Part shown: one piece after another, positions 1 through 64,000 of the stretch | Layout: each line of letters starts with the position of its first letter | Position numbering within the stretch: position 1 is the first letter of the stretch | Virus record (IMG/VR): IMGVR_UViG_3300029621_000179 | Reading direction: 5' to 3' (one strand) | Origin: a virus | Lineage: Duplodnaviria; Heunggongvirae; Uroviricota; Caudoviricetes | DNA length: 64,000 bases | Made by a program: the position numbers and the translations under genes | Notes under the pieces: generated by a model | The model's database searches: none | What the model was told of the DNA's origin: nothing | Seen by the model: the letters and a program-made list of their open reading frames with translations, nothing else

Positions 1-1
1 A

Positions 2-172
2 GAGGCAGACGACCCGGCAGAGGACATCGACTTCGATGAGATGCTGGCTCGCATCCACAAGGAAACCGGTCTGTGTGAGAAGGTCATTCTGGCAGTTCTG
101 AAGGCACAGGCCGATTATCTGGATGACCTGTGGGGGGATGAGGAAGAAACCGGAGAGGAGGCAAACGCATGA
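2..172 (+). CDS. hypothetical protein, C-terminal fragment (5' end outside window)
   Basis: Open frame from the window edge to TGA at 170-172; acidic C-terminus; the next gene overlaps it (ATGATG). Confidence 0.35.
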   Translation, partial: EADDPAEDIDFDEMLARIHKETGLCEKVILAVLKAQADYLDDLWGDEEETGEEANA

Positions 173-822
173 TGGACGAACTGAATGCTTTGAACACTCC
201 GAAAAAAGTCGTGGACGGTCTGGTCGAGGTCTTTGACGGGCTGGCGCAGATGTTTGCCGGCGTATCCGAGCAGCTGGATATGCTGGCGGCAAATGCAAAG
301 ACGGAGGACGAGCTGGAGCTTCCGGTGGCAGAGCAGCCGGTACTGCCTGTAACAGAAAAGAAAGGCCCGGCGGTTTCGCATCCCCGTAAGAAGCCGGTCA
401 AGAAAACCAAAAAGGTGGAAGAGACGGCTACTTCGGCCATCGAGGAAACCGCAGAGGTGCCTGTGGTAGAAGATTCTGGCGAGGCAGAGGAAGCAGTGAA
501 CTCCGAGAGTTCAGAAACTGCAGAGAGTGAGCATCCGGTGGATGATGCGGATGCGCTGCCGTGGGAAGAAGATACCGGTCAGAAAGAAGCATCGTCCGAC
601 AAAACCGCTGGCAAGGATACACCTGCTGCAAAAGCAGAAACACGGTCTGCGGTGACGATCACCAAGGACGAGATCACGGCGGTCATTGTCGCCAAGATCA
701 AGAAGAAGCGTGATAACAACGAGAAGATCGGTCAGCTTCTGAAGACCTATGGTGTGGACCAGCTGTCTGACCTGCCTGCAGAGAAGTACGAAGCATTTCT
801 GGCAGATGTCTCCCAGATTTAA
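169..822 (+). CDS. hypothetical acidic phage protein
   Basis: 217 aa ORF with a start overlapping the upstream stop; Glu/Asp-rich middle and a conserved-looking C-terminal domain; no family recognised. Confidence 0.5.
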   Translation: MMDELNALNTPKKVVDGLVEVFDGLAQMFAGVSEQLDMLAANAKTEDELELPVAEQPVLPVTEKKGPAVSHPRKKPVKKTKKVEETATSAIEETAEVPVVEDSGEAEEAVNSESSETAESEHPVDDADALPWEEDTGQKEASSDKTAGKDTPAAKAETRSAVTITKDEITAVIVAKIKKKRDNNEKIGQLLKTYGVDQLSDLPAEKYEAFLADVSQI

Positions 823-833
823 GGGAGGTCATC

Positions 834-2057
834 ATGCCGGAAGTACATGCAATCCTTTCTGCTTCCAGCTCGAAGAGGTGGCTGAATTGTACTCCATCTG
901 CAAGGCTGGAGCAGAACTTTCCAAATGAATCCTCGGTGTATGCCGAGGAAGGAACTGCCGCCCATGCGCTGGGCGAATACAAGCTGCGGAAATATCTGCA
1001 TGAACGGGTGAAGCGCCCAACCTCCGAGTACGAGGATGAGGAGATGGAAGCGAACACTGATATCTATGCGGAGTTCATCATTTCCACAGTGGAGCGTATC
1101 AAGGAGACCTGTCCGCATCCGCTGGTCATGGTGGAGGAGCGGCTGGATTACAGCTACCTGGTTCCGTCTGGCTTTGGTACCGGCGACTGCGTGATCATCG
1201 CAGACGGTACGCTTTATGTCATGGACTACAAGAACGGCAAGGGCGTGTTCGTAAACTGTGACCATAATCCGCAGATGATGCTGTACGCCCTGGGTGCTTA
1301 CCACGCCTACGGATATCTGTACAGCATCAAAAAGGTGTCCATGACCATTATCCAGCCGAGACTGGAAAATATCTCAACGTTTGAATGCAGTGTGGAGGAA
1401 CTGCTGGACTGGGCAGAGACCTATGTCAGACCAAGGGCAAAACTGGCTTTTGAAGGAAAAGGCGAGCAGGTTCCCGGGGACTGGTGCCGGTTCTGCCGTG
1501 CCAGAACTTCCTGCAAAGCCTGCGCTGATGAAGCAATGGCTCTGGTGAAAGAAGAGTTTCTGGATCTGGATGCCGGTGTGCTGGAGGATGAAACCGAGGA
1601 AACGGATGCGACAGCATCCTTTGACCCGGACACCTCCGTGCCGACCTTCAAATCCCCGGCACTGCTTTCCAAGACAGACATTGAGAAGATGCTGCCGACC
1701 CTGAACCGTATCGAGTCCTGGATCGAAGCCATCTTTGCCTATGTCAGTTCGGAGGCCATCAATCATGGTGTCAGCTGGGATGGATATAAGGTGGTCGAGG
1801 GCAGGAGCAAGAGGCAGTTCCTTGATACGAAATCGGTGGTGGCTGCTGCAGAAAAGGCCGGATACACCGATATTTATAAGACGGAGCTGATCTCCCTGAC
1901 AGCCTTTGAAAAGCTCATGGGGAAGAAAAAGTTCCAGGAGATTCTGGGAGAGTATGTGGTCAAGCCGCCCGGTAAGCTGGCACTTGTCCCGGATTCGGAC
2001 CCCAGAGAGGCAGTCGATCTGCAGACTGCGGAAGATGAATTTGCTGTCCTCGACTGA
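834..2057 (+). CDS. PD-(D/E)XK nuclease, DUF2800 family (Cas4-like, Cys cluster)
   Basis: RBS GGGAGG upstream; N-terminus MPEVHAILSASSSKRWLNC and Cys cluster CRFCRARTSCKAC match DUF2800; it sits in the usual DUF2800-DUF2815-PolA module. Confidence 0.7.
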   Translation: MPEVHAILSASSSKRWLNCTPSARLEQNFPNESSVYAEEGTAAHALGEYKLRKYLHERVKRPTSEYEDEEMEANTDIYAEFIISTVERIKETCPHPLVMVEERLDYSYLVPSGFGTGDCVIIADGTLYVMDYKNGKGVFVNCDHNPQMMLYALGAYHAYGYLYSIKKVSMTIIQPRLENISTFECSVEELLDWAETYVRPRAKLAFEGKGEQVPGDWCRFCRARTSCKACADEAMALVKEEFLDLDAGVLEDETEETDATASFDPDTSVPTFKSPALLSKTDIEKMLPTLNRIESWIEAIFAYVSSEAINHGVSWDGYKVVEGRSKRQFLDTKSVVAAAEKAGYTDIYKTELISLTAFEKLMGKKKFQEILGEYVVKPPGKLALVPDSDPREAVDLQTAEDEFAVLD

Positions 2058-2102
2058 GGGCAGCAGCAATACACAAAAACAGATTGATGGAGGATTTTTA
2101 TT

Positions 2103-2687
2103 ATGGCTAACAAGATTTCCAGTGCAACTAAGGTCGTGATTCCGTGCCGTATCTCTTTCGCAAACATTTTTGAAGCAAAGAGCATCAACGGCGGCGAGGC
2201 TAAGTATTCCGTTTCCTGCCTGATCCCGAAGGAGGACAAGAAGACCCTGCTGGCGATCCACAAGGCAGTGGAGGCAGCCAAGGAGGATGGCAAGACCCGT
2301 AAGTGGGGCGGTAAGATCCCGCCGAACCTGAAGCTGCCTCTGCGTGACGGTGACATCGACCGCCCGGATGACGAGAACTATCAGGAGCATTTCTTTGTGA
2401 ATGCCTCCAGCAAGGATGCACCGCAGGTCGTGGACCGTCATGTCCAGCCTGTGACAGACCCGATGATGGTCTACTCCGGCTGCTACTGCAACGTCAGTGT
2501 GAACTTCTACGCTTTTAACGCCAATGGCAACCGCGGTGTGGCTGCCGGCTTGGGGAACGTACAGTTCGTCAAGGATGGTGACCGTCTGTCCGGCAAGGCA
2601 TCGGCAGAGTCAGATTTTGATGCGCTGGACGATGAGGATGTTCTGGGCGGCGATGCCGGTGAGGAACTGCCGGATTACCTTCGCTAA
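2103..2687 (+). CDS. DUF2815 family phage protein (putative ssDNA-binding)
   Basis: RBS GGAGGA; N-terminus KVVIPCRISFANIFEAK is typical of DUF2815; immediately upstream of the polymerase. Confidence 0.65.
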   Translation: MANKISSATKVVIPCRISFANIFEAKSINGGEAKYSVSCLIPKEDKKTLLAIHKAVEAAKEDGKTRKWGGKIPPNLKLPLRDGDIDRPDDENYQEHFFVNASSKDAPQVVDRHVQPVTDPMMVYSGCYCNVSVNFYAFNANGNRGVAAGLGNVQFVKDGDRLSGKASAESDFDALDDEDVLGGDAGEELPDYLR

Positions 2688-2710
2688 GAGAAATACAGAT
2701 AAGTAACCGT

Positions 2711-2745
2711 GCCGGGGGATGCCAGAGTGTCCTCCGGCTTTTTAC
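2711..2745 (+). terminator. hairpin plus T-run between DUF2815 and polA genes
   Basis: CCGGGGG...CCTCCGG stem (one G-U wobble) followed by TTTTTAC. Confidence 0.3.
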
Positions 2746-2765
2746 ATCGAATAGAGGTGAGATAT

Positions 2766-4763
2766 TTGAAAGAAACGCTGATCGATATTGAGACCTACAG
2801 CGAGGTGGACATCGGAAAATGCGGCCTGTACCGCTATGCTACAGATCCCAGCTTTGAGATCCTGCTTATTGCCTGGGCGACCGATGAAGGGGACGGTTTT
2901 GGCGAGACCAGGTGTGCAGACCTTGCATCGGGAGAACCGCTCCCGGAAGAGCTGCTGGAGGATTTTCAGTCTGGAAATGTGCGGCTGATCGCCCACAATG
3001 CTTCCTTTGAGCGGGTCTGTTTTTCCGTGCATCTGCAAAGACATCTGCCGGGACAGTATCTGAAACCCGGAGAGTTCCTGTCGCCAGACAGCTGGATCTG
3101 CACGATGGTTATGGCGGCATCGTTGACTCTGCCAATGGCTCTAAAGGATGTTGGAGCCGTGCTGAAGACCAGCCAGCAGAAAGACAAGGAAGGCGAGCGG
3201 CTGATCAAGCTGTTTTCCATGCCCTGTAAGCCGACGAAAAGCAATGGGATGCGTACCCGGAATCTTCCGGAGCATTACCCAGCAGATTGGGAGAAGTTTA
3301 AGTATTACTGCATTCAGGATGTCAACACCGAGGTGGACATTTATAAGCGGCTGAAGAAATTCCCGATGCCGGTGCAGGAGTGGAAGCACTACCGGGTCAA
3401 TGAGCGTATCAATGACCGGGGCGTAAAGATCGACACGGAGCTGGTGCAGCAGGCCGTTGCCTGTGACCTGATGCTCTCGGACGCTATGAGTAAGAAAGCC
3501 TACGAACTGACCGGGCTTGAGAATCCCAACTCTGTGTCACAGCTGAAGTCATGGCTGGATGAACGGGGCATTCCAATGGACACGCTCGGAAAAAAGGATG
3601 TAGCACAGATGATCGATGAACTGGACAAGAACGGAGTGGATGCTGAGGCAATGGATATGCTGAAGCTCCGGCTCCAGATGGCAAAAAGCTCTGTGAAGAA
3701 ATATCAGGCGGCAGAACGCTGTGTCTGCTCAGATGGCAGAGCAAGAGGTCTGTTCCAGTTCTATGGGGCCAGCCGCACAGGTCGGTATTCCGGCCGGAAT
3801 ATCCAGTTGCAGAATCTGCCGCAGAACCATATTTCCACGCTGGATGAGGCGAGGGAACTGGTGAAGCTGGGGTGTTTTGATATGGTCGAGACCATCTACG
3901 GCAACACCCCGGACGTGCTTTCACAGCTGATCCGAACCATGCTGATCCCAAAAGAAGGCTGTGAGTTCATCGTGGCTGATTTCTCTGCCATCGAAGCCCG
4001 TGTGCTTGCATGGGAAGCCGGGGAGGACTGGCGACTGGAAGCCTTTCTGGAAGGAAAGGACATCTACTGTGCCTCTGCCAGCCAGATGTTTCATGTGCCG
4101 GTGGTGAAGCACGGCATCAACGGGGAACTTCGGCAGAAAGGAAAGGTGGCAGAGCTGGCCTGTGGTTATGGTGGTTCTTCCGGTGCGCTCATCAGTATGG
4201 GTGCTCTGCAGATGGGCCTGAAAGAAGAGGAACTGCCGGAGATCATCGATTCCTGGCGGGAAGCCAATCCAAAGATCGTCCAGTATTGGTGGGATGTGGA
4301 AAAGGCGGCAACGCAGGCATTCAAGACCGGAAAGCGACAGGAGATCGGCAAGCTGGCATTTGAGTTTTATTCCGGTACGCTTTGGATGCTGCTTCCTTCT
4401 GGAAGAAAGCTGGCGTATCTGAAGCCGAGACTGCAGCCGAACCGCTTCGGAAGGATGAGCCTGACCTATGAAGGAGTGGGGCAAAACCACAAATGGGCCA
4501 GGCAGGAAACCTACTCCGGCCGGCTGGTGGAGAACGCAACCCAGGCCATCGCCCGTGACATTCTGGCAGAAGCAATGGCCCGGATGGAAGGCTATGGTCT
4601 GAATATCGTAGGTCACGTTCACGATGAAGTCATCATCGAAGCACCCAGGGATCAGTACACAGTGGATGAGGTCTGCAAGCTGATGTCTGTTAACCCGGAG
4701 TGGTGCAAAGACCTTCCTCTGAATGCTGCCGGATATAAGGGCAGCTATTACTTTAAGGATTAA
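2766..4763 (+). CDS. family A DNA polymerase (Pol I-like) with 3'-5' exonuclease domain
   Basis: TTG start after RBS AGAGGTGAG; Exo I motif LIDIETYS; a long polymerase domain follows (KGKVAELACGYGG, HVHDEVIIE). Confidence 0.8.
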   Translation: MKETLIDIETYSEVDIGKCGLYRYATDPSFEILLIAWATDEGDGFGETRCADLASGEPLPEELLEDFQSGNVRLIAHNASFERVCFSVHLQRHLPGQYLKPGEFLSPDSWICTMVMAASLTLPMALKDVGAVLKTSQQKDKEGERLIKLFSMPCKPTKSNGMRTRNLPEHYPADWEKFKYYCIQDVNTEVDIYKRLKKFPMPVQEWKHYRVNERINDRGVKIDTELVQQAVACDLMLSDAMSKKAYELTGLENPNSVSQLKSWLDERGIPMDTLGKKDVAQMIDELDKNGVDAEAMDMLKLRLQMAKSSVKKYQAAERCVCSDGRARGLFQFYGASRTGRYSGRNIQLQNLPQNHISTLDEARELVKLGCFDMVETIYGNTPDVLSQLIRTMLIPKEGCEFIVADFSAIEARVLAWEAGEDWRLEAFLEGKDIYCASASQMFHVPVVKHGINGELRQKGKVAELACGYGGSSGALISMGALQMGLKEEELPEIIDSWREANPKIVQYWWDVEKAATQAFKTGKRQEIGKLAFEFYSGTLWMLLPSGRKLAYLKPRLQPNRFGRMSLTYEGVGQNHKWARQETYSGRLVENATQAIARDILAEAMARMEGYGLNIVGHVHDEVIIEAPRDQYTVDEVCKLMSVNPEWCKDLPLNAAGYKGSYYFKD

Positions 4764-4775
4764 AGGGGGAACGAG

Positions 4776-5114
4776 ATGCCTCACGTTCTAAAAATGAAAG
4801 ACGGAAAACTCCTTACACCCTTTGGCATCCGGGATCTGCTGGATGCGGTGCAGGACTATGCCGGAGAGGAACTCCGCCGGGAGATCGAGGAATATATCGA
4901 AACTAATGTGCAGGATATCGATGATTACGAAAAAGAGTACGACCGCATGGAACAGGAGAATGAACGCCTGGCTGACCATCAGCGGTCAGTCCTCTGTGAC
5001 ATCCGGGACGAGGTGGCTGCTCTGGACACACTCCTGCAGGATACCCGGCTGAACCGTAGACGTATGCAGGGTGCCGTTCGGATCATCCAGCAGATGATCA
5101 ACCGGGAATTGTAA
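4776..5114 (+). CDS. hypothetical protein
   Basis: 112 aa ORF packed tightly after polA; charged, coiled-coil-like. Confidence 0.45.
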   Translation: MPHVLKMKDGKLLTPFGIRDLLDAVQDYAGEELRREIEEYIETNVQDIDDYEKEYDRMEQENERLADHQRSVLCDIRDEVAALDTLLQDTRLNRRRMQGAVRIIQQMINREL

Positions 5115-5213
5115 GCACTTGTAGTTATAAAAACACGGCGTTTTTGTCGGAAGGACACGGACGCATAAACAGGCGTATAAATATGCGCCGCAGATATAGA
5201 GAGGAAAATTGCT

Positions 5214-6281
5214 ATGAAAACAGGAAGAAATTTGCAGGAAGTCCTGGTCGAACTGAACCGTCAGAATCAGGCAAAGCAGGATTTTATCAGCCCGGCGCAG
5301 GGAATGCGCCTCCGGGAGGATGGACAGACTTTTGAGATCAACCACCTTACCACCAGCCAGCAGGAGGTGTTTGGTACGACCTCCCTGTTCCATCGTCAGG
5401 TGGCATCAGCACTGGGTATCCCGGCCAAATACTATGATCTCATGCAGAAAGAAAAGCCGGAACTGCTGGCAGAGAATGTGAACAGCTGGTTTGCGGACAA
5501 GCCCAGCTCTTACATGGTCCGCTCTATGGATTACGGTGCCGGACAGGTAGCCCGTGCGCTGCTATCGGAACGCTATCGCCGTATTGACAACATGGAGATT
5601 GCCACATCCGTCTTGCCGCTGTTTGCAGGCAACGATCAGTACGAGGTCATGTCCTGTGAGGTAACGGAGAACCGTCTGTACCTCAAGGTGGTCAATCACC
5701 GTCTGGAGATGGAAGTCCGCAAGGGCGACATCGTCCAGGCTGGTGTGATGATCTCCAACTCCGAGGTCGGTCTGGGAGCTGTGTCGATTCAGCCGCTGGT
5801 ATACCGTCTGGTCTGCACCAACGGCATGGTGGTCAATGACATGGGCGAACGCCGTCATCATGTGGGCCGGCAGGCAAAAGCAGTGGAGGATAGCTTTGCC
5901 CTGTATTCGGATGAGACGATGGAAGCAGAGGACAAGGCATTCCTGCTGAAACTCCGCGATACCACGATGGCTGCCATTGATGAGGCTCGCTTTTCCCAGG
6001 TGGTCGGTCGCCTGCAGGAATCTATGGCAGTGCCGATCACCGGCAGGGTACAGGATGTGGTGCAGCTGACTGCCCAGAGCTATGGCATCAATGCCGAGGA
6101 ACAGGAAGGTATCCTCAAGTACCTCATTGAAGGCGGAGACCTTTCTCTGTACGGTCTGTCCAATGCGGTGACCCGTGCATCGCAGGATGTTGTTTCCTAT
6201 GACCGTGCTACCACACTGGAGGGCATCGGCTGGCAGGTTGCCACGATGGAGCCGCAGCAGTGGAAGCAGATCAATCAGTGA
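5214..6281 (+). CDS. phage/plasmid-like protein (possibly DUF932/TIGR03299 family)
   Basis: 355 aa ORF in the replication module; the family call is from memory and is weak. Confidence 0.35.
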   Translation: MKTGRNLQEVLVELNRQNQAKQDFISPAQGMRLREDGQTFEINHLTTSQQEVFGTTSLFHRQVASALGIPAKYYDLMQKEKPELLAENVNSWFADKPSSYMVRSMDYGAGQVARALLSERYRRIDNMEIATSVLPLFAGNDQYEVMSCEVTENRLYLKVVNHRLEMEVRKGDIVQAGVMISNSEVGLGAVSIQPLVYRLVCTNGMVVNDMGERRHHVGRQAKAVEDSFALYSDETMEAEDKAFLLKLRDTTMAAIDEARFSQVVGRLQESMAVPITGRVQDVVQLTAQSYGINAEEQEGILKYLIEGGDLSLYGLSNAVTRASQDVVSYDRATTLEGIGWQVATMEPQQWKQINQ

Positions 6282-6290
6282 GGTGACGGT

Positions 6291-6527
6291 ATGGAAGATG
6301 TCATTCACTGGATTACAGAACGCAAAGAGGAAAGTGCTCCGAACAGGAAAGTCAGTCACAGCCACCCGGACCCGACTGCCAATGAAGCCATCGGCAATGT
6401 GGTTCGGGAAGAGCGCAGGAAGAAGCACCAGAAAAGGAAACACCCGAAAAGGGAATGCCAGGAAAAGAAACGTCCACGCATCGGTGTCTGGCGGGCAGAG
6501 GAGGCGAAGCCGGATGAGGGAGAATGA
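6291..6527 (+). CDS. small basic hypothetical protein
   Basis: 78 aa Lys/Arg-rich ORF; it overlaps the VRR-NUC start by 14 nt. Confidence 0.25.
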   Translation: MEDVIHWITERKEESAPNRKVSHSHPDPTANEAIGNVVREERRKKHQKRKHPKRECQEKKRPRIGVWRAEEAKPDEGE

Positions 6528-6933
6528 AGTCGAAAAGCAGTTTGTGGAAGCAGTCAGGGCCGCCGGTGGGCAGGCCCTTAAATTCACCAGTCAGAGCATG
6601 AACGGTGTGCCGGATCGACTGGTTTTGCTGCTCGGCGGCAAGTGTGCTTTTGTGGAACTGAAAGCTCCCGGCAAGCAGATGCGTATCCTTCAGAGAAAAC
6701 GCAGACTGCAGCTGGAGGCACTGGGCTTCCCGGTATTCTGCGTAGACCGCCCGGAACAGATCCAGCCTGCTATCCATGCATTGCTTCGCTGGAAACCGGG
6801 CGAGCCTATCCCCCAGGGAATCGGGGCGAAGATTCCGGAGATGCCGGAAGTTACGCTGCCACAAGGAAATACACAAAGCGAGGAGCTGGAAACACGGGCA
6901 CAGGATGCCGGGGAGGAGGTGATGCCCAAATGA
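6514..6933 (+). CDS. VRR-NUC domain nuclease
   Basis: RBS GAGGAGG 10 nt upstream of the ATG; VPDRLVLL...FVELKAPGK...LGFPVF matches VRR-NUC (PD-(D/E)XK) motifs. Confidence 0.75.
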   Translation: MRENEVEKQFVEAVRAAGGQALKFTSQSMNGVPDRLVLLLGGKCAFVELKAPGKQMRILQRKRRLQLEALGFPVFCVDRPEQIQPAIHALLRWKPGEPIPQGIGAKIPEMPEVTLPQGNTQSEELETRAQDAGEEVMPK

Positions 6934-8312
6934 AGTTCATTCCACATGATTATCAGAGCTACTGTACGGAGTATATCAAAACACACTCGGTCGCAGCCCT
7001 TTTTCTGGATATGGGCTTGGGTTAAGGAAAGACCGTTATCACATTGACGGCCATCAAAGACCTTATGCTGGAGACCTTCGAGGTCAGCAAGGTCCTGATC
7101 ATTGCGCCGCTGCGTGTGGCCCGTGATACATGGCCGGCAGAGATCGAAAAGTGGGATCATCTGCAAGGTCTGGATATTTCTGTCATCGTAGGTGATACAA
7201 AGACCCGCATTGCAGCACTCCACCATCCGGCGATGATCTATGTCATCAACCGTGAAAATATCAAATGGCTGGTGGAGTATTATGAGAAAAACGGAATGCG
7301 CTGGGATTTTGGCATGGTCGTGATCGATGAGCTGTCATCGTTCAAGAACTACCAGTCCCAGCGTTTTAAATTCCTGCGGAAAGTCCGCCCGTATGTGAAA
7401 CGATGGGTCGGATTGACCGGCACCCCTTCTTCCAATGGTCTCATGGATCTTTGGGCGGAGATCGGGATTCTGGATGGCGGGGAGCGGCTTGGCAAATTCA
7501 TCGGCCGGTACAGGGAGGCTTATTTCAAGGCTTCTTCCATGAATCCTTCCACGGGTGTTGTGTTCCAATACAAGCCCAGAGAAGGAGCAGAGGAGCTGAT
7601 CTACCAGCGGATCTCGGATATCACGATTTCTATGAAAGCACTGGATTACCTTCATATGCCGGACTGTATTCCAAGCCGGTATGAGGTGGAGATGAGGGCA
7701 CCGGAGCGGGAACTCTACGATATGCTTCGGAAGGACCTGTTGATCCCGCTGAAAGATGGTGATATAGATGCTGCCAATGCTGCATCACTGACAGGAAAGC
7801 TGTTGCAGATGAGTAATGGTGCTGTCTATGACGAGAACGGCAAAGCGCGAGTCATCCATGACCACAAGCTGGAAGCTCTCGAAGACCTGATCGAAGCAGC
7901 CAACGGACAGCCAGTGCTAGTGGCCTACTGGTTCAAGCATGACCGCCAGCGCATTATGAAGCATCTGGCAAAGCAGAGGATTCCGGTACGGGATATCAAG
8001 AGCAGCACCGACATCAGGGACTGGAATGCCGGGAACATCCCGGTTGCCCTGATTCACCCGGCATCGGCCGGACACGGTTTGAACATCCAGCAAGGCGGAC
8101 ACATCCTGATCTGGTTTGGATTGACATGGAGCCTGGAATTGTATCAGCAGACCAATGCCAGACTCTGGCGGCAGGGGCAGACGGATGTGGTCACCATCCA
8201 CCATATCATCACCAAGGACACGGTAGACGAGGATGTCATGGCGGCTTTGGAGCAGAAGGACATGACACAGGAAAAACTGATCTCAGCGGTCAAGGCACAG
8301 CTGGGGAGATAG
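6930..8312 (+). pseudogene. SNF2-family helicase interrupted by in-frame TAA inside motif I (DMGLG*GKT)
   Basis: Strong RBS GAGGAGGTGA. The N-terminus MKFIPHDYQ...LFLDMGLG is followed by TAA at 7023-7025. The same frame then continues GKTVITLTAIKDLML... through a complete SNF2 helicase core to 8312. Confidence 0.7.
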
Positions 8313-8330
8313 GAGAGAATATGAAAAAGT

Positions 8331-9019
8331 ATCTGTTTTTGAATGCAGAGGACCGCCGTCCGGCAGAGGAGAGCGATTATCGTTATAAAAAGTCCAAGCC
8401 GGTAACGGCAATGAAAGCCAAAAGAGATGAGGAGGGATTCTTCATCCCCTGGGCAATGTTTCGGCCGATTGGCGAAAAGGGACTTCTTTGTGAGCTCTTT
8501 GGTGCAAACCCGATCCGCAGGGCAGCAGACCTGCGGATGAACCGGGATCTTCTCATGAAGGAAGCCTATGAGCATGAAGTGGAACTTCTGATGTGCCATA
8601 TCCGGGCAAGTGAGCTCTGGATGCAGCAGGAATTCTGTAAGGAAGAACAGGCTATTGAACTGTATCAGAAATCCAAGATCCAGAATATGCCCAAGCTCAC
8701 CCCGGACGGAAAACGAAAGGTCCTGCTGGATGCACTCACATGGAAATACGACTGTGTCCAGCAGTACAAAAAGATCTGTTTTCAGTTTGCAGAGGCGGTC
8801 ATTGCAAGGGAAAAGAGCCAGAATCTGGGGAATGCGAACCGGGAGCACTTTATCGAACAGTTCATCAAGAAAGCAAATGAACTGCCGGAAGCAAACCGCC
8901 GTTTGCTGGATCTTTTATATGAGACTGCGTGGCACACGATCTATGTTTTCAAGTACGGAACTGCTCCGGAGAAGGTGCCGGCACCCTGGTATGACAGGAT
9001 GGGAGGCGTTGAAAAATGA
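8331..9019 (+). CDS. hypothetical phage protein
   Basis: ATG 8331 after an RBS-like GGAGAGAA; 229 aa; no family recognised. Confidence 0.45.
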
Positions 9020-9327
9020 GCAGAGTAAGAAGTGCTGCAAAAGTTGCTGTCAGTGAAAATACTGCCTGCTATGAGAACCTGGCAAATGCCATCATCCTGC
9101 AGGCGGTCAAGGATTATAAGTGGGCGCTTCACCGGCTGGATGTCAATCCAAAGAACCGGGATGCAATGCACGAGAAAGAAAGACTGGAACGATTCTTTCA
9201 CTCTCCGTGGTATGAGACGCTTACGGATCTGGATGCGGACCGGCTGATCGAAGGGGTGAAGGAGCGGGTGCATCAGGAAGCAGCCAAGCGGAGAAAGAAG
9301 AAAGCCGCTGGGAAAGCACCAAGCTAA
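9016..9327 (+). CDS. hypothetical protein
   Basis: 103 aa ORF with a start overlapping the upstream stop; basic C-terminus. Confidence 0.4.
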   Translation: MSRVRSAAKVAVSENTACYENLANAIILQAVKDYKWALHRLDVNPKNRDAMHEKERLERFFHSPWYETLTDLDADRLIEGVKERVHQEAAKRRKKKAAGKAPS

Positions 9328-9362
9328 GTACCAATAGGATCGGTCAGAAAGGAGGACGAACA

Positions 9363-9911
9363 ATGGCTGAGGAAAAGAATGTAGCATCTGCCAATGAACC
9401 TGGACAGGTGGATTGTCTGGAGCTGGTCAAAAAACTGGCCGATTCTTACCGCTGTTTGGTCCGCAGACGGGAGCTGCTCCGACAGCAGTATGAAGAATCC
9501 AAATCGTGGTTTTACACGAAAGAAGAGATCATCTATAAACTGTCACAGGGCGCACATGAGGAATCCGAACGGGTGCAGACAAGCGGACTGTCGAACCCGG
9601 TGGAGCGAACGGTCCTTAATTGCGATAAGGTGCTGGCATCCATGAACCGGGAAGTGCAGACACAGCGCACGGAGCAGTTTCTGGAACCTTACTATGAAGT
9701 CTGTGAGCAGATCGAACTCTTTGAAATCGGGCTTCGCAGTCTGCGTGGCCAGACCCGGCTTGTGGCGGAGCAGTTGTTTGTGGATGGGAAGAAGCAGTCG
9801 GAAATCACAGGGGCGGAGGGAAAATTGCTGACCCGGAGAACGGTAGTCCGGGAGAAAGAAAATGCCCTCATTGGAATGGCCGACACAATTGGCCGCTATC
9901 AGAGGAGGTGA
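9363..9911 (+). CDS. putative sigma-70 region-4-like transcriptional regulator (ArpU/RinA-like)
   Basis: C-terminal LVAEQLFVDGKKQSEITGAEGKLLTRRTV resembles a sigma region-4 HTH; weak call. Confidence 0.3.
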   Translation: MAEEKNVASANEPGQVDCLELVKKLADSYRCLVRRRELLRQQYEESKSWFYTKEEIIYKLSQGAHEESERVQTSGLSNPVERTVLNCDKVLASMNREVQTQRTEQFLEPYYEVCEQIELFEIGLRSLRGQTRLVAEQLFVDGKKQSEITGAEGKLLTRRTVVREKENALIGMADTIGRYQRR

Positions 9912-9919
9912 TACGGAAT

Positions 9920-10366
9920 ATGAAACAGGAAACAGCAGAGGACATGCTGGATTTTGCAAAAGAAGTCTGCCAGAAATACAGCAGGGTAAAAACGCTGGCG
10001 GAGGAAACACAAATGCAGTGGAGGCAGGAACTTGAAATGGCTGCGGATTCTAAATATCCGGGTGAAAAGGAAATGTATGACCGGCAGGCAGAAGAAAGTC
10101 TTGCAAGGTATACAGCGGTAAGAGAGTGGCTTAAGCTGGCTGATGCAGCGGCGTTTCGGATCAGAGACAGTAAGGCACAGATCGTTGTGAGACAGCACTG
10201 TCTGGATCGGATTCCGCTGAAAGCGGTCGAATTTGAGAATGGAAAGCATATGGGAAAAACAGCCGTCTTTTATCATAAAAAAATCGGGCTGCAGCAGTTT
10301 TCAGAAGAGCTTTTCTCCAGCAAGGAGCAGATGCGGCAGCTGGAAAAAAAGTTCTGCAAAAACTGA
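9920..10366 (+). CDS. hypothetical protein
   Basis: ATG 9920 sits 9 nt after AGGAGGTGA; 148 aa. Confidence 0.4.
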   Translation: MKQETAEDMLDFAKEVCQKYSRVKTLAEETQMQWRQELEMAADSKYPGEKEMYDRQAEESLARYTAVREWLKLADAAAFRIRDSKAQIVVRQHCLDRIPLKAVEFENGKHMGKTAVFYHKKIGLQQFSEELFSSKEQMRQLEKKFCKN

Positions 10367-10407
10367 ACTTTACGAACGGAAACGAACCGTTTTTGAACTT
10401 TTCCTTC

Positions 10408-10436
10408 TTAACTGTACATCGGTTTTTTGCTATACT
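10408..10436 (+). promoter_or_regulatory. sigma70-like promoter (TTAACT-17-TATACT)
   Basis: Hexamers read directly with a 17 nt spacer, in an AT-rich gap upstream of the MazF-like gene. Confidence 0.4.
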
Positions 10437-10576
10437 TTAAACTAGGAAAATAGGAAAACAAAGGCATAAAGATACTGGAAAGCATCCGGTGTTTTTATGC
10501 TTTTTTACATTTACGGTCGCTATGAGGATTCCATCTTCAGCGGCCTTTTTGCTATCAAACTGGAGGTGAGATCCCA

Positions 10577-11140
10577 ATGGGGAGAAAGAAAAAGAATGCC
10601 CGGTCAGCAGCACATGGACGAAAGATCCACGTTAATAAATACATCAATCAACGAGGGAAGACCAAGAAAAGGGCAGTAGTATCCTGTCAGCCGGCACCTA
10701 ATAGAGTGCCGATTCAGGAGATGCCGCTTACCAGATGGCCGGTACCAAAGATACCGAAGCAGTATGAGATCTGGTTTGCAGAACTGGGGAATCATTATGG
10801 TACCTCGGTGCAGAGCGGGAACCGCCCGGTGTTGGTTATCAGCAACGATATGGCAAACCGCAATTCTCCAATCATCACGGTAATCCCGATGAGTTCCAAG
10901 CTGAAGAAGCTGGAACTGCCGGTTCACATTCCGGTCACCGGGAGAGACTGCGAAATGCTCCGGGATGAGGGACTGGAAGAATCCATTCTGCTGGTGGAGC
11001 AGATCACGACCATTGACAAGATGGTCCTGTGTAACCGGCTCTGCCGTGTGACCTCGGCCAGGAAAAAGCAGGAGATCGAAGCTGCTGTTAAAAAGCAGTT
11101 TGCGATGCAGGCTTGTATGGGAAGGGAGGCGCAGGCATGA
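10577..11140 (+). CDS. MazF/PemK-family (mRNA interferase fold) protein with basic N-terminal extension
   Basis: RBS GGAGGTGA. The core PKQYEIWFAELGNHYGTSVQSGNRPVLVISNDMANRNSPIITVIPMSS matches the PemK/MazF signature. About 50 aa of Lys/Arg-rich sequence precede it. Confidence 0.6.
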   Translation: MGRKKKNARSAAHGRKIHVNKYINQRGKTKKRAVVSCQPAPNRVPIQEMPLTRWPVPKIPKQYEIWFAELGNHYGTSVQSGNRPVLVISNDMANRNSPIITVIPMSSKLKKLELPVHIPVTGRDCEMLRDEGLEESILLVEQITTIDKMVLCNRLCRVTSARKKQEIEAAVKKQFAMQACMGREAQA

Positions 11141-13566
11141 TGGACATCAAGAACATTCCGGGCAAGTTGAAAACGACCTGCAGCTTCTGTGTCTGGAAGT
11201 TTGAAAAGCGCAATGGCCAGAAGACCAAGATGCCATTTAACACGGCAACGGGGGAACGGGCGAGGATTAATGACCTGCGTACATTCTCAGATTTCAAGAA
11301 TACCCTTGTCACCTATGCGATGGGCGGTTATGACGGTATCGGTATTGCTGTTGGCAACGGAATCGGAGCTTTTGATATCGACCACTGTATCCGGGAGGAT
11401 GGTACGCTGAATGATACGGCGGATACCGTCCTTTCCATCTTTCCTACGGCTTACGTGGAAAAATCTCCGTCCGGCAAAGGACTGCGAGGTTTCTTCTGTG
11501 TGCCGGAAGACTACGTCTATGACAAGACGGTCTACTACATCAATAACCGCAGCAAGGGTCTGGAAGTGTATATGCCCGGTGCGACAAACCGCTTCGTCAC
11601 AGTGACGGGAGATGTTTACCGCACAGGTGAGATCCCGAACGATGAAACCGCAATGACGACACTGTTGGACACGCTGATGAAGCGAAACAAGCAGGTGCAG
11701 CAGACCCATTTCCAGCACCATTCGTATCTGGATGATGATGCTGTTATCGCACACGCCAACGAAGCCAGCAACTCGGAAAAGTTCAAAAAACTCTTTGCCG
11801 GTGACTGGGAGGACCTCTACGGCAGCCAGTCGGATGCGGATATGGCATTGCTGTCGATCCTGGCATTCTGGTGTGGCTGTGATGAGGAGCAGATGGACCG
11901 TATTTTCCGTACTTCTGGTCTGATGCGTGACAAGTGGGACAGAAAACAGGCTGGTTCGACCTATGGTGCGATCTCTATCCGTAACACGGTCAATACCTGT
12001 GCGGCTGTCTATATGCCGGTCAACGCACAGGATATTGTGGATGAGGAGTTTTCCAAGCTGGATGAAGATGACTATATCGAGTTCCAGCCGGATCTCACCA
12101 AGATCACGGTCACGCTGGAAGAAATGGCTCCGCACACAAATTCCCGGTATGGTAGAAATGAGATCGGCATGGGCAATATGTTTGCGGATTATTTCAAGCA
12201 GATCGCCCGGTACAACAGTGAGCGTAAAGGCTGGTATGTCTATGACGGATCTGTCTGGCGGCCGGACAAAGGCAATCTCAAGGTATCGGAACTGGCAAAG
12301 CTGCTGGCGGACAAGCTGTATGTGTTTGCCCTGACGATTACCGAAGAGGATGCCAGAAAGCGGTTCATCGACCGTGTCCGAAAGCTGCAGCTGCGTAAGA
12401 ACCGGGAAACGATGCTGAAAGATGCCATGTCCGTGTATCCGATCTCCATGCAGGCATTTGACAGGAACAAGTATTTCTTTAATTGCAAAAATGGAACGCT
12501 GGATATGCGGACACTGGAATTCAGGGAGCATCGGCCGGAGGATTATCTCACAATGGAATCCGGTATTACCTACGATCCGGATGCAGACTGTCCACGCTGG
12601 CACTCGTTTATCAAGGAGGTCATGTGTGGAGATGCAGATCTGGCAGACTTCCTTCAGCGTTCTTTGGGATACGCCCTGACAGGAGATACCTCGCAGGAGT
12701 GTATGTTTATCCTTTACGGTGCCACTTCCCGAAACGGCAAAGGCACTGCAATGGAAACCTTCCTGAAGATCATGGGCGACTACGGCAAAACCTCAAATCC
12801 GGATATGCTGGCAGCTAAATTCCGTGGTGGGAACACAGGCGGACCTTCGGAAGAAGTGGCTCGTCTGGTCGGCTCCAGATTTGTAAATATCTCTGAGCCG
12901 GAGAAGAAGATCACATTTAATGCAGCTCTCGTAAAAAGAATGACCGGCAACGATACCATCAATGCTCGATTCCTGAATGAGAACAGCTTTGATTTTGTGC
13001 CGGTGTTCAAGATTTTTATCAATACGAACTACCTGCCCAATGTCAATGATATGACCTTGTTCCAATCCGGCCGACTGAAGATCATCCCGTTCAACCGTCA
13101 TTTTGAAGAGGGAGAACAAGACCAGGGGCTGAAAGGACAGTTTGCGAAGCCGGAGAACCTGTCAGGTATTTTTAACTGGTGTCTGGAAGGGTATAAAAAG
13201 TTTTGCCAGCGCGGTTTGGAACTTCCGCAGGCGGTCACGAAAGCCACGGAAGATTACAAGGATGATTCTGATCGGATCGGGCAGTTCATTGAGGCGTGGC
13301 TTGAAAAAGAGGAAGGGTCGGAACTTCGGACAGCGGCAGCATACCAGCTGTACACAAAGTGGTGTGAGGAGAACGGGTATTCCTCAGAGAACCAGAAGAA
13401 CTTTAAAAATGCTATCGGTGTACATTTCAAAGTGGTCCGAAAGCGTCCCAAAGGCGGTGGCGGACAGACTACGCTGATCATGGACTGCAGGTTCAAGGAA
13501 GTGGAAGATGGAGCGGAAGACCTGACGGTACAGGATGCATATAAGCCAAAGGACAGTCTTTTGTGA
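11137..13566 (+). CDS. bifunctional primase-polymerase / SF3 (P4-type) helicase
   Basis: RBS GGGAGG; prim-pol motifs (GIGIAVGNG, FDIDHC), a PriCT-like segment (MALLSILAFWCGCDEEQMDRIF), and Walker A GATSRNGKGT of D5/P4-family helicases. Confidence 0.8.
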   Translation: MMDIKNIPGKLKTTCSFCVWKFEKRNGQKTKMPFNTATGERARINDLRTFSDFKNTLVTYAMGGYDGIGIAVGNGIGAFDIDHCIREDGTLNDTADTVLSIFPTAYVEKSPSGKGLRGFFCVPEDYVYDKTVYYINNRSKGLEVYMPGATNRFVTVTGDVYRTGEIPNDETAMTTLLDTLMKRNKQVQQTHFQHHSYLDDDAVIAHANEASNSEKFKKLFAGDWEDLYGSQSDADMALLSILAFWCGCDEEQMDRIFRTSGLMRDKWDRKQAGSTYGAISIRNTVNTCAAVYMPVNAQDIVDEEFSKLDEDDYIEFQPDLTKITVTLEEMAPHTNSRYGRNEIGMGNMFADYFKQIARYNSERKGWYVYDGSVWRPDKGNLKVSELAKLLADKLYVFALTITEEDARKRFIDRVRKLQLRKNRETMLKDAMSVYPISMQAFDRNKYFFNCKNGTLDMRTLEFREHRPEDYLTMESGITYDPDADCPRWHSFIKEVMCGDADLADFLQRSLGYALTGDTSQECMFILYGATSRNGKGTAMETFLKIMGDYGKTSNPDMLAAKFRGGNTGGPSEEVARLVGSRFVNISEPEKKITFNAALVKRMTGNDTINARFLNENSFDFVPVFKIFINTNYLPNVNDMTLFQSGRLKIIPFNRHFEEGEQDQGLKGQFAKPENLSGIFNWCLEGYKKFCQRGLELPQAVTKATEDYKDDSDRIGQFIEAWLEKEEGSELRTAAAYQLYTKWCEENGYSSENQKNFKNAIGVHFKVVRKRPKGGGGQTTLIMDCRFKEVEDGAEDLTVQDAYKPKDSLL

Positions 13567-13589
13567 TCCTTTTTCTGATTTTGGGTGCT

Positions 13590-13700
13590 TTGTAGCATGT
13601 AGCTGGTTTGTAGCCGAGATTTCATAACCTTTTTTATTATTACTTTCTTTTATAGCTTTCTTATATAAAATTCAGCTACATGGTTGCTACATGCTACATG
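13590..13700. repeat. origin-like element: AT-rich core flanked by inverted arms each carrying three GTAGC iterons
   Basis: Left arm TGTAGCATGTAGCTGGTTTGTAGC. Right arm is its reverse complement, CAGCTACATGGTTGCTACATGCTACA. A ~55 bp AT-rich spacer lies between them, immediately downstream of the primase-helicase gene. Confidence 0.4.
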
Positions 13701-13838
13701 AGTTGAAAAGAAGAAAGGAAATTAAGAGAATGAACGGAAACCATGAATAGAGACAGGGCAGGCAGTTTTTGTGGGAGCCTATTTGTGGGCAAGGGCAAAG
13801 GCAGCCTGCTTTGTGATACAGGAAAAAGAGGACAGAAC

Positions 13839-14906
13839 ATGAGTAAAATTATCACCTGTGAACAGGTCAGCAATGGCCATCCCGATAAGATTTGTGATCA
13901 GATTGCAGATGCCATTGTGACCGACATTCTCCAGCATGACAAGAACGCCCGTGTGGCAATCGAGTGTCTGCTGAAAAAGAGCCAGCTTTTTATTGCCGGT
14001 GAGGTCACCACCGATTACCGGCCAAACTACAATCAGATTGTCCATGATGTGTTTAACCGCATCGGTGCTGAAAAGCTGGGATGGAACCTGACCGAGCTTC
14101 TCCGCATCGGCATTCTGGTGGACAAGCAGTCCCCGGATATTGCACTGGGTGTGGATAAGGGCGGTGCCGGTGACCAGGGCATCATGTATGGCTACGCCAC
14201 CAACGAGACGGCAGAGCAGATGCCGATTCCCTACATGGTCGCCACCAAGTTCCTGCAACTGCTGAAGAACTATCCGTCTAAGATGTTCCGTGCAGATGCC
14301 AAGGCACAGGTCAGCTACGATTACGACACCGGCCGAATCACCACCTTCCTCTGCTCTGTGCAGCACAGCCCGGATGTGGAGGTCAGCGACTTCCGGCACA
14401 TCATCGAATCCATGATGGTGCTGGCCGCCTGCGAGTACGGTCTGGATGGTGACTTCACGAAGCTGGTCAATCCGACCGGTCGATTCGTGCTGGGCGGCAG
14501 CTACGCCGACTGTGGTGTGACTGGCCGGAAGCTGGCGTGCGACACCTATGGCGGCATCGGTCGTATGGGTGGTGGTGCTCTGAGCGGCAAAGATCCAACC
14601 AAGGTGGACCGCTCCGCTGCATACATGGCGAGGAAGATTGCCAAGGACATCGTGCAGGCGGGCTACGCAGACAAGTGCGAAGTCCAGCTGGCCTACGCCA
14701 TCGGCGTGGTACAGCCAGTGGGTGTGGCAGTGGAGTGCTTCGGTACGGAGCACCAGTCCCTTGACTTCATCGAAGCCTACGTCCATGACAGCTACGACCT
14801 GACCCCGCAGGGTATCATCAAGCGGCTGGGTCTGCTGGATGTAGACTACAACAAGGTCAGTGCTTACGGTCACTTCGGCAAGGCTGGCCTTCCGTGGGAG
14901 GACTGA
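13839..14906 (+). CDS. metK: S-adenosylmethionine synthetase (methionine adenosyltransferase)
   Basis: N-terminus GHPDKICDQIADAIV and GAGDQGIMYGYA are canonical MetK signatures; RBS AGAGGA; ~355 aa. Confidence 0.85.
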   Translation: MSKIITCEQVSNGHPDKICDQIADAIVTDILQHDKNARVAIECLLKKSQLFIAGEVTTDYRPNYNQIVHDVFNRIGAEKLGWNLTELLRIGILVDKQSPDIALGVDKGGAGDQGIMYGYATNETAEQMPIPYMVATKFLQLLKNYPSKMFRADAKAQVSYDYDTGRITTFLCSVQHSPDVEVSDFRHIIESMMVLAACEYGLDGDFTKLVNPTGRFVLGGSYADCGVTGRKLACDTYGGIGRMGGGALSGKDPTKVDRSAAYMARKIAKDIVQAGYADKCEVQLAYAIGVVQPVGVAVECFGTEHQSLDFIEAYVHDSYDLTPQGIIKRLGLLDVDYNKVSAYGHFGKAGLPWED

Positions 14907-14909
14907 CCC

Positions 14910-15269
14910 ATGCCGTACAGACCAAAGACACCATGCCATCATCCCGGCTGCCCGGAGCTGGTAGAACCCGGCCGGTTCTTCTGTGAGAAGCACCTGCCTC
15001 TCCACCCAGAAGCCACTCGGCCAGCAGCAAAGCGTGGATACAACAGACGGTGGCAGAAAGCCAGGAAGTCGTATCTCGAAGCACATCCACTCTGTGTGCA
15101 GTGTGCCAAGCAGGGTAAGTATGTCCGGGCAACGGTCGTGGATCACATCATTCCGCACCGTGGTGACCAGAACCTTTTCTGGGACCAAAATAATTGGCAG
15201 GCTCTCTGCAAGAACTGTCACGATAAGAAGACGCTGACCGAAGACATCAACCCGACCTACACCTACTGA
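14910..15269 (+). CDS. HNH endonuclease
   Basis: Paired CxxC motifs (CHHPGC, CVQCAKQG...CKNCH) with H-N-H residues (VDHIIPH...NWQALC). Confidence 0.75.
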   Translation: MPYRPKTPCHHPGCPELVEPGRFFCEKHLPLHPEATRPAAKRGYNRRWQKARKSYLEAHPLCVQCAKQGKYVRATVVDHIIPHRGDQNLFWDQNNWQALCKNCHDKKTLTEDINPTYTY

Positions 15270-15278
15270 CACCCCGCC

Positions 15279-15336
15279 GGGGGCCGGGGTCACTTCTCTA
15301 CGGTGAAGTCACACGGAGACCGGTGGCCCCTTTTCT
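15279..15336 (+). terminator. intrinsic terminator after HNH gene
   Basis: GC-rich stem GGGGGCCGG...CCGGTGGCCCC followed by TTTTCT. Confidence 0.5.
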
Positions 15337-15669
15337 GTGAAAAACCGCAAAATTGATAGGCCGGGGGTCAGAGGATTAACGGCGCAAAATGAAACAGGAA
15401 AATGTACAGGCATCGGAGCTTTCGTTCCGGTGCCATTCTTTTTCCCCGAAATGAACCAAAGTGTGTGAAACTTCTCGAAAACAGGGAGCTTTCGCACATT
15501 TTAGCTTGTTCCGGGAGGAGCGAGGGCGAGCGAGAATCGGCCGCCGCAACAACAATTCAACCGGGCGGGACGGGGCCGATTTCCACTTCGCCGCTTTTCG
15601 TATGAATTATGAGATTTTTCTAAGAAACCGCCGAAGAAACGGCGAAAAATGAGAGTGAGGTGAGGGCAG

Positions 15670-15969
15670 ATGGATGATTACACGGCTGAGATGATAAGGG
15701 ACATGGCTTTTTCGTTCTGCCCTCAGTGCGGTACAGCCATTGTGCCGAATCATAAAGGCAGACCGAGAAAGTTCTGCTCACCGGAATGCCGGTCAAGGTG
15801 GAACAACACCCACCCAAAGCCGGAAAACTGGAGAACAGTGCGGTCAAAGATCTGTCCGGTGTGCGGCAGGGAGTTTTCCTACCGGCATCAGTACGGATTG
15901 GAACGAAAATATTGCAGTCGGGCTTGTGCCAACCGGGGCAGGAAGAAGGAGGCGAACAGGAGTGAGTAA
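15670..15969 (+). CDS. zinc-ribbon protein (two CxxC...C(S)xxC repeats)
   Basis: RBS GAGGTGAGGG; FCPQCG...FCSPEC and ICPVCG...YCSRAC Cys pairs; basic C-terminus. Confidence 0.45.
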   Translation: MDDYTAEMIRDMAFSFCPQCGTAIVPNHKGRPRKFCSPECRSRWNNTHPKPENWRTVRSKICPVCGREFSYRHQYGLERKYCSRACANRGRKKEANRSE

Positions 15970-16189
15970 GAAGATTATCGGTGTGTATCCGATGTTCAAC
16001 ACCGGGGGTATCTGTGTACATGCGATTGACGATGCGGAAGATAAGGTTCTGGCATCCGTGAACGGGGAAAACCCGGAGTGGTGCGAGATGGCTGAACAGC
16101 CGCAGGAAGATGGAGATGAAATGGAGTCGGGCTTTTTGTTCGGCTCCTTTTTCGTGCCGTTTTCAGGGGTCATTCGCATGGGAATCTGA
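15961..16189 (+). CDS. small hypothetical protein (GTG start)
   Basis: AGGAGG 9 nt upstream of GTG; 76 aa; low support. Confidence 0.2.
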
Positions 16190-16205
16190 ATTAGGAGGAA
16201 CCTAC

Positions 16206-17477
16206 ATGAAAGCGACTGCTGAACTGAAGATGCTGCCGGTGTCCGTACTCAAGCCGGCTGCATACAATCCCCGGAAAAAGCTGAAGCCGGGGGATAAAGA
16301 GTACGAGAAAATCAAGAACTCCATTACGGAGTTCGGCTTCGCAGATCCTTTGGTGGTCAATGCCGACATGACGATTATCGGTGGTCACCAGAGACTGACA
16401 GTAGCGATGGAGCTGGGCTACACCGAAGTGCCTTGTGCGGTGGTGGACATCGACAAGACCAGGGAGAAGGCCCTGAACATCGCACTCAACAAGATCACGG
16501 GTGCATGGGATGATTCTCTGCTGGCTGATCTTTTGAAGGACATTGAGGATTCCAACTTCGACCTCGGTAAGACAGGCTTTGACCCGCCTGAGATCGAGAC
16601 GCTGTTCAACAAGGTCCACAGCAAAGAGGTCAAGGAAGATGACTTCGATGTGGAATCGGAGCTGAAGCAGCCGTGCTTCTCCAAAGAGGGCGACCTCTGG
16701 CATCTGGGTAAGCACATCGTTCTGTGCGGCGATTCCACCAAGCCAGAATGCTACGATACCCTGATGGACGGCACCAAGGCAAATCTGGTACTTTCCGATC
16801 CCCCTTATAACGTGGATGTGGAAGAAACGGCTGGCAAGATCCTGAACGACAACATGGGCGATTCGGAATTCTACCAGTTCCTGCTGGCAGCGTTCCAGCA
16901 GATGCACGGGCATCTGGCGGATGACGGCTCCATCTATATCTTCCATGCAGATACGGAAGGGCTGAACTTTAGAAAGGCATTCAAGGATGCAGGGTTCTAC
17001 CTGTCCGGGTGCTGTATCTGGAAGAAGAATGCTCTGGTGCTGGGACGCAGTCCTTACCAGTGGCAGCACGAGCCGTGTCTTTACGGCTGGAAGCAGAAGG
17101 GGAAACACCAGTGGTATTCCGACCGGAAGCAGACGACCATCTGGGAGTATGACCGGCCGAAGTCCAACAAGGACCATCCGACCATGAAGCCCATCGGTCT
17201 GATGAGCTATCCGATCCGAAATTCCACCATGACCAACGGCATCGTCCTCGATCCGTTCCTTGGCAGCGGTTCTACCCTGATCGCCTGCGAAGAAACCGAC
17301 CGTGTGTGCCGAGGCATTGAGCTGGACCCGAAGTTCGTGGATGTGATCGTGAAGCGTTATATCGAACACAGCGAGGGTCACTACGATGATGTGTATGTCA
17401 TCCGTGACAGTCAGAAGCTGAAGTTCGAGGAAGTGGCGACCTTCGAGCCGGAAAGGGAGGTCGCTGATGGAGAATAA
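16206..17477 (+). CDS. ParB-like nuclease domain fused to N6-adenine/N4-cytosine DNA methyltransferase
   Basis: RBS GGAGGA; ParB N-terminal box (LKPAAYNPRK, IIGGHQRL); DPPY motif (LVLSDPPYNV) and a C-terminal SAM-binding region. Confidence 0.8.
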   Translation: MKATAELKMLPVSVLKPAAYNPRKKLKPGDKEYEKIKNSITEFGFADPLVVNADMTIIGGHQRLTVAMELGYTEVPCAVVDIDKTREKALNIALNKITGAWDDSLLADLLKDIEDSNFDLGKTGFDPPEIETLFNKVHSKEVKEDDFDVESELKQPCFSKEGDLWHLGKHIVLCGDSTKPECYDTLMDGTKANLVLSDPPYNVDVEETAGKILNDNMGDSEFYQFLLAAFQQMHGHLADDGSIYIFHADTEGLNFRKAFKDAGFYLSGCCIWKKNALVLGRSPYQWQHEPCLYGWKQKGKHQWYSDRKQTTIWEYDRPKSNKDHPTMKPIGLMSYPIRNSTMTNGIVLDPFLGSGSTLIACEETDRVCRGIELDPKFVDVIVKRYIEHSEGHYDDVYVIRDSQKLKFEEVATFEPEREVADGE

Positions 17478-19596
17478 ACAGCTGACCCTCGGCAGCCTCT
17501 TTGATGGCTCCGGGGGTTTTCCATTGGGCGGGCTTTTGACCGGGCAGATCACTCCGGTGTGGAGCAGTGAGATCGAGCCGTTTGCCATCCGGGTCACGAC
17601 CAAGCGTCTGCCGCAGGTGAAGCATTATGGAGATGTGTCTGCTATCAGCGGTGCAGACCTACCTCCTGTAGACATCATCACTTTTGGCAGTCCCTGTCAG
17701 GATATGTCCATCGCGGGTAAGCGGGACGGTCTGGATGGTTCACGGTCCAGCCTGTTTTACGAAGCAATCCGAATCGTGAAGGAAATGAGGTGTAAGACCA
17801 ATGGAGAAAAACCAAGATTTATCGTGTGGGAGAATGTGCCAGGGGCCTTCTCCTCAAACAAAGGACAGGACTTCAAAGCAGTCCTCGAAGCCGTCATCGG
17901 TGTTAAAGAACCGTCCGCCTCGGTGCCTGCGCCTGAGAAGAAAGGATGGCCCGACGCTGATTACTACGTGGGAGGCGGATGGAGCGTCGCGTATCGAGTT
18001 TTTGATGCACAATGGTGGGGCGTTCCCCAAAGAAGAAAACGTATCTACCTTGTCGCAGATTTTGCAGACCAGAGTGCCCCAAAGGTATTATTTGAGTCCG
18101 AAGGCGTGTCTCGGTATTCTGCGGAGGGCTTCCGTGCGTGGCAAAGAGCTGCCGCCGGTGCTGAAAGCAGCACTGGAGAGACAGGCTGCAGTGGAGCAGG
18201 AGGACGGCTCTGTCTGAACGATCAGGGCGGAGAGAGGATGGATGTGACGGAAGAGGTGACAGCCACCCTCCGTGCAGAGGCACATCATCCGCCGTGTGTT
18301 ATGGAAGCCGCTGGTTTCTGTACCGAGCATTCCGCAAATGCCAGAAGCATTGGATACGAAGAGGAACGGTCACCGACCCTCCGGGCTGGCGTCGTGCCGG
18401 CCGCCATCGCACTGGAAAATCACCCTGCGGACAGCCGGGTGAAGATTTCCGAGGACGGTAAGGTACAGACACTGACAAGCCGGTGTGGTACGGGTGGCGG
18501 TAATGTCCCGATGGTCATGGACGCTGTTGAAAATTCAGTGGAAAGCCCGGTGAAAGAAGTTGAAAACTCTCCGGCGGTCACATTGAAGATCCGTTCCGGG
18601 TGTGAAGGCGGTGGCAAGGGCGCTATCTGGCAGGAAGAAAAGTCGGCTACCCTCGGCTGCAACAACGACCAGACACTGTTCGTTCCGAAATGCTACGGTG
18701 TCTGCTCTAAAGCCAGCCACTCCATGATGTCCGATAATCCGCAAAGCGGCTTCTATGAAGCGGAGACCTCCCGGACACTAGACCGCAGTGGTGGAGATCC
18801 GACCTGCAATCAGGGCGGTATCTGCGTGGTAGAGCCGGTCGCCTTTACCCAGAACCAGAGGGATGAAGTCCGGGATCTGGGAGAGAAGTCAGCGGCACTT
18901 GCAGCAGAGCCGGGGATGAAGCAGCAGACCTTCGTCCTGCAGGGTAATATGATCGGCCGCAAGGATGAGAACGGTCCGCAGGGGGATGGCGTCAATGAGG
19001 ATGTCTGCTTTACACTGGATGCCACTGACCGCCATGCAGTCTGCGCACCGGAGGATGTGTATGCCATGACCACCGGCTCCTATATGCAGGTGGCAAAAGA
19101 AGTCGCACCGACTCTGATGGCACGGGACTACAAAGACCCGACCACCATCGCACCGGTGCCGCATCTGAACGAGGGTGTCATGGGAACGGTGGCAACCGGG
19201 GCGCATCCAAGCGGCTTCAACGGGCAGGATGCTTTCAATGACCGTCTGGTCATCGATAACCCGGAAGCGCAGCCGGCACCTGTGACCTATACCGTCCGCC
19301 GCTTGACACCGACCGAGTGTGCCAGACTGCAGGGCTTCCCGGACTGGTGGTGCCGGAACCTTGGAACAGAAGATCCGACCGAAGAAGAGCTGGCGTTCTG
19401 GGCAGATGTGTTTGAAACGCACCGCAAAATCGTGACCCACGCCAAGAAGCCGAAAACGGAGAAACAGATCCGGAAATGGCTGGCTGACCCGTATACGGAT
19501 TCGGCAGAGTACCGTATCTGGGGCAACGGCATATGCTTAGCCAACGCATTTTTTGTTCTGGCCGGCATCGCATGGTGTGCAGGTCTGGAAGAATAA
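17467..19596 (+). CDS. DNA (cytosine-5)-methyltransferase with ~400 aa variable region (probably multispecific)
   Basis: Motif I LFDGSGGF, motif IV GSPCQDMSIAGKR, motif VI ENVPG, and late motifs TPTECARLQGFPD. A very long target-recognition insert lies between motifs VIII and IX. Confidence 0.85.
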   Translation: MENKQLTLGSLFDGSGGFPLGGLLTGQITPVWSSEIEPFAIRVTTKRLPQVKHYGDVSAISGADLPPVDIITFGSPCQDMSIAGKRDGLDGSRSSLFYEAIRIVKEMRCKTNGEKPRFIVWENVPGAFSSNKGQDFKAVLEAVIGVKEPSASVPAPEKKGWPDADYYVGGGWSVAYRVFDAQWWGVPQRRKRIYLVADFADQSAPKVLFESEGVSRYSAEGFRAWQRAAAGAESSTGETGCSGAGGRLCLNDQGGERMDVTEEVTATLRAEAHHPPCVMEAAGFCTEHSANARSIGYEEERSPTLRAGVVPAAIALENHPADSRVKISEDGKVQTLTSRCGTGGGNVPMVMDAVENSVESPVKEVENSPAVTLKIRSGCEGGGKGAIWQEEKSATLGCNNDQTLFVPKCYGVCSKASHSMMSDNPQSGFYEAETSRTLDRSGGDPTCNQGGICVVEPVAFTQNQRDEVRDLGEKSAALAAEPGMKQQTFVLQGNMIGRKDENGPQGDGVNEDVCFTLDATDRHAVCAPEDVYAMTTGSYMQVAKEVAPTLMARDYKDPTTIAPVPHLNEGVMGTVATGAHPSGFNGQDAFNDRLVIDNPEAQPAPVTYTVRRLTPTECARLQGFPDWWCRNLGTEDPTEEELAFWADVFETHRKIVTHAKKPKTEKQIRKWLADPYTDSAEYRIWGNGICLANAFFVLAGIAWCAGLEE

Positions 19597-19728
19597 ACTG
19601 GCCCGCTATATTACTAGGTAGAAAGCGACCTGGTGATATGGTGGGCTTACATATTGGTCCTATTTACACAACAGATTTCGCAGTCCCTTGTGTAATTAGT
19701 CGAACATGAAGAATATCGGGAAATGGCC

Positions 19729-19759
19729 TTGATATTTGACCGGTTCAGAGTGATATATG
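19729..19759 (+). promoter_or_regulatory. variant copy of repeated phage promoter (GGCCTTGATA-N-TGaTATATG)
   Basis: Shares the GGCCTTGATA...AGAGTGATATAT core with the copy at 22957; the leader contains CTACCGAAAAG. Confidence 0.4.
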
Positions 19760-19820
19760 TGCTACCGAAAAGAACATCGGGATGCACAAAAACAGAAGAA
19801 AACGAAAGGGGCAATGAATT

Positions 19821-20912
19821 ATGTTGAAATTTGAATTGAACATAGCAGACCGTAAGACACTTGCAAATCGCATGGAGGAGCTGACGGGTATCCATCCTTA
19901 CTACACCAGAGCACCGCTGTATGCTTATGACATCGGCAACTACACCATCGACCGGGACGGCAATCTTCTGGTCGAGCCGGAGAATGCAGATGCCGAGCTG
20001 CTGACGACCCTGCTGAATGAGGGACTGATCCGCGGCGGCGAGAGCATTGAGAGCACGGATGACCAGCCGGAAAACACAGAGCCGACCGAGAATTTGACAG
20101 CGGAGCCTGTGACCGAAGAGGAGCCGGATGATACGGCAGAGGATGGTGCAACAGAGGATGAGCCGGATGCAGAGGAATCGGAAAGCGAAGAGCAGCCGGA
20201 AGCAGAAGACCAGCCGGAAGAAGTGCCGCTGGATCTGGAACTTGCTTTCCCCACCAGCCAGCATAACGGCGTGAGCCTTCGCAATCTGGTCAACCTCATC
20301 TACAGCCGGGGCCGACTCATCAGCAAGGCAACGGGCGGGCACTTCCATGTGGAAACCGACCTGGTCGAAACACTGCGGGATGACAGCTGTACTTACACGG
20401 TGGCAAACTTCATCGAGGCGCTTAAGAGTTACGAAGCACAGTGCGGAACTGCGATGGAAGGTCTGGTGATCACAGAAGAAAAGGTTTCCTTCACAGGATT
20501 CCCGACGGCTTCCGACTATGATCATCTGACGGCTTTCGGTCACCTTGCCATTCTGATGAACCAGCAGGCGATCAGCCAGAAGCGCATCCAGGCAAAGGAT
20601 GTCAACGATGAGAATGAGAAGTATGCACTCCGCACATGGCTCCTGCGGCTTGGGATGAACGGTCCGGATTTCAAAGAGACCCGCAAGATCCTCATGGAGA
20701 ATCTTTCCGGCCATGCGGCTTTCCGGACGGATGAGGAAGCACAGAAGTTCCTTGCAAGGGAAAAGGCAAAACGGGATGCCCTGAAAGCCGCGAAACAGGC
20801 GGCACAGAACAGCAATCCTGCCACTGGGGAAACGGCCGCACAGGATGCAGCCCAGCCGACACAGCCCGACTGTGGGGTGGATACGGCGCAGATGCTGGAG
20901 GCGGGAGCGTAA
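19821..20912 (+). CDS. amidoligase-like paralogue (divergent N-terminus, acidic linker; C-terminal half homologous to 21145..22083)
   Basis: The C-terminal half aligns with the downstream amidoligase (HFHVE vs VHIHIG; EKYALRTWLLRLGMNG vs DKYAMRCWMLRLGFIG). The N-terminus is different and there is a poly-acidic stretch. Confidence 0.45.
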   Translation: MLKFELNIADRKTLANRMEELTGIHPYYTRAPLYAYDIGNYTIDRDGNLLVEPENADAELLTTLLNEGLIRGGESIESTDDQPENTEPTENLTAEPVTEEEPDDTAEDGATEDEPDAEESESEEQPEAEDQPEEVPLDLELAFPTSQHNGVSLRNLVNLIYSRGRLISKATGGHFHVETDLVETLRDDSCTYTVANFIEALKSYEAQCGTAMEGLVITEEKVSFTGFPTASDYDHLTAFGHLAILMNQQAISQKRIQAKDVNDENEKYALRTWLLRLGMNGPDFKETRKILMENLSGHAAFRTDEEAQKFLAREKAKRDALKAAKQAAQNSNPATGETAAQDAAQPTQPDCGVDTAQMLEAGA

Positions 20913-21068
20913 GCTCCCAAGCCCCCAATGGGGGCCGGAAAATAAGTGAGACCCTCTTCCATTGTACCGATATTAACTCTGAAAATGTACATTATCAAGC
21001 AGATAAACCGCAGAAATGTACACGATCATTCTGCCTCATATTTGTCGAATATATGTTCTTTTATATCC

Positions 21069-21097
21069 TTGCTATTATCCGCACCTGACGGTAATAT
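21069..21097 (+). promoter_or_regulatory. repeated phage promoter copy (TTGCTA-17-TAATAT) + conserved leader
   Basis: Same hexamers, spacing and GCACATACCGAAAGGG leader as the copies at 26895, 27566, 28186, 28779 and 29262. Confidence 0.5.
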
Positions 21098-21144
21098 GCA
21101 CATACCGAAAGGGAAAACAAGGAAAAAACAAAGGAGAACATACC

Positions 21145-22083
21145 ATGAACGATAAAACAAGAGAGCAGATTGAAGCCATGAAAAACCAGACCATCGGAGT
21201 TGAGATCGAGATGAACAACATCACCAGAGAAAAAGCGGCAAGAAAGGTTGCCGAGTACTTCGGAACCAGAGCATGGAACGCCGCCAGCGAGTACGGATAT
21301 TACAGCTGGGCTTGCAAGGACGGACAGGGCAGGGTTTGGAAATTCCAGAGGGATGTGAGCATCTACGGACCGGACGCAGAAAAATGCGAACTGGTCACCC
21401 CGATCCTCACCTACGACGACATCGAGTCCCTGCAGGAAATCATCCGGCTGCTCCGCAAGGCAGGCGCAAAGAGCAGTCCAAGCCGCGGATGCGGGGTCCA
21501 CATCCACATCGGCAAAGGCGACCACACCGCAAAGACCATCCGCAACCTTGTGAACATCATGGCGGCACACGAACAGCAGATCGGCAGAGCCATCCGGATC
21601 GACGCAGGGCGTACCGGACAATATTGCCGGGTAGTCGACCACCGCTTCCTCGACCGGCTGAACCGCGAGAAGCCGACCACCATGCGCAAGCTGGAAGACA
21701 TCTGGTACGAAGGCAACGGTTCCAGCTGGGAAAACCGGAATGCCCACTACAATTCAAGCCGGTACCATATGCTGAACCTCCATGCCACCTTTACAAAAGG
21801 AACCATTGAATTCCGCCTTTTCCAATTCGCAGACCCAGCGGACGGAAAGCGTAACGGACTGCATGCCGGTGAGATGAAAGCCTACATCCAGCTTTGCCTC
21901 GCAATGAGCCAGCTTGCCAAGATGGTCAGAACGGCAAGCCCGAAGCCCCAGCAGACCGACAACGACAAATACGCAATGCGGTGCTGGATGCTCCGGCTGG
22001 GATTCATTGGTGAGGAGTTCGCAACGGCAAGGGAAATCCTTCTGCGGAATATGGAGGGCAACGCAGCATGGCGCAACAAATAA
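21145..22083 (+). CDS. putative amidoligase (Amidoligase_2 / glutamine-synthetase-like fold)
   Basis: N-terminal Glu-rich strands (IGVEIEMNN, ELVTPIL) and GCGVHIHIG resemble the Pfam Amidoligase_2 family; it neighbours AIG2/GGCT genes as that family does in Firmicutes. Confidence 0.55.
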   Translation: MNDKTREQIEAMKNQTIGVEIEMNNITREKAARKVAEYFGTRAWNAASEYGYYSWACKDGQGRVWKFQRDVSIYGPDAEKCELVTPILTYDDIESLQEIIRLLRKAGAKSSPSRGCGVHIHIGKGDHTAKTIRNLVNIMAAHEQQIGRAIRIDAGRTGQYCRVVDHRFLDRLNREKPTTMRKLEDIWYEGNGSSWENRNAHYNSSRYHMLNLHATFTKGTIEFRLFQFADPADGKRNGLHAGEMKAYIQLCLAMSQLAKMVRTASPKPQQTDNDKYAMRCWMLRLGFIGEEFATAREILLRNMEGNAAWRNK

Positions 22084-22151
22084 GCGCCAGCTGTACGGGC
22101 ACCTTTTGGGCGGGCAACCGCCCTTGAGGTGGTAGAAGGAGGTGCAGATTT

Positions 22152-22388
22152 ATGAAAAGCACGTTAAAAAATGAAAGCACACCGGGCGGCAGGACCTTTA
22201 AGGTGACCATCACCGAGACCTACCAGAGAACGGTGACCATTTATGAATCCGAAATGAAAGAGCCGACCGTGGAGGAAGCCCAGCGAGTGGCAGAGGACTG
22301 GTGGCAGGACAGCCAGATTGAGCTTGGGACAGATGATTTTCAGGGCGTGGAATTCACTGGCAGGGAGGACGGTGAGGCGGATGTTTGA
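22152..22388 (+). CDS. small hypothetical acidic protein
   Basis: 78 aa ORF with RBS GGAGG; it overlaps the next start by 8 nt. Confidence 0.35.
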   Translation: MKSTLKNESTPGGRTFKVTITETYQRTVTIYESEMKEPTVEEAQRVAEDWWQDSQIELGTDDFQGVEFTGREDGEADV

Positions 22389-22902
22389 ATTGATCAGCCG
22401 AAGCCCATCCAGATATTATCTTGCCTACGGAAGCAACCTCGACATGGAGCGGATGGGAAAGAGATGCCCATATGCTGTAGTGGTCGGCACGACCGAGATC
22501 ATGGGCTACCGGCTCCTGTTCAAAAAGAGCAAGACCGGCTGCTATGCCACCATTGAACAGGACGCCAATGAAAGCGTACCGGCAGTGGTCTGGAAGCTCT
22601 CGGAATATGATGAGCTCCTGCTGGACCGGTACGAGGGCTGCCCAAGATACTACTACAAGAAACAGTTCCAGCTTCCGGTCTGGAACCTGAACGGGAACCG
22701 CATGAAAAAGGCAAAGCCCTGCATCGCTTATGTGATGCACGAGGACCGGCGGCTTGGCTGCCCGGATGCCGAGTATTTTGAACTGCTGCGCGGCGGATAC
22801 AGCGACTGGGAATTTCCGCTGGACACACTGAAGCGTGGACTGGCAGCTAGTATCGGAAGGGCGGAAGCCATCCGGTATCTGAAGAAGCAGCAGATGATGT
22901 AA
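22381..22902 (+). CDS. AIG2/gamma-glutamyl cyclotransferase (GGCT)-like protein
   Basis: YLAYGSNLDMERM is the hallmark YxAYGSNL motif of the GGCT/AIG2 fold; ~173 aa. Confidence 0.7.
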   Translation: MFELISRSPSRYYLAYGSNLDMERMGKRCPYAVVVGTTEIMGYRLLFKKSKTGCYATIEQDANESVPAVVWKLSEYDELLLDRYEGCPRYYYKKQFQLPVWNLNGNRMKKAKPCIAYVMHEDRRLGCPDAEYFELLRGGYSDWEFPLDTLKRGLAASIGRAEAIRYLKKQQMM

Positions 22903-22956
22903 GAGTACACGATCAAAAGCAAAAAACATTGTGCAGTATATGATGCTCATCGGCCT

Positions 22957-22986
22957 TGATAAATCAGGGCAGAAGAGTGATATATA
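22957..22986 (+). promoter_or_regulatory. variant repeated promoter copy (TTGATA-18-TGaTATATA, extended -10)
   Basis: GGCCTTGATAAATCAGGGCAGAAGAGTGATATATA followed by CCATACCG; it lies upstream of the second GGCT-like gene. Confidence 0.45.
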
Positions 22987-23032
22987 CCATACCGCCAGAC
23001 AAGAGCGGAGAAAACCGAAGGGAGAGATTCAA

Positions 23033-23512
23033 ATGAAGAATAAGAAATATTACATCGCCTACGGCAGCAACCTGTCGGTGGAGCAGATGGCATACCGGTG
23101 TCCGGATGCAAAAATTGCAGGGCAGGCGGTGCTGGCAGGCTGGGAGCTTTTGTTCCGGGGCTGCGCCACCATCGCACCGAACCCGAAGAAGAACACGCCG
23201 GTTCTGGTGTGGGAGATTTCGGAAAGGAACGAAGGAAACCTCGACCTCTATGAGGGCTACCCGAATTACTACCGCAAGGAAGACCTGAACATCGAACTGC
23301 TCCGGGAAGGGGCAGAACCGGAGATGGTGACCGCAATGGTATATATCATGGAGAACGACTTCGGACGCCGCGCACCGAGCCGGTATTACTACAAAGTCCT
23401 GCATGACGGCTACAAGGCATTCCACTTCCCGATGCACATCCTCGAAGGTGCGCTGAAGGAATGCATGGATAAGGATGCCGCCCAGCGGATGATCGAGGAG
23501 GTGCAGGCATGA
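23033..23512 (+). CDS. AIG2/GGCT-like protein (second paralogue)
   Basis: N-terminus KKYYIAYGSNLSVEQM; the same fold motif as the first paralogue. Confidence 0.7.
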   Translation: MKNKKYYIAYGSNLSVEQMAYRCPDAKIAGQAVLAGWELLFRGCATIAPNPKKNTPVLVWEISERNEGNLDLYEGYPNYYRKEDLNIELLREGAEPEMVTAMVYIMENDFGRRAPSRYYYKVLHDGYKAFHFPMHILEGALKECMDKDAAQRMIEEVQA

Positions 23513-23976
23513 ATTTCGCAGATCAGAAAATGGTCAAGAAGTTGAGAAAAGAGTTCCCGGTCGGATGCCGAATCGTCCTCGATGAGATGGATGACAGGCA
23601 GGCACCGCCCATCGGAACGCAGGGAACCTGCAACGGGGTCGATGATGCCGGAAACATCTTGGTGAATTGGGACACCGGAAGCCATCTGAACATTGCCTAC
23701 GGCGCGGACAGTTGCCACCGTGTGGCAACGGATGCCGAGGTCAAGGTGTCGCTCGACCACCTTGGTAAAACGCGACAGACCGGCCCACGTTGCCCCAGGT
23801 GCGGAGCAAAGCCTGACTGCTACGACCATCAGCAGCAGGCACTCAGCCGAAGGGCGGACATCCAGATCTGCAACCGCTGCGGAACGGAGGAAGCGTTAGA
23901 GGACATTGCATGGGGCGGACAGCAGAAGATGCATCTTGCAGACTGGGCAATTGTGAAAGGGGGTTGGGTCGAATGA
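23509..23976 (+). CDS. DUF4314 domain protein with C-terminal zinc ribbon
   Basis: FPVGCRIVLDEMDDRQAPPIGTQGTCNGVDDAGNILVNWDTGSHL fits DUF4314; a CPRCG...CNRCG zinc ribbon follows. Confidence 0.5.
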   Translation: MNFADQKMVKKLRKEFPVGCRIVLDEMDDRQAPPIGTQGTCNGVDDAGNILVNWDTGSHLNIAYGADSCHRVATDAEVKVSLDHLGKTRQTGPRCPRCGAKPDCYDHQQQALSRRADIQICNRCGTEEALEDIAWGGQQKMHLADWAIVKGGWVE

Positions 23977-24344
23977 AAGTTCTTCTGATCAAACCGATGG
24001 AGCATCCGCAGGTGGTTGACATTGAAAACTCCCTGAAAGAGTTCTACCGCATCCTCGACTGCGACTGCATCACAGCCACCTACCCGTGGGAAGAACGCGC
24101 CGCCCTGGTCACCGATGACAACGGGCTGTTCACCGAGAAGCCATTCAGCCGATACATTCCGGAGCTGGAGCAGCCCATCAAGGGAAACTTCTTCATCTGC
24201 GGATTGGGCGAGGAAGATTTCGCAGAGCTGCCACAGGACCTGATTCAGAAATTCAGGGAACGCTTCTGGGTGCCGGAGGCATTCGTCAGCATGTTCGGGC
24301 AGATGGCAGTCATCCAGATGGATGACGGAACGAAGCCGGAATAA
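23973..24344 (+). CDS. DUF3846-like protein
   Basis: MKVLLIKPMEHPQVVDIENSLKEF... resembles the DUF3846 N-terminus; RBS AAAGGGGG. Confidence 0.4.
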   Translation: MKVLLIKPMEHPQVVDIENSLKEFYRILDCDCITATYPWEERAALVTDDNGLFTEKPFSRYIPELEQPIKGNFFICGLGEEDFAELPQDLIQKFRERFWVPEAFVSMFGQMAVIQMDDGTKPE

Positions 24345-24416
24345 GATACCACAATCAGAAAAAATACCCTCTCGGCCAGAAAAGACCGGGAGGGCTTAGT
24401 TTAACAGGAGGAGCCT

Positions 24417-24608
24417 ATGGGACACAGAAAGATGCCGGCTTATGGCGAGAGGGAACACGGCGGCAGATACATTCTGGATGAATACGAATGGTCAAGAAAC
24501 CACTGTAAGGCGGTGACCATCCGCAGATGGAAAAGGGACCTAAAAAAGAAAGCCAGAGCGCATAACCGCAGGGTGATGCATCAGGCAATGCAGGGCGAAG
24601 CCGATTAG
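24417..24608 (+). CDS. small basic hypothetical protein
   Basis: 63 aa ORF; RBS AGGAGGAG. Confidence 0.3.
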   Translation: MGHRKMPAYGEREHGGRYILDEYEWSRNHCKAVTIRRWKRDLKKKARAHNRRVMHQAMQGEAD

Positions 24609-24614
24609 ACGGAA

Positions 24615-24650
24615 AATGGGGGCCTCAAAAGAATGGGAACCCCCTTCCAG
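24615..24650. terminator. candidate bidirectional terminator between convergent genes
   Basis: GGGGG...CCCCC stem with T-runs on both strands (CUUCCAGUUU on plus; AUUUUCC on minus). Confidence 0.3.
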
Positions 24651-24661
24651 TTTACTGTATA

Positions 24662-25062
24662 TTACCTCTGGAAAGCAACGATAGCAAGGAGAACCGCCGC
24701 CATAATGTACACAAACATCTGGCAGCGGTTTTGTGTATCATACCAAACCAAAACGGGGGATACGAGGCAGAACCCCAGCTTCTGCTGGGGGAGCCTTTTG
24801 GGATTCCTTAGAAGAAATCCCAAAAGGCTCATGCCGACCTCGTTCAGTCGTTCCTCCATGCTGTGGTAGTGCCAATCTTCTTCCTCTTCTTCGTCCTCTT
24901 CCTCAAGCTCTTCTGGGAAGGGGTCGTGCCGCCATCCGGCTTTCTGGTATTCTTCTTCCCGGATGTCGTTGCGGTCGTAAATATCCAGCTCGTATTCTTC
25001 TTCAAGCTCTGCGATGCGGTTTTCGATTGCGGTTTCAACTTCTGTAATGGTCTTTTTCATGG
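24662..25062 (-). CDS. acidic protein with C-terminal hydrophobic (membrane-anchor-like) segment
   Basis: RBS GGAGGA on the minus strand; MKKTITEVETAIENRIAELEEEYE..., then a poly-Glu run, then a C-terminal hydrophobic stretch; the only minus-strand gene in this region. Confidence 0.4.
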
Positions 25063-25209
25063 TTTTTGTCCTCCGTTTTTGGTTTGGTTTTCTTTGCTTT
25101 CGTTGTGTGTATAATGCCGCAGAAACACATATATAGCAAGTCAATCAGGGGTTATATATGTACCAAACATGAGGGGCAAAGATCGTTGATAATATGACGT
25201 TTTATGGCC

Positions 25210-25238
25210 TTGCTATCACAGGGCGGTGACGGTAATAT
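25210..25238 (+). promoter_or_regulatory. repeated phage promoter copy separated from its gene by the IS insertion
   Basis: TTGCTA-17-TAATAT plus an ACAGCTAC leader (as in copy 26895); the IS left end begins 41 bp downstream. Confidence 0.5.
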
Positions 25239-25292
25239 ACAGCTACAAAAAGCAAAGGAGTGGTGTTAGAATATAAATAGTACAAAATAAAC

Positions 25293-25643
25293 ATGACCAT
25301 TTTCAATAAATATTATATGATAGTCATAGATCAAGAGAGGAGAATGGTTATGGCAAGAGGTACAAGGTATTCACAAGAGTTTAAGGAAGATGCAGTAAGA
25401 TATCGTTTGGAGCATCCGGAGGTTGCACTTCGTAAGTGTGCTGAAAATCTTGGAATTAGTGAATCTGCACTGAAGAGTTGGATGAAATCAGCAAAGGAAC
25501 ATGAAGGAACTGTTCCGACCCGTGGTTCAGGCAATTACGCAAGTGATGAGGCCAAAGAAATCGCACGTTTGCAGCGAGAGTTACGCGATACGAAGGATGC
25601 ACTTGAAGTATTAAAAAAAGCAATCGGTATTCTGGGAAAATGA
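25293..25643 (+). CDS. IS3-family transposase OrfA (HTH)
   Basis: RBS GAGAGGAG; helix-turn-helix N-terminus (LRKCAENLGISESALKSW) and a leucine-zipper-like C-terminus; slippery A_AAA_AAA at 25613-25619. Confidence 0.8.
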   Translation: MTIFNKYYMIVIDQERRMVMARGTRYSQEFKEDAVRYRLEHPEVALRKCAENLGISESALKSWMKSAKEHEGTVPTRGSGNYASDEAKEIARLQRELRDTKDALEVLKKAIGILGK

Positions 25644-26563
25644 CAAAAACTCTTTACGCTGCTACATCTAGATATGTAGAAGAAATCAACAACCTGCCTG
25701 TGAAACGTCAAGTTTCTGTCAGCGGGATACTGAAAAAATTGGACGTTTCACGATCTGGTTACAATGCATGGAAGAAACGGGTTCCTTCGGACACGTCTAT
25801 TCGGCGAACCGTTTTAAAAGAAAAAATCCAAAAGATTTATGATGATTCACATCAAAACTATGGTGCTCCTAAAATTGCAGCTGAATTACGAAAATCCGGA
25901 GAAAATATTGCTGAAAAAACAGTAGGAAATTACATGCGTCAAATGGGAATAAAAGCCCAATGGATCAAGCCATATACTCAAACAACCATTGACTCTGATC
26001 TCAGCCAGGAACTAAAAAATATCTTAAACGAACAATTTAATCCAGAACATCCAGATGCTGTATGGTGCTCAGATATCACTTATATTTGGACGTATGAAGG
26101 ATTTGTGTATCTTACAAGCATTATGGATCTATATTCCAGGAAAATCATTTCCTGGGTGCTGAGTGAGACGTTGGAGGCATCTCATGTAGTAAAATGTATT
26201 GAGAAGGCAAAACAGTCCAGACATATTGAAAATCCTCTGATTTTCCATTGTGATAGAGGATGCCAATACGTATCCGAAGCATTCCGTAAGGCAACAGAGG
26301 GAATGCTTCACAGTTATTCCAAGAAAGCTTATCCTTGGGATAATGCCTGCATAGAATCGTTCCATGCCCTTTTAAAGCGAGAATGGATTAACCGTTTTAA
26401 AATTTTCAACTACACTCATGCATATAAACTGATTTTTGAATATATCGAGACGTTCTACAATACAGTCCGTATTCATAGTCATTGTGGATATTTATCTCCA
26501 AATGAATATGAGGAAGAATATCTAAAAAATCTGGAAATGAACGTAACATACTTAGCAAGTTAA
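25640..26563 (+). CDS. IS3-family transposase OrfB (DDE/rve integrase core)
   Basis: DDE region DITYI...FHCDRGCQYVS...ESFHALLKREW in the -1 frame relative to orfA. Confidence 0.8.
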   Translation: MTKTLYAATSRYVEEINNLPVKRQVSVSGILKKLDVSRSGYNAWKKRVPSDTSIRRTVLKEKIQKIYDDSHQNYGAPKIAAELRKSGENIAEKTVGNYMRQMGIKAQWIKPYTQTTIDSDLSQELKNILNEQFNPEHPDAVWCSDITYIWTYEGFVYLTSIMDLYSRKIISWVLSETLEASHVVKCIEKAKQSRHIENPLIFHCDRGCQYVSEAFRKATEGMLHSYSKKAYPWDNACIESFHALLKREWINRFKIFNYTHAYKLIFEYIETFYNTVRIHSHCGYLSPNEYEEEYLKNLEMNVTYLAS

Positions 26564-26637
26564 CAATTACATAAAAAAGGAAAATTGGTTGCATTTAATT
26601 TGTACTTTTTCTTGACATAGGACCAGAGGACAGCAAA

Positions 26638-26814
26638 ATGGCTGATTGGAGAACATGGAAAAAAGGGAGAAAGACAACATGGCACTGGAACGAATTCGAT
26701 GGAAGCGGAAGACGGGAAGGAATCATCACCGAGGTTCATGAAGACCATGCGATTATGGAAGCAGACGGCATGCACCTCTGGATCGACGATGACACGGCAG
26801 AGATGTTCAGCTAA
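26638..26814 (+). CDS. small Trp-rich hypothetical protein (58 aa)
   Basis: ATG after AGAGGA, just downstream of the IS right end; probably the gene originally driven by the promoter at 25210. Confidence 0.3.
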   Translation: MADWRTWKKGRKTTWHWNEFDGSGRREGIITEVHEDHAIMEADGMHLWIDDDTAEMFS

Positions 26815-26894
26815 GAAAACGGGGAGGGAAACCTCCCCGGATAAACACATAAATCCTCCAGATCAGGGGGCAGATGATCGTGTACTTTAGCCGC

Positions 26895-26923
26895 TTGATA
26901 GTATCCGGCAGTGACGGTAATAT
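26895..26923 (+). promoter_or_regulatory. repeated phage promoter copy (TTGATA-17-TAATAT)
   Basis: Preceded by the conserved ATCGTGTACTTTAGCCGC. Confidence 0.55.
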
Positions 26924-26953
26924 ACAGCTACCAAAACGAAAGGGGCAAAGAAC

Positions 26954-27160
26954 ATGGAACGCTACACTTACGAGATCACCTTTACACGGCTGGATGGACA
27001 GCCGGATGAAATCCAGCAGCACACCAGCGAGGAGCTGGCAAGAGAATGCTTCCGGCTTTTCGATGAGCCGGACAGCGCAGAGATGTACAGCAAAATCGAA
27101 CTTAGCTGCCACGACTGGGAAACAGGCGCGGATGAGATTCTGGAAACGATGACATTTTGA
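26954..27160 (+). CDS. small acidic hypothetical protein
   Basis: 68 aa ORF preceded by the leader and RBS AAAGGGG. Confidence 0.45.
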   Translation: MERYTYEITFTRLDGQPDEIQQHTSEELARECFRLFDEPDSAEMYSKIELSCHDWETGADEILETMTF

Positions 27161-27175
27161 GAGGAGAACAAAAAC

Positions 27176-27436
27176 ATGACCTACACAAAAATCAACCTTT
27201 ATCTTGCAAACGGAATTCCAGAGGCACTCAGCAACCTCTGGTACGGAAGCGACAGTGCGGTGGTCGAGATCAGGGATGCCGTTGAGGATGCGAAGAACGG
27301 CAAGGACCTTCTGAACCGCATCCAGAAGATGAAGCTCCTTCGGAAATTCACCCTCGACAGGGAGAACGACAAGCGCATCCGCTTCAAGGGAACGGACTGC
27401 TGGCGCAACGTAAGCTACCTCGAAATCATCCGCTAA
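27176..27436 (+). CDS. small hypothetical protein
   Basis: 86 aa ORF; RBS GAGAGGAG; co-transcribed with 26954. Confidence 0.45.
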   Translation: MTYTKINLYLANGIPEALSNLWYGSDSAVVEIRDAVEDAKNGKDLLNRIQKMKLLRKFTLDRENDKRIRFKGTDCWRNVSYLEIIR

Positions 27437-27457
27437 AGGCAAGACCGACAGGCGCAA

Positions 27458-27483
27458 GGGGCTGGAAATGACCAGCCTTTTGC
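27458..27483 (+). terminator. intrinsic terminator
   Basis: GGCTGG-aaatga-CCAGCC followed by TTTTG. Confidence 0.45.
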
Positions 27484-27565
27484 TCGTGTCTGTCTTCCGA
27501 AAGCTGGCATGAAAAGCACATAAATATGACAATTACAGGGTCAAATGATCGTGTAGTTTAGCCGC

Positions 27566-27594
27566 TTGATAGTGTTTCGAGGTGACGGTAATAT
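27566..27594 (+). promoter_or_regulatory. repeated phage promoter copy (TTGATA-17-TAATAT)
   Basis: ATCGTGTAGTTTAGCCGC upstream; the leader GTGCATACCGAAAGGGGAAAAC...ACGGAGG follows. Confidence 0.55.
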
Positions 27595-27638
27595 GTGCAT
27601 ACCGAAAGGGGAAAACAACAAAAACGGAGGATACGACA

Positions 27639-28088
27639 ATGACGAAGAACGAAGACCGCATCAATAAACTTTTCAAGGAACTGGTACCGGATACGGGCAA
27701 GGCAGACAGCCTCGCAGGGGAGCTGGTAAGGGCAATGAGCCGCATCGGATACCGCTTTTACAACGACGGCGACCAGCTGGGCATCGGCTACGGCAAGGAA
27801 ACCTGCAACCCTGCAGGGCGGTTCCTTGGAGCCAAGGGCAACGACAAAATCGCTAAACTGACTGCAGATGCCTGGGCAGTCTACAGCGAGGAAGCCTACG
27901 AAAAGGTTCTGGACATCCTTTGCGGAGCGGTTGCCGACTATGTTGAGCAGAACCCAGACCTTAGAAACCAGCCGACCGAAGATATGTGGGACTTCAAGGA
28001 TGAGGAAGAAGACCAGGATGACAGCTGGGATGAAGAGGAAGATGACTGGGGCGAAGAGGAAGATTACGAGGACGAAGAAGACTACTAA
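27639..28088 (+). CDS. hypothetical protein with poly-acidic C-terminal tail
   Basis: 149 aa ending DEEEDQDDSWDEEEDDWGEEEDYEDEEDY. Confidence 0.5.
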   Translation: MTKNEDRINKLFKELVPDTGKADSLAGELVRAMSRIGYRFYNDGDQLGIGYGKETCNPAGRFLGAKGNDKIAKLTADAWAVYSEEAYEKVLDILCGAVADYVEQNPDLRNQPTEDMWDFKDEEEDQDDSWDEEEDDWGEEEDYEDEEDY

Positions 28089-28103
28089 GCCAGAGAAACA
28101 CAT

Positions 28104-28135
28104 GGGGCTTGCCGGTAACGGCAGCCCTTTTCTTC
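28104..28135 (+). terminator. candidate intrinsic terminator
   Basis: GGGGCTTGCCG-gtaa-CGGCAGCCC followed by TTTTCTTCT. Confidence 0.35.
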
Positions 28136-28185
28136 TGCTGTAATACGCACAGTTCCGGGCGGCTATCTTTGTGTAGTATAGCCGC

Positions 28186-28214
28186 TTGATAGTGTGTGAC
28201 ATAGACGGTAATAT
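28186..28214 (+). promoter_or_regulatory. repeated phage promoter copy (TTGATA-17-TAATAT)
   Basis: TTGTGTAGTATAGCCGC upstream; leader GCACATACCGAAACGGAAAACC...ACGGAGG. Confidence 0.55.
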
Positions 28215-28258
28215 GCACATACCGAAACGGAAAACCAAGAAAAACGGAGGAAACCACC

Positions 28259-28450
28259 ATGAAGAAGAACATTACCAAGGAAGAAGAAAAAGCCCTGCTG
28301 GAGATCGCCAAGCGCCTGATGGCAGCGGTAGACAGCCGGGGCGACCTCGAAGCCCGCGACAATGACAGCGAGGACTTCATTGAGGTTCCGGTCTGGGGCG
28401 TCCAGAAAGCAATGGAGGAAGCCTACCTGCTGGGACGGATGACCAGATAA
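28259..28450 (+). CDS. small acidic hypothetical protein
   Basis: 63 aa ORF; RBS ACGGAGG. Confidence 0.45.
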   Translation: MKKNITKEEEKALLEIAKRLMAAVDSRGDLEARDNDSEDFIEVPVWGVQKAMEEAYLLGRMTR

Positions 28451-28522
28451 ACCGACAGCCTCCGACACAGCCCCACACAGGGGCAGATGTGGGGGTGTGG
28501 ATGCGCCAGGAAGGAAAAGCAC

Positions 28523-28729
28523 ATGGGAGAACGGATGATGGATACCATCGTGGAAATCTACAACCACATGAATGACAGCGATAAGGATGCCTTCACACTG
28601 GGGGATGCCGAGGATATGGTGGAAGACCAGATTAGGATGGACAAGGAAGCCGGGCGGGAACCGCTGACATATGACCCGCAGCTCTTTTACGATACCGTTG
28701 TGGAACTCATGGAGCAGGACGCAGAGTGA
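28523..28729 (+). CDS. small acidic hypothetical protein
   Basis: 68 aa ORF; ATG after GGAAGGAAAAG. Confidence 0.4.
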   Translation: MGERMMDTIVEIYNHMNDSDKDAFTLGDAEDMVEDQIRMDKEAGREPLTYDPQLFYDTVVELMEQDAE

Positions 28730-28778
28730 CGTACATTCTGCCTGGTATTCCGGGTGGAAGATCGTGTACTTTAGCCGC

Positions 28779-28807
28779 TTGCTATTCTTTGCACCTGACG
28801 GTAATAT
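28779..28807 (+). promoter_or_regulatory. repeated phage promoter copy (TTGCTA-17-TAATAT)
   Basis: ATCGTGTACTTTAGCCGC upstream; leader GCACATACCGAAAGGGGAAAGCC...ACGGAGG. Confidence 0.55.
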
Positions 28808-28864
28808 GCACATACCGAAAGGGGAAAGCCCCAAGGGAAAAACGAAAACACGGAGGAATTCACC

Positions 28865-29149
28865 ATGAAAAAGCATTTGATCGACTTTCCAGAAAACAAC
28901 ATCAGCATTGAGAGTTTCTACGACCGACTCAGACCTTGCTACGACAGCATCATGCAGTTCGGTGACCGGGTTTTGGTTGCCCAGATGAACTGGAACGGCA
29001 TGCTGGAGGGAGCGGTATACGGATTTGTGGAAGACCCAGAGGAAGGCTGGTCACCGATTGAGTGCCGACTGGAGCTTCTGAAGATTTCCGATGAGACCTA
29101 CACGGATGCTGGTCACGCGATCGAGTGGTGCATCAAGAACGCACACTGA
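28865..29149 (+). CDS. small hypothetical protein
   Basis: 94 aa ORF; RBS ACGGAGG. Confidence 0.45.
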   Translation: MKKHLIDFPENNISIESFYDRLRPCYDSIMQFGDRVLVAQMNWNGMLEGAVYGFVEDPEEGWSPIECRLELLKISDETYTDAGHAIEWCIKNAH

Positions 29150-29261
29150 AAAAGGGCAGAGCTCCTTCGGGGGCTTTTGCTCGTAGTGGCGGATTCTTCC
29201 AGTGTGGAAATACACATAAATCCGACAAAAAGAGGTGTGTATGATCGTGCAGCATAGCCGC

Positions 29262-29290
29262 TTGCTATGTCCGGGCAGTGACGGTAATAT
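29262..29290 (+). promoter_or_regulatory. repeated phage promoter copy (TTGCTA-17-TAATAT)
   Basis: ATCGTGCAGCATAGCCGC upstream; leader ACAGTCACAACGAAGGGAAAAGCC...ACGGAGG. Confidence 0.55.
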
Positions 29291-29348
29291 ACAGTCACAA
29301 CGAAGGGAAAAGCCCTACGGAAAACAAAACACACGGAGGATACAGACC

Positions 29349-29726
29349 ATGACGAACAAAGCAAAAACCTACCTTAAGAACATTCAGGAAGCTGACACCG
29401 AGAAGAAGCTGATCGGCATCGAGATCGCCTTCAAGCAGGACATGACCCTTGGCTGCAGCGACCTCGGAAGCCTTTGCAGGGCGGCAGAAGACAAGCGGTA
29501 CAGCCTGCGGAATAACGAGGAAACGCTGAAGCTGAAGCAGATCCTTTTCTTCCGGACGAAAGCGGAGATGGATGCCTACCACGACATGAGCCGCAAGCCG
29601 GAAGACTGGACGGAAGCGGAGATCGAGCAGCAGAGAAGCCGCTTCTGCAGCGTCTGGCAGGTCATCGAGGAAGCGGAGCTGGTCGATGAATACGAGGCTT
29701 GGAAGGAAGCCAACCCCAACGCCTAA
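29349..29726 (+). CDS. hypothetical protein
   Basis: 125 aa ORF; RBS ACGGAGGA. Confidence 0.45.
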   Translation: MTNKAKTYLKNIQEADTEKKLIGIEIAFKQDMTLGCSDLGSLCRAAEDKRYSLRNNEETLKLKQILFFRTKAEMDAYHDMSRKPEDWTEAEIEQQRSRFCSVWQVIEEAELVDEYEAWKEANPNA

Positions 29727-29859
29727 CAGCACCCGAAAGGTACACGCCCCGAAAAGGGGCTGTGCCTCGTATCCGATGTGTTTTATATAAAGTTGCCGAA
29801 ATGGGAAACTATTTGTTAGTTATAATGAAAAGTTTCCTGCTTGGGAAAATGCTATTACA

Positions 29860-29887
29860 AGGACTTCTTTGGAGGTCCTTTTTCTTT
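29860..29887 (+). terminator. hairpin plus T-run upstream of terminase genes
   Basis: AGGAC-loop-GTCCT followed by TTTTCTTT. Confidence 0.35.
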
Positions 29888-29917
29888 ACCCATTTTTGCA
29901 GAAAGGAGGAGATGCCA

Positions 29918-30397
29918 ATGGCTACCAGAGGGAGAAAACCAAAGCCGACCGCCATGAAGGAACTGGAAGGTAATCCGGGCAAGCATCCGCTGAACACCAG
30001 CGAACCGAAGCCCAATAAGAAAGCACCGGCCTGTCCGAAGTGGCTGGAGCCGGAAGCAAAGAAAGAGTGGCGTAGACTTGCCAAACAGATGGAAGCCATC
30101 GGCATCCTGACCGAAGTGGACATGGCGGCCTTTGCCGGTTACTGTCAGGCGTATGCCCGATGGAAGGAGGCAGAGGAGTTCATCACCCAGCACGGCACTA
30201 TCGTCAAGACCCCGTCCGGGTACTGGCAGCAGGTGCCGCAGGTGTCCATCGCCCAGACCTATCTAAAGATCATGAACAAGTTTGCAGAGCAGTTCGGTCT
30301 GACCCCGTCCTCCCGAAGCCGGATCATTGCTTCGGACGGCGGTCCGGCGGATGCAGCTGATGAGATGGAGAATCTGCTGGGAGGAGGTGGAAGCTGA
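29918..30397 (+). CDS. terS: terminase small subunit (P27 family)
   Basis: RBS GAAAGGAGGAG; N-terminus MATRGRKPKPTAMKELEGNPGKHPLN is typical of P27-family TerS; directly upstream of TerL. Confidence 0.7.
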   Translation: MATRGRKPKPTAMKELEGNPGKHPLNTSEPKPNKKAPACPKWLEPEAKKEWRRLAKQMEAIGILTEVDMAAFAGYCQAYARWKEAEEFITQHGTIVKTPSGYWQQVPQVSIAQTYLKIMNKFAEQFGLTPSSRSRIIASDGGPADAADEMENLLGGGGS

Positions 30398-32022
30398 TGG
30401 CAGAGTGCAGACCCCAAAACTATCCGAAACTGAAGGACTACAAACCCAGCCGGTTCATGCTTCCGACCTGCCATTACGATGCCGCAAAAGCAGACCGGGC
30501 AGTGACTTTTATCGAAAACCTGCGTCATACCAAAGGCAAGTGGGCGGGCAAGCGGTTCTGGCTGCTTCCTTGGCAGGAGCAGATCATCCGGGATGTGTTC
30601 GGCATCGTGGATGAAAAGGGAAACCGTCAGTTTCGCACGGCTTATGTCGAAATAGGTAAGAAGAACGGCAAGTCCGAACTTGCCGCTGCGGTGGCCTTGT
30701 ATCTGCTTTTTGCCGATAATGAGCCATCTGCCGAAGTCTATGGTGCGGCGGCTGACCGCCAGCAGGCATCCATTGTTTTTGATGTTGCCCACCAGATGGT
30801 GCAGATGACCCCGGCACTTTTGAAACGGTGCAAGATCATGGCAGCCACCAAGCGCATCGTGAACTACGGGAACGCAGGATTTTATCAGGTTCTGTCTGCC
30901 GAAGTTGGTACGAAGCACGGTCTGAACGTGTCAGGTCTGGTGCTGGATGAGGTTCATGCCCAGCCAAACCGAAAACTCTACGATGTCCTTACCAAAGGTT
31001 CCGGTGATGCCCGTGAGCAGCCGTTGTTCTTCCTGATCACCACGGCCGGCACGGACAAGGAGAGCATCTGCTACGAGCTCCACATGAAAGCCCTTGACCT
31101 GCTGGCTGGACGTAAGATCGACCACACCTTTTATCCTGTGGTCTATGGACTGACAGATGAGGATGACTGGCATGATGAAGCCAACTGGTATAAGGCAAAT
31201 CCCTCATTGGGGCAGACCATTCAGATCCAGCGTGTCCGGGATGCATATCAGGAAGCACTGGATAACCCGGCAGAGGAGAATGTGTTCAAGCAGCTTCGTC
31301 TGAACATGTGGGTGTCCTCGCTGACCCGGTTTATCCCGGAACACATCTATGACCTCGGCAATCAGCCGATCGATATGGAAGCACTTAAAGGCCGTGACTG
31401 TTATGGAGGACTGGACTTGTCCAGCACTGGAGACATCACGGCTTTTGTGCTGATGTTCCCGCCCAGAGTTCCAGAGGAGAAGTACATCATGCTTCCGTTT
31501 TTCTGGATACCGGAGGATACAATCCCCCAGCGGGTGCGCAGGGCATCCGTTCCGTATGATGTCTGGTATCAGCAGGGCTACCTGATGGCGACAGAAGGCA
31601 ATGTCATCCACTACGGATTTATCGAAAAAGTCATTGAGGAGCTGGGCAAGACCTATCACATTCTGGAGATTGCCTTTGACCGATGGGGTGCGGTGCAGAT
31701 GACCCAGAACCTTGAGGGGATGGGATTTACGGTCGTGCCTTTCGGTCAGGGTTTTAAAGATATGAGCCCGCCTACCAAAGAGTTCTACAAGCTCCTGATG
31801 GAAGGGCGTATTACCCACGGCGGCAACCCGGTCATGGCATGGATGGCGGGGAATGTGGTCGTGGATACCGACCCGGCAGGCAATATCAAGCCGACAAAGG
31901 CAAAATCGCCGGAGAAGATCGATGGTATCGTCGCTGCGATCATGGCACTGGACCGCTGCATCCGAAACGAAGGACAGCAGCAGGGAAGCGTCTATGACGA
32001 ACGTGACATGATCGTTTTTTGA
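30397..32022 (+). CDS. terL: terminase large subunit
   Basis: 541 aa with a Walker-A-like region (VEIGKKNGKSEL), the ATPase segment LVLDEVHA, and a C-terminal nuclease domain; it overlaps terS. Confidence 0.85.
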   Translation: MAECRPQNYPKLKDYKPSRFMLPTCHYDAAKADRAVTFIENLRHTKGKWAGKRFWLLPWQEQIIRDVFGIVDEKGNRQFRTAYVEIGKKNGKSELAAAVALYLLFADNEPSAEVYGAAADRQQASIVFDVAHQMVQMTPALLKRCKIMAATKRIVNYGNAGFYQVLSAEVGTKHGLNVSGLVLDEVHAQPNRKLYDVLTKGSGDAREQPLFFLITTAGTDKESICYELHMKALDLLAGRKIDHTFYPVVYGLTDEDDWHDEANWYKANPSLGQTIQIQRVRDAYQEALDNPAEENVFKQLRLNMWVSSLTRFIPEHIYDLGNQPIDMEALKGRDCYGGLDLSSTGDITAFVLMFPPRVPEEKYIMLPFFWIPEDTIPQRVRRASVPYDVWYQQGYLMATEGNVIHYGFIEKVIEELGKTYHILEIAFDRWGAVQMTQNLEGMGFTVVPFGQGFKDMSPPTKEFYKLLMEGRITHGGNPVMAWMAGNVVVDTDPAGNIKPTKAKSPEKIDGIVAAIMALDRCIRNEGQQQGSVYDERDMIVF

Positions 32023-32046
32023 TATGAAGATTTGGAGGAAAACACA

Positions 32047-32262
32047 ATGAAGTATCTGATGAGTGCAGAATGGTGGAAGGCAGCCGGCATCCGTGCTGCA
32101 AAGACAATGTTCCAGACCGGCGCGGCCCTGGTCGTGACACAGATGCCCGGCGGCACGGTGGACTGGATGGCGGTCGGCAGTGCAGTGATCGTGGCAGGTG
32201 TTGCGTCCCTCGGTACCAGCCTTGCCGGTCTGCCGGAACTGGAAAAGGGGGATAAGGCTTAA
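32047..32262 (+). CDS. small membrane protein (holin-like, two hydrophobic segments)
   Basis: 72 aa with two hydrophobic stretches; the position between TerL and portal is atypical for a holin. Confidence 0.3.
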   Translation: MKYLMSAEWWKAAGIRAAKTMFQTGAALVVTQMPGGTVDWMAVGSAVIVAGVASLGTSLAGLPELEKGDKA

Positions 32263-33659
32263 TGGGATTCTGGGAATGGATGGGGTTTGAGAATCCGAGG
32301 GATTCTCCCAAAACAGAACAGCCAAAAGAAGGTCTGCCGAAGGTCACGGATAACGTCCGCGATTCCGGGCAGACCTTTGTGTTTGGCCGCTCCAATGCCG
32401 GGGAGCAGGTGGATGAGAAAGCAGCCATGCAGATACCGACTGTGTATGCCTGTGTCCGTCTGCTGGCAGAGTCCATTGCGGCACTGCCGCTGCATCTGTA
32501 CCGGATGACAGACGATAACGGCAACAAGGAAAAGGCGAGGGATCATCCGCTGTATAAGATCCTGTATCGCCAGCCCAACCCGGAGATGACATCCTTTGTC
32601 TTCTGGGAAACACTGATGACCCACCTGCTCCTCTGGGGCAACGCCTACGCACAGATCGTCCGGGATGGCAAGAATACGGTACTGGGTCTGTATCCGCTTT
32701 TACCGGAAAATGTCGAAGTGGATCGAGACGAGAGCGGTGAGCTCTACTATATCTACCACGCATACACGGATGAAGTTCCGGGAGAGCAGAATAAGGACAT
32801 CTACTTCCGCCGGGACGAGATCTTCCATGTGCCGGGGCTTGGGTTTAATGGTCTGATCGGTTTCTCACCGATCGCCATGATGAAGAACAGCCTCGGTACT
32901 TCCATTGCGGTGGATAAGTACGGTTCTTCTTTCTTCAAGAACGGCGCACAGCCCAGTGGTGTGCTGGAACATCCCGGCGTTGTGAAAGACCCGAACCGTA
33001 TCCGGGATAGCTGGGAAGCGGCTTATGGTGGCGCAGCGAACGCCCATCGTGTGGCAGTGCTGGAAGAGGGCATGGCCTACAAACCGATCTCCCTGCCGCC
33101 GGAAGACAGCCAGTTTTTGGAAACGAAGCAGTTTTCCGTGACGGAGATCTGCCGCATCTTCCGTGTGCCTCCGCATCTGGTAGCCGATCTGTCCAGAGCC
33201 ACATTCTCCAATATTGAATACCAGTCGCTGAACTTCGTGATGCACTCCCTGACCCCGTGGCTTGTCCGCATCGAGCAGGGCATCATCAAGGATCTGCTGC
33301 TGGAAGAGGAGCAGGATACCTACTTTCCAAAATTCAATGTGGACGGTCTGCTCCGTGGCGATTACCAGAGCCGGATGAACGGTTATGCGACCGGCATCAG
33401 CAACGGCTTCCTCTCTCCGAATGATGTGCATCGTCTGGAGAACATGGATCTCATCCCGGCAGAGGAGGGTGGTGACGACTACTACCTGAACGGCGGCTAT
33501 GTGAAGCTGAAAGATGCAGGAGTGGCACAGCAGAATAAAGCTGCCGCAGTCCAGCAGAATCAGCCGAAACAGACACAGCCCGACCCGGAAGAAGAACCTG
33601 ACAGCGATAACAGGCTGAGTGAGAGTAAGCCTCAAAAAACAGGAAGGAGAACCCAATGA
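32262..33659 (+). CDS. portal protein (HK97 family)
   Basis: 465 aa; the conserved portal segment IPTVYACVRLLAESIAALPL; it sits between TerL and the protease. Confidence 0.8.
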   Translation: MGFWEWMGFENPRDSPKTEQPKEGLPKVTDNVRDSGQTFVFGRSNAGEQVDEKAAMQIPTVYACVRLLAESIAALPLHLYRMTDDNGNKEKARDHPLYKILYRQPNPEMTSFVFWETLMTHLLLWGNAYAQIVRDGKNTVLGLYPLLPENVEVDRDESGELYYIYHAYTDEVPGEQNKDIYFRRDEIFHVPGLGFNGLIGFSPIAMMKNSLGTSIAVDKYGSSFFKNGAQPSGVLEHPGVVKDPNRIRDSWEAAYGGAANAHRVAVLEEGMAYKPISLPPEDSQFLETKQFSVTEICRIFRVPPHLVADLSRATFSNIEYQSLNFVMHSLTPWLVRIEQGIIKDLLLEEEQDTYFPKFNVDGLLRGDYQSRMNGYATGISNGFLSPNDVHRLENMDLIPAEEGGDDYYLNGGYVKLKDAGVAQQNKAAAVQQNQPKQTQPDPEEEPDSDNRLSESKPQKTGRRTQ

Positions 33660-34555
33660 AGAAATTCTGGAACTGGATCAAAAACAGTGACGACACCAGA
33701 ATCCTCCGGCTGGAAGGTCCCATCGATGAGGAATCATTCTGGGGTGATGAGATCACGCCGCAGATGTTTCGGGATGAGCTGGAATCCGGCGAAGGGGATG
33801 TGACCGTCTGGATCAACAGTCCGGGCGGAAATGTGTTCGCCGCTGCCGAGATCTATACCATGCTTAAGGACTACAAGGGCAGCATCACGGTCAAGATCGA
33901 TGCAATTGCGGCATCTGCTGCATCTGTTGTGGCAATGGCCGGTGATACTGTCCAGATGAGTCCTGTTGCCATGCTGATGATCCACGACCCCAGCACCGTT
34001 GCGATGGGCAATACCAAGGACATGGAAAAGGCCATTGAAGTGCTGACCGAAGTCAAGGAGAGCATCATCAATGCCTATGCTGCAAAGAGCGGTCTCAGCC
34101 ACGCTCGTATCGCCAACCTCATGAGCAATGAGACCTGGATGAATGCGAAGAAGGCTGTTGAGCTGGGCTTTGCAGACGAGATCCTTTTTGCAAAGAAAGA
34201 GGAGGAGCCGGACAGTGACCCGGCAGACCCGGAGAATCCGGAAGAAGACCCCGACAGTGAACCGGGCGAGGGCGAAGAAAAGAAGCCGTTCCAGAAGGAT
34301 ACGGCAGGGCACCTTTTCTCCAGCCGTCAGATGGATCTAATCGTCCTGAACCGTCTGGGTGTGAAGCCGGAAGATGTGGGACAGAAGCACACTGAGCCGA
34401 AGGAGCCGCCTGTTGAACCAAAAACGTTCGCAGAGCCGACCCCTCCGGCAGAACCGTCTGCCAATCCGGGGCCTGTTCTTGACATGGACGGCAAGACCGA
34501 GGATGGCAGCATCCCCTACAATATCCTGATGAAGCAGCTTGAATGCATGAAGTGA
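33656..34555 (+). CDS. prohead protease (ClpP/S14 family)
   Basis: ClpP-like motifs INSPGGNVFAAAEIY and ASAASVVAMAGD; C-terminal extension. Confidence 0.8.
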   Translation: MKKFWNWIKNSDDTRILRLEGPIDEESFWGDEITPQMFRDELESGEGDVTVWINSPGGNVFAAAEIYTMLKDYKGSITVKIDAIAASAASVVAMAGDTVQMSPVAMLMIHDPSTVAMGNTKDMEKAIEVLTEVKESIINAYAAKSGLSHARIANLMSNETWMNAKKAVELGFADEILFAKKEEEPDSDPADPENPEEDPDSEPGEGEEKKPFQKDTAGHLFSSRQMDLIVLNRLGVKPEDVGQKHTEPKEPPVEPKTFAEPTPPAEPSANPGPVLDMDGKTEDGSIPYNILMKQLECMK

Positions 34556-34612
34556 TGTGCGTTCAGGCTGTTTTTCATATCACCACAAATCAATCTATGG
34601 AGGACAAACACT

Positions 34613-35818
34613 ATGAGTAAGATTCTGGAACTGCGCACCAAGCGCAACACTCTCTGGGAGCAGACCAAGGACTTTCTGGAGAAGAACCGCGGCGAGAATG
34701 GTCTGGTAAAGGCTGAGGCCGTGGAGCAGTACAACAAGATGGCACAGGAGGTCAAGGACCTGGGTGCAGAGATCGAGCGTCTGGAGCAGCAGGCACAGAT
34801 CGAGGCACAGCTGTCCGCACCGACTTCCAGTCCTGTCCATGCTGACCCGAAGAACGGTGCCAAGAAGGATGTCAAGCCGACCGCCACTGCCGAGTATGCC
34901 GAGAACTTCTGGAACATGATCCGCAACCGTGGCCATTACGGCGAGGTTCGCAATGCCCTGTCTGTGGGTGAGGACACCGAGGGCGGCTTTACCGTTCCCG
35001 ATGAGTTCGAGAAGAAGCTGGTGGAGGCACTGGAGGAGAACAACATCTTCCGTGGCCTGGCAACCGTCATCCGCACCAGCTCCGGCACCCGCAAGATTCC
35101 TATCGCAGAGGATACCGGTGAGGCAAGCTGGATCGATGAGGGCGAGGAGATCCCGGAGAGCGATACCACCTTCGGCCAGACCATGCTGTCTGCGTACAAG
35201 CTGGGCACTATGATCAAGATCTCCAATGAGCTGCTGAACGACTCCGCTTTCGACCTCGCCACCTATATTGCCCGCCGTTTCGGTGTGCGTATGGGCAACG
35301 CAGAGGAGCGCGCCTTTATCACCGGTGACGGTGTGGGCAAGCCTCTGGGTCTGCTGGCTGAGACTGGCGGTGCCAAGGTCGGCGTGACCGCTGCCCAGAA
35401 GGATGCCGTTACCTTCGATGAGATTTTCAAGCTCTACTATGCACTGAAGGCCCCGTATCGCAAGAAGGCACAGTTCCTCTGCAACGAAGCCCTGGTGCTG
35501 CAGCTGATGACCATTAAGGACAACAACGGCAACTATATCTGGAAGCCGGGTCTGGAGATCGGCAAGCCTGATACCCTGCTGAACCGTCCGCTGAAGACTT
35601 CCGCCTTCATGCCGGAGATCAAGGGCGGCAGCAAGGTCATGGCCTTTGGCGATTACAGCTACTACTGGGTGGCTGACCGCCAGAACCGTACCTTCCGCCG
35701 TCTGAACGAGCTGTATGCCCGTACTGATCAGGTTGGTTTCCTGACCACCCAGCGTGTGGATGGCAAGCTGATCCTGCCTGAAGCCGTACAGCTTCTGCAG
35801 ATGGCACCGCAGGGCTAA
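34613..35818 (+). CDS. major capsid protein (HK97 fold)
   Basis: N-terminal coiled-coil delta-domain-like region followed by an HK97-family capsid body; it is placed after the protease. Confidence 0.8.
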   Translation: MSKILELRTKRNTLWEQTKDFLEKNRGENGLVKAEAVEQYNKMAQEVKDLGAEIERLEQQAQIEAQLSAPTSSPVHADPKNGAKKDVKPTATAEYAENFWNMIRNRGHYGEVRNALSVGEDTEGGFTVPDEFEKKLVEALEENNIFRGLATVIRTSSGTRKIPIAEDTGEASWIDEGEEIPESDTTFGQTMLSAYKLGTMIKISNELLNDSAFDLATYIARRFGVRMGNAEERAFITGDGVGKPLGLLAETGGAKVGVTAAQKDAVTFDEIFKLYYALKAPYRKKAQFLCNEALVLQLMTIKDNNGNYIWKPGLEIGKPDTLLNRPLKTSAFMPEIKGGSKVMAFGDYSYYWVADRQNRTFRRLNELYARTDQVGFLTTQRVDGKLILPEAVQLLQMAPQG

Positions 35819-35844
35819 GAAAGCCAGGAAAGGAGGAGCCGGTT

Positions 35845-36183
35845 ATGGCACTGATCCCGCTTTACGAAGCGAAGACCTATCTCCGCGTAGACAGCAGTGA
35901 TGAGGATGCCCTGATCGGCATCCTTTTATCTTCTGCGGAGCAGATGTGCAAGGAAGTGGGCCGTCTATCGGAAGACCAGTGGGAGGCAGTCAATGCCGCT
36001 GACCGGGATACCGAGAACGGAGTACAGCCCACAAGGGAACTGGAAGCCCTGCGCAGCACCTGCCGTGTGGCGATTCTGTATGCACTGGGGTATCTCTATG
36101 AGCACCGGGACGAAGCTGACCATAAGCAGCTGATGCTGACGCTTCGTTCCATTCTGTTTGCTGTGAGGGAGGGGGTGTTCTGA
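35845..36183 (+). CDS. head-tail connector (gp6-like)
   Basis: 112 aa; the sequence and position are typical of the Phage_connect_1 family. Confidence 0.6.
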   Translation: MALIPLYEAKTYLRVDSSDEDALIGILLSSAEQMCKEVGRLSEDQWEAVNAADRDTENGVQPTRELEALRSTCRVAILYALGYLYEHRDEADHKQLMLTLRSILFAVREGVF

Positions 36184-36536
36184 TGATTGAGAAACTGAAT
36201 GAGCGGATCACGATCGAGAAAAGCACGGTCGTGACCGATAAGGTTGGAAACCATCGGAACACATGGGAGGAATACTTCACCTGCTTTGCCTACGCTTCGA
36301 CCTATCAGGCGCAGGAAGAAGAGGGTGAGGTCACAGCCGAACAGAAGAGCGTGGTGTTCACGGTTCGCTGGTGCAGTGAGACCAGAGGATTAACTTCCAC
36401 TGGTTTCCGCATCCGCTTCCGGGAGCAGCTCTACAATATCGAATCTGTTGACCCGATGAACTATCAGAAGAAGATCCTGAAGATTCATTGCCGTCTGGAG
36501 AGGAGGCAGCCGGATGAGCAGAACTGTCAGCATTGA
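36183..36536 (+). CDS. head closure / head-tail adaptor protein
   Basis: 117 aa; Phage_H_T_join-like; overlapping start codons. Confidence 0.6.
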   Translation: MIEKLNERITIEKSTVVTDKVGNHRNTWEEYFTCFAYASTYQAQEEEGEVTAEQKSVVFTVRWCSETRGLTSTGFRIRFREQLYNIESVDPMNYQKKILKIHCRLERRQPDEQNCQH

Positions 36537-36891
36537 TGAGATGGCAGATGCCATCAACGAGGGCTTAAAAGAATATGCAACCCTTGCTTCCACGCAGGTG
36601 AAAAGTGCTGTGCGTAAGTCTGCCAAAACGGTCAAAGACCAGATTTCCGCCAATGCACCGTCCAGGACGGGCGCGTACAAGGGAAGCTGGGTGGCGACCA
36701 AACAGTCCGAATCCAGCCAGAGCCTTCAGATGGTGGTGCATTCCAAGAACCGCTACCAGCTGGCACATCTGTTGGAAAAGGGACATGCCAAGCGCGGCGG
36801 CGGTCGTGTGGCAGGAAGACCGCATATTGCCCCGGCTGAACAAGCAGGTATCGAGCAGCTCCAGTCCCTCATCGAAAAGGCACTAAAGTAA
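36514..36891 (+). CDS. HK97 gp10-family tail component
   Basis: 125 aa; the segment MVVHSKNRYQLAHLLEKGH is typical of the gp10 family. Confidence 0.6.
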   Translation: MSRTVSIDEMADAINEGLKEYATLASTQVKSAVRKSAKTVKDQISANAPSRTGAYKGSWVATKQSESSQSLQMVVHSKNRYQLAHLLEKGHAKRGGGRVAGRPHIAPAEQAGIEQLQSLIEKALK

Positions 36892-36901
36892 GGAGAAACC
36901 A

Positions 36902-37219
36902 ATGACCCACGAAGAAGTAAAAGCTCTGGTGGAGGAGATGGGGCTTCCTTATGCGTATGACCATTTCGCAGAAGGGGAGAGCCCTGATCCACCGTTTATC
37001 TGCTTCCTGTATCCGAAAGCCGAGAATTTCGGTGCGGATAACCTTGTGTATCACCACTTCAACCGGCTGGACATTGAGGTGTACACCGATTACAAAGACC
37101 CGGATATGGAAGCAACTATTGAAGAAGTCCTGACTTTGCATGAACTCTATTATGAGAAAAGCGAGGTCTGGATTGAAACCGAAAAGATGTATGAAGTCCT
37201 GTATGAGCTGACCGTATAA
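36902..37219 (+). CDS. hypothetical tail-completion region protein
   Basis: 105 aa ORF located between the gp10-like protein and the major tail gene. Confidence 0.4.
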   Translation: MTHEEVKALVEEMGLPYAYDHFAEGESPDPPFICFLYPKAENFGADNLVYHHFNRLDIEVYTDYKDPDMEATIEEVLTLHELYYEKSEVWIETEKMYEVLYELTV

Positions 37220-37250
37220 GCCGGCCGCAGGGCGATAGGAGGAATAACCT

Positions 37251-37865
37251 ATGTCGAAGCAAAACAATAAGGTCAAATTTGGCCTGAAAAACTGCCACTA
37301 TGCAAAGGCGACCTTTGACGAAGATGGCAGTGTCACTTATGCAAAGCCGGTCCGCATCCCCGGTGCAGTCAGTCTTTCTATGGATGCCAATGGCGAGATC
37401 GAGCCGTTTTATGCGGACAATATCGCCTACTATGTCGTGAATAACAACTCCGGCTACGAGGGTGATCTGGAGATCGCGCTGATCCCGGAGAGCTTCCTCA
37501 CGGACATCATGCACGAGGAGCTGGATGGCAACGGTGTGCTTGCGGAAAACGCCAATGTGGAACTGGAGCATTTCGCATTCCTGTTCGAGTTTGATGGCGA
37601 CCAGCGCCACATCCGTCATGTGCTGTACAACTGTGTGGCAAGTCGTCCGTCCATCGAGGGTGAGACCAATGAGGACAGCAAGGAAGTCAAGACGGACACC
37701 CTGAACTTGCAGGCAACCCCTCTGGCAAACGGTTATGTCAAGGCAAAGACCGGCACCAACACCACCGATGATGTCTATAACAAATGGTACGATGCGGTCT
37801 ACGAGCCGCAGGCAGAAGCTGTGGACACCGAAGACACCAGTCACACTGAGGAGCCGCAGGGTTAA
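37251..37865 (+). CDS. major tail protein
   Basis: 204 aa; RBS AGGAGGAATAACC; phi13/TP901-1-like major tail sequence; it lies upstream of the chaperone genes. Confidence 0.7.
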   Translation: MSKQNNKVKFGLKNCHYAKATFDEDGSVTYAKPVRIPGAVSLSMDANGEIEPFYADNIAYYVVNNNSGYEGDLEIALIPESFLTDIMHEELDGNGVLAENANVELEHFAFLFEFDGDQRHIRHVLYNCVASRPSIEGETNEDSKEVKTDTLNLQATPLANGYVKAKTGTNTTDDVYNKWYDAVYEPQAEAVDTEDTSHTEEPQG

Positions 37866-37881
37866 GTGACCGACACACACC

Positions 37882-37899
37882 GCAGGGCTTCGGCTCTGC
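37882..37899 (+). repeat. hairpin GCAGGGC-TTCG-GCTCTGC (copy 1), duplicated at 38771
   Basis: An identical 18 bp stem-loop flanks both ends of the SPFH gene. Confidence 0.6.
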
Positions 37900-37927
37900 T
37901 TACATTATTATAAAGAGGTATACGATT

Positions 37928-38755
37928 ATGAAGAAAATTTTTCCTTTGTTCGCAGCAATCATCATTCTGGTACTGGCTGTCTGCTCGTTCCACATCATCC
38001 CCACCGGCTACACCGGCGTGAAGACCAGTTTCGGTCAGATCCAGGAGACCACCATCCAGAGCGGCAAGCTCAACTTCTGCATTCCTTTTGTGCAGAGCAT
38101 CCACAAGGTCAACAACAAGCAGCAGGATAAGCATATCGAAGCACAGGTCTGGGGCGAAGCCTCTGACAAGACCCCTGTGTATGCTGCTGATGTCATCGTG
38201 ACCTATCAGGTGCTTCCTGAGAAGAGTGCATGGCTGTATGCGAATGTGTCCGACATCAAGAATCTGGTCGGTGACGAGCTGGTGGCATCGGCAATCAAGT
38301 CTGCAATGGCTGAACTTGGCCCCAATGAGGTAACCAACCGCACCAAGATCGAGCCTCTGGCACAGCAGAAGCTGGCAGAGTCCCTTGTGCAGAAATATGG
38401 TGAGGACGTTGTGTTCGTAAACAAGGTCGTCATCAACGACATGAATTTCGAGGATGCCTATAACGAAGCCATCCAACAGAAGTCCATTGCACAGCAGAAC
38501 GCGGATAAGCAGAAGATTGAGAATGAAGCTGCCATTGCCAAGGCAGAAGCGGATAAGCAGGTGGCAATCACCAATGCAGAGGCGGAAGCTCAGAAGACTT
38601 CTATTGCTGCAGACGCACAGGCAGAGGCAAACCGCAAACTGGCAGAAAGCCTGTCCGATACGCTGATCGATTACCAGAAGGTTCAGAAATGGGATGGAAA
38701 GCTGCCTACTGTGAGCGGCGGTAATGCACTGGTCAGCATTGACCCGGCAGAGTAA
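37928..38755 (+). CDS. SPFH/Band-7 (prohibitin/HflKC-like) domain membrane protein
   Basis: N-terminal TM helix, then IIPTGYTGVKTSFGQI, then an Ala/Gln/Glu-rich coiled coil (AEADKQVAITNAEAEAQK) typical of SPFH proteins. Confidence 0.7.
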   Translation: MKKIFPLFAAIIILVLAVCSFHIIPTGYTGVKTSFGQIQETTIQSGKLNFCIPFVQSIHKVNNKQQDKHIEAQVWGEASDKTPVYAADVIVTYQVLPEKSAWLYANVSDIKNLVGDELVASAIKSAMAELGPNEVTNRTKIEPLAQQKLAESLVQKYGEDVVFVNKVVINDMNFEDAYNEAIQQKSIAQQNADKQKIENEAAIAKAEADKQVAITNAEAEAQKTSIAADAQAEANRKLAESLSDTLIDYQKVQKWDGKLPTVSGGNALVSIDPAE

Positions 38756-38770
38756 GAAACACGATATACG

Positions 38771-38788
38771 GCAGGGCTTCGGCTCTGC
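38771..38788 (+). repeat. hairpin GCAGGGC-TTCG-GCTCTGC (copy 2)
   Basis: Identical to the copy at 37882; followed by CAATTTTACAT. Confidence 0.6.
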
Positions 38789-38822
38789 CAATTTTACATG
38801 AAATTTATGGAGGATTACGATT

Positions 38823-39203
38823 ATGGCAGTTACAAAGAAAATCGAGATCGATGGCAAGGAAGTCACCTTTAAGGCAAGTGCCGCTGTGCCTCGCCTGTAC
38901 CGCATCAAGTTCGGCCGTGATATCTACAAAGACCTGCGTCAGCTGGAAAAGAGCGTGGGAGAGAATGATGAGGACAATTCCAACCTCGACCTGTTCAGTC
39001 TGGAGATGTTCGAGGACCTGGCATGGCTGATGGCTCGTCATGCGGACCCGGCAAAGGTGCCGGACAGCCCGGAGGAGTTTCTGGACCAGTTCAACACCTT
39101 CTCCATCTACCAGATCCTGCCCCAGCTGATCGAACTGTGGGGTCTGAACGTGCAGACCGAGGTGGAATCCAGAAAAAACCTTGCAAAAGTGAGCGGGAAA
39201 TGA
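38823..39203 (+). CDS. tail assembly chaperone (gpG-like)
   Basis: 126 aa directly upstream of the tape measure region; slippery A_AAA_AAC near its 3' end. Confidence 0.6.
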   Translation: MAVTKKIEIDGKEVTFKASAAVPRLYRIKFGRDIYKDLRQLEKSVGENDEDNSNLDLFSLEMFEDLAWLMARHADPAKVPDSPEEFLDQFNTFSIYQILPQLIELWGLNVQTEVESRKNLAKVSGK

Positions 39204-39364
39204 CCACCCCGCTCTTTCTGCTGCGCTGTGTACAGCTCGGTATCAGCATCGCCGACCTCGACCTGCTGACCATCGGGTTGGTCAATGATATGTTCACGGA
39301 GCGGCAGAATGACGACTATCCGTACAAAGAGCTGGCATCGCAGGAGGACTTTGACCGGTTCTAA
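38823..39364 (+). CDS. tail assembly chaperone G-T fusion via programmed -1 frameshift at 39173-39179
   Basis: A_AAA_AAC heptamer in frame 0; the -1 frame stays open to 39364 (EREMTTPLFLL...). Confidence 0.5.
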
Positions 39365-39415
39365 GACAAAAACAGACGAACGTGCTTATATCGCAAATGA
39401 AATAAGCACGTTCGT
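39362..39415 (-). terminator. intrinsic terminator (14 bp perfect stem) for minus-strand Abi transcript
   Basis: ACGAACGTGCTTAT...ATAAGCACGTTCGT with a U-run on the minus strand (CUGUUUUUGUCUUA). Confidence 0.55.
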
Positions 39416-39426
39416 CGAGTGAGCGT

Positions 39427-39464
39427 AAAGAAAAATCCCGCTCAGCCGTTGATGACTGGGCGGG
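39427..39464 (-). terminator. intrinsic terminator immediately 3' of Abi gene (minus strand)
   Basis: CCCGC...GCGGG stem followed on the minus strand by AUUUUUCUUU. Confidence 0.5.
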
Positions 39465-39471
39465 AAAGTCT

Positions 39472-40419
39472 TTATCGTTTGTATTGAGTCAGTTTCATCC
39501 AATTACTTGGAAAGCCAAGCTTATCATACAGTTGCTGCTGCGTGAGTCGGGAGCTTTCTTTTTGATATGTGCGAATGAGGCTAACAAGGCTTTTTTTGAA
39601 TTTCTTAAAGCTATCGTCAGAGAGAAGATAGCGGAAGGCTATAACTAAAGCGAAATAATCTCGTTTTCCCTGAGTGTACTGTGTTCCAGTTTTGGGAATA
39701 TTGAGTTTGCGATGAAGATTGGTGTCCGGAATATCACGGCGAGAAGAGAAACAATAGAGACACTCATTGTGTGCGCATACGTTTCTGTAAAAGGTTAAAC
39801 ATCTTAAGAACTGTTCCAGTTCCTTTTCGTTTACATGAGGATATTCTTGGGCAACGGCACTTTGCAGGGAGAAGGGCAAAAGCGAATACATTTTAGATAT
39901 TTGCCCAAAAGTCAATGCATTCACAGCAACCCAAAGCGGAACATTTTGATGTGCATTTCGCTGATGGACGAGATACGAATGATCTGTATCTCGATTGGCT
40001 ATTTTACTGAGAATATTCGTTAACACTGCGATATTGCGAGCATATTTCGGCTCAGAACGGTAGCTTGCAGTTGATATGTAGTGAGTTTGACTATCCCCGT
40101 GATGCTGACAAAAACAATAGGAAATAACCTGACGAATTTTCATTTCTACTTCGCACAGGTATTTAAAAGTAAGTTCTCGGAGTTCTCTGTCAAACTTATA
40201 GAGAGCATAGATATCCTCAAAAGTAGTATTAATGTATTTCCGAGTCATGGGGTTCTTAAATGGATATTTATAACCACCAATAAGGGAAAAATAGCCGATG
40301 TTAATTAAAGATTCCTTGGTGATGTTTTCATCAGAAATAATGAGTCCCTTTTGATTCTTAAGAATATCTATTTGCTGATCGTATGTTCTAAAGCGATCAT
40401 TCTGTAATTGATTAGGCAT
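39472..40419 (-). CDS. abortive-infection protein, Abi_2 (AbiD/AbiF-like) family
   Basis: RBS AAAGGAG; N-terminus MPNQLQNDRFRTYDQQIDILKNQKGLII and overall ~315 aa match AbiD/AbiF-like proteins; antisense to the tail operon. Confidence 0.7.
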   Translation of the reverse strand: MPNQLQNDRFRTYDQQIDILKNQKGLIISDENITKESLINIGYFSLIGGYKYPFKNPMTRKYINTTFEDIYALYKFDRELRELTFKYLCEVEMKIRQVISYCFCQHHGDSQTHYISTASYRSEPKYARNIAVLTNILSKIANRDTDHSYLVHQRNAHQNVPLWVAVNALTFGQISKMYSLLPFSLQSAVAQEYPHVNEKELEQFLRCLTFYRNVCAHNECLYCFSSRRDIPDTNLHRKLNIPKTGTQYTQGKRDYFALVIAFRYLLSDDSFKKFKKSLVSLIRTYQKESSRLTQQQLYDKLGFPSNWMKLTQYKR

Positions 40420-40449
40420 CTCCTTTGCCTCACATTCGGTAAACTCGTG

Positions 40450-40483
40450 ATAAAAAGAAAAGAGGAGGGCCAACAGGTCCTCC
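40450..40483 (-). terminator. terminator-like hairpin inside the Abi 5' leader (candidate attenuator)
   Basis: On the minus strand, GGAGGACC-uguu-GGCCCUCC followed by UCUUUUCUUUUUAUC; it lies between the promoter and the RBS. Confidence 0.45.
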
Positions 40484-40531
40484 CCCCGGTCTCAGTCCTC
40501 GCGAGTATCTGAAACCTGATCACTGAAGCAT

Positions 40532-40560
40532 AGTATAGCAGTTTGCATCTAAAAAGTCAA
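40532..40560 (-). promoter_or_regulatory. sigma70-like promoter on minus strand (TTGACT-17-TATACT) driving the Abi gene
   Basis: Read as the reverse complement of AGTCAA...AGTATA on the plus strand; near-consensus hexamers with a 17 nt spacer. Confidence 0.55.
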
Positions 40561-40697
40561 GACTTTGAAGAGAAAAACCGCAACGTTGCTTCGTGATTAT
40601 TATATGCTGAACAATTTGAATTGATACACAGTATTTGCCTGTCTGTTTTACGCAGATGGGCTTTTCTTATGCCCAAAACGAGGAGGTGGTCATCCGC

Positions 40698-43600
40698 ATG
40701 GCATCCAGAATCCAGGGCATCACCGTTGAGATCGGCGGCGATACCACAAAGCTCTCCAAAGCACTGGAAGGTGTAAACAAGTCAATCAAGGGGACGCAGT
40801 CCGGACTGAAGGATGTCAACAAACTCCTGAAACTGGACCCCTCCAATACAGAACTGGTCGTCCAGAAGCAGAAGATGCTGAAGGATGCCATTGAAGCTAC
40901 CAAGGAAAAGCTGGCAACTCTGAAGACTGCCGCACAGCAGGCCAATGAGCAGCTTGCCAACGGTGAGATCACCCAGCAGCAGTACGATGCCCTCCAGCGT
41001 GAGATTGTGGAGACCGAACAGAATCTGCGATCCTTACAGGACCAGGCGGCTACTACCAATGCGACTCTTGCCAAAATCGATGAAGCCGGAGAAAAGCTCC
41101 AGAACATCGGATCTTCTGTGGAGAATGTCGGTAAGAAGTTCCTGCCGGTGACTGCCGCTGTAACGGGTCTTGGTACGGCAGCAGTAAAAACCGCAGCCGA
41201 TTTCGATTCCGAGATGAGTAAGGTTTCTGCCATTTCCGGTGCAACAGGGGATGATTTTGACCAGCTCCGTGCGAAAGCCCGTGAGATGGGTGCGAAGACC
41301 AAGTTCTCTGCATCTGAGGCAGCTTCGGCGATGGAATACATGGCCATGGCCGGTTGGAAAACCGGGGACATGCTGAACGGCATCGAGGGCATCATGAACC
41401 TTGCGGCCGCTTCGGGCGAAGACCTCGCCACGACTTCGGATATCGTCACGGATGCCCTCACAGCTTTCGGTTTGTCTGCGGCGGATTCCGGGCATTTTGC
41501 AGATATCCTTGCAGCCGCTTCATCCAATGCGAATACCAACGTCAGCTTGATGGGCGAGACGTTCAAGTACTGTGCACCTATCGCCGGTGCGCTTGGGTTC
41601 TCGGCAGAGGATACCGCAGAAGCCATCGGTCTGATGGCAAACAGTGGTATCAAGGCTTCACAGGCGGGTACTTCCCTTCGTACCATCATGAACAACCTTT
41701 CCGGTGAAGTGACCTTTGTCGGTAAAAACATCGGTGAAGTTACGATTGCCACCAGCAATGCAGATGGCAGCATGAGGAGCCTGAATGATATCCTCGCAGA
41801 CTGCCGTGTAGCATTCTCTGGCTTGACCGAATCTGAAAAAGCATCCAATGCAGAGGCACTGGTCGGCAAGAATGCGATGTCTGGTTTCCTTGCCCTGATG
41901 AATTCCAGCGAGACGGACATCAACAAACTGCGTGGTGCCATTGAAAACTGTGACGGCGCATCCGAGAGCATGGCAGAAACCATGCAGGACAACTTAAATG
42001 GTCAGCTCACCATCCTGAAATCTCAGCTGGAGGAGCTGGCTATTTCTTTTGGCGATATCCTGATGCCCACCATCCGCAAGATCGTATCTGCCGTGCAACA
42101 GTTCGTGGACAAGCTCAACAGCATGGATGAGAGCACCAGGGAAACGATCATTAAGATCGGGCTACTGGCAGCATCCATTGGTCCGCTGCTCATTGTGCTG
42201 GGCAAGACCATATCGACCGTCGGCACAGCAATGCGGGGGTTCAGTTCTCTTGCAAAGGGTGTCCGGCTTCTCATCACCCATGTGGGCAGTGCCAGTGGTG
42301 TGTTCAGCAAGCTGGGTGTGGTTCTGGGTGGTCTGTCCGGCCCGGTTGTAGCAGTAGTGGCGGTCATCGGTACACTGGTGGCGGCCTTCATGAACCTCTG
42401 GAACACCAACGAGGAGTTTCGTACTGCCATTACCGGCATCTGGAACGACATTGTTTCCAAAGTGAAAGGCTTCTGCGACCAGCTGACACAGCGGATCAAC
42501 GGACTGGGCTTTGACTTTAAGGATGTCACAGAGGTACTGAAGGCAGTATGGGATGGTTTCTGTCAGGTGCTTGCACCGCTGTTTGAGGGAGCGTTCCAGA
42601 ATATTGCCACCATCCTAGGCGTCGTTCTGGATACCTTACTGGGTCTTTTCGATGTCTTTTCCAATGTGTTCTCCGGCAACTGGAGTGGCGCATGGGAAGC
42701 GGTGAAGGGTATCTTCTCCAGTATCTGGGATGGCGTGAAGTCCATTTTCTCCACGACCCTTACTGCTCTGAAGAGTGCGCTGGATGTGTTCCTTGGGCTG
42801 TTCGGTACGGACTGGCAGACGGTCTGGGGCAGTATCAAGAGCTTCTTCGAGACTGTGTGGAGTGGAATCAGCAGCTTCTTTTCAAACACAGTTTCCGCTA
42901 TCCAAAGTGTAGCAACGACTGTATTTACAGCAGTGTCTGGATTTTTCACCACCGTCCTTACGAGTATCCAGACGACCTTCAGCACCATCTGGACTGCCAT
43001 TTCCACAGCAGTTTCTTCTGTGATGAATACGATCCATGCCACGGTGACAACTGTGTGGACGGCAATCTCGACCGCGATCTCTACGGTCATGAACACCATC
43101 AGCACGACCATCACTTCGGTGTGGAATGGCATTTACAACACCATCAATCCTCTGCTGGATGCGTTCAAATATCTGTTTGAGACCATCTGGCAGGCGATCC
43201 AGATCCTAATCGGCGCAGCACTGACCGCAATTCAGACGAAGATCACTTCCATCTGGAACGCCATCGTTGCCTTCGTGACTCCGATGCTGACTGGATTGCA
43301 GACGACTTTCTCTACAGTTTGGTCAGCGATTCAGACAGCTATCTCCACGGTGCTGACTGCGATCCAGACTGCAGTGACGACGGTGTGGAACGCCATTGTG
43401 TCGTTTCTGTTTCCGCTGCTGACTGGCATCCAGACCCGGATGAGTACGGCATGGAATGCAATCAAAACGGTCATCTCGACTGTCCTTTCTGCGATTCAGT
43501 CCACGGTTTCTTCCATCTGGAATGCCATTAGCAGCAAGATCTCCGGTGTGGTAAATGGCATCAAATCGGTAGTTTCTTCCGGCTGGAATGCCATGAAATC

Positions 43601-46600
43601 CACGGTATCGTCCCTCAGTAACAGCATTAAGAGTGCGGCGGCCACAGCTTTTAACTCGATGAAATCCGGGATTTCCTCTACGATTTCCGGTATTAAGACC
43701 ACCATCACGAACGGTTTTAACAGTGCAGTTTCCTTTATCAAGGGTCTGGCTGGACAGGCGTTCTCGTGGGGCTCTGACATGATCGGCAACATTGTGTCCG
43801 GTATCCAGTCGAGGATTCAGGATGTGGCAAGTGCTGTATCGGGAGTGGCAGACCGTATCCGTTCCTTCCTGCACTTCTCTGTGCCGGATGAAGGACCTCT
43901 GGCAGATATGGAAAGCTGGATGCCGGACTTCATGCAGGGTCTGGCAAACGGTATCACGACCAACACCAGCCTTGTGACTGCGGCGGCGGAGAACCTGTCC
44001 ACCACGCTGTCTACCTCCATCACCAACTCCATGAGGGGTGTGGAGCAGGCATACAGTAAGAGCTGGGCAGCCATCAGCCAGACGGTGAAAACCGGAACGG
44101 CAGGTGTAAGTGCTGCGATGAGATCCGCATGGAGTTCCATTACGACCAGTACCGCCAGCACATGGAATACCATCAAGTCCAGTATCCAGAACAGCTTCTC
44201 GGCGGTGAAATCCAATGTGACCTCTGCGACAGCAGCAGTGAAAACGTCCATGACCAGTGCATGGAATGCGGTGAAGTCGCTGACAACGACCAGCTGGAAC
44301 GGAATTAAAACGGTCATTACCACAGCGTGGAACGGGATTAAATCCCTTACCACCTCTGCGACCGCTTCTGTAAAAACGTCCATGACCAGCGCATGGAATG
44401 CGGTGAAAAACCTGACGAATACCAGCTGGAATGGTATCAAAACAGTCATCACGACTGCATGGAACAGCATCAAGAGTCTTACAACTTCCTCTGTATCCGC
44501 AGTTCGCAGTACGGTCACAAGCGGCTGGAACACACTGAAATCTACCACGACCTCTGCCTTCAACAGCATCAAGTCCACGGTGTCTTCGGCAATGTCCAGC
44601 CTGCGCAGCACGGTTTCTTCTGGTGTTGCAAGTATCAGGAGCAGTTTTAACTCGCTCGGTTCGATTGCTTCTTCGGCATACCGCTGGGGTGCAGATATCT
44701 GTTCCCAGATGGCGTCAGGTGTCCGGGCAGCAGCCGGTTCCGTGATCGCAGCGGCAGAAAATGTCGCAAGCAGAGTCAGAAGCCTGCTGCATTTCTCTGT
44801 ACCAGATGAAGGACCTCTGTCTGATGCAGATACCTATATGCCCGACTTCATGAAGCTGCTGGCGACCGGCATTAAGAAAAATGTCAAGTCGGTGGTGAAA
44901 GCCGTGCAGGGACTTGCCGGGTCTATGAGCAACAACCTCACGACCCCGGTAGATTCTCTGGGCGACTGGATGGATTCCGTGGTCGGCAGTTTTGCTACTA
45001 CGATCAAGAAAAGTCAGAGCGGTATCGGTAGTGCTGCAAGGGATGTGGGCAGCGGTATCCAATTACAGTTGATGTCCGGGCTTTCCGGTCTGAAAACACA
45101 GTTCCAGCAGATCTGGACTGACCTGCAGGGTATCACCAAAACCGCAGTCGGCGGCATGAGCGATGAAGTGAAGCAGGGCTTTGCGGATATGAAGGATTCC
45201 GTTGGAGAGCTGAGTTCTCAGACCAGTTCTCTTGGAAATGCGATCCGCAGTCTTGGCGACACCTTCAACTCGGATTTCCTAAAGAGCCTGGGCAACGGCA
45301 TCAGCAAGGTCGGTGACACGGTCAATACGGTCACGGGTCTAGTGGACAAGCTCGGCTCCATGAAGAACACCATCGGAAATCTCGGAAATACGATGCAGAA
45401 CCTTGGCAATGTCCTCGGTACAGAGAACGGCGGTGGTCTGTTGTCCAACATCGGAGATTTCTTGTCGAAGATCGGCAGTGCAGATGGAGGTCAGATCGTG
45501 TCGAAGTTTGGCAATCTGATCTCTGGGCTGACCTCCAAAATGGGCGGTCTGGGAGAGGGAATCTCCGGCATCATCTCGAAGCTGGGAAGCCTTGGCTCCA
45601 GCGGTGGGGGAATCCTGTCGAATCTGGGTGGGCTGCTTTCCGGTGTAGTGTCGAAGATCGGCGGCTTAGGCGGCAGTCTTTCCGGTATCGTATCATCTAT
45701 CGGTTCTTCGCTGGGCGGTATTGCCGGGACAGTCGGCACAACGCTTTCCGGTCTGCTCGGATCTGTGGGTACGACTGTATCCGGTCTGGCCGCTGGCGCG
45801 GGTACAGCCCTTGCAGGCGTAGCAAGCTCCGCAGGTGGGTTCCTCGCATCCGCAGGCACAGCACTTGCCGGCTTGGCGGGTCCTGCAGGTATCGCAGTGG
45901 CAGCCGTTGGCGGCATCGGTCTTGGACTGACGAGCCTCTGGAAAAACTGCGATGGCTTCCGGGAAGGTGTCACAAATATCTGGAACAAGGTTACGTCGGT
46001 ATTCTCGAATGGAGTAAACGCCATCAAGAACGGTATTTCTAATGCGGCTTCTGCTATTGGCAATGTGGCATCGTCCATCTGGGGCGGTATCAAGAACGTG
46101 GCTTCTTCGGCAGTCAGCTGGGGCAAGGACATCGTTGGCGGTATCGCGGGCGGTATCAAGAAAGGCGTGAGCTGGGTCGGCAATGCGGTCAAGAGTGTGG
46201 CAAATGGCATCCGCTCGTTCTTGCACTTCTCTGTGCCGGATGAAGGACCGCTGGCAGATGCCGATACCTATATGCCCGACTTCATGAAGCTGCTTTCCGG
46301 CGGCATCAAGAAAGGCGAAGGCGGACTGATCAGCCAGATCAGGTCGATGGCAGCAAAGGTACAGCAGGGTATGGAGGGCATCAGCTCCTTCAGTCTGCCG
46401 GAACTGACCTTGCCACATTTCGATGGCTCCGGTTGGAACTTCCCGCAGGCGGCTCTGGCCGGAGGTGGCACCACCCGGACGACCAACCTTGGCGGTGTGT
46501 ATATCACAGTCAACGGTTATAATGCCCGGAACGACGATGAACTCGCACAGACCGTTGCCGATAAGATCAACGGCATGATCCATGAGGATGATTCGGTCTT

Positions 46601-46607
46601 CAAGTAA
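40698..46607 (+). CDS. tail tape measure protein (~1970 aa) with three internal repeats of a ~300 aa module
   Basis: RBS GGAGGTGG; N-terminal coiled coil and TM-rich middle; the triplicated motif SFLHFSVPDEGPL(A/S)D...MPDFM; its position is between G-T and Dit. Confidence 0.85.
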   Translation: MASRIQGITVEIGGDTTKLSKALEGVNKSIKGTQSGLKDVNKLLKLDPSNTELVVQKQKMLKDAIEATKEKLATLKTAAQQANEQLANGEITQQQYDALQREIVETEQNLRSLQDQAATTNATLAKIDEAGEKLQNIGSSVENVGKKFLPVTAAVTGLGTAAVKTAADFDSEMSKVSAISGATGDDFDQLRAKAREMGAKTKFSASEAASAMEYMAMAGWKTGDMLNGIEGIMNLAAASGEDLATTSDIVTDALTAFGLSAADSGHFADILAAASSNANTNVSLMGETFKYCAPIAGALGFSAEDTAEAIGLMANSGIKASQAGTSLRTIMNNLSGEVTFVGKNIGEVTIATSNADGSMRSLNDILADCRVAFSGLTESEKASNAEALVGKNAMSGFLALMNSSETDINKLRGAIENCDGASESMAETMQDNLNGQLTILKSQLEELAISFGDILMPTIRKIVSAVQQFVDKLNSMDESTRETIIKIGLLAASIGPLLIVLGKTISTVGTAMRGFSSLAKGVRLLITHVGSASGVFSKLGVVLGGLSGPVVAVVAVIGTLVAAFMNLWNTNEEFRTAITGIWNDIVSKVKGFCDQLTQRINGLGFDFKDVTEVLKAVWDGFCQVLAPLFEGAFQNIATILGVVLDTLLGLFDVFSNVFSGNWSGAWEAVKGIFSSIWDGVKSIFSTTLTALKSALDVFLGLFGTDWQTVWGSIKSFFETVWSGISSFFSNTVSAIQSVATTVFTAVSGFFTTVLTSIQTTFSTIWTAISTAVSSVMNTIHATVTTVWTAISTAISTVMNTISTTITSVWNGIYNTINPLLDAFKYLFETIWQAIQILIGAALTAIQTKITSIWNAIVAFVTPMLTGLQTTFSTVWSAIQTAISTVLTAIQTAVTTVWNAIVSFLFPLLTGIQTRMSTAWNAIKTVISTVLSAIQSTVSSIWNAISSKISGVVNGIKSVVSSGWNAMKSTVSSLSNSIKSAAATAFNSMKSGISSTISGIKTTITNGFNSAVSFIKGLAGQAFSWGSDMIGNIVSGIQSRIQDVASAVSGVADRIRSFLHFSVPDEGPLADMESWMPDFMQGLANGITTNTSLVTAAAENLSTTLSTSITNSMRGVEQAYSKSWAAISQTVKTGTAGVSAAMRSAWSSITTSTASTWNTIKSSIQNSFSAVKSNVTSATAAVKTSMTSAWNAVKSLTTTSWNGIKTVITTAWNGIKSLTTSATASVKTSMTSAWNAVKNLTNTSWNGIKTVITTAWNSIKSLTTSSVSAVRSTVTSGWNTLKSTTTSAFNSIKSTVSSAMSSLRSTVSSGVASIRSSFNSLGSIASSAYRWGADICSQMASGVRAAAGSVIAAAENVASRVRSLLHFSVPDEGPLSDADTYMPDFMKLLATGIKKNVKSVVKAVQGLAGSMSNNLTTPVDSLGDWMDSVVGSFATTIKKSQSGIGSAARDVGSGIQLQLMSGLSGLKTQFQQIWTDLQGITKTAVGGMSDEVKQGFADMKDSVGELSSQTSSLGNAIRSLGDTFNSDFLKSLGNGISKVGDTVNTVTGLVDKLGSMKNTIGNLGNTMQNLGNVLGTENGGGLLSNIGDFLSKIGSADGGQIVSKFGNLISGLTSKMGGLGEGISGIISKLGSLGSSGGGILSNLGGLLSGVVSKIGGLGGSLSGIVSSIGSSLGGIAGTVGTTLSGLLGSVGTTVSGLAAGAGTALAGVASSAGGFLASAGTALAGLAGPAGIAVAAVGGIGLGLTSLWKNCDGFREGVTNIWNKVTSVFSNGVNAIKNGISNAASAIGNVASSIWGGIKNVASSAVSWGKDIVGGIAGGIKKGVSWVGNAVKSVANGIRSFLHFSVPDEGPLADADTYMPDFMKLLSGGIKKGEGGLISQIRSMAAKVQQGMEGISSFSLPELTLPHFDGSGWNFPQAALAGGGTTRTTNLGGVYITVNGYNARNDDELAQTVADKINGMIHEDDSVFK

Positions 46608-46615
46608 AGGAGGAG

Positions 46616-47398
46616 ATGCGTATGGGCTATAACACCCCAAAGCAAACAGTATCACAGTTTCAGTTAAAAGACAGATATGCCAGACAGTATCTGTCGTTTG
46701 CCGGGAAGTCCAGCAAAGACTTCCTATTATATTTGTCTGGTCCCGGTGTATATGATTCCCCGGCTGCGGATGTGGAGAGCACCTCCGTACCCGGCAGGAA
46801 CGGAGACATCCTCACCGAGAATGCAAAGGCAGGCCGCCGCAGATATCAGAACGTGGATATCAAGTATAAAGCTTTTTTCTTCAACGGACTGCCAGCTAAG
46901 ACAGCAGCAGTCAAGGCATGGCTTCTGTCGCCGGTGGGGTATCAGAAATTGCAGGATACCTACGACCCGGATTTCTTTCGGATGGCGGTCTGCAAGGATG
47001 CCCTTGCTTTTGATGTGACTGCTCAGAAAGCCGCTGAGATGGAGCTGGCATTTAACTGTAAGCCCCAGAGGTGGAGCGTGGACGGGCAGCGGACAATCCG
47101 GCTGGATGGCAGGTCGACCTTAAAGAACCCCTTCGCTTTTCCTGCACAGCCCATCTTCAAGGTTTACGGAGACAGCGGCGGCGAGCTGTATGTGGGGGAA
47201 GAGAAGATCACCATCCACAGCATCAAAGACTATGTGCTGCTCAACTGTGAGACGCACAACGCTTACAACGCTTTCGGCTTCTGCAATGAGACCATCCTTT
47301 CGGATGACTTCCCGGAACTGCCGGAGGGAAAGACACAGATCACATGGACAGGCGGTATCACGGCGGTGGAAGTCATTCCCCGTTGGTGGACGCTCTGA
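46616..47398 (+). CDS. distal tail protein (Dit)
   Basis: 260 aa immediately after the tape measure; RBS AAGGAGG. Confidence 0.6.
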   Translation: MRMGYNTPKQTVSQFQLKDRYARQYLSFAGKSSKDFLLYLSGPGVYDSPAADVESTSVPGRNGDILTENAKAGRRRYQNVDIKYKAFFFNGLPAKTAAVKAWLLSPVGYQKLQDTYDPDFFRMAVCKDALAFDVTAQKAAEMELAFNCKPQRWSVDGQRTIRLDGRSTLKNPFAFPAQPIFKVYGDSGGELYVGEEKITIHSIKDYVLLNCETHNAYNAFGFCNETILSDDFPELPEGKTQITWTGGITAVEVIPRWWTL

Positions 47399-47413
47399 GG
47401 GGAGGTGCAGCCA

Positions 47414-49327
47414 GTGATCCCATGTTTATATGATTCCAGAGAAATGAAATTTGATAATAACGGCATTGGAAAGCTGACAGATGCACAGTCTTGTACCGTG
47501 ACTGAAAAACGAAACGGTAGCTATGAGCTGAAGCTCATCTGTCCGGCAGATGGCATCCATGCAGAGATGCTGGAGGAGGGAAACGTCATCCTTGCCAAAC
47601 CATCTGATACGATGCAGCCGCAGCCGTTCCGTATCTACAAGATCACGACCCCTATTGATGGAAAGCTGGAAGTTCAGGCACGGCATATTTCCTATCAGCT
47701 CAACTTTATTACAGTTTCCCCGTTCTCAGTGAGTGGGTGCGCAGGAGCGGTGCAGGGGCTGAAAAGCCATGCGGCTTCCGACTGTCCGTTCTCAGTTTGG
47801 ACAGATGTGGCATCCAGTGCGATGTTTACTGTGTCCGTTCCGGCATCTTTCCGAAACTGTCTGGGCGGTATGGATGGTTCGGTATTGGATACTTTTGGAG
47901 GAGAGTTCGAGTGGGACCGCTACACAGTCAAGTTTCACAGAGCCAGAGGTGCGGACCACAACGTTCATATCGTCTACGGCAAAAACCTGACGGATTTCAA
48001 GATGGAGAAATCCATCGAGAATACCATTACAGGAGTGCATCCGTACTGGGTGGACAACGAAACACAGGCGGTTATGGAACTGCCAGAAAAAGTGGTCATG
48101 GTCAGCCGAAAATCTGTGCCGTATCAGAAGATTACGGTGCTGGACTGCACCAGTGCCTTTCAGGAAAAGCCATCGGAAGCGGCTTTGCGAGAGTATGCAC
48201 AGGACTATATTGATACGACCAGCCTGACAGAGCCGGAGATCGACATTAAAATCGACTTCATTCAGCTTTGGAATACACCCGGATATGAGGATGTTGTACA
48301 GGCAGAACAGGTCTCGCTCTGTGATACGGTTCATGTGTATATCTCGAAGCTGGGCATTGAAGCCAGTTCCAAGGTTACAGAAACCGAATATGACTCGCTT
48401 TTGGAACGGTATAACAGCATCACGCTGTCGAATTCTACGGTCAGCAGCCGAAATTCCTCCCTGACAAGCTCCCTTAACAGTATCCGAAATACAGCAACCG
48501 CCGCATACGATACCGCAGTCCGTGTGGAAACAGCAGTGGGAGAGCAGATGGGCGGCATTTCGGCCTCCATTATCTATGATGGTGCGTTGTTTGCTGCACT
48601 GTTCGGCCTTCATTATAAAAATGAGACGGACAGTAAGGGGAATACGACTCGGTACGCATTCAACGCAGCAACTCTGAAACAGTCAACGGTTGCGTGGAAG
48701 AATAGCCCGGCCGGATTTTTTGTTTCCACAGATGGCGGGAAGACATGGGGATATGGCTGGGAGTCAGATGATTCCGCAGTCAAAACAGCAATCCTGCTGG
48801 AGCAGACACTCAAGGAACTGGACGACCGTTACAAGAAAGCAGCCGAGCTTTCCGAGGAGTTGCTGGAGGAACTGGATGAGCGGTACAAAACAGCGACCGC
48901 TATTTCTGCAGAACTTCAGAAAACGCTCGATCAGCGGTATGAAACGGCAAAGAAGCTGTCCAAAGAACTGTATGAGGAACTGGATAGGCGATACAGCACC
49001 CTCACGGAAATCTCAGATGATTTGCAGAAGGAACTGGATGCGAAGTATCAGCCGTATATCCCTGTGTCCGAAAGTGCGCCGGAAGATCCGGCAGAGGATT
49101 CCTTCTGGGTCGATAAGAAGAACCTTCGGTTAAAACTGTGGGACGGAGAACAGTGGCAGACGATTGGATATGAACCGGAAGAACCTGATCCAGAGCCAAC
49201 GGAACCGTCCACACCGACCGAGCCTGAAACCCCGGATACCGAAAAGCCGGGTAGTGAAGATAAGGATACGGAAAACAAAGAGGAAACAGATAATAAGGAG
49301 ACGGATCAGGAAGGAGGGAGCTCGTAA
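47414..49327 (+). CDS. tail-associated lysin/endopeptidase-type Tal protein
   Basis: GTG start gives MIPCLYDSREMKFDNNGIGKL, which matches the Tal N-terminus consensus; C-terminal coiled-coil repeats and a Pro/Glu/Thr-rich tail. Confidence 0.6.
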   Translation: MIPCLYDSREMKFDNNGIGKLTDAQSCTVTEKRNGSYELKLICPADGIHAEMLEEGNVILAKPSDTMQPQPFRIYKITTPIDGKLEVQARHISYQLNFITVSPFSVSGCAGAVQGLKSHAASDCPFSVWTDVASSAMFTVSVPASFRNCLGGMDGSVLDTFGGEFEWDRYTVKFHRARGADHNVHIVYGKNLTDFKMEKSIENTITGVHPYWVDNETQAVMELPEKVVMVSRKSVPYQKITVLDCTSAFQEKPSEAALREYAQDYIDTTSLTEPEIDIKIDFIQLWNTPGYEDVVQAEQVSLCDTVHVYISKLGIEASSKVTETEYDSLLERYNSITLSNSTVSSRNSSLTSSLNSIRNTATAAYDTAVRVETAVGEQMGGISASIIYDGALFAALFGLHYKNETDSKGNTTRYAFNAATLKQSTVAWKNSPAGFFVSTDGGKTWGYGWESDDSAVKTAILLEQTLKELDDRYKKAAELSEELLEELDERYKTATAISAELQKTLDQRYETAKKLSKELYEELDRRYSTLTEISDDLQKELDAKYQPYIPVSESAPEDPAEDSFWVDKKNLRLKLWDGEQWQTIGYEPEEPDPEPTEPSTPTEPETPDTEKPGSEDKDTENKEETDNKETDQEGGSS

Positions 49328-50007
49328 TGGTCACAGGCATTTATCAGGAAGTGGAATTGTCGCTGACGGAGAATCTGATCCCGGTGACGGTTCCGGTCAA
49401 GCAGTATGACAACAAGGCGAGAAAAGTTCGCTGTGTTTTGTATAACAACTCTGTGGAATATACCGTGCCGCAGAATTGTATTGTAGCCTGTTCCGGTACC
49501 CGTCCGGACGGTACGATCTTCCACTACACGAGCGAAACTGCGCCAGACCTTGTATTCGTTGAGAAGGGGGCGGTCCTCTTTACGATCACGACCTTCATGA
49601 CGGCGCAGGCCGGACGTTTTCCGCTGGATGTTGTTATGCTCAGCACAGAAGGTGATGTCCTTGGCTCATTCTCTCTTACGTTAAAGGTGGAGAGGGCGGC
49701 CATCAATAACGGCAAGATCGCCACTTACACATTTGCAGCATTCCTGAAAGCTGTTCGGGATGGCATCCGAAATCTGTTTATAGACAAGGCAGGCTGCTTT
49801 GGCTTTGAGTCGGATGACGGTCTGGGACTGAGTGATAGATCGGAGTCCAGTTCCGTAGAAAAGCTGTGCCGTGAGATTGTGGAAGGATCGATTACGGAGG
49901 ATGGCTATTTTGCATTTGAAACAAAATGCGACCTTGGGCTGATATTCACAACCGATGAAGAAGGACATCTGGTCGTGGAATATGGCGAGGATGATGTGTC
50001 AGTGTAA
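49327..50007 (+). CDS. baseplate/tail accessory protein (BppU-N-like)
   Basis: 226 aa placed between Tal and the fibres; weak family call. Confidence 0.35.
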   Translation: MVTGIYQEVELSLTENLIPVTVPVKQYDNKARKVRCVLYNNSVEYTVPQNCIVACSGTRPDGTIFHYTSETAPDLVFVEKGAVLFTITTFMTAQAGRFPLDVVMLSTEGDVLGSFSLTLKVERAAINNGKIATYTFAAFLKAVRDGIRNLFIDKAGCFGFESDDGLGLSDRSESSSVEKLCREIVEGSITEDGYFAFETKCDLGLIFTTDEEGHLVVEYGEDDVSV

Positions 50008-50027
50008 GGCTGACAGAAAGGGGTAAT

Positions 50028-53000
50028 ATGGCAAAATACACAGGCCGCCGGATCGTTCCTAAACATGCAGGCGAATGGGACATCCGGAAAGAATATGAGG
50101 AGCTGCAGATCGTACTGGATGCAGACAGCGGCAACAGTTTTATCTCCAATCTTCCGGTGCCGAAAGGAACGGCTCTGAGTGATGAGAAGTATTGGAGCCT
50201 GTTCAGCCTGCATAGTGAGCAGATCGCAGAGGCAGAGGAGCATCTGACCCAGACGGCCGAAGATATCCGCTCAGAGCTTTTGGAAACAGAAAACCGGATT
50301 AACAAAAATGTATCCGACACGGAAGGCCGTATCAATGAAAGTCTCTCCAGCACAGAAAGTAAGGTAAACACCAGCCTGTCCGAGACAGAAAACCGTGTGA
50401 CTGCGCGTGTGGAGAATGCAAAATCGGATCTGACTGCAAAAGTCGCAGCGGCAGAGCAGCAGATGAATCAGAACGCCCAGGATGTCGCACAGACAAACAA
50501 GGCTCTGAATGCCCGGATGGATCAGATTGCAAAAGGGAGAACCTCTGACACAGAAGTCCTTGATGCAAGAGTGGATTCGGAGGGGAATACCTTTGACAAC
50601 CTTGGAGCAGCGATCCGTTCCATCTATCCGAAAGCAAAAGAAGGGCTGGATGCACTGCAGGAATCCAAGGTGGATGCAAACTATGATGCGACCGGCGAAC
50701 TGACAGAAGGCATTACAGTCAACACGATCAATGGAGAAACGCAGAAGTTTGAGCATGTCCAGACGACAGCACTGATCCCGGTAGATACCGCCTGCCAGAA
50801 AGTTTACTATACCGGGCAGGTGTTCAACTGGATCGGAGTTGCAGGCTATGATGCCAATGGCACGTTTGTGGCATCCATTCTGGATTCCAGGGATACGGAA
50901 CAGCCGCAGGAGTACAAAGAAAAGGAATTGGAGATCCCGGAAGGGGTATTCCAGATCAGGGCAAGCTCCTATGCGAAGGACCTGAACCTGAAGGTGTGCG
51001 GAGAGTCTGTAAAGCTGTGGAATCAGGTTCAGAGGGAGCGACAGAATCAGAAAAAGATGGCAATCGAGATCGAAGCACTGCGAAGTGCGGATGATGCACT
51101 GGCAAAGGAAACGATGACCAGTTTGAACCTGCCCTTTTTATATGACGGTGTCAGCAATATCTGGGAAGGCAGCAGCCCGGTACTCCAGACCTACTATGTG
51201 CCGCTGACTGTTCTGCGAAGTGTGTTTATACAGGAAATCCAGTTCACACTTCGAACCATTGGGGAGACGACCCTGACTGCCATGCTTGAATCGGAAGAAG
51301 GCGAGGTGTTCCGCCAGTCGGTAGAACTAGTGAAGGGAGATAACAGGATCACCCTGATTCTGCACCGATTTATAGATGAAGGAGCATACAAACTGCGTGT
51401 GCGCAGTACAGACAAGGTGCTCTATTATCCGGTGCGCCCGAATACCGGAAAAGAAATCCGCAACGATTTCTTCAGCAATGAACCGTCCGGGAATGTGGAG
51501 TATGATTACAAAAACCGTCTGATCGTCTTTATGGGCAAGATCCTGATTGGTACAGGTAAGGTGGATACGACGCTATCCTATTCCGGAATGGCTGCGGATG
51601 CCGCCGTTGTAGGACAGGCTTTCAAGGATGAGCGGGAATACACGGATACCCTGGCATCCGGCAAGCTGGATGCAGTCCATAGCCGAAACCTCCTCGACCC
51701 TTCCAGGTATCGTCCGGGATGGTTTGCCTATGTACACTCGTCCGTTATTCAGTATCATGCAGACAATCTCCGATATGGTTCCACGGATTATATCCCGGTC
51801 AGCGAGAAAGGTCTTGTGACCAAAGGCTCCGGCACGAACGGTGTAACCAGCCAGGTCGTGTTTGACAAGGCGAAGAAGGTGCTCCGTTATGTAGATGCCA
51901 ATGACCAGTACACCTATCAGGAAGGCGATGCCTATGTGATGTTCTTCTATATGGCCTCTTCCGGACAGAAGCTCTGCGTTGTTGAGGGAACGGAGTATGT
52001 ATATGAGGCATACACGGATTATAAGCCGCTGGATGATTTGAAACAGGAAGTGAACTCCCTGCAGACGGAGGCGGATAACCAGAAAAAGCAGCTGACAAAT
52101 CTGACGACCCGGCTGGATCAGCTGGTGGCCGTGCCGGAAAAGAAAGACCTTCGCCTTGTCCCGGCGGCCCCGGTGTATACGGTCTGTAATAACCTTTCGA
52201 CCGCCAGAAACTATCATGTTTCAGTCTGGGTGGACCATCTGATCGCAGAGACCGGCTGGAAGGATAGAGCGGCTGGTTTTGGTACGGAGATGGAGGAGCG
52301 CTTTGACTTGTACTCACCGTTTACCAACACGGCAGTCAACAGTGGGGAGGATGTTCTGGAACAGACGGTAGAGAAATCGTTTGTGTCAGATGTCTATAAG
52401 ACGCAGAAACTCAAATTCAAGCACCGCAGCACCTTGGCCAGTATGGGAAAGAACCAGTTCCCGAAGATCCTTGTTATCGGTGACAGTGTGACGGATGGGT
52501 ATCTAGCCGGTGTTGGGAAAACAGATGCGGATCTTCCGACCCACTATTGGTCGTGGGTGCGCTACCTGTTTGATCTGGACCGCAAGGACGCGAAAGCGGC
52601 AGAAACCGAATACCGCTGTCTGATGGTCGGCATGCCGGGAACAATGAATGGCAAGCATTACGGCTCCTCGTCCTCGTTCAAGCTGGATGGAAAGACGGTT
52701 GTGAACTATGCGATGGGTAAGGGCGGCTGGAGTGCAGAGGATCTGAACCTTGCAACTTTTGAGAGCGCATCTAATATTAACCCGTTCTACGATGAAAAGA
52801 CGAAGGGCTTCTCGCTGAAGGCTTGTCTGGATAAGTACAGGACGTTGGCGGATAACGGCATGACCCGGCTTATTCCCGGCGAAACCGCAGGCACGGAAGT
52901 AAAAGATGCCAACGCTTATGATCTGTGCACGCCGACCCATGTGGTGATCAACTTAAACCACAACAGTTCCCTTGCAGAGTACAAAGCCAATATCCCGGAT

Positions 53001-53426
53001 ATCGTGAAAACGATCAAGCGTGAGTATCCGGATATCATCGTGATCCTCATGTCCATTGATGAGACCGGCACTTACTTCCCGGCAAAATACCCGGAGTACC
53101 GGGCTTCTGAGATCACGCTGGGTGGACTTCACAGCAAGAATGTGAGCATCTACCAGTATTTCTGCGATGAACTGCAGGATGAGGCAAACGGTGTCTATGT
53201 ATGCAGTGGGCATCTGATCCAGCCTGCCGTGGAGAGTTACCCTACACTGGATTATGTGTCTGCGGATTCGGTCGGCAGACAGAGTGGCAGGGTACTGCAC
53301 ATGGCATACGGCCGGGGTCAGTACGGAGGCCCCAACTGGCATCCGAACAACTACGCACACTGCGCATGGGGCTATCAGCTGTATGCGTTGGTCAAGTATA
53401 CACTGGCACTACAGGATATGAAGTGA
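50028..53426 (+). CDS. tail fibre / receptor-binding protein with C-terminal SGNH (GDSL) hydrolase domain
   Basis: N-terminus MAKYTGRRIVPKHAGEWD is shared with the paralogue at 53559; coiled coil; C-terminal block KILVIGDSVTDGY (GDS motif). Confidence 0.6.
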   Translation: MAKYTGRRIVPKHAGEWDIRKEYEELQIVLDADSGNSFISNLPVPKGTALSDEKYWSLFSLHSEQIAEAEEHLTQTAEDIRSELLETENRINKNVSDTEGRINESLSSTESKVNTSLSETENRVTARVENAKSDLTAKVAAAEQQMNQNAQDVAQTNKALNARMDQIAKGRTSDTEVLDARVDSEGNTFDNLGAAIRSIYPKAKEGLDALQESKVDANYDATGELTEGITVNTINGETQKFEHVQTTALIPVDTACQKVYYTGQVFNWIGVAGYDANGTFVASILDSRDTEQPQEYKEKELEIPEGVFQIRASSYAKDLNLKVCGESVKLWNQVQRERQNQKKMAIEIEALRSADDALAKETMTSLNLPFLYDGVSNIWEGSSPVLQTYYVPLTVLRSVFIQEIQFTLRTIGETTLTAMLESEEGEVFRQSVELVKGDNRITLILHRFIDEGAYKLRVRSTDKVLYYPVRPNTGKEIRNDFFSNEPSGNVEYDYKNRLIVFMGKILIGTGKVDTTLSYSGMAADAAVVGQAFKDEREYTDTLASGKLDAVHSRNLLDPSRYRPGWFAYVHSSVIQYHADNLRYGSTDYIPVSEKGLVTKGSGTNGVTSQVVFDKAKKVLRYVDANDQYTYQEGDAYVMFFYMASSGQKLCVVEGTEYVYEAYTDYKPLDDLKQEVNSLQTEADNQKKQLTNLTTRLDQLVAVPEKKDLRLVPAAPVYTVCNNLSTARNYHVSVWVDHLIAETGWKDRAAGFGTEMEERFDLYSPFTNTAVNSGEDVLEQTVEKSFVSDVYKTQKLKFKHRSTLASMGKNQFPKILVIGDSVTDGYLAGVGKTDADLPTHYWSWVRYLFDLDRKDAKAAETEYRCLMVGMPGTMNGKHYGSSSSFKLDGKTVVNYAMGKGGWSAEDLNLATFESASNINPFYDEKTKGFSLKACLDKYRTLADNGMTRLIPGETAGTEVKDANAYDLCTPTHVVINLNHNSSLAEYKANIPDIVKTIKREYPDIIVILMSIDETGTYFPAKYPEYRASEITLGGLHSKNVSIYQYFCDELQDEANGVYVCSGHLIQPAVESYPTLDYVSADSVGRQSGRVLHMAYGRGQYGGPNWHPNNYAHCAWGYQLYALVKYTLALQDMK

Positions 53427-53488
53427 TGCCGGGAATATCCCGGAGAAAGGAAAAACTATGATGAACCGTAATAATTGTCTGAAAATTC

Positions 53489-53497
53489 GGGGGGGGG
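53489..53497. repeat. G9 homopolymer tract inside a 17-codon uORF upstream of the second fibre gene
   Basis: Read directly: TTCGGGGGGGGGATC; a uORF ATGATGAAC... begins at 53458. Confidence 0.9.
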
Positions 53498-53558
53498 ATC
53501 GGATTATCTGACCTGTGCAGTAATCTGATCTCTTCTGTGCTGAGGGGAGGTGTGTTCT

Positions 53559-55853
53559 ATGCCTAAGTATGTTGGCAGACGCATCGTCCCGAAGCATGGC
53601 GGCATCTGGGACAAGACAAAAGAGTACGAGGAACTGATCATCGTGCTGTGTCAAGAAACTGGTGTCAGCTATATCTCCAAGCTGCCGGTCCCGGCTGGAA
53701 CGGAAATCTTTAATGAACACTACTGGTCTGTATGCAGTCAGTTCAGTGAGCAGATCAGGCTGGCAGAGGATCATCTGACCCGGACAGCAGAGGACGTCCA
53801 TACGGAACTGACAGAAACAGAAAGCCGCATCAGTAAAAATGTGTCCGAAACGGAAGAAAGGGTCACCCAAAAACTCACGGATACGGTGCAGAACGTGAAT
53901 GACAGCCTGAGTGATACGACCACTACGCTGGCGAAGAAGGTGGCAGATGCTCAGAAGCAGCTGGAGGATGGACGGACAGCCATGCAGCAGAGTGCAGCAT
54001 CCCTGAATTCCAGGATGAACAGCATTGCATCCGGTAAGACTACGGACAAGGAGACTCTGGATGCGCGGGTCGATTCGGCAGGGAAGACCTATGACTCATT
54101 TGGTGCACACTTACGGTCCAGAGCCGATAAGTTCTATGCCAACGGTATGCCTTTCTCTTATACAGGAGCAGTCAATCTGAATACCACAGAGCATCAGCTG
54201 GAGTTTTTTGGGAACTTTATCTATCTGGGTGCGAAGGGGAATAAGCTGCTTACGAAACCAGAGCCGGTTCCATATAACCCGGATGCTCTTTTGACCTATA
54301 TCTCCTACGATACAGTGGAAGGGACGTTGGTGACAGCGGACTGGTCGGATTCTCCAAAAGAGAATGATGTCATCGTTTTTGTAGTGGACTGTAAATATCC
54401 GGAACGGTCTTATGGCTACTTTCCGTTCAAGGTGGATGGCAGGATGCCGTTTGGCGACCATACGCTGTCCGGCACGATGCTTCGGGATAAATCGGTGGAC
54501 GGACAGAAACTCCTGGATGCTACCGTTACAAAGGATAAACTCGCAGATGCCTGTGTAAGCGCGGCAAAACTTGCACGGGATGCGCTGATGTCACAGAGCC
54601 TTGAAGTTCCATTCCAGCCCTGTGTCTTTTCAAAAGGAAAATGGGAGATCGTGGATGAAGGAGCCACCATCCATCATTTTTTGACGGAGTATGAGAGCGG
54701 GTATTATGGCGGCGGCATTAAAGTTCCCCGTGCGGAGCGGTTTGATAAGCTCTATGTCGAGATGGTTTACTGCAACGACCAGCTGATGCACTACTATGTG
54801 GTTGGTTCAAAGTTGGTAAACCTTGGGGCGATTGCTTCTACAGATGGAAAACCAAAGAGGATCACGCTTGAAATCCCATCCAAAAAGCTGGAAGATGCCG
54901 GGTATAAGGATGATTATATCCAAATCGTGTTCACGAAGAACAGCACCTACGATATGACCATGTCCAACGTAAAGGCACATTACTTCAATGTGAATGGCAG
55001 CTACTTTGGGGAAGATTACAGCCTCCTTCATGAGCAGGCTGACACCAATACAAAGGAGCTTGCTACCTTGTCGGAAAAGGTCCGTGTAAATGCGGATGCG
55101 ATCAAAACAGCAGATGCGAATATGCAGAACCTTTCCAAAACGATCAGTTCCGTGTCTACGGATATGCAGGTGGTCATGAAGCAGAAATCTGCGTTCACCG
55201 GAAAGAAGATCCTGTTTTTGGGAGACAGCATCACGGCACTGAACACATCGGAGCGTGGCTGGGTAAGATACTTCAATGAGATCATCCAGCCGGAGCGGTT
55301 TGTAAACCTGTCGGTATCCAGTGCCAGATGGTGCGATTATGAGGACAGCGTTTACGATGGCAACCCGGTCTTTTCCGGACCGGATCAGAACCACAACAAT
55401 GTCATGGGCAATCAGGTGGAAAAACTCATCCGAGGCAAGGACAAGACCAGCCCTCACTACAAGGAAGTGACTGCCTACGCCGACTTTGATATGATCCTGA
55501 TCGCCTGTGGTACGAATGATGGTGTTCCTTCCGGCGATATGGAAGGCTCTTTCACTTCAGAGAATGAAATGGTCGCCATCGAAGAGCTGGACCGCAGGGT
55601 GTTTGCATCAGCATTCCGGTACAGCATCGAAAAACTTCAGCAGCTATACCCGGCGGCGAAGATTTATATCTGTACGCCGATTCAGGGCTATATCACGACC
55701 CGGAGCTATGCACAGTCCAAGGCGAAAGGCGATTATCTGAAACTTCTTGCCGGCAGGATGTCTCTGGAAGTCATTGATACTTTCTGCTGTGGTATCTGTG
55801 ACATCTACGAGAACAAAGCCCGTGAATACCAGGAAGGGATTTTACCCAGATGA
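53559..55853 (+). CDS. second tail fibre paralogue with C-terminal SGNH hydrolase domain
   Basis: RBS GAGGGGAGG; N-terminus MPKYVGRRIVPKHGGIWD; C-terminal block KILFLGDSITALNT. Confidence 0.6.
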   Translation: MPKYVGRRIVPKHGGIWDKTKEYEELIIVLCQETGVSYISKLPVPAGTEIFNEHYWSVCSQFSEQIRLAEDHLTRTAEDVHTELTETESRISKNVSETEERVTQKLTDTVQNVNDSLSDTTTTLAKKVADAQKQLEDGRTAMQQSAASLNSRMNSIASGKTTDKETLDARVDSAGKTYDSFGAHLRSRADKFYANGMPFSYTGAVNLNTTEHQLEFFGNFIYLGAKGNKLLTKPEPVPYNPDALLTYISYDTVEGTLVTADWSDSPKENDVIVFVVDCKYPERSYGYFPFKVDGRMPFGDHTLSGTMLRDKSVDGQKLLDATVTKDKLADACVSAAKLARDALMSQSLEVPFQPCVFSKGKWEIVDEGATIHHFLTEYESGYYGGGIKVPRAERFDKLYVEMVYCNDQLMHYYVVGSKLVNLGAIASTDGKPKRITLEIPSKKLEDAGYKDDYIQIVFTKNSTYDMTMSNVKAHYFNVNGSYFGEDYSLLHEQADTNTKELATLSEKVRVNADAIKTADANMQNLSKTISSVSTDMQVVMKQKSAFTGKKILFLGDSITALNTSERGWVRYFNEIIQPERFVNLSVSSARWCDYEDSVYDGNPVFSGPDQNHNNVMGNQVEKLIRGKDKTSPHYKEVTAYADFDMILIACGTNDGVPSGDMEGSFTSENEMVAIEELDRRVFASAFRYSIEKLQQLYPAAKIYICTPIQGYITTRSYAQSKAKGDYLKLLAGRMSLEVIDTFCCGICDIYENKAREYQEGILPR

Positions 55854-56025
55854 TATTGCGGGTACTTTTGGCGTGCCTGTAGAAGAACACCTGAAAGAAT
55901 CAGAAGTGAAGCAAATGGATGGATATGTGTCAATGGGCATCCTGACGGGGACGGCCCCCGGTGCCAGTGCGGATTAGAAGGATAAAAAGAAACCAAGGGG
56001 GAAGTGCGCCTATTTTTAGGAGGAG

Positions 56026-56514
56026 GTGAGTAGATTGCAGGAACAGAAAATATGGCACGCCGGTGTTCTCGGTATGACATTAAACGTGGATGAAGGACGG
56101 ATCACCATTTTTCGCAGCACACTTGAAACGCTCGGCTGGCCGTCACACTATCGGTTTTTATACAATCCCCAAATGAATCAGATCGCCGTGCAGGTATGCA
56201 GTGCGGCAGATGCAGGAGCTCATCGAGTGGGAAAACTGAATGAGTTCAGCAGCTGTGAGATCAAGTGCGTGGCCTTCGTGCGAATGGTTTATAAAAATGC
56301 CAAATGGAATAAACGCAGATCTTATCGTATGATTGGAAATCTGTTCCCGGAGCAGAGGTTGGTCAGCTTTCAAATTCAAGAAGCACTGCCGATTGAAAAT
56401 GGGAGAGTGCTGGACGGAACAGTAAGCCCCACGTTTGCCCTGTGTCGGGCAGAAGGCTCTCCATCGCAAAACAATCCCACCCCGGAAGAAAAAGCCGACA
56501 GTGGGGAAATGTGA
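56026..56514 (+). CDS. hypothetical protein (GTG/TTG start)
   Basis: 162 aa ORF after AGGAGG; no family recognised; it occupies the position where lysis genes would be expected. Confidence 0.3.
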   Translation: MSRLQEQKIWHAGVLGMTLNVDEGRITIFRSTLETLGWPSHYRFLYNPQMNQIAVQVCSAADAGAHRVGKLNEFSSCEIKCVAFVRMVYKNAKWNKRRSYRMIGNLFPEQRLVSFQIQEALPIENGRVLDGTVSPTFALCRAEGSPSQNNPTPEEKADSGEM

Positions 56515-56685
56515 GGGGCGTGTGGCGAAGCAAAGGAAGAGCCCGGCACTGAAAAATAGAATATCCGAAATTAAAGAAGCCCACTTGGTTACCATCCGGC
56601 TTGCTTAAAGTGTAGCAGGCAGGAATGGGAACCAGGTAGGCTTTTTTCAATAATCAAATAAGTGAACTTTTTGCACCGATATTTA

Positions 56686-56720
56686 GGTCATCAATTTTCG
56701 AGTTGATGACCTATTTTTTG
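56686..56720 (+). terminator. strong intrinsic terminator
   Basis: GGTCATCAA-ttttcgag-TTGATGACC followed by TATTTTTTG. Confidence 0.65.
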
Positions 56721-56846
56721 CGTCTAAAAACGTAGAAACACTATATGTAGTTGTAAATGATTATTATATACCGATATATTGTATTTTGCCGAAGGAATGC
56801 GTAGTAAAGGAAATTTTTATATCCGAATGGCGGATCGGAGACGTAC

Positions 56847-57179
56847 ATGCCGTATGTGTGGGGCGGAAGTTCCCCAAGCACCAGTTTTGACTGCTCCGGC
56901 TTCGTTTGCTGGGTCATCAATAACAGCGGCAATGGGTGGAGCGTTGGGCGTACAACAGCCAACGGTCTGCGCGGAAAGTGCAGCTATGTTTCTCCTGCGG
57001 ATGCACAGCCTGGTGACTTGATCTTCTTTGAGAAAACCTATAACACCGTTGGCGCGTCGCACGTTGGAATCTACGTCGGCAATGGCATGATGATCCACTG
57101 CGGCGACCCCATTTCCTATACCAGCATCAATTCGACCTACTGGCAAAGCCACTTTTTAGGCTTTGGCCGCATCAACTGA
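56847..57179 (+). CDS. NlpC/P60 (C40) family peptidase, stand-alone catalytic domain
   Basis: YVWGGSSPSTSFDCSGFV catalytic Cys motif, with downstream H and H residues; 110 aa. Confidence 0.65.
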   Translation: MPYVWGGSSPSTSFDCSGFVCWVINNSGNGWSVGRTTANGLRGKCSYVSPADAQPGDLIFFEKTYNTVGASHVGIYVGNGMMIHCGDPISYTSINSTYWQSHFLGFGRIN

Positions 57180-57190
57180 AAGGAGGGCCG

Positions 57191-57463
57191 ATGGGCAAAA
57201 AATTACAGAAATATCTGGATGAAGCCGAAAAAACGGAACAGCAGATCGCGGAACTGGAAGAACGGCTGAGAACCATCCGGGCAGCACAGAAAAAGGAAGA
57301 GGACAGCGAGATCATCCGTGCCATCCGCAGCACCAAGATGGGCGGGCGCGAACTGCTGGCTCTGCTGGACAACATTCAGGCGGGCAACGTGACGTTCCTG
57401 ACCGCTGTGAACAATGCTTCGGAGGAAGCGGAAACGGAGGAAGCGATTGAAAAAGATGCTTAA
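57191..57463 (+). CDS. coiled-coil protein (DUF4315-like?)
   Basis: RBS AAGGAGGG; 90 aa helical and charged; commonly paired with DUF4366 in Clostridia ICEs (from memory). Confidence 0.35.
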   Translation: MGKKLQKYLDEAEKTEQQIAELEERLRTIRAAQKKEEDSEIIRAIRSTKMGGRELLALLDNIQAGNVTFLTAVNNASEEAETEEAIEKDA

Positions 57464-58120
57464 ACGGCTGGGTGTTGTTATTCCCAGCACAATTCTGACC
57501 CTGCTGATGGCAGTGGGCCTTTCGACACCGGCCTTTGCTTATGTGGATACCACTGCGGTGGCGGAGGAACCTATGCAGGTGGTCGAGGAAGCCGAGCCAA
57601 CGGAGGAAGAAAAGATCCCGTTCACCATCGCAGGCAACGGCGAGGTGGAGGACAACATCGTAGATGACCCCAGCAAGGAGTTCTTCACAGTAAAGACCAC
57701 GGGCGGCAACACGTTCTTTCTGGTGATTGACCGGGCGCGGAACAGCTTGTCTGTGAGCAGACAAAAAAGCAAAAACCGGACATTGTTCTCCATGACAGTG
57801 GAGTTTTGGTGGCACAGACGATTTACGGATTTGATAGTTCGGTTATGAAGAAAATCGAAAAGTTTCTTCGAGAACAAAAGCCAGAACTGTTGCATCATCA
57901 GAAGTTTTTGGAGAATGGCACCGCAGAACGTGCCAAGGAATCCGGCACAGAGCAGAATTACAACATGATTGATGGCTGTGTCAATAATAATCCGAAGAAA
58001 CCGCGTATCATCGGAAATCGGATTTCAGTCCTTGACCGCCTGCACATCAAGCTGGAAGAGCGAAAACAGAAAAGTCAGCCCCAACAGCTACAGCAGCAGG
58101 AGAGAAGCCGGAAAAGTTAA
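57456..58120 (+). pseudogene. DUF4366-like ICE protein, apparently frameshifted near 57730-57760
   Basis: Signal/TM N-terminus, acidic linker, then GNGEVEDNIVDDPSKEFFTVKTTGGNTFFLVIDRA; frame 0 stops at 57848, while the -1 frame is open and protein-like from 57731 to 58120. Confidence 0.4.
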
Positions 58121-58287
58121 AAATCCGATACAGTGCAGAGTGGTGGTTCCCTAAAAGGAGCCGCCACTCTTGTTTTTTGTAACCGAAATGGAAACAAAAT
58201 ATTATGAGGATTAAAAATAGTTTCCAAATGATTGATATTCTTGGTGAGAGAGCGTATAATATAAGTACAAGAATAGGAGGCGATTAT

Positions 58288-58665
58288 ATGCTGGATGTAA
58301 ATATGATAATTGCAAACAACATTCAGGCTGAACTGAAAAAAGAAAACAAAAAGCAAGTTGATCTGGCAGAAGGAATTGGAGTCTCCAAGCAGACAATGAG
58401 CAAAATCATGAATGGTGCAAGAGCAATCAACGCGATTGAACTTCATAAGATTTCTGAATACCTTCATGTGTCGATGGATTCTCTGATGAAGATGCCGGAA
58501 AAGTCGATGGACACAAATGTGATTCATGCGTTTATGGGGCGTGTTAAAACTGAGGAAGCAAGAAAGGGAATCCAGCTTGCGGATGAACTGTCCGATATGA
58601 TTCTGTTCCATACTAGGGTGTGCGAGAATGGCAAAAAGATGGAGCAGCCCTGGGAGGATAAGTGA
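58288..58665 (+). CDS. XRE-family HTH transcriptional regulator
   Basis: RBS AGGAGG; helix-turn-helix QVDLAEGIGVSKQTMSKIMNG. Confidence 0.7.
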   Translation: MLDVNMIIANNIQAELKKENKKQVDLAEGIGVSKQTMSKIMNGARAINAIELHKISEYLHVSMDSLMKMPEKSMDTNVIHAFMGRVKTEEARKGIQLADELSDMILFHTRVCENGKKMEQPWEDK

Positions 58666-59483
58666 TGAACAATGTTCTGGAAGATAGCCTCTTTGTAAGC
58701 CAAAACAAGAAATTTGATGAAATCCAATCCATCGTCAGACAGTTCTCGGCAGAGTATGTCGGCAATTCAATTATCAAGGATAATATCTTTGCTGTCATAC
58801 AGAACTATGCCAGAAAGAAAGAAATCGCGCTGGAAATGCTTCGTTACCCGATCCATGATGATGAATTATGGGCGTTGACTTTTTTGAAGCAGGATACGAT
58901 TTTTGTGTGCGTAAATACAGCACTTCCGCTTTGTAAGCAGTTTTTTGCGGCGGCGCATGAACTGTATCATATCTACTGCTATGTGGAAAATGCAGACCAG
59001 AGCTATATAAAAAATGGTTCTATGCTGGATTCGGCAACAGGGGATGAAACAGGAAGAACACAGGAGGATTTGGAAGCAAATGCCTTTGCAGGGCTTCTTC
59101 TGATGCCGGATCAACTGCTCCATGAGCAGATTCTGCTGTATGGGCTTGATAAAGATTTGGTTACGGTAGATTCTGTCCTGATGCTTATGGATATGTTTGC
59201 AATGCCCTATAAGGCAGTTGTACTGCGTTTGTTTGAAAGCGGAAACATATCTCATCAGCAGGCTGAAAAGCTGCTGGAGGTAGGCTCTGCGGACGTAATA
59301 GAAAGAGTATCGCTGACAGGTAAAGCAAAACGTTGGCAGCTCGACGGCAAAGGAACAGAATCTTTTGGCACACTCCTTGAGAAAGTTGAGTACAACAGAC
59401 AGCATGAGTATCTGACAGAATCCAGAGAAAAAGAAGATGTGGCCTACCTTACTCAACTGAAAAAAGAGTACGGCTTGGATTGA
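58662..59483 (+). CDS. ImmA/IrrE-family metallopeptidase (M78, HEXXH)
   Basis: AAHELYHIYCY zinc-binding motif; start overlaps the XRE gene stop. Confidence 0.7.
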   Translation: MMNNVLEDSLFVSQNKKFDEIQSIVRQFSAEYVGNSIIKDNIFAVIQNYARKKEIALEMLRYPIHDDELWALTFLKQDTIFVCVNTALPLCKQFFAAAHELYHIYCYVENADQSYIKNGSMLDSATGDETGRTQEDLEANAFAGLLLMPDQLLHEQILLYGLDKDLVTVDSVLMLMDMFAMPYKAVVLRLFESGNISHQQAEKLLEVGSADVIERVSLTGKAKRWQLDGKGTESFGTLLEKVEYNRQHEYLTESREKEDVAYLTQLKKEYGLD

Positions 59484-59499
59484 GGGAGGTCAGATCGAA

Positions 59500-60303
59500 G
59501 TGAAAAGATACGCACTGCTGGATACTGACTTCATTTCCAAAACGCACTCTGTTCAAGATGATGGCGGCAATCATTTGATTGATCGGGTCATGGAATTGCC
59601 GGAGTATGAGTTCTTTTGTCATGCGCAAATCGTGACGGAACTTAATCGGTATAATGCTGATACGCCAATCTGGTTGAGCGAGAAGGTTGGAGCGAAAAAG
59701 ATAAAAAGCTACACGGATCAGGAAATCCTTGAAAGCCTGTCACTTGTGCGAGGGCCGCTGGCGTGTGCGACTTATACGCAGATGTTAAAATTGGCCTGCG
59801 ATGCCTTTTCTAAGGATTACTTTTCGGAACATTATCGGGCATTGGAAGAGGCTGATTACGCGGCAATATCGAGAGAGGACTATTTGAAAGAGCTTGAACG
59901 ACTCGATATAGAAGTTGGTAAGAAAAACAATCTTGGAGAAATCAAGTCGTTTGTGCTATTACAGGTTTTGTCGGTGATGCTTGGTGAGCAGATCTATGTG
60001 TTCTGCTCCGATGATAAAAATGCTCGAAATGGAGCCACAAATTTTGAAGATGTTCGGTGCATCAGTCTGGTATCAGTATTCTCACGCTTAAAAGAAGAAT
60101 CAAACTGGACACTTGCCGATGCTGAGCCGTACATTGAATCACTCATTGCATTTTATCGGGATCATCACCAGACTACTTTCCGTGTAATGGAAGCGTCTGA
60201 GGTCAGAAGATTGCAACGGATACCATGCAGGCAGGTGTTGCAGGAAATCTTTGATGGGAAATTTATTGAACTAAAAAATGGTATGCTGCGGTACAAGCAG
60301 TAA
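59500..60303 (+). CDS. hypothetical protein, PIN-like N-terminus
   Basis: GTG start after GAGGGAGG; MKRYALLDTDFI resembles the first PIN motif; third gene of the XRE/ImmA operon. Confidence 0.3.
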   Translation: MKRYALLDTDFISKTHSVQDDGGNHLIDRVMELPEYEFFCHAQIVTELNRYNADTPIWLSEKVGAKKIKSYTDQEILESLSLVRGPLACATYTQMLKLACDAFSKDYFSEHYRALEEADYAAISREDYLKELERLDIEVGKKNNLGEIKSFVLLQVLSVMLGEQIYVFCSDDKNARNGATNFEDVRCISLVSVFSRLKEESNWTLADAEPYIESLIAFYRDHHQTTFRVMEASEVRRLQRIPCRQVLQEIFDGKFIELKNGMLRYKQ

Positions 60304-60382
60304 GTGAAACGAATAGCCAGCGTATTGTGTGGACCACATGATACGCTGGCTATTTTTGTTTCTAGGGGACTTTGAAAACTGA

Positions 60383-61354
60383 TTAGAGGGACGGTTCGTA
60401 TTTTCGCGTGTGCTGCTGTTCGTGCTGCTGCACTTCTTGTTCTGCGCCGAGGATGCTGTCTACATTGGCACACACGGTCTGGAGTTCTTTGTGATAATCC
60501 TTGAAATAACGGTAAGTATCGTATTGGGCGTCCTTCTGAATCGTAAGCTGCTCTTTTTCTGCCCGGAGGTCTTTCATGGTAGGAAACTTCCCATCAGGCG
60601 AGTGCTGCTTCAGAATTTGAAGTGCTTCCTCATATTGGGCAAGTTCGTCCGAGTGAGCTTGACGGAAAATCTTCTTATTCGGAGCTTTTAGAAATTCTCC
60701 GTAAATGGATTTTGTGGAGAGATATTGACCAAGATAATGAATCTGCTCGTTTGTTTTTCGCAGCTTGCTTTCAGTGAGCTTTGCATCGCCGCGCGCTTTT
60801 GCCATTTTGGTATAGATGGCATCCGCAGTTTCGGAAAGATTCTCACGAGAATCATATCCATGCTCCTGCACATAGGCAACGGTCCGGGCCATCTGCTGCA
60901 GATTGGAAATTTTTACTTTCTGCGCATAAGCGCGGCTCTGCTGGGCTTTTACACAGGTTTGCAAGTCAATCACAAGGCGCAGATCGGACTTGATGAACAG
61001 TATGGCCATAGGATCATCTGCCGTCCAATGAGGGTTGTTCTGCATTGCTGTCCGTGCGTTTTCTGCAAAAATGCGGAGAAGCCTGTCGCGGTCATAATTG
61101 GAACCCAGTGCACGGGCTGAGATATACTTTTGTCGGTCAGCAGGCAGATAGCTGAATCGTCCTCGATGGTCTTTTACGGAAATTCCGTATTCTGCTTTCA
61201 GCAATCTCTGAAATTCTTCAAAAGATGTGGCACGTTCCGCAATGTCCGAAATGGCGTTGCGGATTTTTTCTTTGTCCGTTTCAAAAGTGGTGTGCATGGG
61301 AGTGATGCCCTCGATCATCCAGTACATATTGGAGTGCTTAAAAGAAAACAGCAC
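60383..61354 (-). pseudogene. relaxase/mobilisation protein, C-terminal portion only (N-terminal catalytic domain absent)
   Basis: 323 aa resembling the post-catalytic region of Firmicutes MobA/MobL relaxases; no upstream continuation in any frame. Confidence 0.4.
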
Positions 61355-61493
61355 TCAGATTCGGAACATCAAGCAATACCTGCTGGCAACACTCTATAAC
61401 GCACCTGTGACCGTGGATAGCTATTATTCCGCACAGGTTCGGCATGAATTTGGGTGGGGCAGCAGAGTAGATAAGAACTAGGAGGACAACCCC

Positions 61494-62156
61494 ATGAACA
61501 TCGTATTCATGAGTATGGACACGCTGCCCTCTACGCTGTGGGCGCGTGATCTGTACGACCAGATGCACATTCGCAGCGACTTCCGCAAGTGGTTTCCGCG
61601 TATGTGCCAGTATGGTTTCATCGAGGGCCGCGACTACGAGTATATGTCTCGTGTCCGGCTGCAGGACGAGGGCGGGCGCACGGTGCAGCGGTATGTGAAA
61701 GACTACCGTATTACGCAGGACATGGCAAAGAAGCTCTGCAAGCTGCACCACACGGCAGTCGGTGCGACGTACCATCCGCAGCCGTTTGACTGGGATGCGC
61801 TGCTGGGCCTGCTGCATAAGAAGCCGCCGCGCCGGAGCAGCTACGAAGCGCAACTGAGCGATTCCGATTCGCTGGTTACGACTACGCAGATCGCCAAAGA
61901 GTACGGCTGCGGAGCCAAGGTGTTCAATCGGCTGCTGCATCTGCACGGTATTCAGTACCGTGCCAACGGTCAGTGGGTGCTGTACTCGGAACACCACGGT
62001 AAGGGCTATACGTCCAGCCTGACATTCCGGCTCCAGCGCAGCGATGGTTCCGAGGTGGAAAAGCTGCATACAGCATGGACGCAGAAAGGCCGGAAGTTCC
62101 TTTACCACACTTTGAAGCGGCGCGGTGTGCTGCCGCTGGCTGAACAGGGAGGTTAA
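61494..62156 (+). CDS. AntA/KilAC-domain antirepressor-like protein
   Basis: RBS AGGAGG; AntA-like N-terminus (FRKWFPRMCQYGFIEGRDY) and KilAC-like C-terminus (TTTQIAKEYGCGAKVFNRLLHLHGIQYRANGQWVL). Confidence 0.6.
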   Translation: MNIVFMSMDTLPSTLWARDLYDQMHIRSDFRKWFPRMCQYGFIEGRDYEYMSRVRLQDEGGRTVQRYVKDYRITQDMAKKLCKLHHTAVGATYHPQPFDWDALLGLLHKKPPRRSSYEAQLSDSDSLVTTTQIAKEYGCGAKVFNRLLHLHGIQYRANGQWVLYSEHHGKGYTSSLTFRLQRSDGSEVEKLHTAWTQKGRKFLYHTLKRRGVLPLAEQGG

Positions 62157-62160
62157 GCCT

Positions 62161-62346
62161 ATGAATTTTACCGACAATCCGTTTGAACGCATGATGCGCC
62201 AGCGTCCGGGAACGGACAGCGGCCATCCCTGCAAGCACTGCCGGCACAAATGGGAGTGCGGCTATCTGCTGCACCAGTGCCGCAAGAAGTTCCGCTCGGT
62301 GCTGGGCGATACCGCACCGCCTGCAGCTGGGGCAGTCTGCCCCTGA
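62161..62346 (+). CDS. small Cys-rich hypothetical protein
   Basis: 61 aa; RBS GGGAGG; CKHCRHKWECGYLLHQC. Confidence 0.35.
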   Translation: MNFTDNPFERMMRQRPGTDSGHPCKHCRHKWECGYLLHQCRKKFRSVLGDTAPPAAGAVCP

Positions 62347-62377
62347 TGCAGCGGTGATAGATGGGAGGTGAGCAACC

Positions 62378-62875
62378 GTGCAGGAAGAAGTCAACGAGAA
62401 AACCATCTCGCTCTGCATCAAAGGAGGAAAAATCACGGCACAGATTTTGAAAGCGGCCCTGATAAAGCTGCTGGCAGAGATGGACAAGAAGAAACAGCAG
62501 GCGAAAGGAGAAAAAAGCCAATGTAAGAAAACAGGTCGGCAGAGCATCAAGAGCCTGCAAAAGAGCGGCGCGCAGATTACGAACATCGTTGTCACGGACA
62601 ATAACATCAAGTCGTTTGACCGGGTAGCCCGGAAATACGGCATTGATTACAGTCTGAAAAAGGTGGAACAGGAGGGAAAAAGCGAATATCTGGTCTTTTT
62701 CAAGGCCAAGGATGTGGATGTTATGACCGCCGCCTTTAAGGAATACACCAGCGAAACGCTGAAAAAGCAGAAGCGTGAATCGGTACGCCAGAAGCTGGAA
62801 AAGGTGAAAGTGGAACTTTCCAATCACCGTCAGCTCAAGAAAGAAAAGAAGAGGGAGCAGGAACCAATACGATGA
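62378..62875 (+). CDS. PcfB-like (DUF3801) conjugation-associated protein
   Basis: GTG start after GGGAGGTGA; ISLCIKGGKITAQ...YGIDYSL...YLVFFKAKD pattern recalled for the DUF3801/PcfB family; immediately upstream of the coupling protein. Confidence 0.5.
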   Translation: MQEEVNEKTISLCIKGGKITAQILKAALIKLLAEMDKKKQQAKGEKSQCKKTGRQSIKSLQKSGAQITNIVVTDNNIKSFDRVARKYGIDYSLKKVEQEGKSEYLVFFKAKDVDVMTAAFKEYTSETLKKQKRESVRQKLEKVKVELSNHRQLKKEKKREQEPIR

Positions 62876-63957
62876 AGAATCTGAAAAAACCTGCCCGTCT
62901 GCCGCGCAAAGCACCGTCCAACCAGACGGGCGGCACGGCATGGGGCAAAAAGCTGGCTGCAGAGTTCAGCAGGATAGTGCAGTCGGCAGATATGAAAAAG
63001 CTGATCCTGCTGAATTTTCCGTACATCATCGCCTTTTATATGGTGGAAAAGGCCGCATGGCTCTACCGTCATTGCAATGGCGATTCCGTGGTGGACAGGC
63101 TGATGGTTCTTTTTATGAACTTTGGCCTGGCCTACAAAAGTATCTCGCCCAGTTTTCACCCGTTCGACCTGATGGTGGGTCTGGTCGGCGCAGCTGCGCT
63201 GAAAGCAGTGATCTACTTCAAAGGGAAGAACGCGAAGAAGTATCGGCAAGGCGAGGAATATGGCTCTGCCCGGTGGGGCAACCAGAAGGACATCGAACCT
63301 TTTATTGACCCGGTATTCGAGAACAACGTCATCCTCACACAGACCGAACGGCTGATGATGAGTGGTAGACCAAAGCATCCGAAGTATGCTCGTAATAAAA
63401 ACGTCATTGTGATCGGCGGCAGCGGAAGCGGTAAGACCCGATTCTACGTCAAGCCCAACTTGATGCAGATGCCCCAAAAGGTAAGCTATGTCATAACTGA
63501 TCCCAAGGGTACAATTATTATCGAGTGCGGAAAGATGCTCTCGGATGCCGGGTATAAAATCAAAGTCCTGAACACCATCAATTTCCGAAAATCCATGCAC
63601 TATAACCCTTTCCATTACATCCGCAGTGAAAAGGATATTCTGAAACTGGTCAATACCATCATCGCCAATACAAAGGGCGATGGCGAGAAGTCCGGCGAGG
63701 ATTTCTGGGTCAAGGCCGAACGCCTGCTCTACTGCGCACTGATCGGCTACATCTGGTATGAGGCCCCGGAGGAGGAACAGAACTTCTCCACGCTGCTGGA
63801 GTTCATCAACGCCAGCGAAGCCCGTGAGGATGATGAAACCTTCAAAAATGCCGTAGATGAGCTTTTTGAGGAACTGGAACAGAAGAAGCCGGAGCATTTT
63901 GCAGTCCGCCAGTATAAGAAATACAAGCTGGCTGCCGGTGATATATGCTCTAAGTGA
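62872..63957 (+). CDS. VirD4/TraG-type type IV coupling protein, C-terminally truncated
   Basis: Two N-terminal TM segments and Walker A VIVIGGSGSGKTRF; it ends at ~360 aa, whereas the family is typically ~600 aa. Confidence 0.65.
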   Translation: MKNLKKPARLPRKAPSNQTGGTAWGKKLAAEFSRIVQSADMKKLILLNFPYIIAFYMVEKAAWLYRHCNGDSVVDRLMVLFMNFGLAYKSISPSFHPFDLMVGLVGAAALKAVIYFKGKNAKKYRQGEEYGSARWGNQKDIEPFIDPVFENNVILTQTERLMMSGRPKHPKYARNKNVIVIGGSGSGKTRFYVKPNLMQMPQKVSYVITDPKGTIIIECGKMLSDAGYKIKVLNTINFRKSMHYNPFHYIRSEKDILKLVNTIIANTKGDGEKSGEDFWVKAERLLYCALIGYIWYEAPEEEQNFSTLLEFINASEAREDDETFKNAVDELFEELEQKKPEHFAVRQYKKYKLAAGDICSK

Positions 63958-64000
63958 CTTCTTAATCATGATTTTGTCATGGTTAGTGAAGCAATCACTT

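Follow-up and report, generated by a model that had tools for sequence, protein, structure and literature searches.

A gene for S-adenosylmethionine (SAM) synthetase, metK, stands beside the genes of an HNH endonuclease and two orphan DNA methyltransferases in the 64,000-nt stretch of phage DNA analysed here (the window). The best explanation of this block as a whole, which we consider somewhat probable, is that the methyltransferases would serve anti-restriction, that MetK would be a helper supplying SAM, and that the HNH enzyme would act in packaging. The gene arrangement and the idea that such a phage makes its own methyl donor have already been published for a widespread phage lineage, and the finding is correct but ordinary. 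The window holds one more copy of a module known from many GenBank phages, from a PHROG family and from a published survey of a gut-phage lineage.

Pfam and PHROG matches across the window identify a phage element with a family A DNA polymerase, a D5-type primase, TerS, TerL, portal, ClpP protease, HK97-type capsid and tape measure proteins. The closest genome copy is prophage L088 in Clostridium fessum, whose proteins are 94-100% identical, one by one, to those of the module. The element is best explained as a temperate siphovirus-type prophage of Lachnospiraceae, in a gut Clostridium, with the block as a conserved DNA-modification and late-accessory region. Judged by sequence, it is related to the Ca. 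Heliusvirales phages and to Streptococcus phages of the Phi1207.3/Javan type. The module occupies a single strand between the replication and packaging modules (Table 1), and omega values indicate purifying selection on all of its genes. With regard to the four genes named by the first-pass annotation, their positions were exact to the base, all four are on the plus strand, and their identities (MetK, HNH, a ParB-DPPY methyltransferase and a 709 aa C5 methyltransferase) stand. Left out of that annotation were the features between the HNH and ParB methyltransferase genes, namely a 400-nt non-coding region, a zinc-ribbon gene and a small acidic ORF. Cargo varies in the interval from HNH to TerS, where a third methyltransferase, amidoligases and an IS element are among the genes present; in the window phage, extra cargo of about 10 kb (amidoligases, GGCT genes and an IS element) comes between the module and TerS.

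Table 1. Features of the module and of the terminase genes, with positions in the window.
Feature	Position	Strand	Basis or remark
AT-rich intergenic region	13567-13838	+	sequence reading, promoter scan, Rfam search
MetK, short-type S-adenosylmethionine synthetase, 355 aa	13839-14906	+	Pfam, TIGR01034, PDB, phrog_1569
HNH endonuclease, phage-packaging type, 119 aa	14910-15269	+	PF01844, phrog_144, 5H0M
Conserved non-coding region, 400 nt	15270-15669	+	conservation, terminator scan, pairing
Zinc-ribbon protein, 99 aa	15670-15969	+	weak treble-clef/zinc-ribbon Pfam matches; phrog_2308, phrog_1271
Small acidic ORF, about 75 aa from GTG (65 aa from ATG at 15992)	15962-16189	+	sequence reading
ParB N-terminal domain + beta-class DPPY methyltransferase, 423 aa	16206-17477	+	PF02195, PF01555, phrog_498
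C5-cytosine methyltransferase, 709 aa	17467-19596	+	PF00145 (E 2.8e-41); PADLOC PDLC03715
C5 variable region, residues ~245-605, between motifs VIII and IX	18199-19281	+	TL-motif list, variant comparison
TerS (Terminase_4)	29699-30397	+	Pfam; presumed HNH partner
TerL	30397-32022	+	Pfam; presumed HNH partner

The N, M and C domains of S-AdoMet synthetase (PF00438, PF02772 and PF02773) are all matched in MetK above cut-offs, with E-values of 1e-25 to 1e-55. The protein scores 394.1 bits against NCBIfam TIGR01034 (metK), for which the curated equivalog cut-off is 309.4, and it matches MetK chains in the PDB at E 2e-92. Both sequences quoted earlier as MetK signatures, GHPDKICDQIADAIV and GAGDQGIMYGYA, are present. 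The first-pass annotation had tied its reading to the catalytic residues, and all 15 residues examined in an alignment to E. coli MetK are kept (H14, D16, K17, E42, E55, Q98, D118, K165, F230, D238, R244, K245, K265, K269 and D271), as are the GAGDQG and GGGAxSGKD motifs; the catalytic or ligand roles of these residues are established MetK biochemistry. The gene is also under strong purifying selection (omega 0.06-0.13). The phage MetK is, as far as its sequence indicates, an intact short-type SAM synthetase with predicted activity.

The three-domain fold family and the catalytic residues are shared with E. coli and other cellular MetK proteins, and the phage gene has 42-49% identity to cellular ones from Bacillota and other phyla. 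The phage protein is shorter than E. coli MetK, however, and is without the E. coli residues 111-115, 154-157 and 177-179 (Met1 numbering) as well as the 14 residues at the C-terminus. All but the first of these four deletions are specific to the clade, being found in 15 of 16 short forms and in only one of 77 long forms, and the short forms make up one clade with the deletions in common. In genome contigs, neighbours homologous to the module (HNH, ParB methyltransferase or amidoligase) were found at 5 of 8 short-form loci, against none of 72 long-form loci. Nevertheless, the short type is not exclusive to phages: a copy in Oribacterium parvum adjoins trkAH behind a SAM riboswitch, and another (L095) sits within a polysaccharide cluster.

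Upstream of metK, the AT-rich intergenic region carries an inverted repeat (GTAGCATGTAGC / GCTACATGCTAC) and a promoter-like site at 13703-13731 found by a promoter scan, and the ATG is preceded by the ribosome-binding site AAAAGAGGA. An Rfam search found no SAM riboswitch upstream of the window gene, either at the gathering threshold or at E<=1. The SAM-I riboswitch was likewise found at none of eight phage-context metK copies (the window, L088, L090, L093, L094, L001, L082 and L085), and it lies upstream of 8 of the 13 cellular metK genes compared. Since 5 of these 13 cellular loci are also without one at the gathering threshold, its absence is not unique to phages.

The ParB-fused methyltransferase matches PF01555 (99 bits) and PF02195 (35 bits), both over their cut-offs, together with phrog_498 (E 1e-186) and the 436 aa PADLOC model MTase_II. 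Its motif IV (SDPPYN) lies N-terminal to its motif I (DPFLGSGST, of the FxGxG type), which is the order of the beta class, and the gene has omega values of 0.02-0.26. It is probably an N6-adenine enzyme; this target is favoured, short of proof, because of the DPPY motif and because the nearest solved relative is an adenine methyltransferase, 5HEK, deposited as DpnA (E 9e-13).

The C5 gene starts within the end of the ParB methyltransferase gene, with an overlap of 11 nt. Aligned to M.HhaI, the C5 enzyme shows motifs I, IV (PCQ, with the catalytic Cys), VI (ENV), VIII (QxRxR), IX and X, in the canonical order FDGSGG 12, PCQ 76, ENV 122, QRRKR 188, RRLTPTE 611 and GNG 686, and its best match is the PADLOC orphan-methyltransferase model PDLC03715, a 719 aa profile (E 1e-272). 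Between motifs VIII and IX, the variable region is built of about 10 cassettes, each 33-50 aa long and most with a 'TL'-type motif (cassette H has 'AL' and cassette K none). Cassettes have been gained and lost among 45 C5 variants of 708-821 aa, the 821 aa variant having up to about 13. At least six types of cassette are each found in some variants and missing from others: K, which is in the window, and N0, C2, E2, G2 and H2, which occur in relatives only. Among the 91 cassette pairs, nine show similarity at z>3, and single cassettes recur at the same position in the C5 enzymes of Javan422 and FP_Toutatis. In 18 phage records, mostly NatCom Heliusvirales genomes, the match extends over at least 80% of the long variable region, and omega within the region is 0.03-0.16. 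In the multispecific C5 enzymes of Bacillus phages, target-recognition domains are reportedly about 40-50 aa long with a shared TL dipeptide (the descriptions are said to go back to Lauster in 1989 and Trautner in 1996). The arrangement suggests that the cassettes are candidate tandem target-recognition domains that could confer many target specificities; some of them may be inactive pseudo-domains.

Searches with Pfam and PADLOC found no cognate restriction enzyme among the module genes (13839-22083), where the only nuclease is the packaging-type HNH, and three minus-strand ORFs at 26807-28876 matched no PADLOC or Pfam model. Both methyltransferases are, by their gene context, orphans without a restriction partner. 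The restriction endonuclease gene that would adjoin the methyltransferases in a Type II restriction-modification system was not found there. Orphan and multi-domain methyltransferases of phages are described as anti-restriction enzymes (PMC12707154).

The HNH gene begins 3 nt past the metK stop codon. The first-pass annotation had listed it beside the methyltransferases. The idea of a restriction or modification partner was rejected, since the protein is a relative of the GVE2 HNH and its gene lies upstream of a Terminase_4 TerS and TerL. It falls in phrog_144, with a further match to the TerS-fused phrog_4581, and aligns to the GVE2 HNH endonuclease 5H0M over residues 1-110 in two stretches (E 2.6e-13). 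On this sequence evidence it is a packaging-type HNH. Like HK97 gp74 and the GVE2 enzyme, which is associated with packaging (PMC5304195), it has about 120 aa and an N-terminal MPxxPxxPC zinc motif, with an HNH core that aligns to GVE2; as in those systems, the phage has a Terminase_4 TerS, TerL, a portal, a ClpP-type protease and an HK97-fold capsid. Genes of this type are expected next to those for terminase, portal and capsid and next to the cos site, and their products to stimulate terminase cleavage and to be needed in packaging; the HNH gene of the window lies 14.4 kb upstream of TerS on the same strand, a distance that is about 3 kb in the Streptococcus relatives.

Hairpins mark the non-coding region that follows: a GC-rich one past the HNH stop codon, a terminator-like one with a T-run (15409-15434) and a long one (15445-15515). 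The region's conservation is well above that of synonymous sites, and across 35 distinct sequences pairing holds in 98% of cells, compared with 30-55% in slid controls, with double changes at 4 pairs. No Rfam family matched it at the gathering or E<=1 thresholds; it may serve the methyltransferase operon as a leader or regulatory element, or else form a structure at a packaging site. The zinc-ribbon protein carries two CxxC...CxxxC units and has a homologue in a Streptococcus phage (41% identity). Its gene (omega 0.02-0.18) is a conserved upstream partner of the ParB methyltransferase, found at 58 of 59 loci. The small acidic ORF lies directly 5' of the ParB methyltransferase gene, and a homologous ORF occupies the same place in another locus (L005, 12608-12832).

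The adjacency of MetK, HNH and methyltransferases is not due to chance. Among related IMG/VR loci, HNH lies within 1.5 kb of MetK in 75 of the 76 with enough flank, directly adjoining it in 65, and both methyltransferases are present in all 59 whose downstream flank measures 7.5 kb or more; the loci are closely related and do not count as independent samples. The synteny extends from Lachnospiraceae phages to Streptococcus phages, an Evtepia phage and Erysipelothrix phi1605. Seen from the C5 enzyme, 14 Heliusvirales relatives with a named host carry this long methyltransferase, of which at least 10 have no MetK match (organism counts), and MetK is, by this comparison, dispensable. An own methyl donor for orphan methyltransferases agrees with the intact MetK, the purifying selection, the synteny and the lack of a restriction enzyme, but the word 'self-sufficient' overstated the case.

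During lytic growth, both orphan methyltransferases would methylate progeny DNA before packaging, so that it could survive restriction in the next host, and the C5 enzyme would probably recognise several targets, using the array of target-recognition cassettes, about 10 in number, that it carries. The phage MetK would turn host methionine and ATP into SAM and raise the methyl-donor supply just at peak demand, which it could do because it is free of the S-box riboswitch that keeps many cellular metK genes in check. MetK would be a helper and not a requirement. The HNH enzyme would assist TerS and TerL when the genome is cut and packaged, outside the methylation function.

Other roles can be envisaged for MetK. 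It could be a lysogenic-conversion or auxiliary metabolic gene that alters SAM-dependent physiology of the host (polyamines, quorum signals, envelope, biofilm), its place beside the methyltransferases being a legacy of a cargo hot-spot. We regard this as rather unlikely, even though the only genetic test of a phage metK reported host aggregation and biofilm phenotypes, with no methylation data: deletion and complementation of a homologous prophage metK altered chaining, aggregation and the glycocalyx in S. agalactiae (PMC8223999). These phenotypes point to expression in lysogeny and to host effects, but the study was confounded by secondary mutations and incomplete complementation (PMC8223999). 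The gene's own AT-rich upstream region with its promoter-like site, the many relatives that have the same methyltransferases without MetK, the cellular contexts of some short forms and the variable cargo between HNH and TerS also fit such a role. On the other hand, metK ends 3 nt before HNH on the late-gene strand and is kept there across distant phages, and in FP_Brigit, whose replication module is a different one, MetK is again about 2 kb away from a Dam-like, DNA-methylase-like protein. The first-pass annotation had further supposed that MetK might buffer against host defences that deplete or sense SAM, for which nothing in support was found. In this version, which seems very improbable, MetK would restore SAM after depletion by a host system or by the SAM lyase of a rival phage, or would replace an inhibited host MetK. 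The phage MetK does belong to a divergent clade, which has deletions of its own and is short of the C-terminal tail, and the concept has parallels: T3 SAM lyase cleaves SAM and inhibits host MetK (PMC8406200; bioRxiv 10.1101/2023.02.27.530186), and for another cofactor, NAD+, the principle is seen in phage pathways that rebuild it (PMC13464706). However, the papers found document no SAM-depleting defence, PADLOC models detected no defence-related genes among the neighbours, and the constant partners of MetK are methyltransferases, which consume SAM.

It is also conceivable, though unlikely, that the methyltransferases serve the phage life cycle itself, by marking DNA for packaging or for the timing of replication (compare P1 Dmt at pac sites) or by controlling transcription, with the ParB domain targeting phage sites and MetK in support. 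Their genes lie between the packaging HNH and TerS, and the ParB fold acts elsewhere as a site-specific DNA clamp, its methyltransferase fusions being phage-enriched and of unknown role (PMC12704722). Moreover, many phage orphan methyltransferases may regulate replication cycles, and P1 packaging needs Dam methylation (PMC12707154). Against this, exchangeable cassettes that differ between near-identical phages fit diversifying restriction pressure and not a fixed internal signal, and relatives add a third methyltransferase.

Within the preferred explanation, anti-restriction with MetK as a helper, the C5 cassette array is the more promising lead. A tentative extension, which we would not yet count as likely, is that the C5 enzyme is unusually multispecific, with 10-13 exchangeable cassettes shuffled among near-identical gut phages so that each variant would have a different broad methylation, and that the riboswitch-free MetK lets this load be met within one lytic cycle. 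If true, this would be a larger, population-level form of the Bacillus-phage strategy, in a lineage that ranks among the most prevalent phages of the human gut. The natural alleles of 708-821 aa, which differ by single cassettes, are a ready-made experiment that could tie recognition modules to target sequences and help to explain the host range of very common gut phages. With regard to MetK, the case would matter if a phage cofactor synthase were shown to limit the completeness of progeny DNA methylation, which would be a measurable instance of a virus that bears the cost of its epigenetic camouflage itself.

The C5 enzyme resembles the multispecific enzymes of Bacillus phages (SPR, phi3T, rho11s and H2; M.PhiBssHII) in being a temperate-phage orphan C5 enzyme with a multi-part region between motifs VIII and IX. 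Those enzymes carry several tandem target-recognition domains and protect against many restriction systems (PMC12707154, PMC8936443). Past the core, however, no sequence match to SPR/phi3T-type enzymes is detectable, the array in the window is larger (about 10 cassettes), and its target specificities are predicted. MetK matches 139 GenBank records, some of them host DNA and about 90 of them Streptococcus prophages. In the Streptococcus prophages Phi1207.3 (orf29-33), Phi-m46.1, Javan and phi-Ssu the gene order is the same: primase/helicase, a MetK of about 345-353 aa, a 120 aa HNH, ParB + N6_N4 methyltransferase, C5, TerS, TerL, portal and Clp protease. Their MetK is 55-58% and their ParB methyltransferase about 70% identical to those of the window, but their C5 enzymes have 388-475 aa, the window enzyme being longer because it has more cassettes; furthermore, the host here is a gut Clostridium or Lachnospiraceae species, and the extra cargo of about 10 kb precedes TerS. 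The authors who described Phi1207.3 from Streptococcus pyogenes had already proposed MetK as a methyl-donor supply (PMC4260502). The module recurs in GenBank records labelled Ca. Heliusvirales (MazF, MetK, HNH, zinc-ribbon gene, ParB methyltransferase, C5, amidoligase and GGCT), and the window phage is likened to this lineage by its module and its long C5 gene, whereas the lineage is defined by nine marker genes and TerL homology. Among those genomes 67% have a C5 methyltransferase and 58.9% have MetK; de Jonge et al. (2024) treated these genes as auxiliary metabolic genes, and their paper does not go into the cassette array, the lack of a riboswitch or what the HNH does (PMC11283538). The SAM lyase (SAMase) of phage T3 is likewise a phage gene acting on the host SAM pool in a restriction-modification context, but the strategy is the opposite one: by breaking down SAM and inhibiting host MetK, T3 disables the host systems that depend on SAM, whereas the window phage would make SAM for its own methyltransferases.

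All four genes that the first-pass annotation had placed side by side, namely metK, an HNH endonuclease gene, a ParB-fused DPPY methyltransferase gene and a C5 methyltransferase gene, were found on the plus strand with exactly the limits it had proposed, and the table below adds a non-coding region, a zinc-ribbon gene and a small acidic ORF that it had left out. The window is a siphovirus-type phage genome that also encodes a DUF2800 nuclease, a family A polymerase, TerL, a portal protein, a ClpP-type protease, an HK97-fold capsid protein and a tape measure protein of 1,990 aa. A plasmid or conjugative element was considered and rejected, as a complete siphovirus structural module was found. 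Clostridium fessum SNUG30386 carries a copy within a scaffold of 1.09 Mb, with proteins 94-100% identical across the module; as this copy is embedded in the scaffold, the element is a prophage, hosted by a gut species of the Lachnospiraceae. Relatives number in the hundreds among the IMG/VR metagenome viral contigs, where 401 stretches were confirmed, and a single 90% cluster of MetK proteins contains 5,635 member sequences.

Features of the metK-methyltransferase region and of the compared loci (window positions unless another record is named)
Feature	Record	Position	Strand	Remarks
MazF/PemK-type toxin domain	window	10577-11140		N-terminal extension of ~60 aa; gene overlaps the primase start
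D5-type primase	window	11113-13566
Primase-metK intergenic region	window	13567-13838		AT-rich
MetK	window	13839-14906	+	355 aa; ATG after ribosome-binding site AAAAGAGGA
HNH gene	window	14910-15269	+	119 aa; begins 3 nt past the MetK stop
Non-coding region	window	15270-15669		400 nt, between the HNH and zinc-ribbon genes
Terminator-like hairpin	window	15409-15434
Long hairpin	window	15445-15515
Zinc-ribbon gene	window	15670-15969		99 aa
Small acidic ORF	window	15962-16189
ParB_N + N6_N4_Mtase gene	window	16206-17477	+	423 aa; DPPY before FxGxG
C5 methyltransferase	window	17467-19596	+	709 aa; start overlaps the end of the ParB methyltransferase gene by 11 nt
Amidoligase-like gene	window	19821-20912		directly downstream of the C5 methyltransferase
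Amidoligase_2 gene	window	21145-22083
Two gamma-glutamyl cyclotransferase-like (GGCT) genes	window	22318-22902, 22931-23512
Low-GC stretch	window	24000-28900		46% GC; inserted between the cargo genes and TerS
IS3-family transposase	window	25640-26563		rve domain
Three ORFs	window	26807-28876	-	no Pfam or PADLOC match
TerS (Terminase_4)	window	29699-30397
Second zinc-ribbon protein	L005 (IMG/VR relative)	12058-12621		187 aa
Third methyltransferase	L005 (IMG/VR relative)	14109-14888		259 aa
Riboswitch-preceded short MetK	L092 (Oribacterium parvum ACB1)	9787-11056		352 aa
Dam-like/GNAT-like fusion	L083 (FP_Brigit)	9009-10448
C5 methyltransferase	L169 (FP_Toutatis)	~1223-2640 and beyond		annotated as two CDS

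MetK matches all three S-AdoMet synthetase domains, scores 394 bits against a cut-off of 309 for the curated NCBIfam metK equivalog and can be aligned over its full length to solved MetK structures (E 2e-92). Alignment found all 15 of the catalytic or ligand residues checked to be kept (in E. coli numbering H14, D16, K17, E42, E55, Q98, D118, K165, F230, D238, R244, K245, K265, K269 and D271); a lack of catalytic residues was one of the observations that the first-pass annotation had named as counting against it. Pairwise dN/dS against relatives is 0.06-0.13 and, judged by these comparisons, the phage metK is a real and intact gene. The protein belongs to the PHROG family phrog_1569 and matches 139 GenBank phage records, a few of which are host DNA or fragments; Streptococcus accounts for 90 of the records, and in many the annotation is SAM synthetase.

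The phage MetK is a short form, devoid of residues 111-115, 154-157, 177-179 and the last 14 of the E. coli protein (counted from Met1). The last three of these four deletions are found in 15 of 16 short forms as opposed to 1 of 77 long forms, and the short forms make up a single clade in a neighbour-joining tree. In contigs from one genome per species a clean gap separates eight short-form loci (345-356 aa, identity of at least 53%) from 72 long-form loci (368-476 aa, identity of at most 49%); neighbours homologous to the module, that is HNH, ParB methyltransferase or amidoligase genes, accompany five of the eight short forms and none of the 72 long ones. A plasmid-borne module was rejected, with all 189 plasmid MetK matches below 48% identity; among the matches listed, the DNA span of ~1,080-1,150 nt is that of the long form and none is of the short phage type. 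As an absolute statement, phage specificity of the short form was also rejected, because Oribacterium parvum carries a chromosomal short form under riboswitch control. This protein, 58% identical to the phage MetK, is encoded directly behind a SAM-I riboswitch and adjoins trkH/trkA, while in another Clostridia genome a short MetK lies within a polysaccharide gene cluster. Either the phage metK derives from an Oribacterium-like lineage or a phage-type gene displaced the host gene there.

With regard to regulation, no known RNA, SAM riboswitches included, was detected in the window at the gathering threshold, nor between 13400 and 16300 at E<=1. Of 13 cellular loci tested, 8 have a SAM-I (S-box) riboswitch ~50-330 nt upstream of metK, and none of the eight copies in phage context has one (the window and the C. 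fessum prophage, plus three other genome loci and three phage records). It is only the comparison with cellular control loci that makes this absence informative; it places the phage gene outside that SAM feedback, and a riboswitch-free metK fits a role in lifting SAM past the host set-point. The argument is only suggestive, because 5 of the 13 cellular loci likewise have no detectable riboswitch. The region between primase and metK contains an inverted repeat, GTAGCATGTAGC / GCTACATGCTAC, around an A+T-rich core, together with a promoter-like site, and may act as operator, origin or promoter. The MazF-like gene upstream of the primase holds the same position in most relatives.

Neither PADLOC nor Pfam matched a restriction enzyme or a defence-system model to the neighbouring genes, and the best PADLOC match of the C5 methyltransferase is an orphan-methyltransferase model (719 aa profile, E 1e-272). 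The motif order of the ParB-fused enzyme is that of a beta-class methyltransferase, and the nearest relative of its catalytic domain is the adenine methyltransferase 5HEK, deposited as DpnA; the DPPY motif and this relative together favour N6-adenine as its probable target. Fusions of a ParB fold with an N6_N4 methyltransferase are reported to be enriched in phages and prophages (PMC12704722). Two genes of the relatives are missing in the window: a third, N6_N4 methyltransferase with a DIPY motif, which 42 of 59 loci encode between the ParB-fused and the C5 enzyme, and a second zinc-ribbon protein in 38 of 59. Amidoligase and GGCT genes accompany the methyltransferase module in most related loci, an Evtepia phage among them.

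Motif VIII (QRRKR, residue 188) of the C5 methyltransferase is separated from motif IX (RRLTPTE, residue 611) by ~360 residues, compared to ~90 in M.HhaI. This variable region consists of ~10 units of 33-50 aa, mostly with a TL-type motif, which is AL in unit H and lacking in either form in unit K. The 45 distinct variants from related loci (708-821 aa) differ by the clean gain or loss of whole units, with the remainder nearly identical, and purifying selection acts on the region (omega 0.03-0.16). Self-BLAST revealed no internal repeats; the relatedness of the units becomes visible only when they are compared one by one with shuffles by Smith-Waterman alignment, where 9 of 91 pairs exceed z = 3, led by H/H2 (z = 12.5), C/C2 (z = 8.6) and A/J (z = 6.8), C2 and H2 being units seen only in relatives. 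Furthermore, single units recur between motifs VIII and IX of otherwise different C5 methyltransferases, as A-, C2-, F- and J-like units in a 475 aa enzyme of Streptococcus phage Javan422 and as a D-like unit in that of Faecalibacterium phage FP_Toutatis. This pattern is as expected of the exchangeable target-recognition domains of Bacillus-phage multispecific methyltransferases (PMC12707154, PMC8936443), and we infer that the units are probably such domains and the enzyme multispecific. An AlphaFold2 model built on 11 aligned, near-identical homologues was unusable (mean pLDDT 28.6), and the homologue search yielded proteins 81-99% identical and nothing more distant. Reading through the two CDS of the FP_Toutatis enzyme needs a frame change; beyond motif X, and in frame with it, comes a motif I-like LFDGIGG, which suggests that the enzyme is circularly permuted or that a second methyltransferase gene begins at once.

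The non-coding region upstream of the zinc-ribbon and methyltransferase genes is conserved well above synonymous sites. Across 35 distinct sequences, 98% of cells in its hairpins remain paired, with a few compensatory changes, and the region matches no Rfam family. A leader or terminator switch of the methyltransferase operon is one possible role, a structure of the cos region another. An attempt to place cos by contig ends was rejected: a few IMG/VR contigs stop just upstream of metK, where the primase gene has a mosaic boundary, so that these stops are no evidence of a physical genome end.

The sole solved relative of the HNH protein next to metK is the GVE2 HNH endonuclease 5H0M (E 2.6e-13, the N-terminal MPxxPxxPC motif included), described as a component of the phage DNA-packaging machinery (PMC5304195). 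The protein falls in phrog_144 and further matches a family in which an HNH domain is fused to TerS. These matches, along with the TerS, TerL, portal, Clp protease and HK97 capsid genes downstream, favour packaging over restriction, and a packaging-type HNH is the most economical reading. The 14.4 kb between HNH and TerS in the window, as opposed to ~3 kb in Streptococcus relatives, arose because cargo built up between them (amidoligase-like genes, two GGCT genes, DUF4314, an IS3-type transposase and three minus-strand ORFs).

Among the 76 IMG/VR loci with enough downstream sequence, HNH lies within 1.5 kb of MetK in 75 and is immediately adjacent in 65. Both methyltransferases are present in all 59 MetK loci with at least 7.5 kb downstream. 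None of these counts is independent, because the loci are close relatives. The claim that the phage supplies methyl donor for its own methyltransferases is supported in part: an intact MetK does lie beside orphan methyltransferases, but MetK is missing in many relatives with a long C5 enzyme. By organism tallies, at least 10 of 14 host-named Heliusvirales records with a long C5 methyltransferase (7 Ruminococcus, 2 Acutalibacteraceae, 2 Oscillospiraceae and one each of three other taxa) have no MetK, because at most four can fall among the MetK-positive records. In the mechanism we propose, the orphan methyltransferases would be expressed alongside the late genes and would modify progeny DNA, protecting it from restriction in the next host; the C5 enzyme would cover several targets, MetK, outside S-box control, would raise the methyl-donor supply as a helper and not as an essential component, and the HNH protein would serve packaging. 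Taken as a whole, this mechanism seems to us somewhat better than an even bet.

The main rival, which casts MetK as a lysogenic-conversion or metabolic gene with effects on host physiology, appears unlikely. The sole genetic study of a homologous prophage metK reported altered chaining, aggregation and glycocalyx of the lysogen; its complementation was incomplete, secondary mutations were present and methylation was outside its scope (PMC8223999). The literature search turned up no study in which SAM levels or phage DNA methylation were compared in the presence and absence of a phage metK. That the methyltransferases, found without a restriction partner, serve regulation within the phage or packaging is rather improbable. 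Lastly, the suggestion that MetK restores SAM as a counter-defence, buffering against host systems that deplete or sense it, found no support and seems very improbable.

Both the arrangement and the methyl-donor reading are already known; three points merit further attention, namely the polymorphism of units (cassettes) in the C5 enzyme, the lack of a riboswitch at metK, and the non-coding region before the methyltransferase genes, which is both conserved and structured. Faecalibacterium phage FP_Brigit represents a second lineage with MetK near DNA-modification genes, which differs in its replication module and its longer MetK, and in which a Dam-like phage domain fused to a phage GNAT-like domain lies within ~2 kb of MetK; a protein with a ParB N-terminal domain is encoded just upstream of its TerS. 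The gene order of the window recurs in Streptococcus phages, in Evtepia phages labelled Ca. Heliusvirales and in Erysipelothrix phi1605. Across the Ca. Heliusvirales genomes, 67% carry C5 methyltransferase genes and 58.9% MetK (PMC11283538). In the Streptococcus pyogenes prophage Phi1207.3, whose authors already proposed MetK as a methyl-donor supplier (PMC4260502), the order runs from orf29 (MetK, 353 aa) through orf30 (HNH), orf32 (ParB and methylase) and orf33 (C5 methylase) to TerS and TerL.

Follow-up and report, generated by a model that had tools for sequence, protein, structure and literature searches.

A 64,000-nucleotide stretch of tailed-phage DNA (hereafter, the window) carries on its plus strand a set of four genes, designated A to D, in which an intact amidoligase (B) is accompanied by two enzymes of the γ-glutamyl cyclotransferase (GGCT) fold (C and D) and by a catalytically dead paralogue of the ligase (A); the most likely reading of this set, to which we assign a probability of about one half, is that of a coupled "add and remove" γ-glutamyl amide module at work in the cytoplasm of the infected cell. 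All four open reading frames were recovered in an ORF check of the window, and the lengths of B and of the three genes that follow it (312, 78, 173 and 159 amino acids) are the same in independent gene calls made on contigs encoding an identical B.

The product of gene B (21145–22083; 312 amino acids) matches Pfam Amidoligase_2 (PF12224) at model positions 1–244 of 245 (E = 2.1e-55, 188.7 bits against a cut-off of 22) and PHROG 2443, "amidoligase", at 6e-105, bearing out the family assignment proposed in an earlier, sequence-only reading of this DNA. The full set of catalytic motifs is present, i.e., the ExE strand, the E..P strand, HxH, HE, the Arg and EFR, which comprise the metal, ATP and acyl-phosphate residues, and E20, E22, E82, H119, H121, H142-E143, R156, R206 and E222-F223-R224 are invariant or nearly so in family alignments A2 and A3. 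No sequence-level match in the PDB was found for B; its AF2 model, of moderate confidence (pLDDT 74.7) and built from a shallow input alignment, agrees with the same assignment, the predicted fold being of the GS/GCL type and matching YbdK, glutamate-cysteine ligase, PafA/Dop and glutamine synthetase. Judged from its residues and modelled fold, B should be an active ATP-dependent carboxylate-amine ligase. Its fold relatives phosphorylate a glutamyl γ-carboxylate and then pass it to an amine; to our knowledge, glutamate has never been shown to be the acyl donor of an Amidoligase_2 enzyme and, as the earlier reading had maintained, no biochemical characterization of any member of the family was found in the literature searched.

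Genes C (22381–22902; 173 amino acids) and D (23033–23512; 159 amino acids) encode two types of GGCT-fold protein, the "C-type" being distinguished from the "D-type" by a KxSKTGxY insertion. Both match GGACT (PF06094; C 1.5e-8, 35.7 bits; D 9.6e-12, 46.0 bits; cut-off 22.8) and PHROG 2520, "gamma-glutamyl cyclotransferase" (4e-36 and 8.5e-41, respectively), and D additionally matches AIG2_2 (PF13772; 6.6e-7, 30.1 bits, cut-off 27). The Y(L/I)AYGSNL motif, by which the two had been attributed to the AIG2/GGCT group, is indeed present in both together with the catalytic Glu (LDxYEG), and these elements are invariant in the family; in alignment A4 no variation is seen at Y16, G17 and E85-G86, and the catalytic Glu aligns with the Glu of DEQEG in 2pn7 (E98 of human GGCT). 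D matches 2pn7 over its full length (6.7e-6) and the profile of the C/D family finds human GGCT at 1.8e-18, likewise over the full length, as against 3e-6 for GGACT; by these comparisons C and D are closest to human γ-glutamyl cyclotransferase. GGCT acts on free γ-Glu-amino acids, GGACT being the γ-glutamylamine/ε-Lys enzyme, and GGCT-type enzymes break γ-glutamyl amides by cyclizing the glutamyl part to 5-oxoproline.

According to the preferred reading, B would use ATP, within the cytoplasm of the infected cell, to join glutamate to an amine (R-NH2); the resulting γ-glutamyl amide would then be converted by C and D into R-NH2 and 5-oxoproline. The two reactions might constitute a transient protection/deprotection or tagging/untagging step, or else a γ-glutamyl cycle whose substrate is a small amine (for example, an amino acid or peptide stem). 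Since the closest solved relatives of both the ligase and the GGCT act on free γ-glutamyl-amino acids, we lean towards the small-molecule version, with a γ-glutamyl-amino-acid-like substrate rather than DNA. If the same bond were made and cut with no step in between, the outcome would be a futile conversion of Glu and ATP to 5-oxoproline, for which a rationale is needed. A precedent for a non-futile combination of ligase and GGCT is provided by butirosin, where the ATP-dependent ligase BtrJ adds a γ-glutamyl group that the GGCT-fold BtrG later removes by cyclization; unlike B, however, BtrJ is an ATP-grasp and not a GS/GCL-fold enzyme, and the carrier protein and tailoring enzymes of butirosin are absent here. 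As to the γ-glutamyl cycle (glutamate-cysteine ligase/YbdK, human C7orf24), B displays an identity of only 10–12% and no glutathione synthetase partner is present here.

The premise that ligase and cyclotransferase are coupled is supported by the survey of gene neighbourhoods. With one genome taken per species (at least 588 species have a match), a GGCT gene was found downstream of the ligase, on the same strand and within 2.5 kb, in 72 of 72 loci, with a median gap of 106 nt; the adjacency holds in all 53 loci having full ±3 kb flanks, the coupling recurs in 73 of 75 IMG/VR loci, and the adjacency persists while every other neighbour turns over. What is invariant is a single ligase with a single GGCT, to which particular lineages have added the second GGCT and the DpnD-like gene. 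C and D are 34% identical and, on sequence comparison, C/D as well as A/B are old paralogues, each type being conserved separately in other lineages, so that no recent duplication is involved, and the earlier proposal of a duplicated set is not supported. The alternative that ligase and cyclotransferases are merely independent accessory neighbours, with GGCT alone degrading, for instance, a host γ-glutamyl metabolite, could appeal to FP_Taranis and to Porphyromonas phages, whose amidoligases have no annotated GGCT within ~3.5 kb, and to Phage G, which has GGCT genes. Nevertheless, this alternative is rendered highly improbable by the 72/72 and 53/53 adjacencies and by the recurrence of the pair among unrelated Firmicutes and Actinobacteria phages, such as B. 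subtilis phage 031MP004 (gp40/gp44), in which the GGCT even belongs to a different subfamily (YGTLRHG type), and Arthrobacter phage Salgado (gp97/gp98). On plasmids the pair is rare (7 of 72,556 records).

The amidoligase–AIG2 association is already known, and the locus is a straightforward member of it. Iyer, Abhiman, Burroughs and Aravind reportedly described in 2009 conserved neighbourhoods of Amidoligase_2 and AIG2/GGCT in mobile elements of Firmicutes and predicted the pairing. The link to these neighbourhoods drawn in the sequence-only reading proved sound: the locus shares with them (in phages, PHROG 2443 plus PHROG 2520) the two families, their adjacency and the phage setting, and differs in possessing, in this lineage, two further genes, an old second GGCT paralogue and one of DpnD/PcfM-like type. 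On the other hand, the suggestion that the system is undescribed has to be abandoned, since the pair is annotated by PHROGs, occurs in the genomes of those ≥588 species and is listed in prophages of Clostridium clostridioforme LM41 as two "amidoligase" PHROG 2443 genes and a GGCT (PMC11318856).

Amidoligase_2 and GGCT are likewise combined in the equally uncharacterized "peptidoglycan modification" cassette of phiEco32, LUZ24, PaP3 and RIO-1-like podophages, which is located among early or DNA-metabolism genes and adds an ATP-grasp ligase, a COOH-NH2_lig protein (PF14395) and a class-II glutamine amidotransferase; the ORFs scanned in the window, both those at 13.7–30.4 kb and those outside it, gave no match to any of the three. 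Salgado, whose GGCT and amidoligase are joined by a GATase, is intermediate. A cell-wall function, an idea said to go back to Iyer 2009 and Hardies 2013, would consist in modifying or recycling peptidoglycan stem peptides or cytoplasmic precursors containing the γ-D-Glu linkage, whereby superinfection would be blocked or the wall prepared for lysis. In the phiEco32, LUZ24 and RIO-1-like podophages, the related five-gene cassette is currently interpreted in this way, as cited in PMC5498523 and PMC11945000. Furthermore, γ-D-Glu-mDAP/Lys is a natural γ-glutamyl amide, and all module proteins look cytoplasmic, which is compatible with an action on precursors. However, the partners that define the podophage cassette are lacking here, a linked wall-related gene is found in 0 of 53 loci, GGCT requires on Glu a free α-amine, a group that L-Ala blocks in intact stems, and no test of the hypothesis in any phage was found in the literature searched; we therefore consider a wall function unlikely.

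The carrier is a temperate gut siphophage of the order Ca. Heliusvirales, very common in the human gut, and the gene set is an accessory module of this phage. Eight of the nine markers of the order (DUF2800, DUF2815/Enc34 SSB, PolA, nuclease, SNF2 helicase, TerL, portal, Clp protease and major capsid; list from PMC9226167) were found in the window, the VRR-NUC nuclease being the sole one not identified, and among annotated phages the nearest are Ca. Heliusvirales records (PV0364xx). As had been recognized from the sequence, genes A–D are placed between DNA methylases (upstream) and terminase (downstream). Between B and C lies a 78-amino acid DpnD/PcfM-like gene (22152–22388, plus strand; PF14207, 3.1e-7, 30.7 bits versus 25), which belongs to the same transcription unit as these two genes and, in the neighbourhood comparison, accompanies every two-GGCT locus. 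The transcription unit starting at D continues with a gene for a DUF4314 protein having a Cys-rich C-terminal extension (23509–23976, plus strand; PF14192, 1.8e-27) and ends with one for a DUF3846 protein (23973–24344, plus strand; PF12957, 3.9e-24). A DUF4314 gene occurs in 44 of the 53 loci, in 38 of them upstream, and most other lineages have a short DUF4314 gene that separates the ligase gene from the A-like one.

A promoter-like motif, CTTGMTA-N14-17-GTRATAT, is present in the window in 10 copies, as opposed to 0 expected by chance in the pattern search, all of them within 19728–29290. Plus-strand copies precede A (19728–19756, CTTGATA-N15-GTGATAT, in a position kept in close relatives), B (21068–21097, ~77 nt upstream, in a position retained even by distant Heliusvirales loci, among them L067, L070, L093 and L113) and D (22955–22983, identified by pattern search and comparison of relatives). 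No copy of its own was found for C in the same search of the window, and the ATG of C overlaps the stop codon of the DpnD/PcfM-like gene; the repeated promoter pointed out in the earlier reading is thus borne out, with three copies for four genes. A hairpin-containing repeat following A (20927–20967, plus strand; direct repeat family D10, 76% identity), whose stem reads GCCCCC-AAT-GGGGGC in the sequence and whose second copy is at 24615–24655, probably marks a transcription-unit boundary.

The promoter-like motif is conserved across the order and is also carried by an Nmad4 "nucleotide modification associated" gene. This sharing, together with the location of the module directly after the genes for SAM synthetase, a ParB-N6 methylase and a C5 methylase, could be taken to mean that the module is part of a DNA-modification block of the phage and serves to build up or trim back an adduct of amino-acid type on a base, and amidoligase and amidotransferase genes with no assigned role do accompany thymidine-hypermodification clusters (PMC8989533). 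However, 5-hmdU kinase, aGPT-Pplase, dUMP hydroxymethylase and TET/JBP gave no Pfam match among the scanned ORFs of the window (small unscanned ORFs excepted), and the pairs of the B. subtilis and Arthrobacter phages have no annotated methylase within 3.5–5 kb. Moreover, we know of no GGCT-fold enzyme that acts on nucleic acid, and the succession of methylase, ligase and terminase may be nothing more than the fixed layout of this phage order; a DNA-directed function is accordingly quite improbable.

Gene A (19821–20912; 363 amino acids) had been counted as one of two amidoligase-like enzymes. Its product consists of an N-terminal domain (1–76), a disordered acidic linker (77–133) and a folded region (137–330) that ends in a C-terminal helical module common to A and B. 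It has no Pfam match at E ≤ 0.01, Amidoligase_2 included, and matches PHROG 2443. The similarity to the amidoligase is confined to the C-terminal half, as previously noticed, with 39% identity over 67 C-terminal residues and an hhalign profile–profile alignment of A columns 127–294 with B columns 117–313 (probability 99.7%, E = 1e-25). The HxH, HE and EFR motifs, which align in A to L-E-L-A-F, S-R-G and S-F-T, respectively, are absent from A and not conserved across the A family, which is itself conserved although catalytically dead. On these residues A is a non-catalytic paralogue and not a second ligase.

In pupylation (PafA ligase, Dop depupylase, Pup tag), too, writing and erasing are divided between two paralogues, and the folds of B and, weakly, of A recall those of PafA and Dop. 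A lacks the catalytic residues and therefore cannot be a Dop analogue, and the eraser here would be of the GGCT fold, not a ligase paralogue. A pupylation-like, tag-free process can nonetheless be envisaged in which a host or phage protein receives from B a single γ-glutamyl group on its lysines (or on some other amine), a mark then taken off by the GGCTs, with A as the targeting subunit and host take-over or anti-defence as the purpose. Iyer et al. are said to have predicted peptide tagging in 2009, the disordered, acidic linker of A gives this dead paralogue the look of an adaptor or decoy, and the neighbours (methylases, DpnD/PcfM, DUF4314, DUF3846) are typical anti-restriction/accessory genes. 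This process is made unlikely by the far greater nearness of C/D to GGCT than to GGACT in the profile values given above, by the absence of any PADLOC relation and by the failure to find here a Pup-like small tag with a conserved C-terminal Gly-Gly-Glu/Gln. The only candidate, the DUF4314 protein, ends in ...KGGWVE here and was rejected, its C-termini varying across 60 homologues.

Within the coupled γ-glutamyl amide module, A would probably be a partner or adaptor, acting via the helical module that it has in common with B and that is restricted to A-like and B-like families; its role may also be unrelated to B and GGCT, because streptococcal phages have A-like genes without either. The "second amidoligase" of such prophage listings represents a separate, catalytically dead paralogue family.

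All four open reading frames of the quartet described in the sequence-only reading lie on the plus strand, gene A at 19821-20912 (363 aa), gene B at 21145-22083 (312 aa), gene C at 22381-22902 (173 aa) and gene D at 23033-23512 (159 aa), and the boundaries of the genes in this region are reproduced by the independent gene calls of metagenome contigs encoding an identical B protein, which the assembly collection lists in 856 of its blocks. Profile search places B in Pfam Amidoligase_2 (2.1e-55) and gives both C and D scores exceeding the curated cut-offs of GGACT/AIG2, which bears out the families originally assigned to these three genes; PHROGs labels A and B alike as phrog_2443 "amidoligase enzyme" and C and D alike as phrog_2520 "gamma-glutamyl cyclotransferase" (GGCT). 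A 78-aa DpnD/PcfM-like gene is found between B and C, and D is followed by a DUF4314 gene and then by a DUF3846 gene. No sequence-level relatives of B were found in the PDB, and membership in the defence or anti-defence catalogues was rejected, none of the seven proteins of the module having a match in PADLOC or NCBIfam. The DUF4314 gene (23509-23976), usually flanked by the A-like gene and the ligase, is located in this lineage behind the second GGCT, and its product has here an extra Cys-rich (CPRC...CNRC), zinc-ribbon-like C-terminal half. That this protein, ending in ...KGGWVE, could be a Pup-like tag was also rejected, the C-termini being variable among 60 homologues.

Close relatives of B were found at 79 loci of IMG/VR, where the order A-B-DpnD-C-D-DUF4314-DUF3846 is retained whole within the lineage of this phage, and at least 588 bacterial species of a one-genome-per-species collection encode a relative. 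In the survey of gene neighbourhoods, a check that had been proposed from the sequence alone, the GGCT adjoins the ligase downstream, on the same strand and within 2.5 kb, in 72/72 loci (one genome per species; median gap 106 nt) and again in all 53 loci having complete flanks of ±3 kb. In these 53 loci the A-like gene is next to B in 44, always upstream, DUF4314 also in 44 (upstream in 38), the C5 methylase in 37, always upstream, DUF3846 in 8 and DpnD in 4, both always downstream. A second GGCT gene occurs in just 8 of the 72 loci with enough downstream sequence, which reduces the invariant unit to the ligase and a single GGCT. The association is found in unrelated phages as well: the lytic B. 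subtilis phage 031MP004 encodes an amidoligase (gp40) and a GGCT of the GGACT-like YGTLRHG subtype (gp44), and Arthrobacter phage Salgado a GGCT (gp97), an amidoligase (gp98) and a glutamine amidotransferase (gp99). The ligase is nearly absent from plasmids, with a relative in 7/72,556, none of them mobilisable; an origin from a conjugative element, which DpnD/PcfM, DUF4314 and DUF3846 might have suggested, was therefore discarded, the element being a complete siphophage. Near-identical whole modules (B 96% identical) are carried by assemblies of Blautia faecis and Faecalibacterium intestinale, from two Clostridia families, which means that the host range is unusually broad or else that an assembly is contaminated.

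The first reading had counted two amidoligase-like genes. Profile-profile comparison does align A with residues about 117-313 of B (probability 99.7%, E 1e-25). However, A has other residues in place of the HxH, HE and EFR motifs of B and these positions are not conserved among the A family, so that A is predicted to be a pseudoenzyme and not a second ligase. A was also rejected as a full-length paralogue of the ligase, for profile comparison of its N-terminal 70 residues with B is not significant (probability 0.2%) and fold-level hints alone are left. The AF2 model of A has two confidently folded parts (1-76 and 137-330) with a disordered, acidic linker (77-133) between them. Fold searches with A return only weak matches, although Dop, YbdK, GCL and phage amidoligases are over-represented among them. 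Conservation within A is highest in a C-terminal helical module, NEKYAxRxWLLRLGxxGxxxKxxRxIL, common to A and B and present in 2,689 clusters at 50% identity, in which a helix-hairpin-helix-like pattern is seen by eye. The idea that this module is a domain of its own whose fusions would be informative was not retained, since among the best 150 of the proteins found Amidoligase_2 is the sole recurring domain (44), the rest being domain-less A-like proteins; other families are fused to it once each in that set, probably as a result of miscalling. Short A-like proteins, annotated as "virulence-related protein", occur in streptococcal and Erysipelothrix Heliusvirales having neither ligase nor GGCT, a distribution from which it follows that the A family would have a role independent of those enzymes. 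Those of Streptococcus phage Javan630 (L081:4644-5231) and Erysipelothrix phage phi1605 carry the C-terminal module and are encoded at the same genome position.

C and D appear intact, each retaining its YGSN loop along with the catalytic Glu. They are 34% identical to each other and represent two old GGCT paralogue types. The profile of the C/D family matches human GGCT (1.8e-18) far better than GGACT (3e-6).

A pattern search of the window yielded 10 copies of the motif CTTGMTA-N14-17-GTRATAT, against 0 expected by chance, all within 19728-29290, in the block lying between the C5 methylase gene and that of the small terminase. The promoter-like motif, in most cases with a conserved ATACCGAAAGG box after it, precedes A, B and D, whereas C shows translational coupling to the DpnD-like gene. 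Three transcription units are predicted accordingly: A, B-DpnD-C and D-DUF4314-DUF3846. This fits the claim that a repeated phage promoter serves each unit, with three promoter-like copies instead of four and none before C. Distant Heliusvirales retain the copy that lies ~77 nt ahead of the ligase, another precedes the A-like gene of Javan630 (L081:4481-4509), and the motif occurs at many further loci, a conservation suggestive of a regulon or regulator site common to the whole order. Two hairpin-containing elements 76% identical to each other, at 20927-20967 after A and at 24615-24655 after the DUF3846 gene, are probably terminators bounding the transcription units; they were missed by a simple terminator scan because they have no T-run. 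An IS3-family insertion sequence (25293-26563; 116-aa orfA and 307-aa rve-type transposase), flanked by motif copies at 25209 and 26894, is specific to this phage copy, close relatives having only about 318 nt at the site.

The genome encodes replication proteins (DUF2800 nuclease, Enc34-type SSB, PolA, DUF932, SNF2 helicase, MazF-like toxin and VirE-type primase), DNA-modification enzymes (SAM synthetase, ParB-N6 methylase and C5 methylase), structural and packaging proteins (small and large terminase, portal, Clp-type protease, HK97-type capsid, tape measure and tail proteins) and a Cro/CI-type HTH protein with an IrrE-like peptidase, genes of this kind being markers of Ca. Heliusviridae/Heliusvirales (PMC9226167). 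The nearest annotated phages are the PV0364xx Heliusvirales genomes, and amidoligase and GGCT go unmentioned in the Heliusvirales papers. The MazF/PemK-type toxin homologue (10577-11140; 9e-21) is directly upstream of the VirE-type primase gene, with a slight overlap. The C5 cytosine methylase (17467-19596) is unusually long (709 aa) and its Pfam domain is split into three separate stretches, which points to large insertions separating the catalytic motifs. Two small genes immediately precede the terminase: the one at 28865-29149 has a match to Nmad4 (nucleotide modification associated domain 4; 3e-20), the one at 28259-28450 to DUF6900 (1.6e-18). Could the locus serve to modify DNA? This is possible in view of its position, with methylases upstream and Nmad4 downstream, and of an unexplained co-occurrence (PMC8989533), but gene position and this co-occurrence are its entire basis and hypermodification core genes are absent.

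The enzyme families are established, as are the intactness of the active sites, the obligate adjacency of the genes, their own promoter-like motifs and their phage specificity; what reaction would the enzymes then carry out? The close structural relatives of B appear all to activate a glutamyl gamma-carboxylate to an acyl-phosphate, and GGCT-fold enzymes all to cut gamma-glutamyl amides through cyclisation to 5-oxoproline; in the simplest coupled reading a gamma-glutamyl amide would be written by B and removed by C and D. Because free gamma-Glu-amino acids are the substrates of the best relatives of ligase and GGCT alike, we lean towards a small molecule or a peptide stem as the amine acceptor. 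The pair might provide a protect/deprotect step, as do butirosin BtrJ/BtrG, or might run a gamma-glutamyl cycle with the net conversion of Glu and ATP into 5-oxoproline, the futility of which is the main weakness. The interpretation first put forward, a duplicated set making and removing amide tags during infection, is partly supported: it keeps its enzyme families, phage setting and promoter-like motifs and loses the second ligase and the duplication.

Cell-wall modification is a possible alternative; of the five components that make up the "peptidoglycan modification" cassette of podophages, however, the locus has two and lacks three, and so does not belong to it. Protein tagging is likewise possible. 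Unlikely, at roughly one chance in seven, is that A, B and the two GGCTs together would effect the reversible mono-gamma-glutamylation of a macromolecular amine (a lysine of a host or phage protein, or a DNA-bound amine), for host take-over or defence evasion by the most widespread Firmicute gut phages, A acting as a targeting or regulatory subunit via the C-terminal module it has in common with B.

The amidoligase-AIG2 neighbourhood in Firmicutes was reportedly predicted by Iyer et al. in 2009 and stated in the description of Pfam PF12224. The ligase and GGCT genes are already labelled by annotation pipelines, and a "two amidoligase + GGCT" pattern has been tabulated without analysis in C. 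clostridioforme prophages (PMC11318856); what had been called an undescribed system is accordingly of a known but uncharacterised kind. No biochemical characterisation of phage amidoligase or GGCT members was found in the literature searched, in agreement with the sequence-only reading, the Klebsiella "amidoligase" CfmP being an ATP-grasp enzyme of a different family. New here are the assignment of A as a predicted pseudoenzyme, the invariant unit of ligase and one GGCT, the division of the GGCT paralogues into two types, the conservation of the promoter-like motif over the phage order and the tractable model phages.

A specialist would find this result unsurprising; nevertheless, the system is very widespread and the question testable. 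Ca. Heliusvirales rank among the commonest phage lineages in the human gut, prophages of at least 588 bacterial species carry the ligase-GGCT pair, and a 15-year-old prediction is now easier to test, the invariant unit being one predicted active ligase and one GGCT, the second "ligase" a likely pseudoenzyme, and the pair being present in cultivable lytic phages of B. subtilis and Arthrobacter. Reversible mono-gamma-glutamylation, if true, would introduce a new form of post-translational modification into phage-host conflict. A protein or DNA target would mean a new modification chemistry for phage biology, and a metabolite target a widespread phage rewiring of glutamate/5-oxoproline metabolism in gut bacteria.

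Follow-up and report, generated by a model that had tools for sequence, protein, structure and literature searches.

Repeated promoter-leader modules in the accessory island of a Clostridia phage as probable portable regulatory cassettes

What is served by a single promoter-leader sequence that recurs before gene after gene in one part of a phage genome? The question is raised by the 64,000-nucleotide stretch analyzed here as a whole (the window; Caudoviricetes, record IMGVR_UViG_3300029621_000179), in which a sequence-only reading had noticed at least nine copies of such a module and had proposed a co-regulated regulon. The window belongs to a temperate phage of gut Clostridia with a terminase of the HK97/P27 type, and the repeats occupy a variable accessory island between the phage DNA methylases and the small terminase gene (terS). 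On balance, the repeats are probably portable regulatory cassettes that serve both the expression of accessory genes and recombination.

The family proved larger than first counted. Twelve copies are present in the window, all within 19.7-29.4 kb (Table 1), comprising seven exact plus-strand copies of the form TTGMTA-N12-GACGGTAATAT, two diverged plus-strand copies and three copies on the minus strand. An exact search for TTGMTA-N17-TAATAT (0.18 matches expected) recovered the seven plus-strand copies at the -35 positions read earlier, after which they are named here (P21069 to P29262), together with two minus-strand matches (P20998 and P24687); GACGGTAATAT occurs exactly seven times, always on the plus strand, against a chance expectation of 0.42. 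When 208 non-identical family members were combined into a profile, it detected 11 copies, confined to 20990-29370, with 60-120 bits for the seven exact copies and 23-28 bits for those on the minus strand (21062-20990, 24739-24641 and 25197-25043). The diverged copy V22956 matched the profile at 22905-23040 (E = 0.003), and V19729 fell under the threshold; in a 12-way alignment, the latter displays CTTGATA, a -10 ATAT and the leader TACCG common to the family. Both variants described earlier are diverged copies, with two corrections: the second TTGATA lies at 22956 rather than 22957, and GGCCTTGATA and AGAGTGATATAT are 12 nt apart in both, not 18 or 19.

Promoter and leader form a cassette of about 150 bp that heads every small accessory gene unit. 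The island consists of 10 transcription units, each opening with a repeat copy and closing with a GC-rich hairpin, and the orientation of the copy agrees with that of the downstream gene in all gene-heading cases, the distance from -10 to ATG being 31-59 nt. The proposal of promoter-leader modules that each head a small unit with its own hairpin is supported, as is a functional role by the conservation pattern described below. The hairpins are stable after every unit (dG -15 to -29 kcal/mol), as claimed; since a clear plus-strand T-tract accompanies only about three and most lack a plus-strand U-tract, their designation as terminators is uncertain. Two minus-strand copies, P20998 and P24687, head no gene, and the position of P20998 is also occupied in relatives. 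The leader of P25210 is broken at 25260/25261 by an IS3-family element, which splits the promoter from its 58-aa gene and is missing from about 20 relatives. At the downstream end, the 125-aa ORF is the last gene ahead of terS, which lies across a 192-nt gap and truly starts at 29919. The minus-strand copies and the insertion had gone unmentioned in the sequence-only reading, as had the wide distribution of the family and a role as recombination substrate.

Table 1. Repeat copies, hairpins and the insertion element of the accessory island, in positional order
Feature	Coordinates	Strand	Elements and evidence	Unit headed and remarks
V19729, diverged copy	19729..19820	+	TTGATA 19729-19734, AGAGTGATATAT 19747-19758; alignment	363-aa ORF 19821-20912 (PHROG 2443, amidoligase-associated); leader GCTACCGAAAAG; SD-like AACGAAAGGGGC at 19801 serves as RBS
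Hairpin ending unit 1	20915..20939	+	dG -15.4 kcal/mol	
P20998	20970..21062	-	-35 TTGATA 20998->20993, -10 TAATAT 20975->20970; pattern and profile	No ORF downstream; faces hairpin 20915-20939; box GATCGTGTAC at 21027->21018
P21069	21008..21144	+	-35 21069-21074, -10 21092-21097; pattern and profile	Operon: amidoligase (21145-22083), DpnD/PcfM (22152-22388), GGACT (22381-22902)
V22956, diverged copy	22903..23032	+	TTGATA 22956-22961, AGAGTGATATAT 22974-22985; profile E = 0.003	GGACT-2 (23033-23512), DUF4314 (23509-23976), DUF3846 (23973-24344), 63-aa ORF (24417-24608); inverted box GTACACGATC at 22905-22914
Hairpin ending 23033-24608 operon	24611..24648	.	dG -16.6 kcal/mol	T-run on minus strand
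P24687	24641..24739	-	-35 24687->24682, -10 24664->24659; pattern and profile	Hairpin 24648->24611 and ATTTTCC run directly follow on minus strand; no ORF after
Degenerate copy	25043..25197	-	-35 TTGCTA 25139->25134, -10 CATTAT 25116->25111, 17-nt spacer; profile	Acidic 132-aa ORF 25060->24662; leader ACACACAACGAAAGC...ACGGAGG
P25210	25153..25260	+	-35 25210-25215, -10 25233-25238; pattern and profile	58-aa gene (26638-26814), beyond the insertion
IS3-family insertion	25261..26625	+	orfA 25293-25643, orfB 25640-26563; 3-bp target duplication	
Hairpin after 58-aa gene	26820..26839	.	dG -18.6 kcal/mol	T-tract on minus strand only
P26895	26833..26953	+	-35 26895, -10 26918-26923; pattern and profile	68-aa ORF (26954-27160), 86-aa ORF (27176-27436); SD-like CGAAAGGGGC is the RBS itself
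Terminator-like hairpin after ORF 27176-27436	27447..27490	+	dG -28.8 kcal/mol	TTTT
P27566	27505..27638	+	-35 27566, -10 27589-27594; pattern and profile	Acidic 149-aa ORF (27639-28088)
Terminator-like hairpin after ORF 27639-28088	28093..28134	+	dG -21.3 kcal/mol	T-tract
P28186	28129..28258	+	-35 28186, -10 28209-28214; pattern and profile	DUF6900 (28259-28450), 80-aa ORF (28487-28729)
Hairpin after ORF 28487-28729	28731..28769	+	dG -18.4 kcal/mol	Overlaps upstream box of P28779
P28779	28718..28864	+	-35 28779, -10 28802-28807; pattern and profile	Nmad4 (28865-29149)
Terminator-like hairpin after Nmad4	29154..29182	+	dG -17.6 kcal/mol	
P29262	29198..29348	+	-35 29262, -10 29285-29290; pattern and profile	Conserved 125-aa all-helical ORF (29349-29726)
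Hairpin after 125-aa ORF	29734..29769	+	dG -21.8 kcal/mol	Closes the last module-headed unit, ahead of the terS intergenic region

Conservation was counted over 48 family copies on which the search pattern had not been imposed. Both the TTG of the -35 and the TA...T of the -10 are nearly invariant (-35: T48 T46 G48 [C32/A16] T44 A41; -10: T42 A48 A48 [T32/C9/G7] A48 T48), as is an A located 7 nt past the -10 (48/48), and the 12-nt spacer is free, with no column exceeding 30/48 identity; the same invariant columns emerge from the 12-way alignment of the window. Fixed hexamers and a fixed +1 A beside a variable spacer favor function over a recently duplicated segment. This pattern fits a sigma-A promoter, and simple consensus scoring gives agreement at 8-9 of 12 positions, so that the earlier label of a "strong" promoter is unsupported. 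A conserved GAYGG precedes the -10, its G at -14 being the sole extended -10 match. The invariant -10 TAA and the GAYGG are unexplained by the standard model and could reflect dependence on an activator or another sigma factor.

Downstream of the promoter, an unstructured, A-rich leader begins with the Shine-Dalgarno (SD)-like element GAAAGGGG. Its calculated pairing with the anti-SD ranges from -8.9 to -12.0 kcal/mol, compared with -9.2 to -9.5 for the true RBS, and 7% of background windows reach -9 kcal/mol. The element is the actual RBS in V19729 and P26895, is weakened to ACCGAAACGG in P28186, and is paired within a small GGGG/CCCC hairpin in two copies. The leader motif (G/A)CACATACCGAAAGG... 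previously ascribed to all seven exact copies was recovered in four; those at 25210, 26895 and 29262 read ACAG(C/T)(T/C)AC...

By extending the search beyond the window, pattern matches were found in >120 viral contigs, and arrays of 4-10 copies in >60 related viral contigs and Clostridia prophages. Among genomes, multi-copy arrays were confined to Clostridia, including the isolate Faecalibacterium intestinale CLA-AA-H281. In 61 arrays with 283 units, 31 distinct first-gene clusters follow the repeat, and the median spacing is 624 bp. Whole cassettes distinguish one relative from another, with chimeric modules at the junctions. For example, L197 lacks 28268-28763 and carries one module with a P28186-like upstream part and a P28779-like leader, the crossover falling in GACGGTAATATGCACATACCGAAA, which is common to both. 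P25210 and P26895 are fused in five relatives (L226, L054, L107, L020 and L065), the -35 of P21069 is joined to V22956 in L054, the P25210 and P27566 boxes are joined in L044 and L156, and L168 has one additional cassette with a duplicated module. The order of gene clusters also changes, from [9]|[6,0] in the window to [6,9]|[0] in L004-type phages. Regulatory sequence makes up 21% of the island and holds 22 of 46 unique breakpoints (binomial p = 4e-5), an enrichment that is partly expected because junctions between genes do less harm and BLAST alignments run into the conserved modules. Judging from these comparisons, related phages appear to have gained, lost and swapped accessory genes by recombining between cassettes.

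In the proposed cassette, a hairpin would close the preceding unit as a terminator or insulator, followed by a conserved 21-bp box directly 5' of the -35, which may be a binding site for some protein or an UP-like element. Next would come a host sigma-A-type promoter (TTGMTA, 17 bp, TAAnAT, with GAYGG before the -10), with transcription presumably starting at the invariant A, and finally the leader, whose 5' SD-like element may act as a ribosome-binding mRNA stabilizer or standby site of the STAB-SD type ahead of the true RBS. Each small accessory gene or mini-operon would thereby receive its own transcription and translation signals and may be expressed early. Since near-identity over 30-110 nt is common to the cassettes, they can be regarded as homologous recombination substrates, and exchange between them would delete, insert, duplicate and re-order gene cassettes among related phages.

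Compatible with this explanation is a dedicated regulon, a tentative possibility in which the box, and perhaps GAYGG, is bound by one phage regulator switching the ten units together, either by repression in the lysogen or by early activation. The T-GTG-A and TA positions of the box are kept in 35-47 of the 48 copies, well beyond spacer conservation. It contains GC, unlike an UP element, is locked in orientation at a fixed distance from the -35 and inverts along with a minus-strand copy; in P20998 the distance to the -35 is 19 nt, against 9 nt in the plus-strand copies, a shift of 10 nt, or one helical turn. A sub-consensus promoter would likewise fit an activator requirement. However, the box has no dyad symmetry, is found nowhere in the window outside the island (the ImmR-like/ImmA/antirepressor region included), and is missing or rearranged in P21069, P25210, V19729 and V22956. 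It had been said to precede most copies; among the seven exact ones it is exact in three, close in two and absent or inverted in two. Nor was a regulator found: ORF 9363, proposed to be sigma region-4-like, has no sigma or HTH signal and no Pfam, PHROG, NCBIfam or PDB sequence match, and its low-confidence predicted structure (pLDDT 67) gave no significant fold match. It is improbable that the repeats are middle or late promoters for a phage-modified RNA polymerase or phage sigma-like factor, with GAYGG-TAAnAT as the true element. Such a role would account for the near-invariance of GAYGG and of a -10 TAA deviating from TATAAT, and for an island directly upstream of terS whose last gene adjoins it, but TTGMTA conserved at exactly 17 bp is housekeeping-sigma-like and atypical for activator-dependent or alternative-sigma late promoters, searches of the window yielded no sigma, ArpU or RinA-like family, and a hairpin as well as the 192-nt gap intervenes before terS.

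Gene content bears on whether the units are instead lysogenic-conversion morons, expressed constitutively from the prophage to benefit the host rather than early in infection. This is unlikely, even though the promoter-gene-hairpin architecture, the variable presence among relatives and the lack of a detected operator in common with the immunity region all match it: amidoligase, GGACT, DUF3846, DUF4314, DpnD/PcfM and Nmad4, like acidic small proteins beside orphan methylases, are typical cargo of incoming mobile DNA, and a PADLOC defence-system search returned no hits. For a function in counter-defence or establishment, these families are no more than suggestive. Functionless remnants of segmental duplication are very improbable; in three copies (family D3) similarity does extend upstream of the -35 for as much as about 67 nt, but conservation is position-specific, orientation is always coupled to the gene, and the family is kept before the 31 unrelated first genes in different hosts. 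Scarcely any credence attaches to a structured cis-regulatory leader RNA (a riboswitch or nut/put-type antiterminator) or a Frpo-type ssDNA promoter hairpin. Leader RNAs fold no better than shuffles (z-scores -0.2 to -1.25) and have no Rfam match even at E <= 1; a 5-bp inverted repeat, CGGTA...TACCG, flanks the -10 and +1 in four copies, but without co-variation, as GATGG/CATGG variants keep or lose TACCG independently. As ssDNA, P29262 reaches a z-score of -3.3, against +0.3 to -2.0 for five other modules.

Several known systems resemble portable cassettes of this kind in part. Morons are autonomous promoter-gene-terminator units between phage genes, variable among relatives; those of lambdoid and other temperate phages were reportedly described by Juhala et al. 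in 2000, and by Hendrix and colleagues. The present units are likewise autonomous, inserted between phage genes and variably present, but classical morons have their own unrelated promoters, whereas here about ten adjacent units use one promoter-leader family, which itself would supply homology for exchange. The stoperators and start-associated sequences of mycobacteriophages (clusters A and K) are 13-17-bp genome-wide sites that bind repressor or are associated with translation. They share with the present repeats a short asymmetric form, locked to the direction of transcription and found near many gene starts in one genome; those sites, however, are not promoters, whereas the repeat here is a complete promoter-leader confined to one island.

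For the leader, the nearest parallels are the STAB-SD of cryIIIA mRNA (Agaisse & Lereclus 1996) and a polypurine 5' stabilizer of Bacillus phage early RNA (Hue, Cohen & Bechhofer 1995), two papers cited in PMC3997798. Firmicutes elements of this type bind 30S subunits and block 5'-to-3' decay. The likeness to them is a strong SD-like purine tract near the mRNA 5' end with no start codon after it; the present case is one of sequence resemblance and calculated anti-SD pairing, and two copies use the tract directly as the RBS. The anti-defence "leading regions" of conjugative plasmids (Samuel et al. 2024, PMC11541004) also combine small establishment- or anti-defence-type genes near orphan methylases with repeated dedicated promoters, and families of conjugative elements (DpnD/PcfM, DUF3846, DUF4314 and amidoligase) recur here. 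Those plasmids use single-strand Frpo-type promoters, a hairpin unsupported here, and no anti-defence function was detected in the present units by PADLOC.

Together with morons, the closest known analogue appears to be the PeSL (promoter-early stem-loop) cassette of T4-type myoviruses (Arbiol et al. 2010, PMC2839356; Comeau et al. 2014, PMC4122927), in which recombination between cassettes is already known. In the literature searched, no description of a Gram-positive version of such a repeated cassette was found. The two have no sequence homology, and PeSL belongs to lytic T4-like phages rather than a temperate siphovirus-type phage of Gram-positive Clostridia. PeSL hairpins lie within or beside the hexamers, whereas those here are cassette-specific and upstream of the conserved repeat; an AT-rich tract takes the place of the GC-containing box; PeSL promoters are reported to be identical to consensus, compared with 8-9/12 here; and the conserved part here also takes in a leader that carries an SD-like element at its 5' end. 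In the present cassettes promoter and terminator activity are predicted from sequence, and mini-circles would be hypothetical. Both, however, are recurring composite motifs, about 100 bp long or longer, that join a sigma-70-type promoter to a stem-loop, occur once per small ORF of unknown function in a hypervariable accessory region and end at the SD and start codon of the next gene. In both, whole cassettes separate close relatives, and one chimeric motif remains at the junction.

The promoter-leader repeat of the accessory island, the ~10 kb between the methylase genes and terS, is real and widespread. By every sequence-level criterion it appears functional, and the best explanation is a promoter-leader cassette of PeSL-like or moron type, which would both express and shuffle accessory genes. 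A pattern search of the window recovered all seven exact copies that a sequence-only reading had named, each at exactly the expected place (P21069, P25210, P26895, P27566, P28186, P28779 and P29262, named by the + strand position of the -35). The core sequence GACGGTAATAT occurs seven times, on the + strand only, against 0.42 expected, and TTGMTA-N17-TAATAT is found at the same seven positions and twice on the minus strand, against 0.18 expected. A profile built from 208 non-identical family members, with which both the window and its relatives were scanned, gave matches in the window confined to 20990-29370, with scores of 60-120 bits for the seven + copies, 23-28 bits for three minus-strand copies and E = 0.003 for the diverged + copy V22956. 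The other diverged copy, V19729, lies beyond the reach of the profile, and in a 12-way alignment it still has CTTGATA, the -10 ATAT and the leader TACCG in common with the family. One minus-strand copy is degenerate (TTGCTA 25139->25134, 17 nt, CATTAT 25116->25111) and heads the minus-strand ORF 25060->24662. The original count of at least nine copies therefore holds for the seven exact and two variant copies and grows, with the three on the minus strand, to 12, all within 19.7-29.4 kb; each of the ten gene units is headed by one copy.

The remaining two minus-strand copies, P20998 and P24687, head no ORF. Both run leftwards into the hairpins closing the upstream + strand units and would yield RNAs of only ~45-60 nt; beside P24687, a minus-strand hairpin is followed by ATTTTCC. 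According to the profile scan, the weak minus-strand copies occupy the same relative positions in relatives as in the window, and P20998 and P24687 could be small antisense RNAs, insulators or relics of inverted cassettes. Within the minus-strand ORF 25060->24662 lies an inverted repeat with 15-bp arms, GAGCCTTTTGGGATT...AATCCCAAAAGGCTC, such that the ORF may end earlier or a terminator may be embedded in its coding sequence. An IS3-family element with a 3-bp target duplication is located within the leader of P25210 and cuts this promoter off from its 58-aa gene. In about 20 related loci without the element, the two modules stand 318 bp apart, compared with 1685 bp in the window. A promoter-like site is present at the right end of the element.

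Each module lies downstream of a hairpin: the 21-bp box comes first, followed by the -35, 12 nt of variable spacer, GAYGG and the -10, and then by the leader, which carries the element GAAAGGGG. Conservation was counted in 48 family copies from related loci that were not required to fit the search pattern. The -35 columns read T48 T46 G48 [C32/A16] T44 A41, the -10 columns T42 A48 A48 [T32/C9/G7] A48 T48 and the GAYGG columns G38 A44 [C31/T11] G45 G40; an A stands 7 nt past the -10 in all 48 copies, and no column of the 12-nt spacer exceeds 30/48. The fixed TA...T, the free fourth position, the exact 17-bp spacing and the purine at +1 form the signature of a predicted housekeeping-sigma promoter, in which the invariant TAA and GAYGG remain unexplained, save for the G at -14. 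The same position-specific pattern excludes a merely recent segmental duplication and disfavours the concern that the repeats might belong to a longer, inactive duplicated segment. The label of a strong promoter is not established, given that the copies reach only 8-9/12 by plain consensus scoring. Each unit ends in a GC-rich hairpin (-15 to -29 kcal/mol) that precedes every module, lies outside the conserved repeat and differs from unit to unit. The hairpins may give each unit a separate terminator; a clear + strand T-tract accompanies about three of them, and a U-tract is often lacking.

The leaders are A-rich and unstructured: minimum free energies are -2 to -9 kcal/mol, and relative to shuffled sequences the z-scores lie between -0.2 and -1.25. 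At or beside the predicted +1 starts a conserved ACCGAAAGGGGAAAA, a strong Shine-Dalgarno mimic with the true ribosome-binding site (RBS) 20-35 nt downstream. In four of the seven copies, this SD-like element is located at +8 to +10 past the -10 and 24-40 nt before the actual RBS and pairs with the anti-SD at the 16S 3' end at -8.9 to -12.0 kcal/mol; the true RBSs reach -9.2 to -9.5 kcal/mol, and -9 is attained by just 7% of background windows. In P28186 the element is weak, and in P26895 and V19729 it constitutes the actual RBS. Considering its strong calculated pairing near the predicted +1 and its use as an RBS in two copies, we propose from the sequence that it may bind ribosomes at the 5' terminus, as a stabiliser or a standby site. 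STAB-SD and a Bacillus phage polypurine stabiliser, both among the references listed in PMC3997798, are precedents. The likeness to STAB-SD lies in a strong, non-initiating SD-like sequence near the transcript 5' end, which the calculated pairing indicates for those same four copies.

The 21 bp upstream of the -35 constitute a conserved GC-containing box, ATGATCGTGTACTTTAGCCGC (consensus AT..TYGTGYA.T.TA.C..C), which is conserved clearly above the spacer, is orientation-locked and abuts the -35; in P20998 it stands 10 nt further away, equivalent to one helical turn. Several other readings of the module were weighed. A structured leader RNA was rejected, as no Rfam match was obtained at E <= 1 and the leaders fold no better than shuffled sequences. 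A single-strand promoter or cruciform was likewise rejected: the single-stranded DNA folds are mostly insignificant (five of six modules with z from +0.3 to -2.0, and a conserved long hairpin in none), and CGGTA/TACCG lacks covariation in relatives. Accordingly, the long imperfect -35/-10 hairpin of Frpo-type promoters from conjugative leading regions has no equivalent in the six modules folded.

The conserved box had been suggested to be an operator for one phage regulator. Its conservation was upheld, and a site shared with the immunity region (57.8-62.9 kb) was absent; with no box there or elsewhere in the window outside the island, control by the ImmR-like repressor encoded at 58-62 kb was rejected. 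Among the window candidates examined, no trans-acting factor was identified. The ORF at 9363, put forward as a sigma region-4-like regulator, has no match in Pfam, PHROGs or NCBIfam, nor in a PDB sequence search at E <= 10, and its low-confidence AlphaFold model (pLDDT 67) retrieved nothing from the PDB by Foldseek at E <= 0.001. Its homologues are numerous in gut metagenomes, and among the matches listed all are at least 79% identical. The neighbouring ORF 9908 has no family or PDB sequence match. The 125-aa gene beside terS was tried as a late regulator and rejected: its confident all-helical model (pLDDT 89) has no significant counterpart in either the PDB or BFVD, and the protein has no family match.

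The sequence of the window is that of a temperate tailed phage or a prophage, characterized by a P27-type TerS, an HK97-like TerL and portal, an ImmR/ImmA lysogeny module and hosts in Clostridia. The island consists of small genes, mostly without assigned function, and encodes amidoligase_2, DpnD/PcfM, two GGACT, DUF4314, DUF3846, DUF6900 and Nmad4 proteins as well as several acidic ORFs. Outside the island, a 1990-aa ORF, which is probably the tape measure, contains internal direct repeats, and a 640-aa ORF contains shorter ones. The genes flanking ImmR, ImmA and the antirepressor at the right end of the window, a CD1107-like mobile-element protein and a T4SS coupling-protein-like ORF, suggest a conjugative element, either adjacent or fused.

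Coordinates of the features in and around the accessory island (positions in the window)
Feature	Position	Remarks
Replication module	0.8-13.6 kb	DUF2800/PD-(D/E)XK, Enc34-type SSB, family-A polymerase, DUF932, SNF2 helicase, D5-type primase
Two adjoining small helical ORFs	9363-10366	182 and 152 aa, no family match
ORF with PemK/MazF toxin domain	10577-11140	187 aa, domain at residues 61-175; overlaps start of D5-type primase ORF
SAM synthetase	13743-14906	in methylase block (13743-19596) directly upstream of island
HNH endonuclease	14910-15269	~14.6 kb from terS, does not adjoin it
ParB-fused N6/N4 DNA methylase	16110-17477	
C5 methylase	17467-19596	709 aa
P20998	20970-21062	minus strand
Hairpin beside P24687	24648->24611	minus strand
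P24687	24641-24739	minus strand
Inverted repeat in minus-strand ORF	24791-24830	
IS3-family element	25261-26625	orfA 25293-25643, orfB 25640-26563
Promoter-like site at IS right end	26612-26639	TTGACA-16-CAAAAT
Segment in gap before terS	29790-29853	64 nt
Terminator-like hairpin with T-tract	29859-29880	just before terS RBS
P27-type small terminase, then large terminase, portal	from 29.9 kb	terS true start 29919
1990-aa ORF	40635-46607	direct repeats of 128-132 nt at 43832-46311
640-aa ORF	47405-49327	35-nt repeats, spacing 54/108 nt, at 48797-49047
CD1107-like mobile-element protein	57414-57848	
ImmR-like HTH, ImmA-type peptidase, antirepressor	58-62 kb (58204-62156)	
T4SS-DNA_transf/TrwB coupling-protein-like ORF	62872-63957	

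The scan of related phages and genomes that the sequence-only reading had called for showed that the family extends well beyond this phage. TTGMTA-N12-GACGGTAATAT matches more than 120 IMG/VR contigs, mostly from the human gut, with up to seven exact copies per locus. Among genomes, multi-copy arrays occur in Clostridia only, including Blautia, Faecalibacterium intestinale, Lawsonibacter, Wujia, Acetatifactor, Mediterraneibacter, Hominilimicola and Acutalibacteraceae; the isolated matches seen in Bacteroidota and in further phyla are apparently due to chance. The isolate Faecalibacterium intestinale CLA-AA-H281 has the same array (L238). By profile scan, arrays of 4-10 copies are present in 63 scanned sequences, the window's own island counted. 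In 61 arrays, the median module spacing is 624 bp and 283 module-headed units were found, with 31 first-gene protein clusters, mostly unannotated, and 90 clusters overall. The array always lies upstream of terminase or portal genes, and nearly always has the 125-aa protein beside terS as its final unit. Matches in the plasmid reference collection were to the IS3 transposase only, and in the phage reference collection part of the island matched one unannotated faecal 'Bacteriophage sp.' fragment and nothing else. In the literature searched, whose journal coverage was incomplete, cassettes of this kind were not found described for Clostridia phages.

Comparison of related loci, over up to 15 kb each, revealed that cassette order is broadly kept and that relatives differ by whole cassettes, with junctions inside modules; cassette presence or absence varies over the 61 arrays. 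In one locus from an Acetatifactor MAG (L197), the stretch corresponding to 28268-28763 of the window (DUF6900 and an 80-aa ORF) is missing and a single module remains, whose upstream part resembles P28186 almost base for base and whose downstream part is that of P28779, the crossover lying inside the common GACGGTAATATGCACATACCGAAA. P25210 is fused to P26895 in L226, L054, L107, L020 and L065. The L197 and L226 chimeras were traced base by base, and five more module-to-module junctions were found. In L054 the -35 of P21069 is joined to that of V22956, and in L044 and L156 the P25210 box is joined to the P27566 box. An extra cassette with a duplicated module occurs in L168, exactly module P26895 and its first gene are missing from L118, and in L004-type phages the genes are ordered [6,9]|[0], versus [9]|[6,0] in the window. 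Since junction positions vary along the module, homologous rather than site-specific recombination is indicated, and an integron-like mechanism was rejected. Of 46 non-redundant breakpoints, 22 fall in the regulatory 21% of the island (p = 4e-5), an excess to be read with the fact that selection and alignment extension also favour intergenic junctions.

The gene content and the adjoining orphan methylases and SAM synthetase would fit an establishment or counter-defence role; PADLOC returned no defence-system matches. The idea that the last module drives the packaging operon was softened, since terS is set apart from the 125-aa gene by a hairpin and a gap of 192 nt. This gap contains a 64-nt segment that is absent from ~25 otherwise collinear relatives and holds TTATAAT and the inverted repeat GGGAAAC...GTTTCC, followed by a terminator-like hairpin; the segment may represent a small insertion close to cos or close to the late promoter. 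Phages with HNH and P27-type terminases usually have their cos site before terS. If cos lay in this gap, the island would, speculatively, occupy the last-packaged and first-injected end of the genome. A broader proposal, which we consider improbable, is that the island and the upstream orphan methylases and SAM synthetase form the phage counterpart of the plasmid 'leading region', with the ten units as one early counter-defence or establishment regulon. It joins the speculative injection of the cos/terS end ahead of the rest to a common box-promoter-stabilised-leader module that would be controlled by a single putative factor and would serve as exchange currency among Clostridia phages and perhaps also in transfers between phages and conjugative elements.

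To our knowledge, phages of gut Lachnospiraceae and Oscillospiraceae are abundant and their gene regulation is almost unstudied. The motif TTGMTA-N12-GAYGGTAAnAT plus leader provides an annotation handle that marks accessory cassettes in hundreds of gut viral contigs and delimits their transcription units. The rapid turnover of cassette genes would be explained if, as with PeSLs, regulatory cassettes recombine homologously. A process described only in T4-type phages, whose hosts are Gram-negative, would then extend to Gram-positive anaerobes and their temperate phages. Should the promoter and the 5' SD-like leader perform as proposed, they would make a compact expression module for gut Clostridia that are difficult to handle genetically. 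The cassette genes also form a focused candidate set for counter-defence or host takeover, comprising amidoligase/GGACT, DUF3846, DUF4314, Nmad4, DUF6900 and acidic small proteins.

By analogy, the closest counterpart of the family is the PeSL cassette of T4-type phages. PeSLs combine a sigma-70-like promoter with a stem-loop in ~100 bp, number ~50 per genome and lie upstream of ORFans in hyperplastic regions, where genes are deleted or inserted through recombination of neighbouring PeSLs, with a chimeric PeSL as the product (PMC2839356, PMC4122927). The present family likewise has a predicted sigma-70-like -35/-10 in a repeated intergenic motif (TTGMTA-17-TAAnAT, in 12 window copies and 48 relatives), occurs in a hyperplastic accessory region before ORFs mostly without assigned function, and bounds indels between close relatives with a chimeric copy left behind. 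However, it belongs to a temperate Clostridia phage rather than to T4-type myoviruses, has a conserved GC-containing box in place of an AT-rich upstream tract, keeps its hairpins outside the conserved repeat whereas the PeSL stem-loop is an integral part, and adds the conserved box and leader, without any sequence relationship. It also differs from a stoperator-like array of repressor operators, which has a site at the immunity or early-lytic control region that the box lacks. Like morons, the ten units each consist of a predicted promoter, one or more genes and a hairpin and are variably present among relatives; unlike typical morons, all have one promoter family in common, which makes them a special case of that class.
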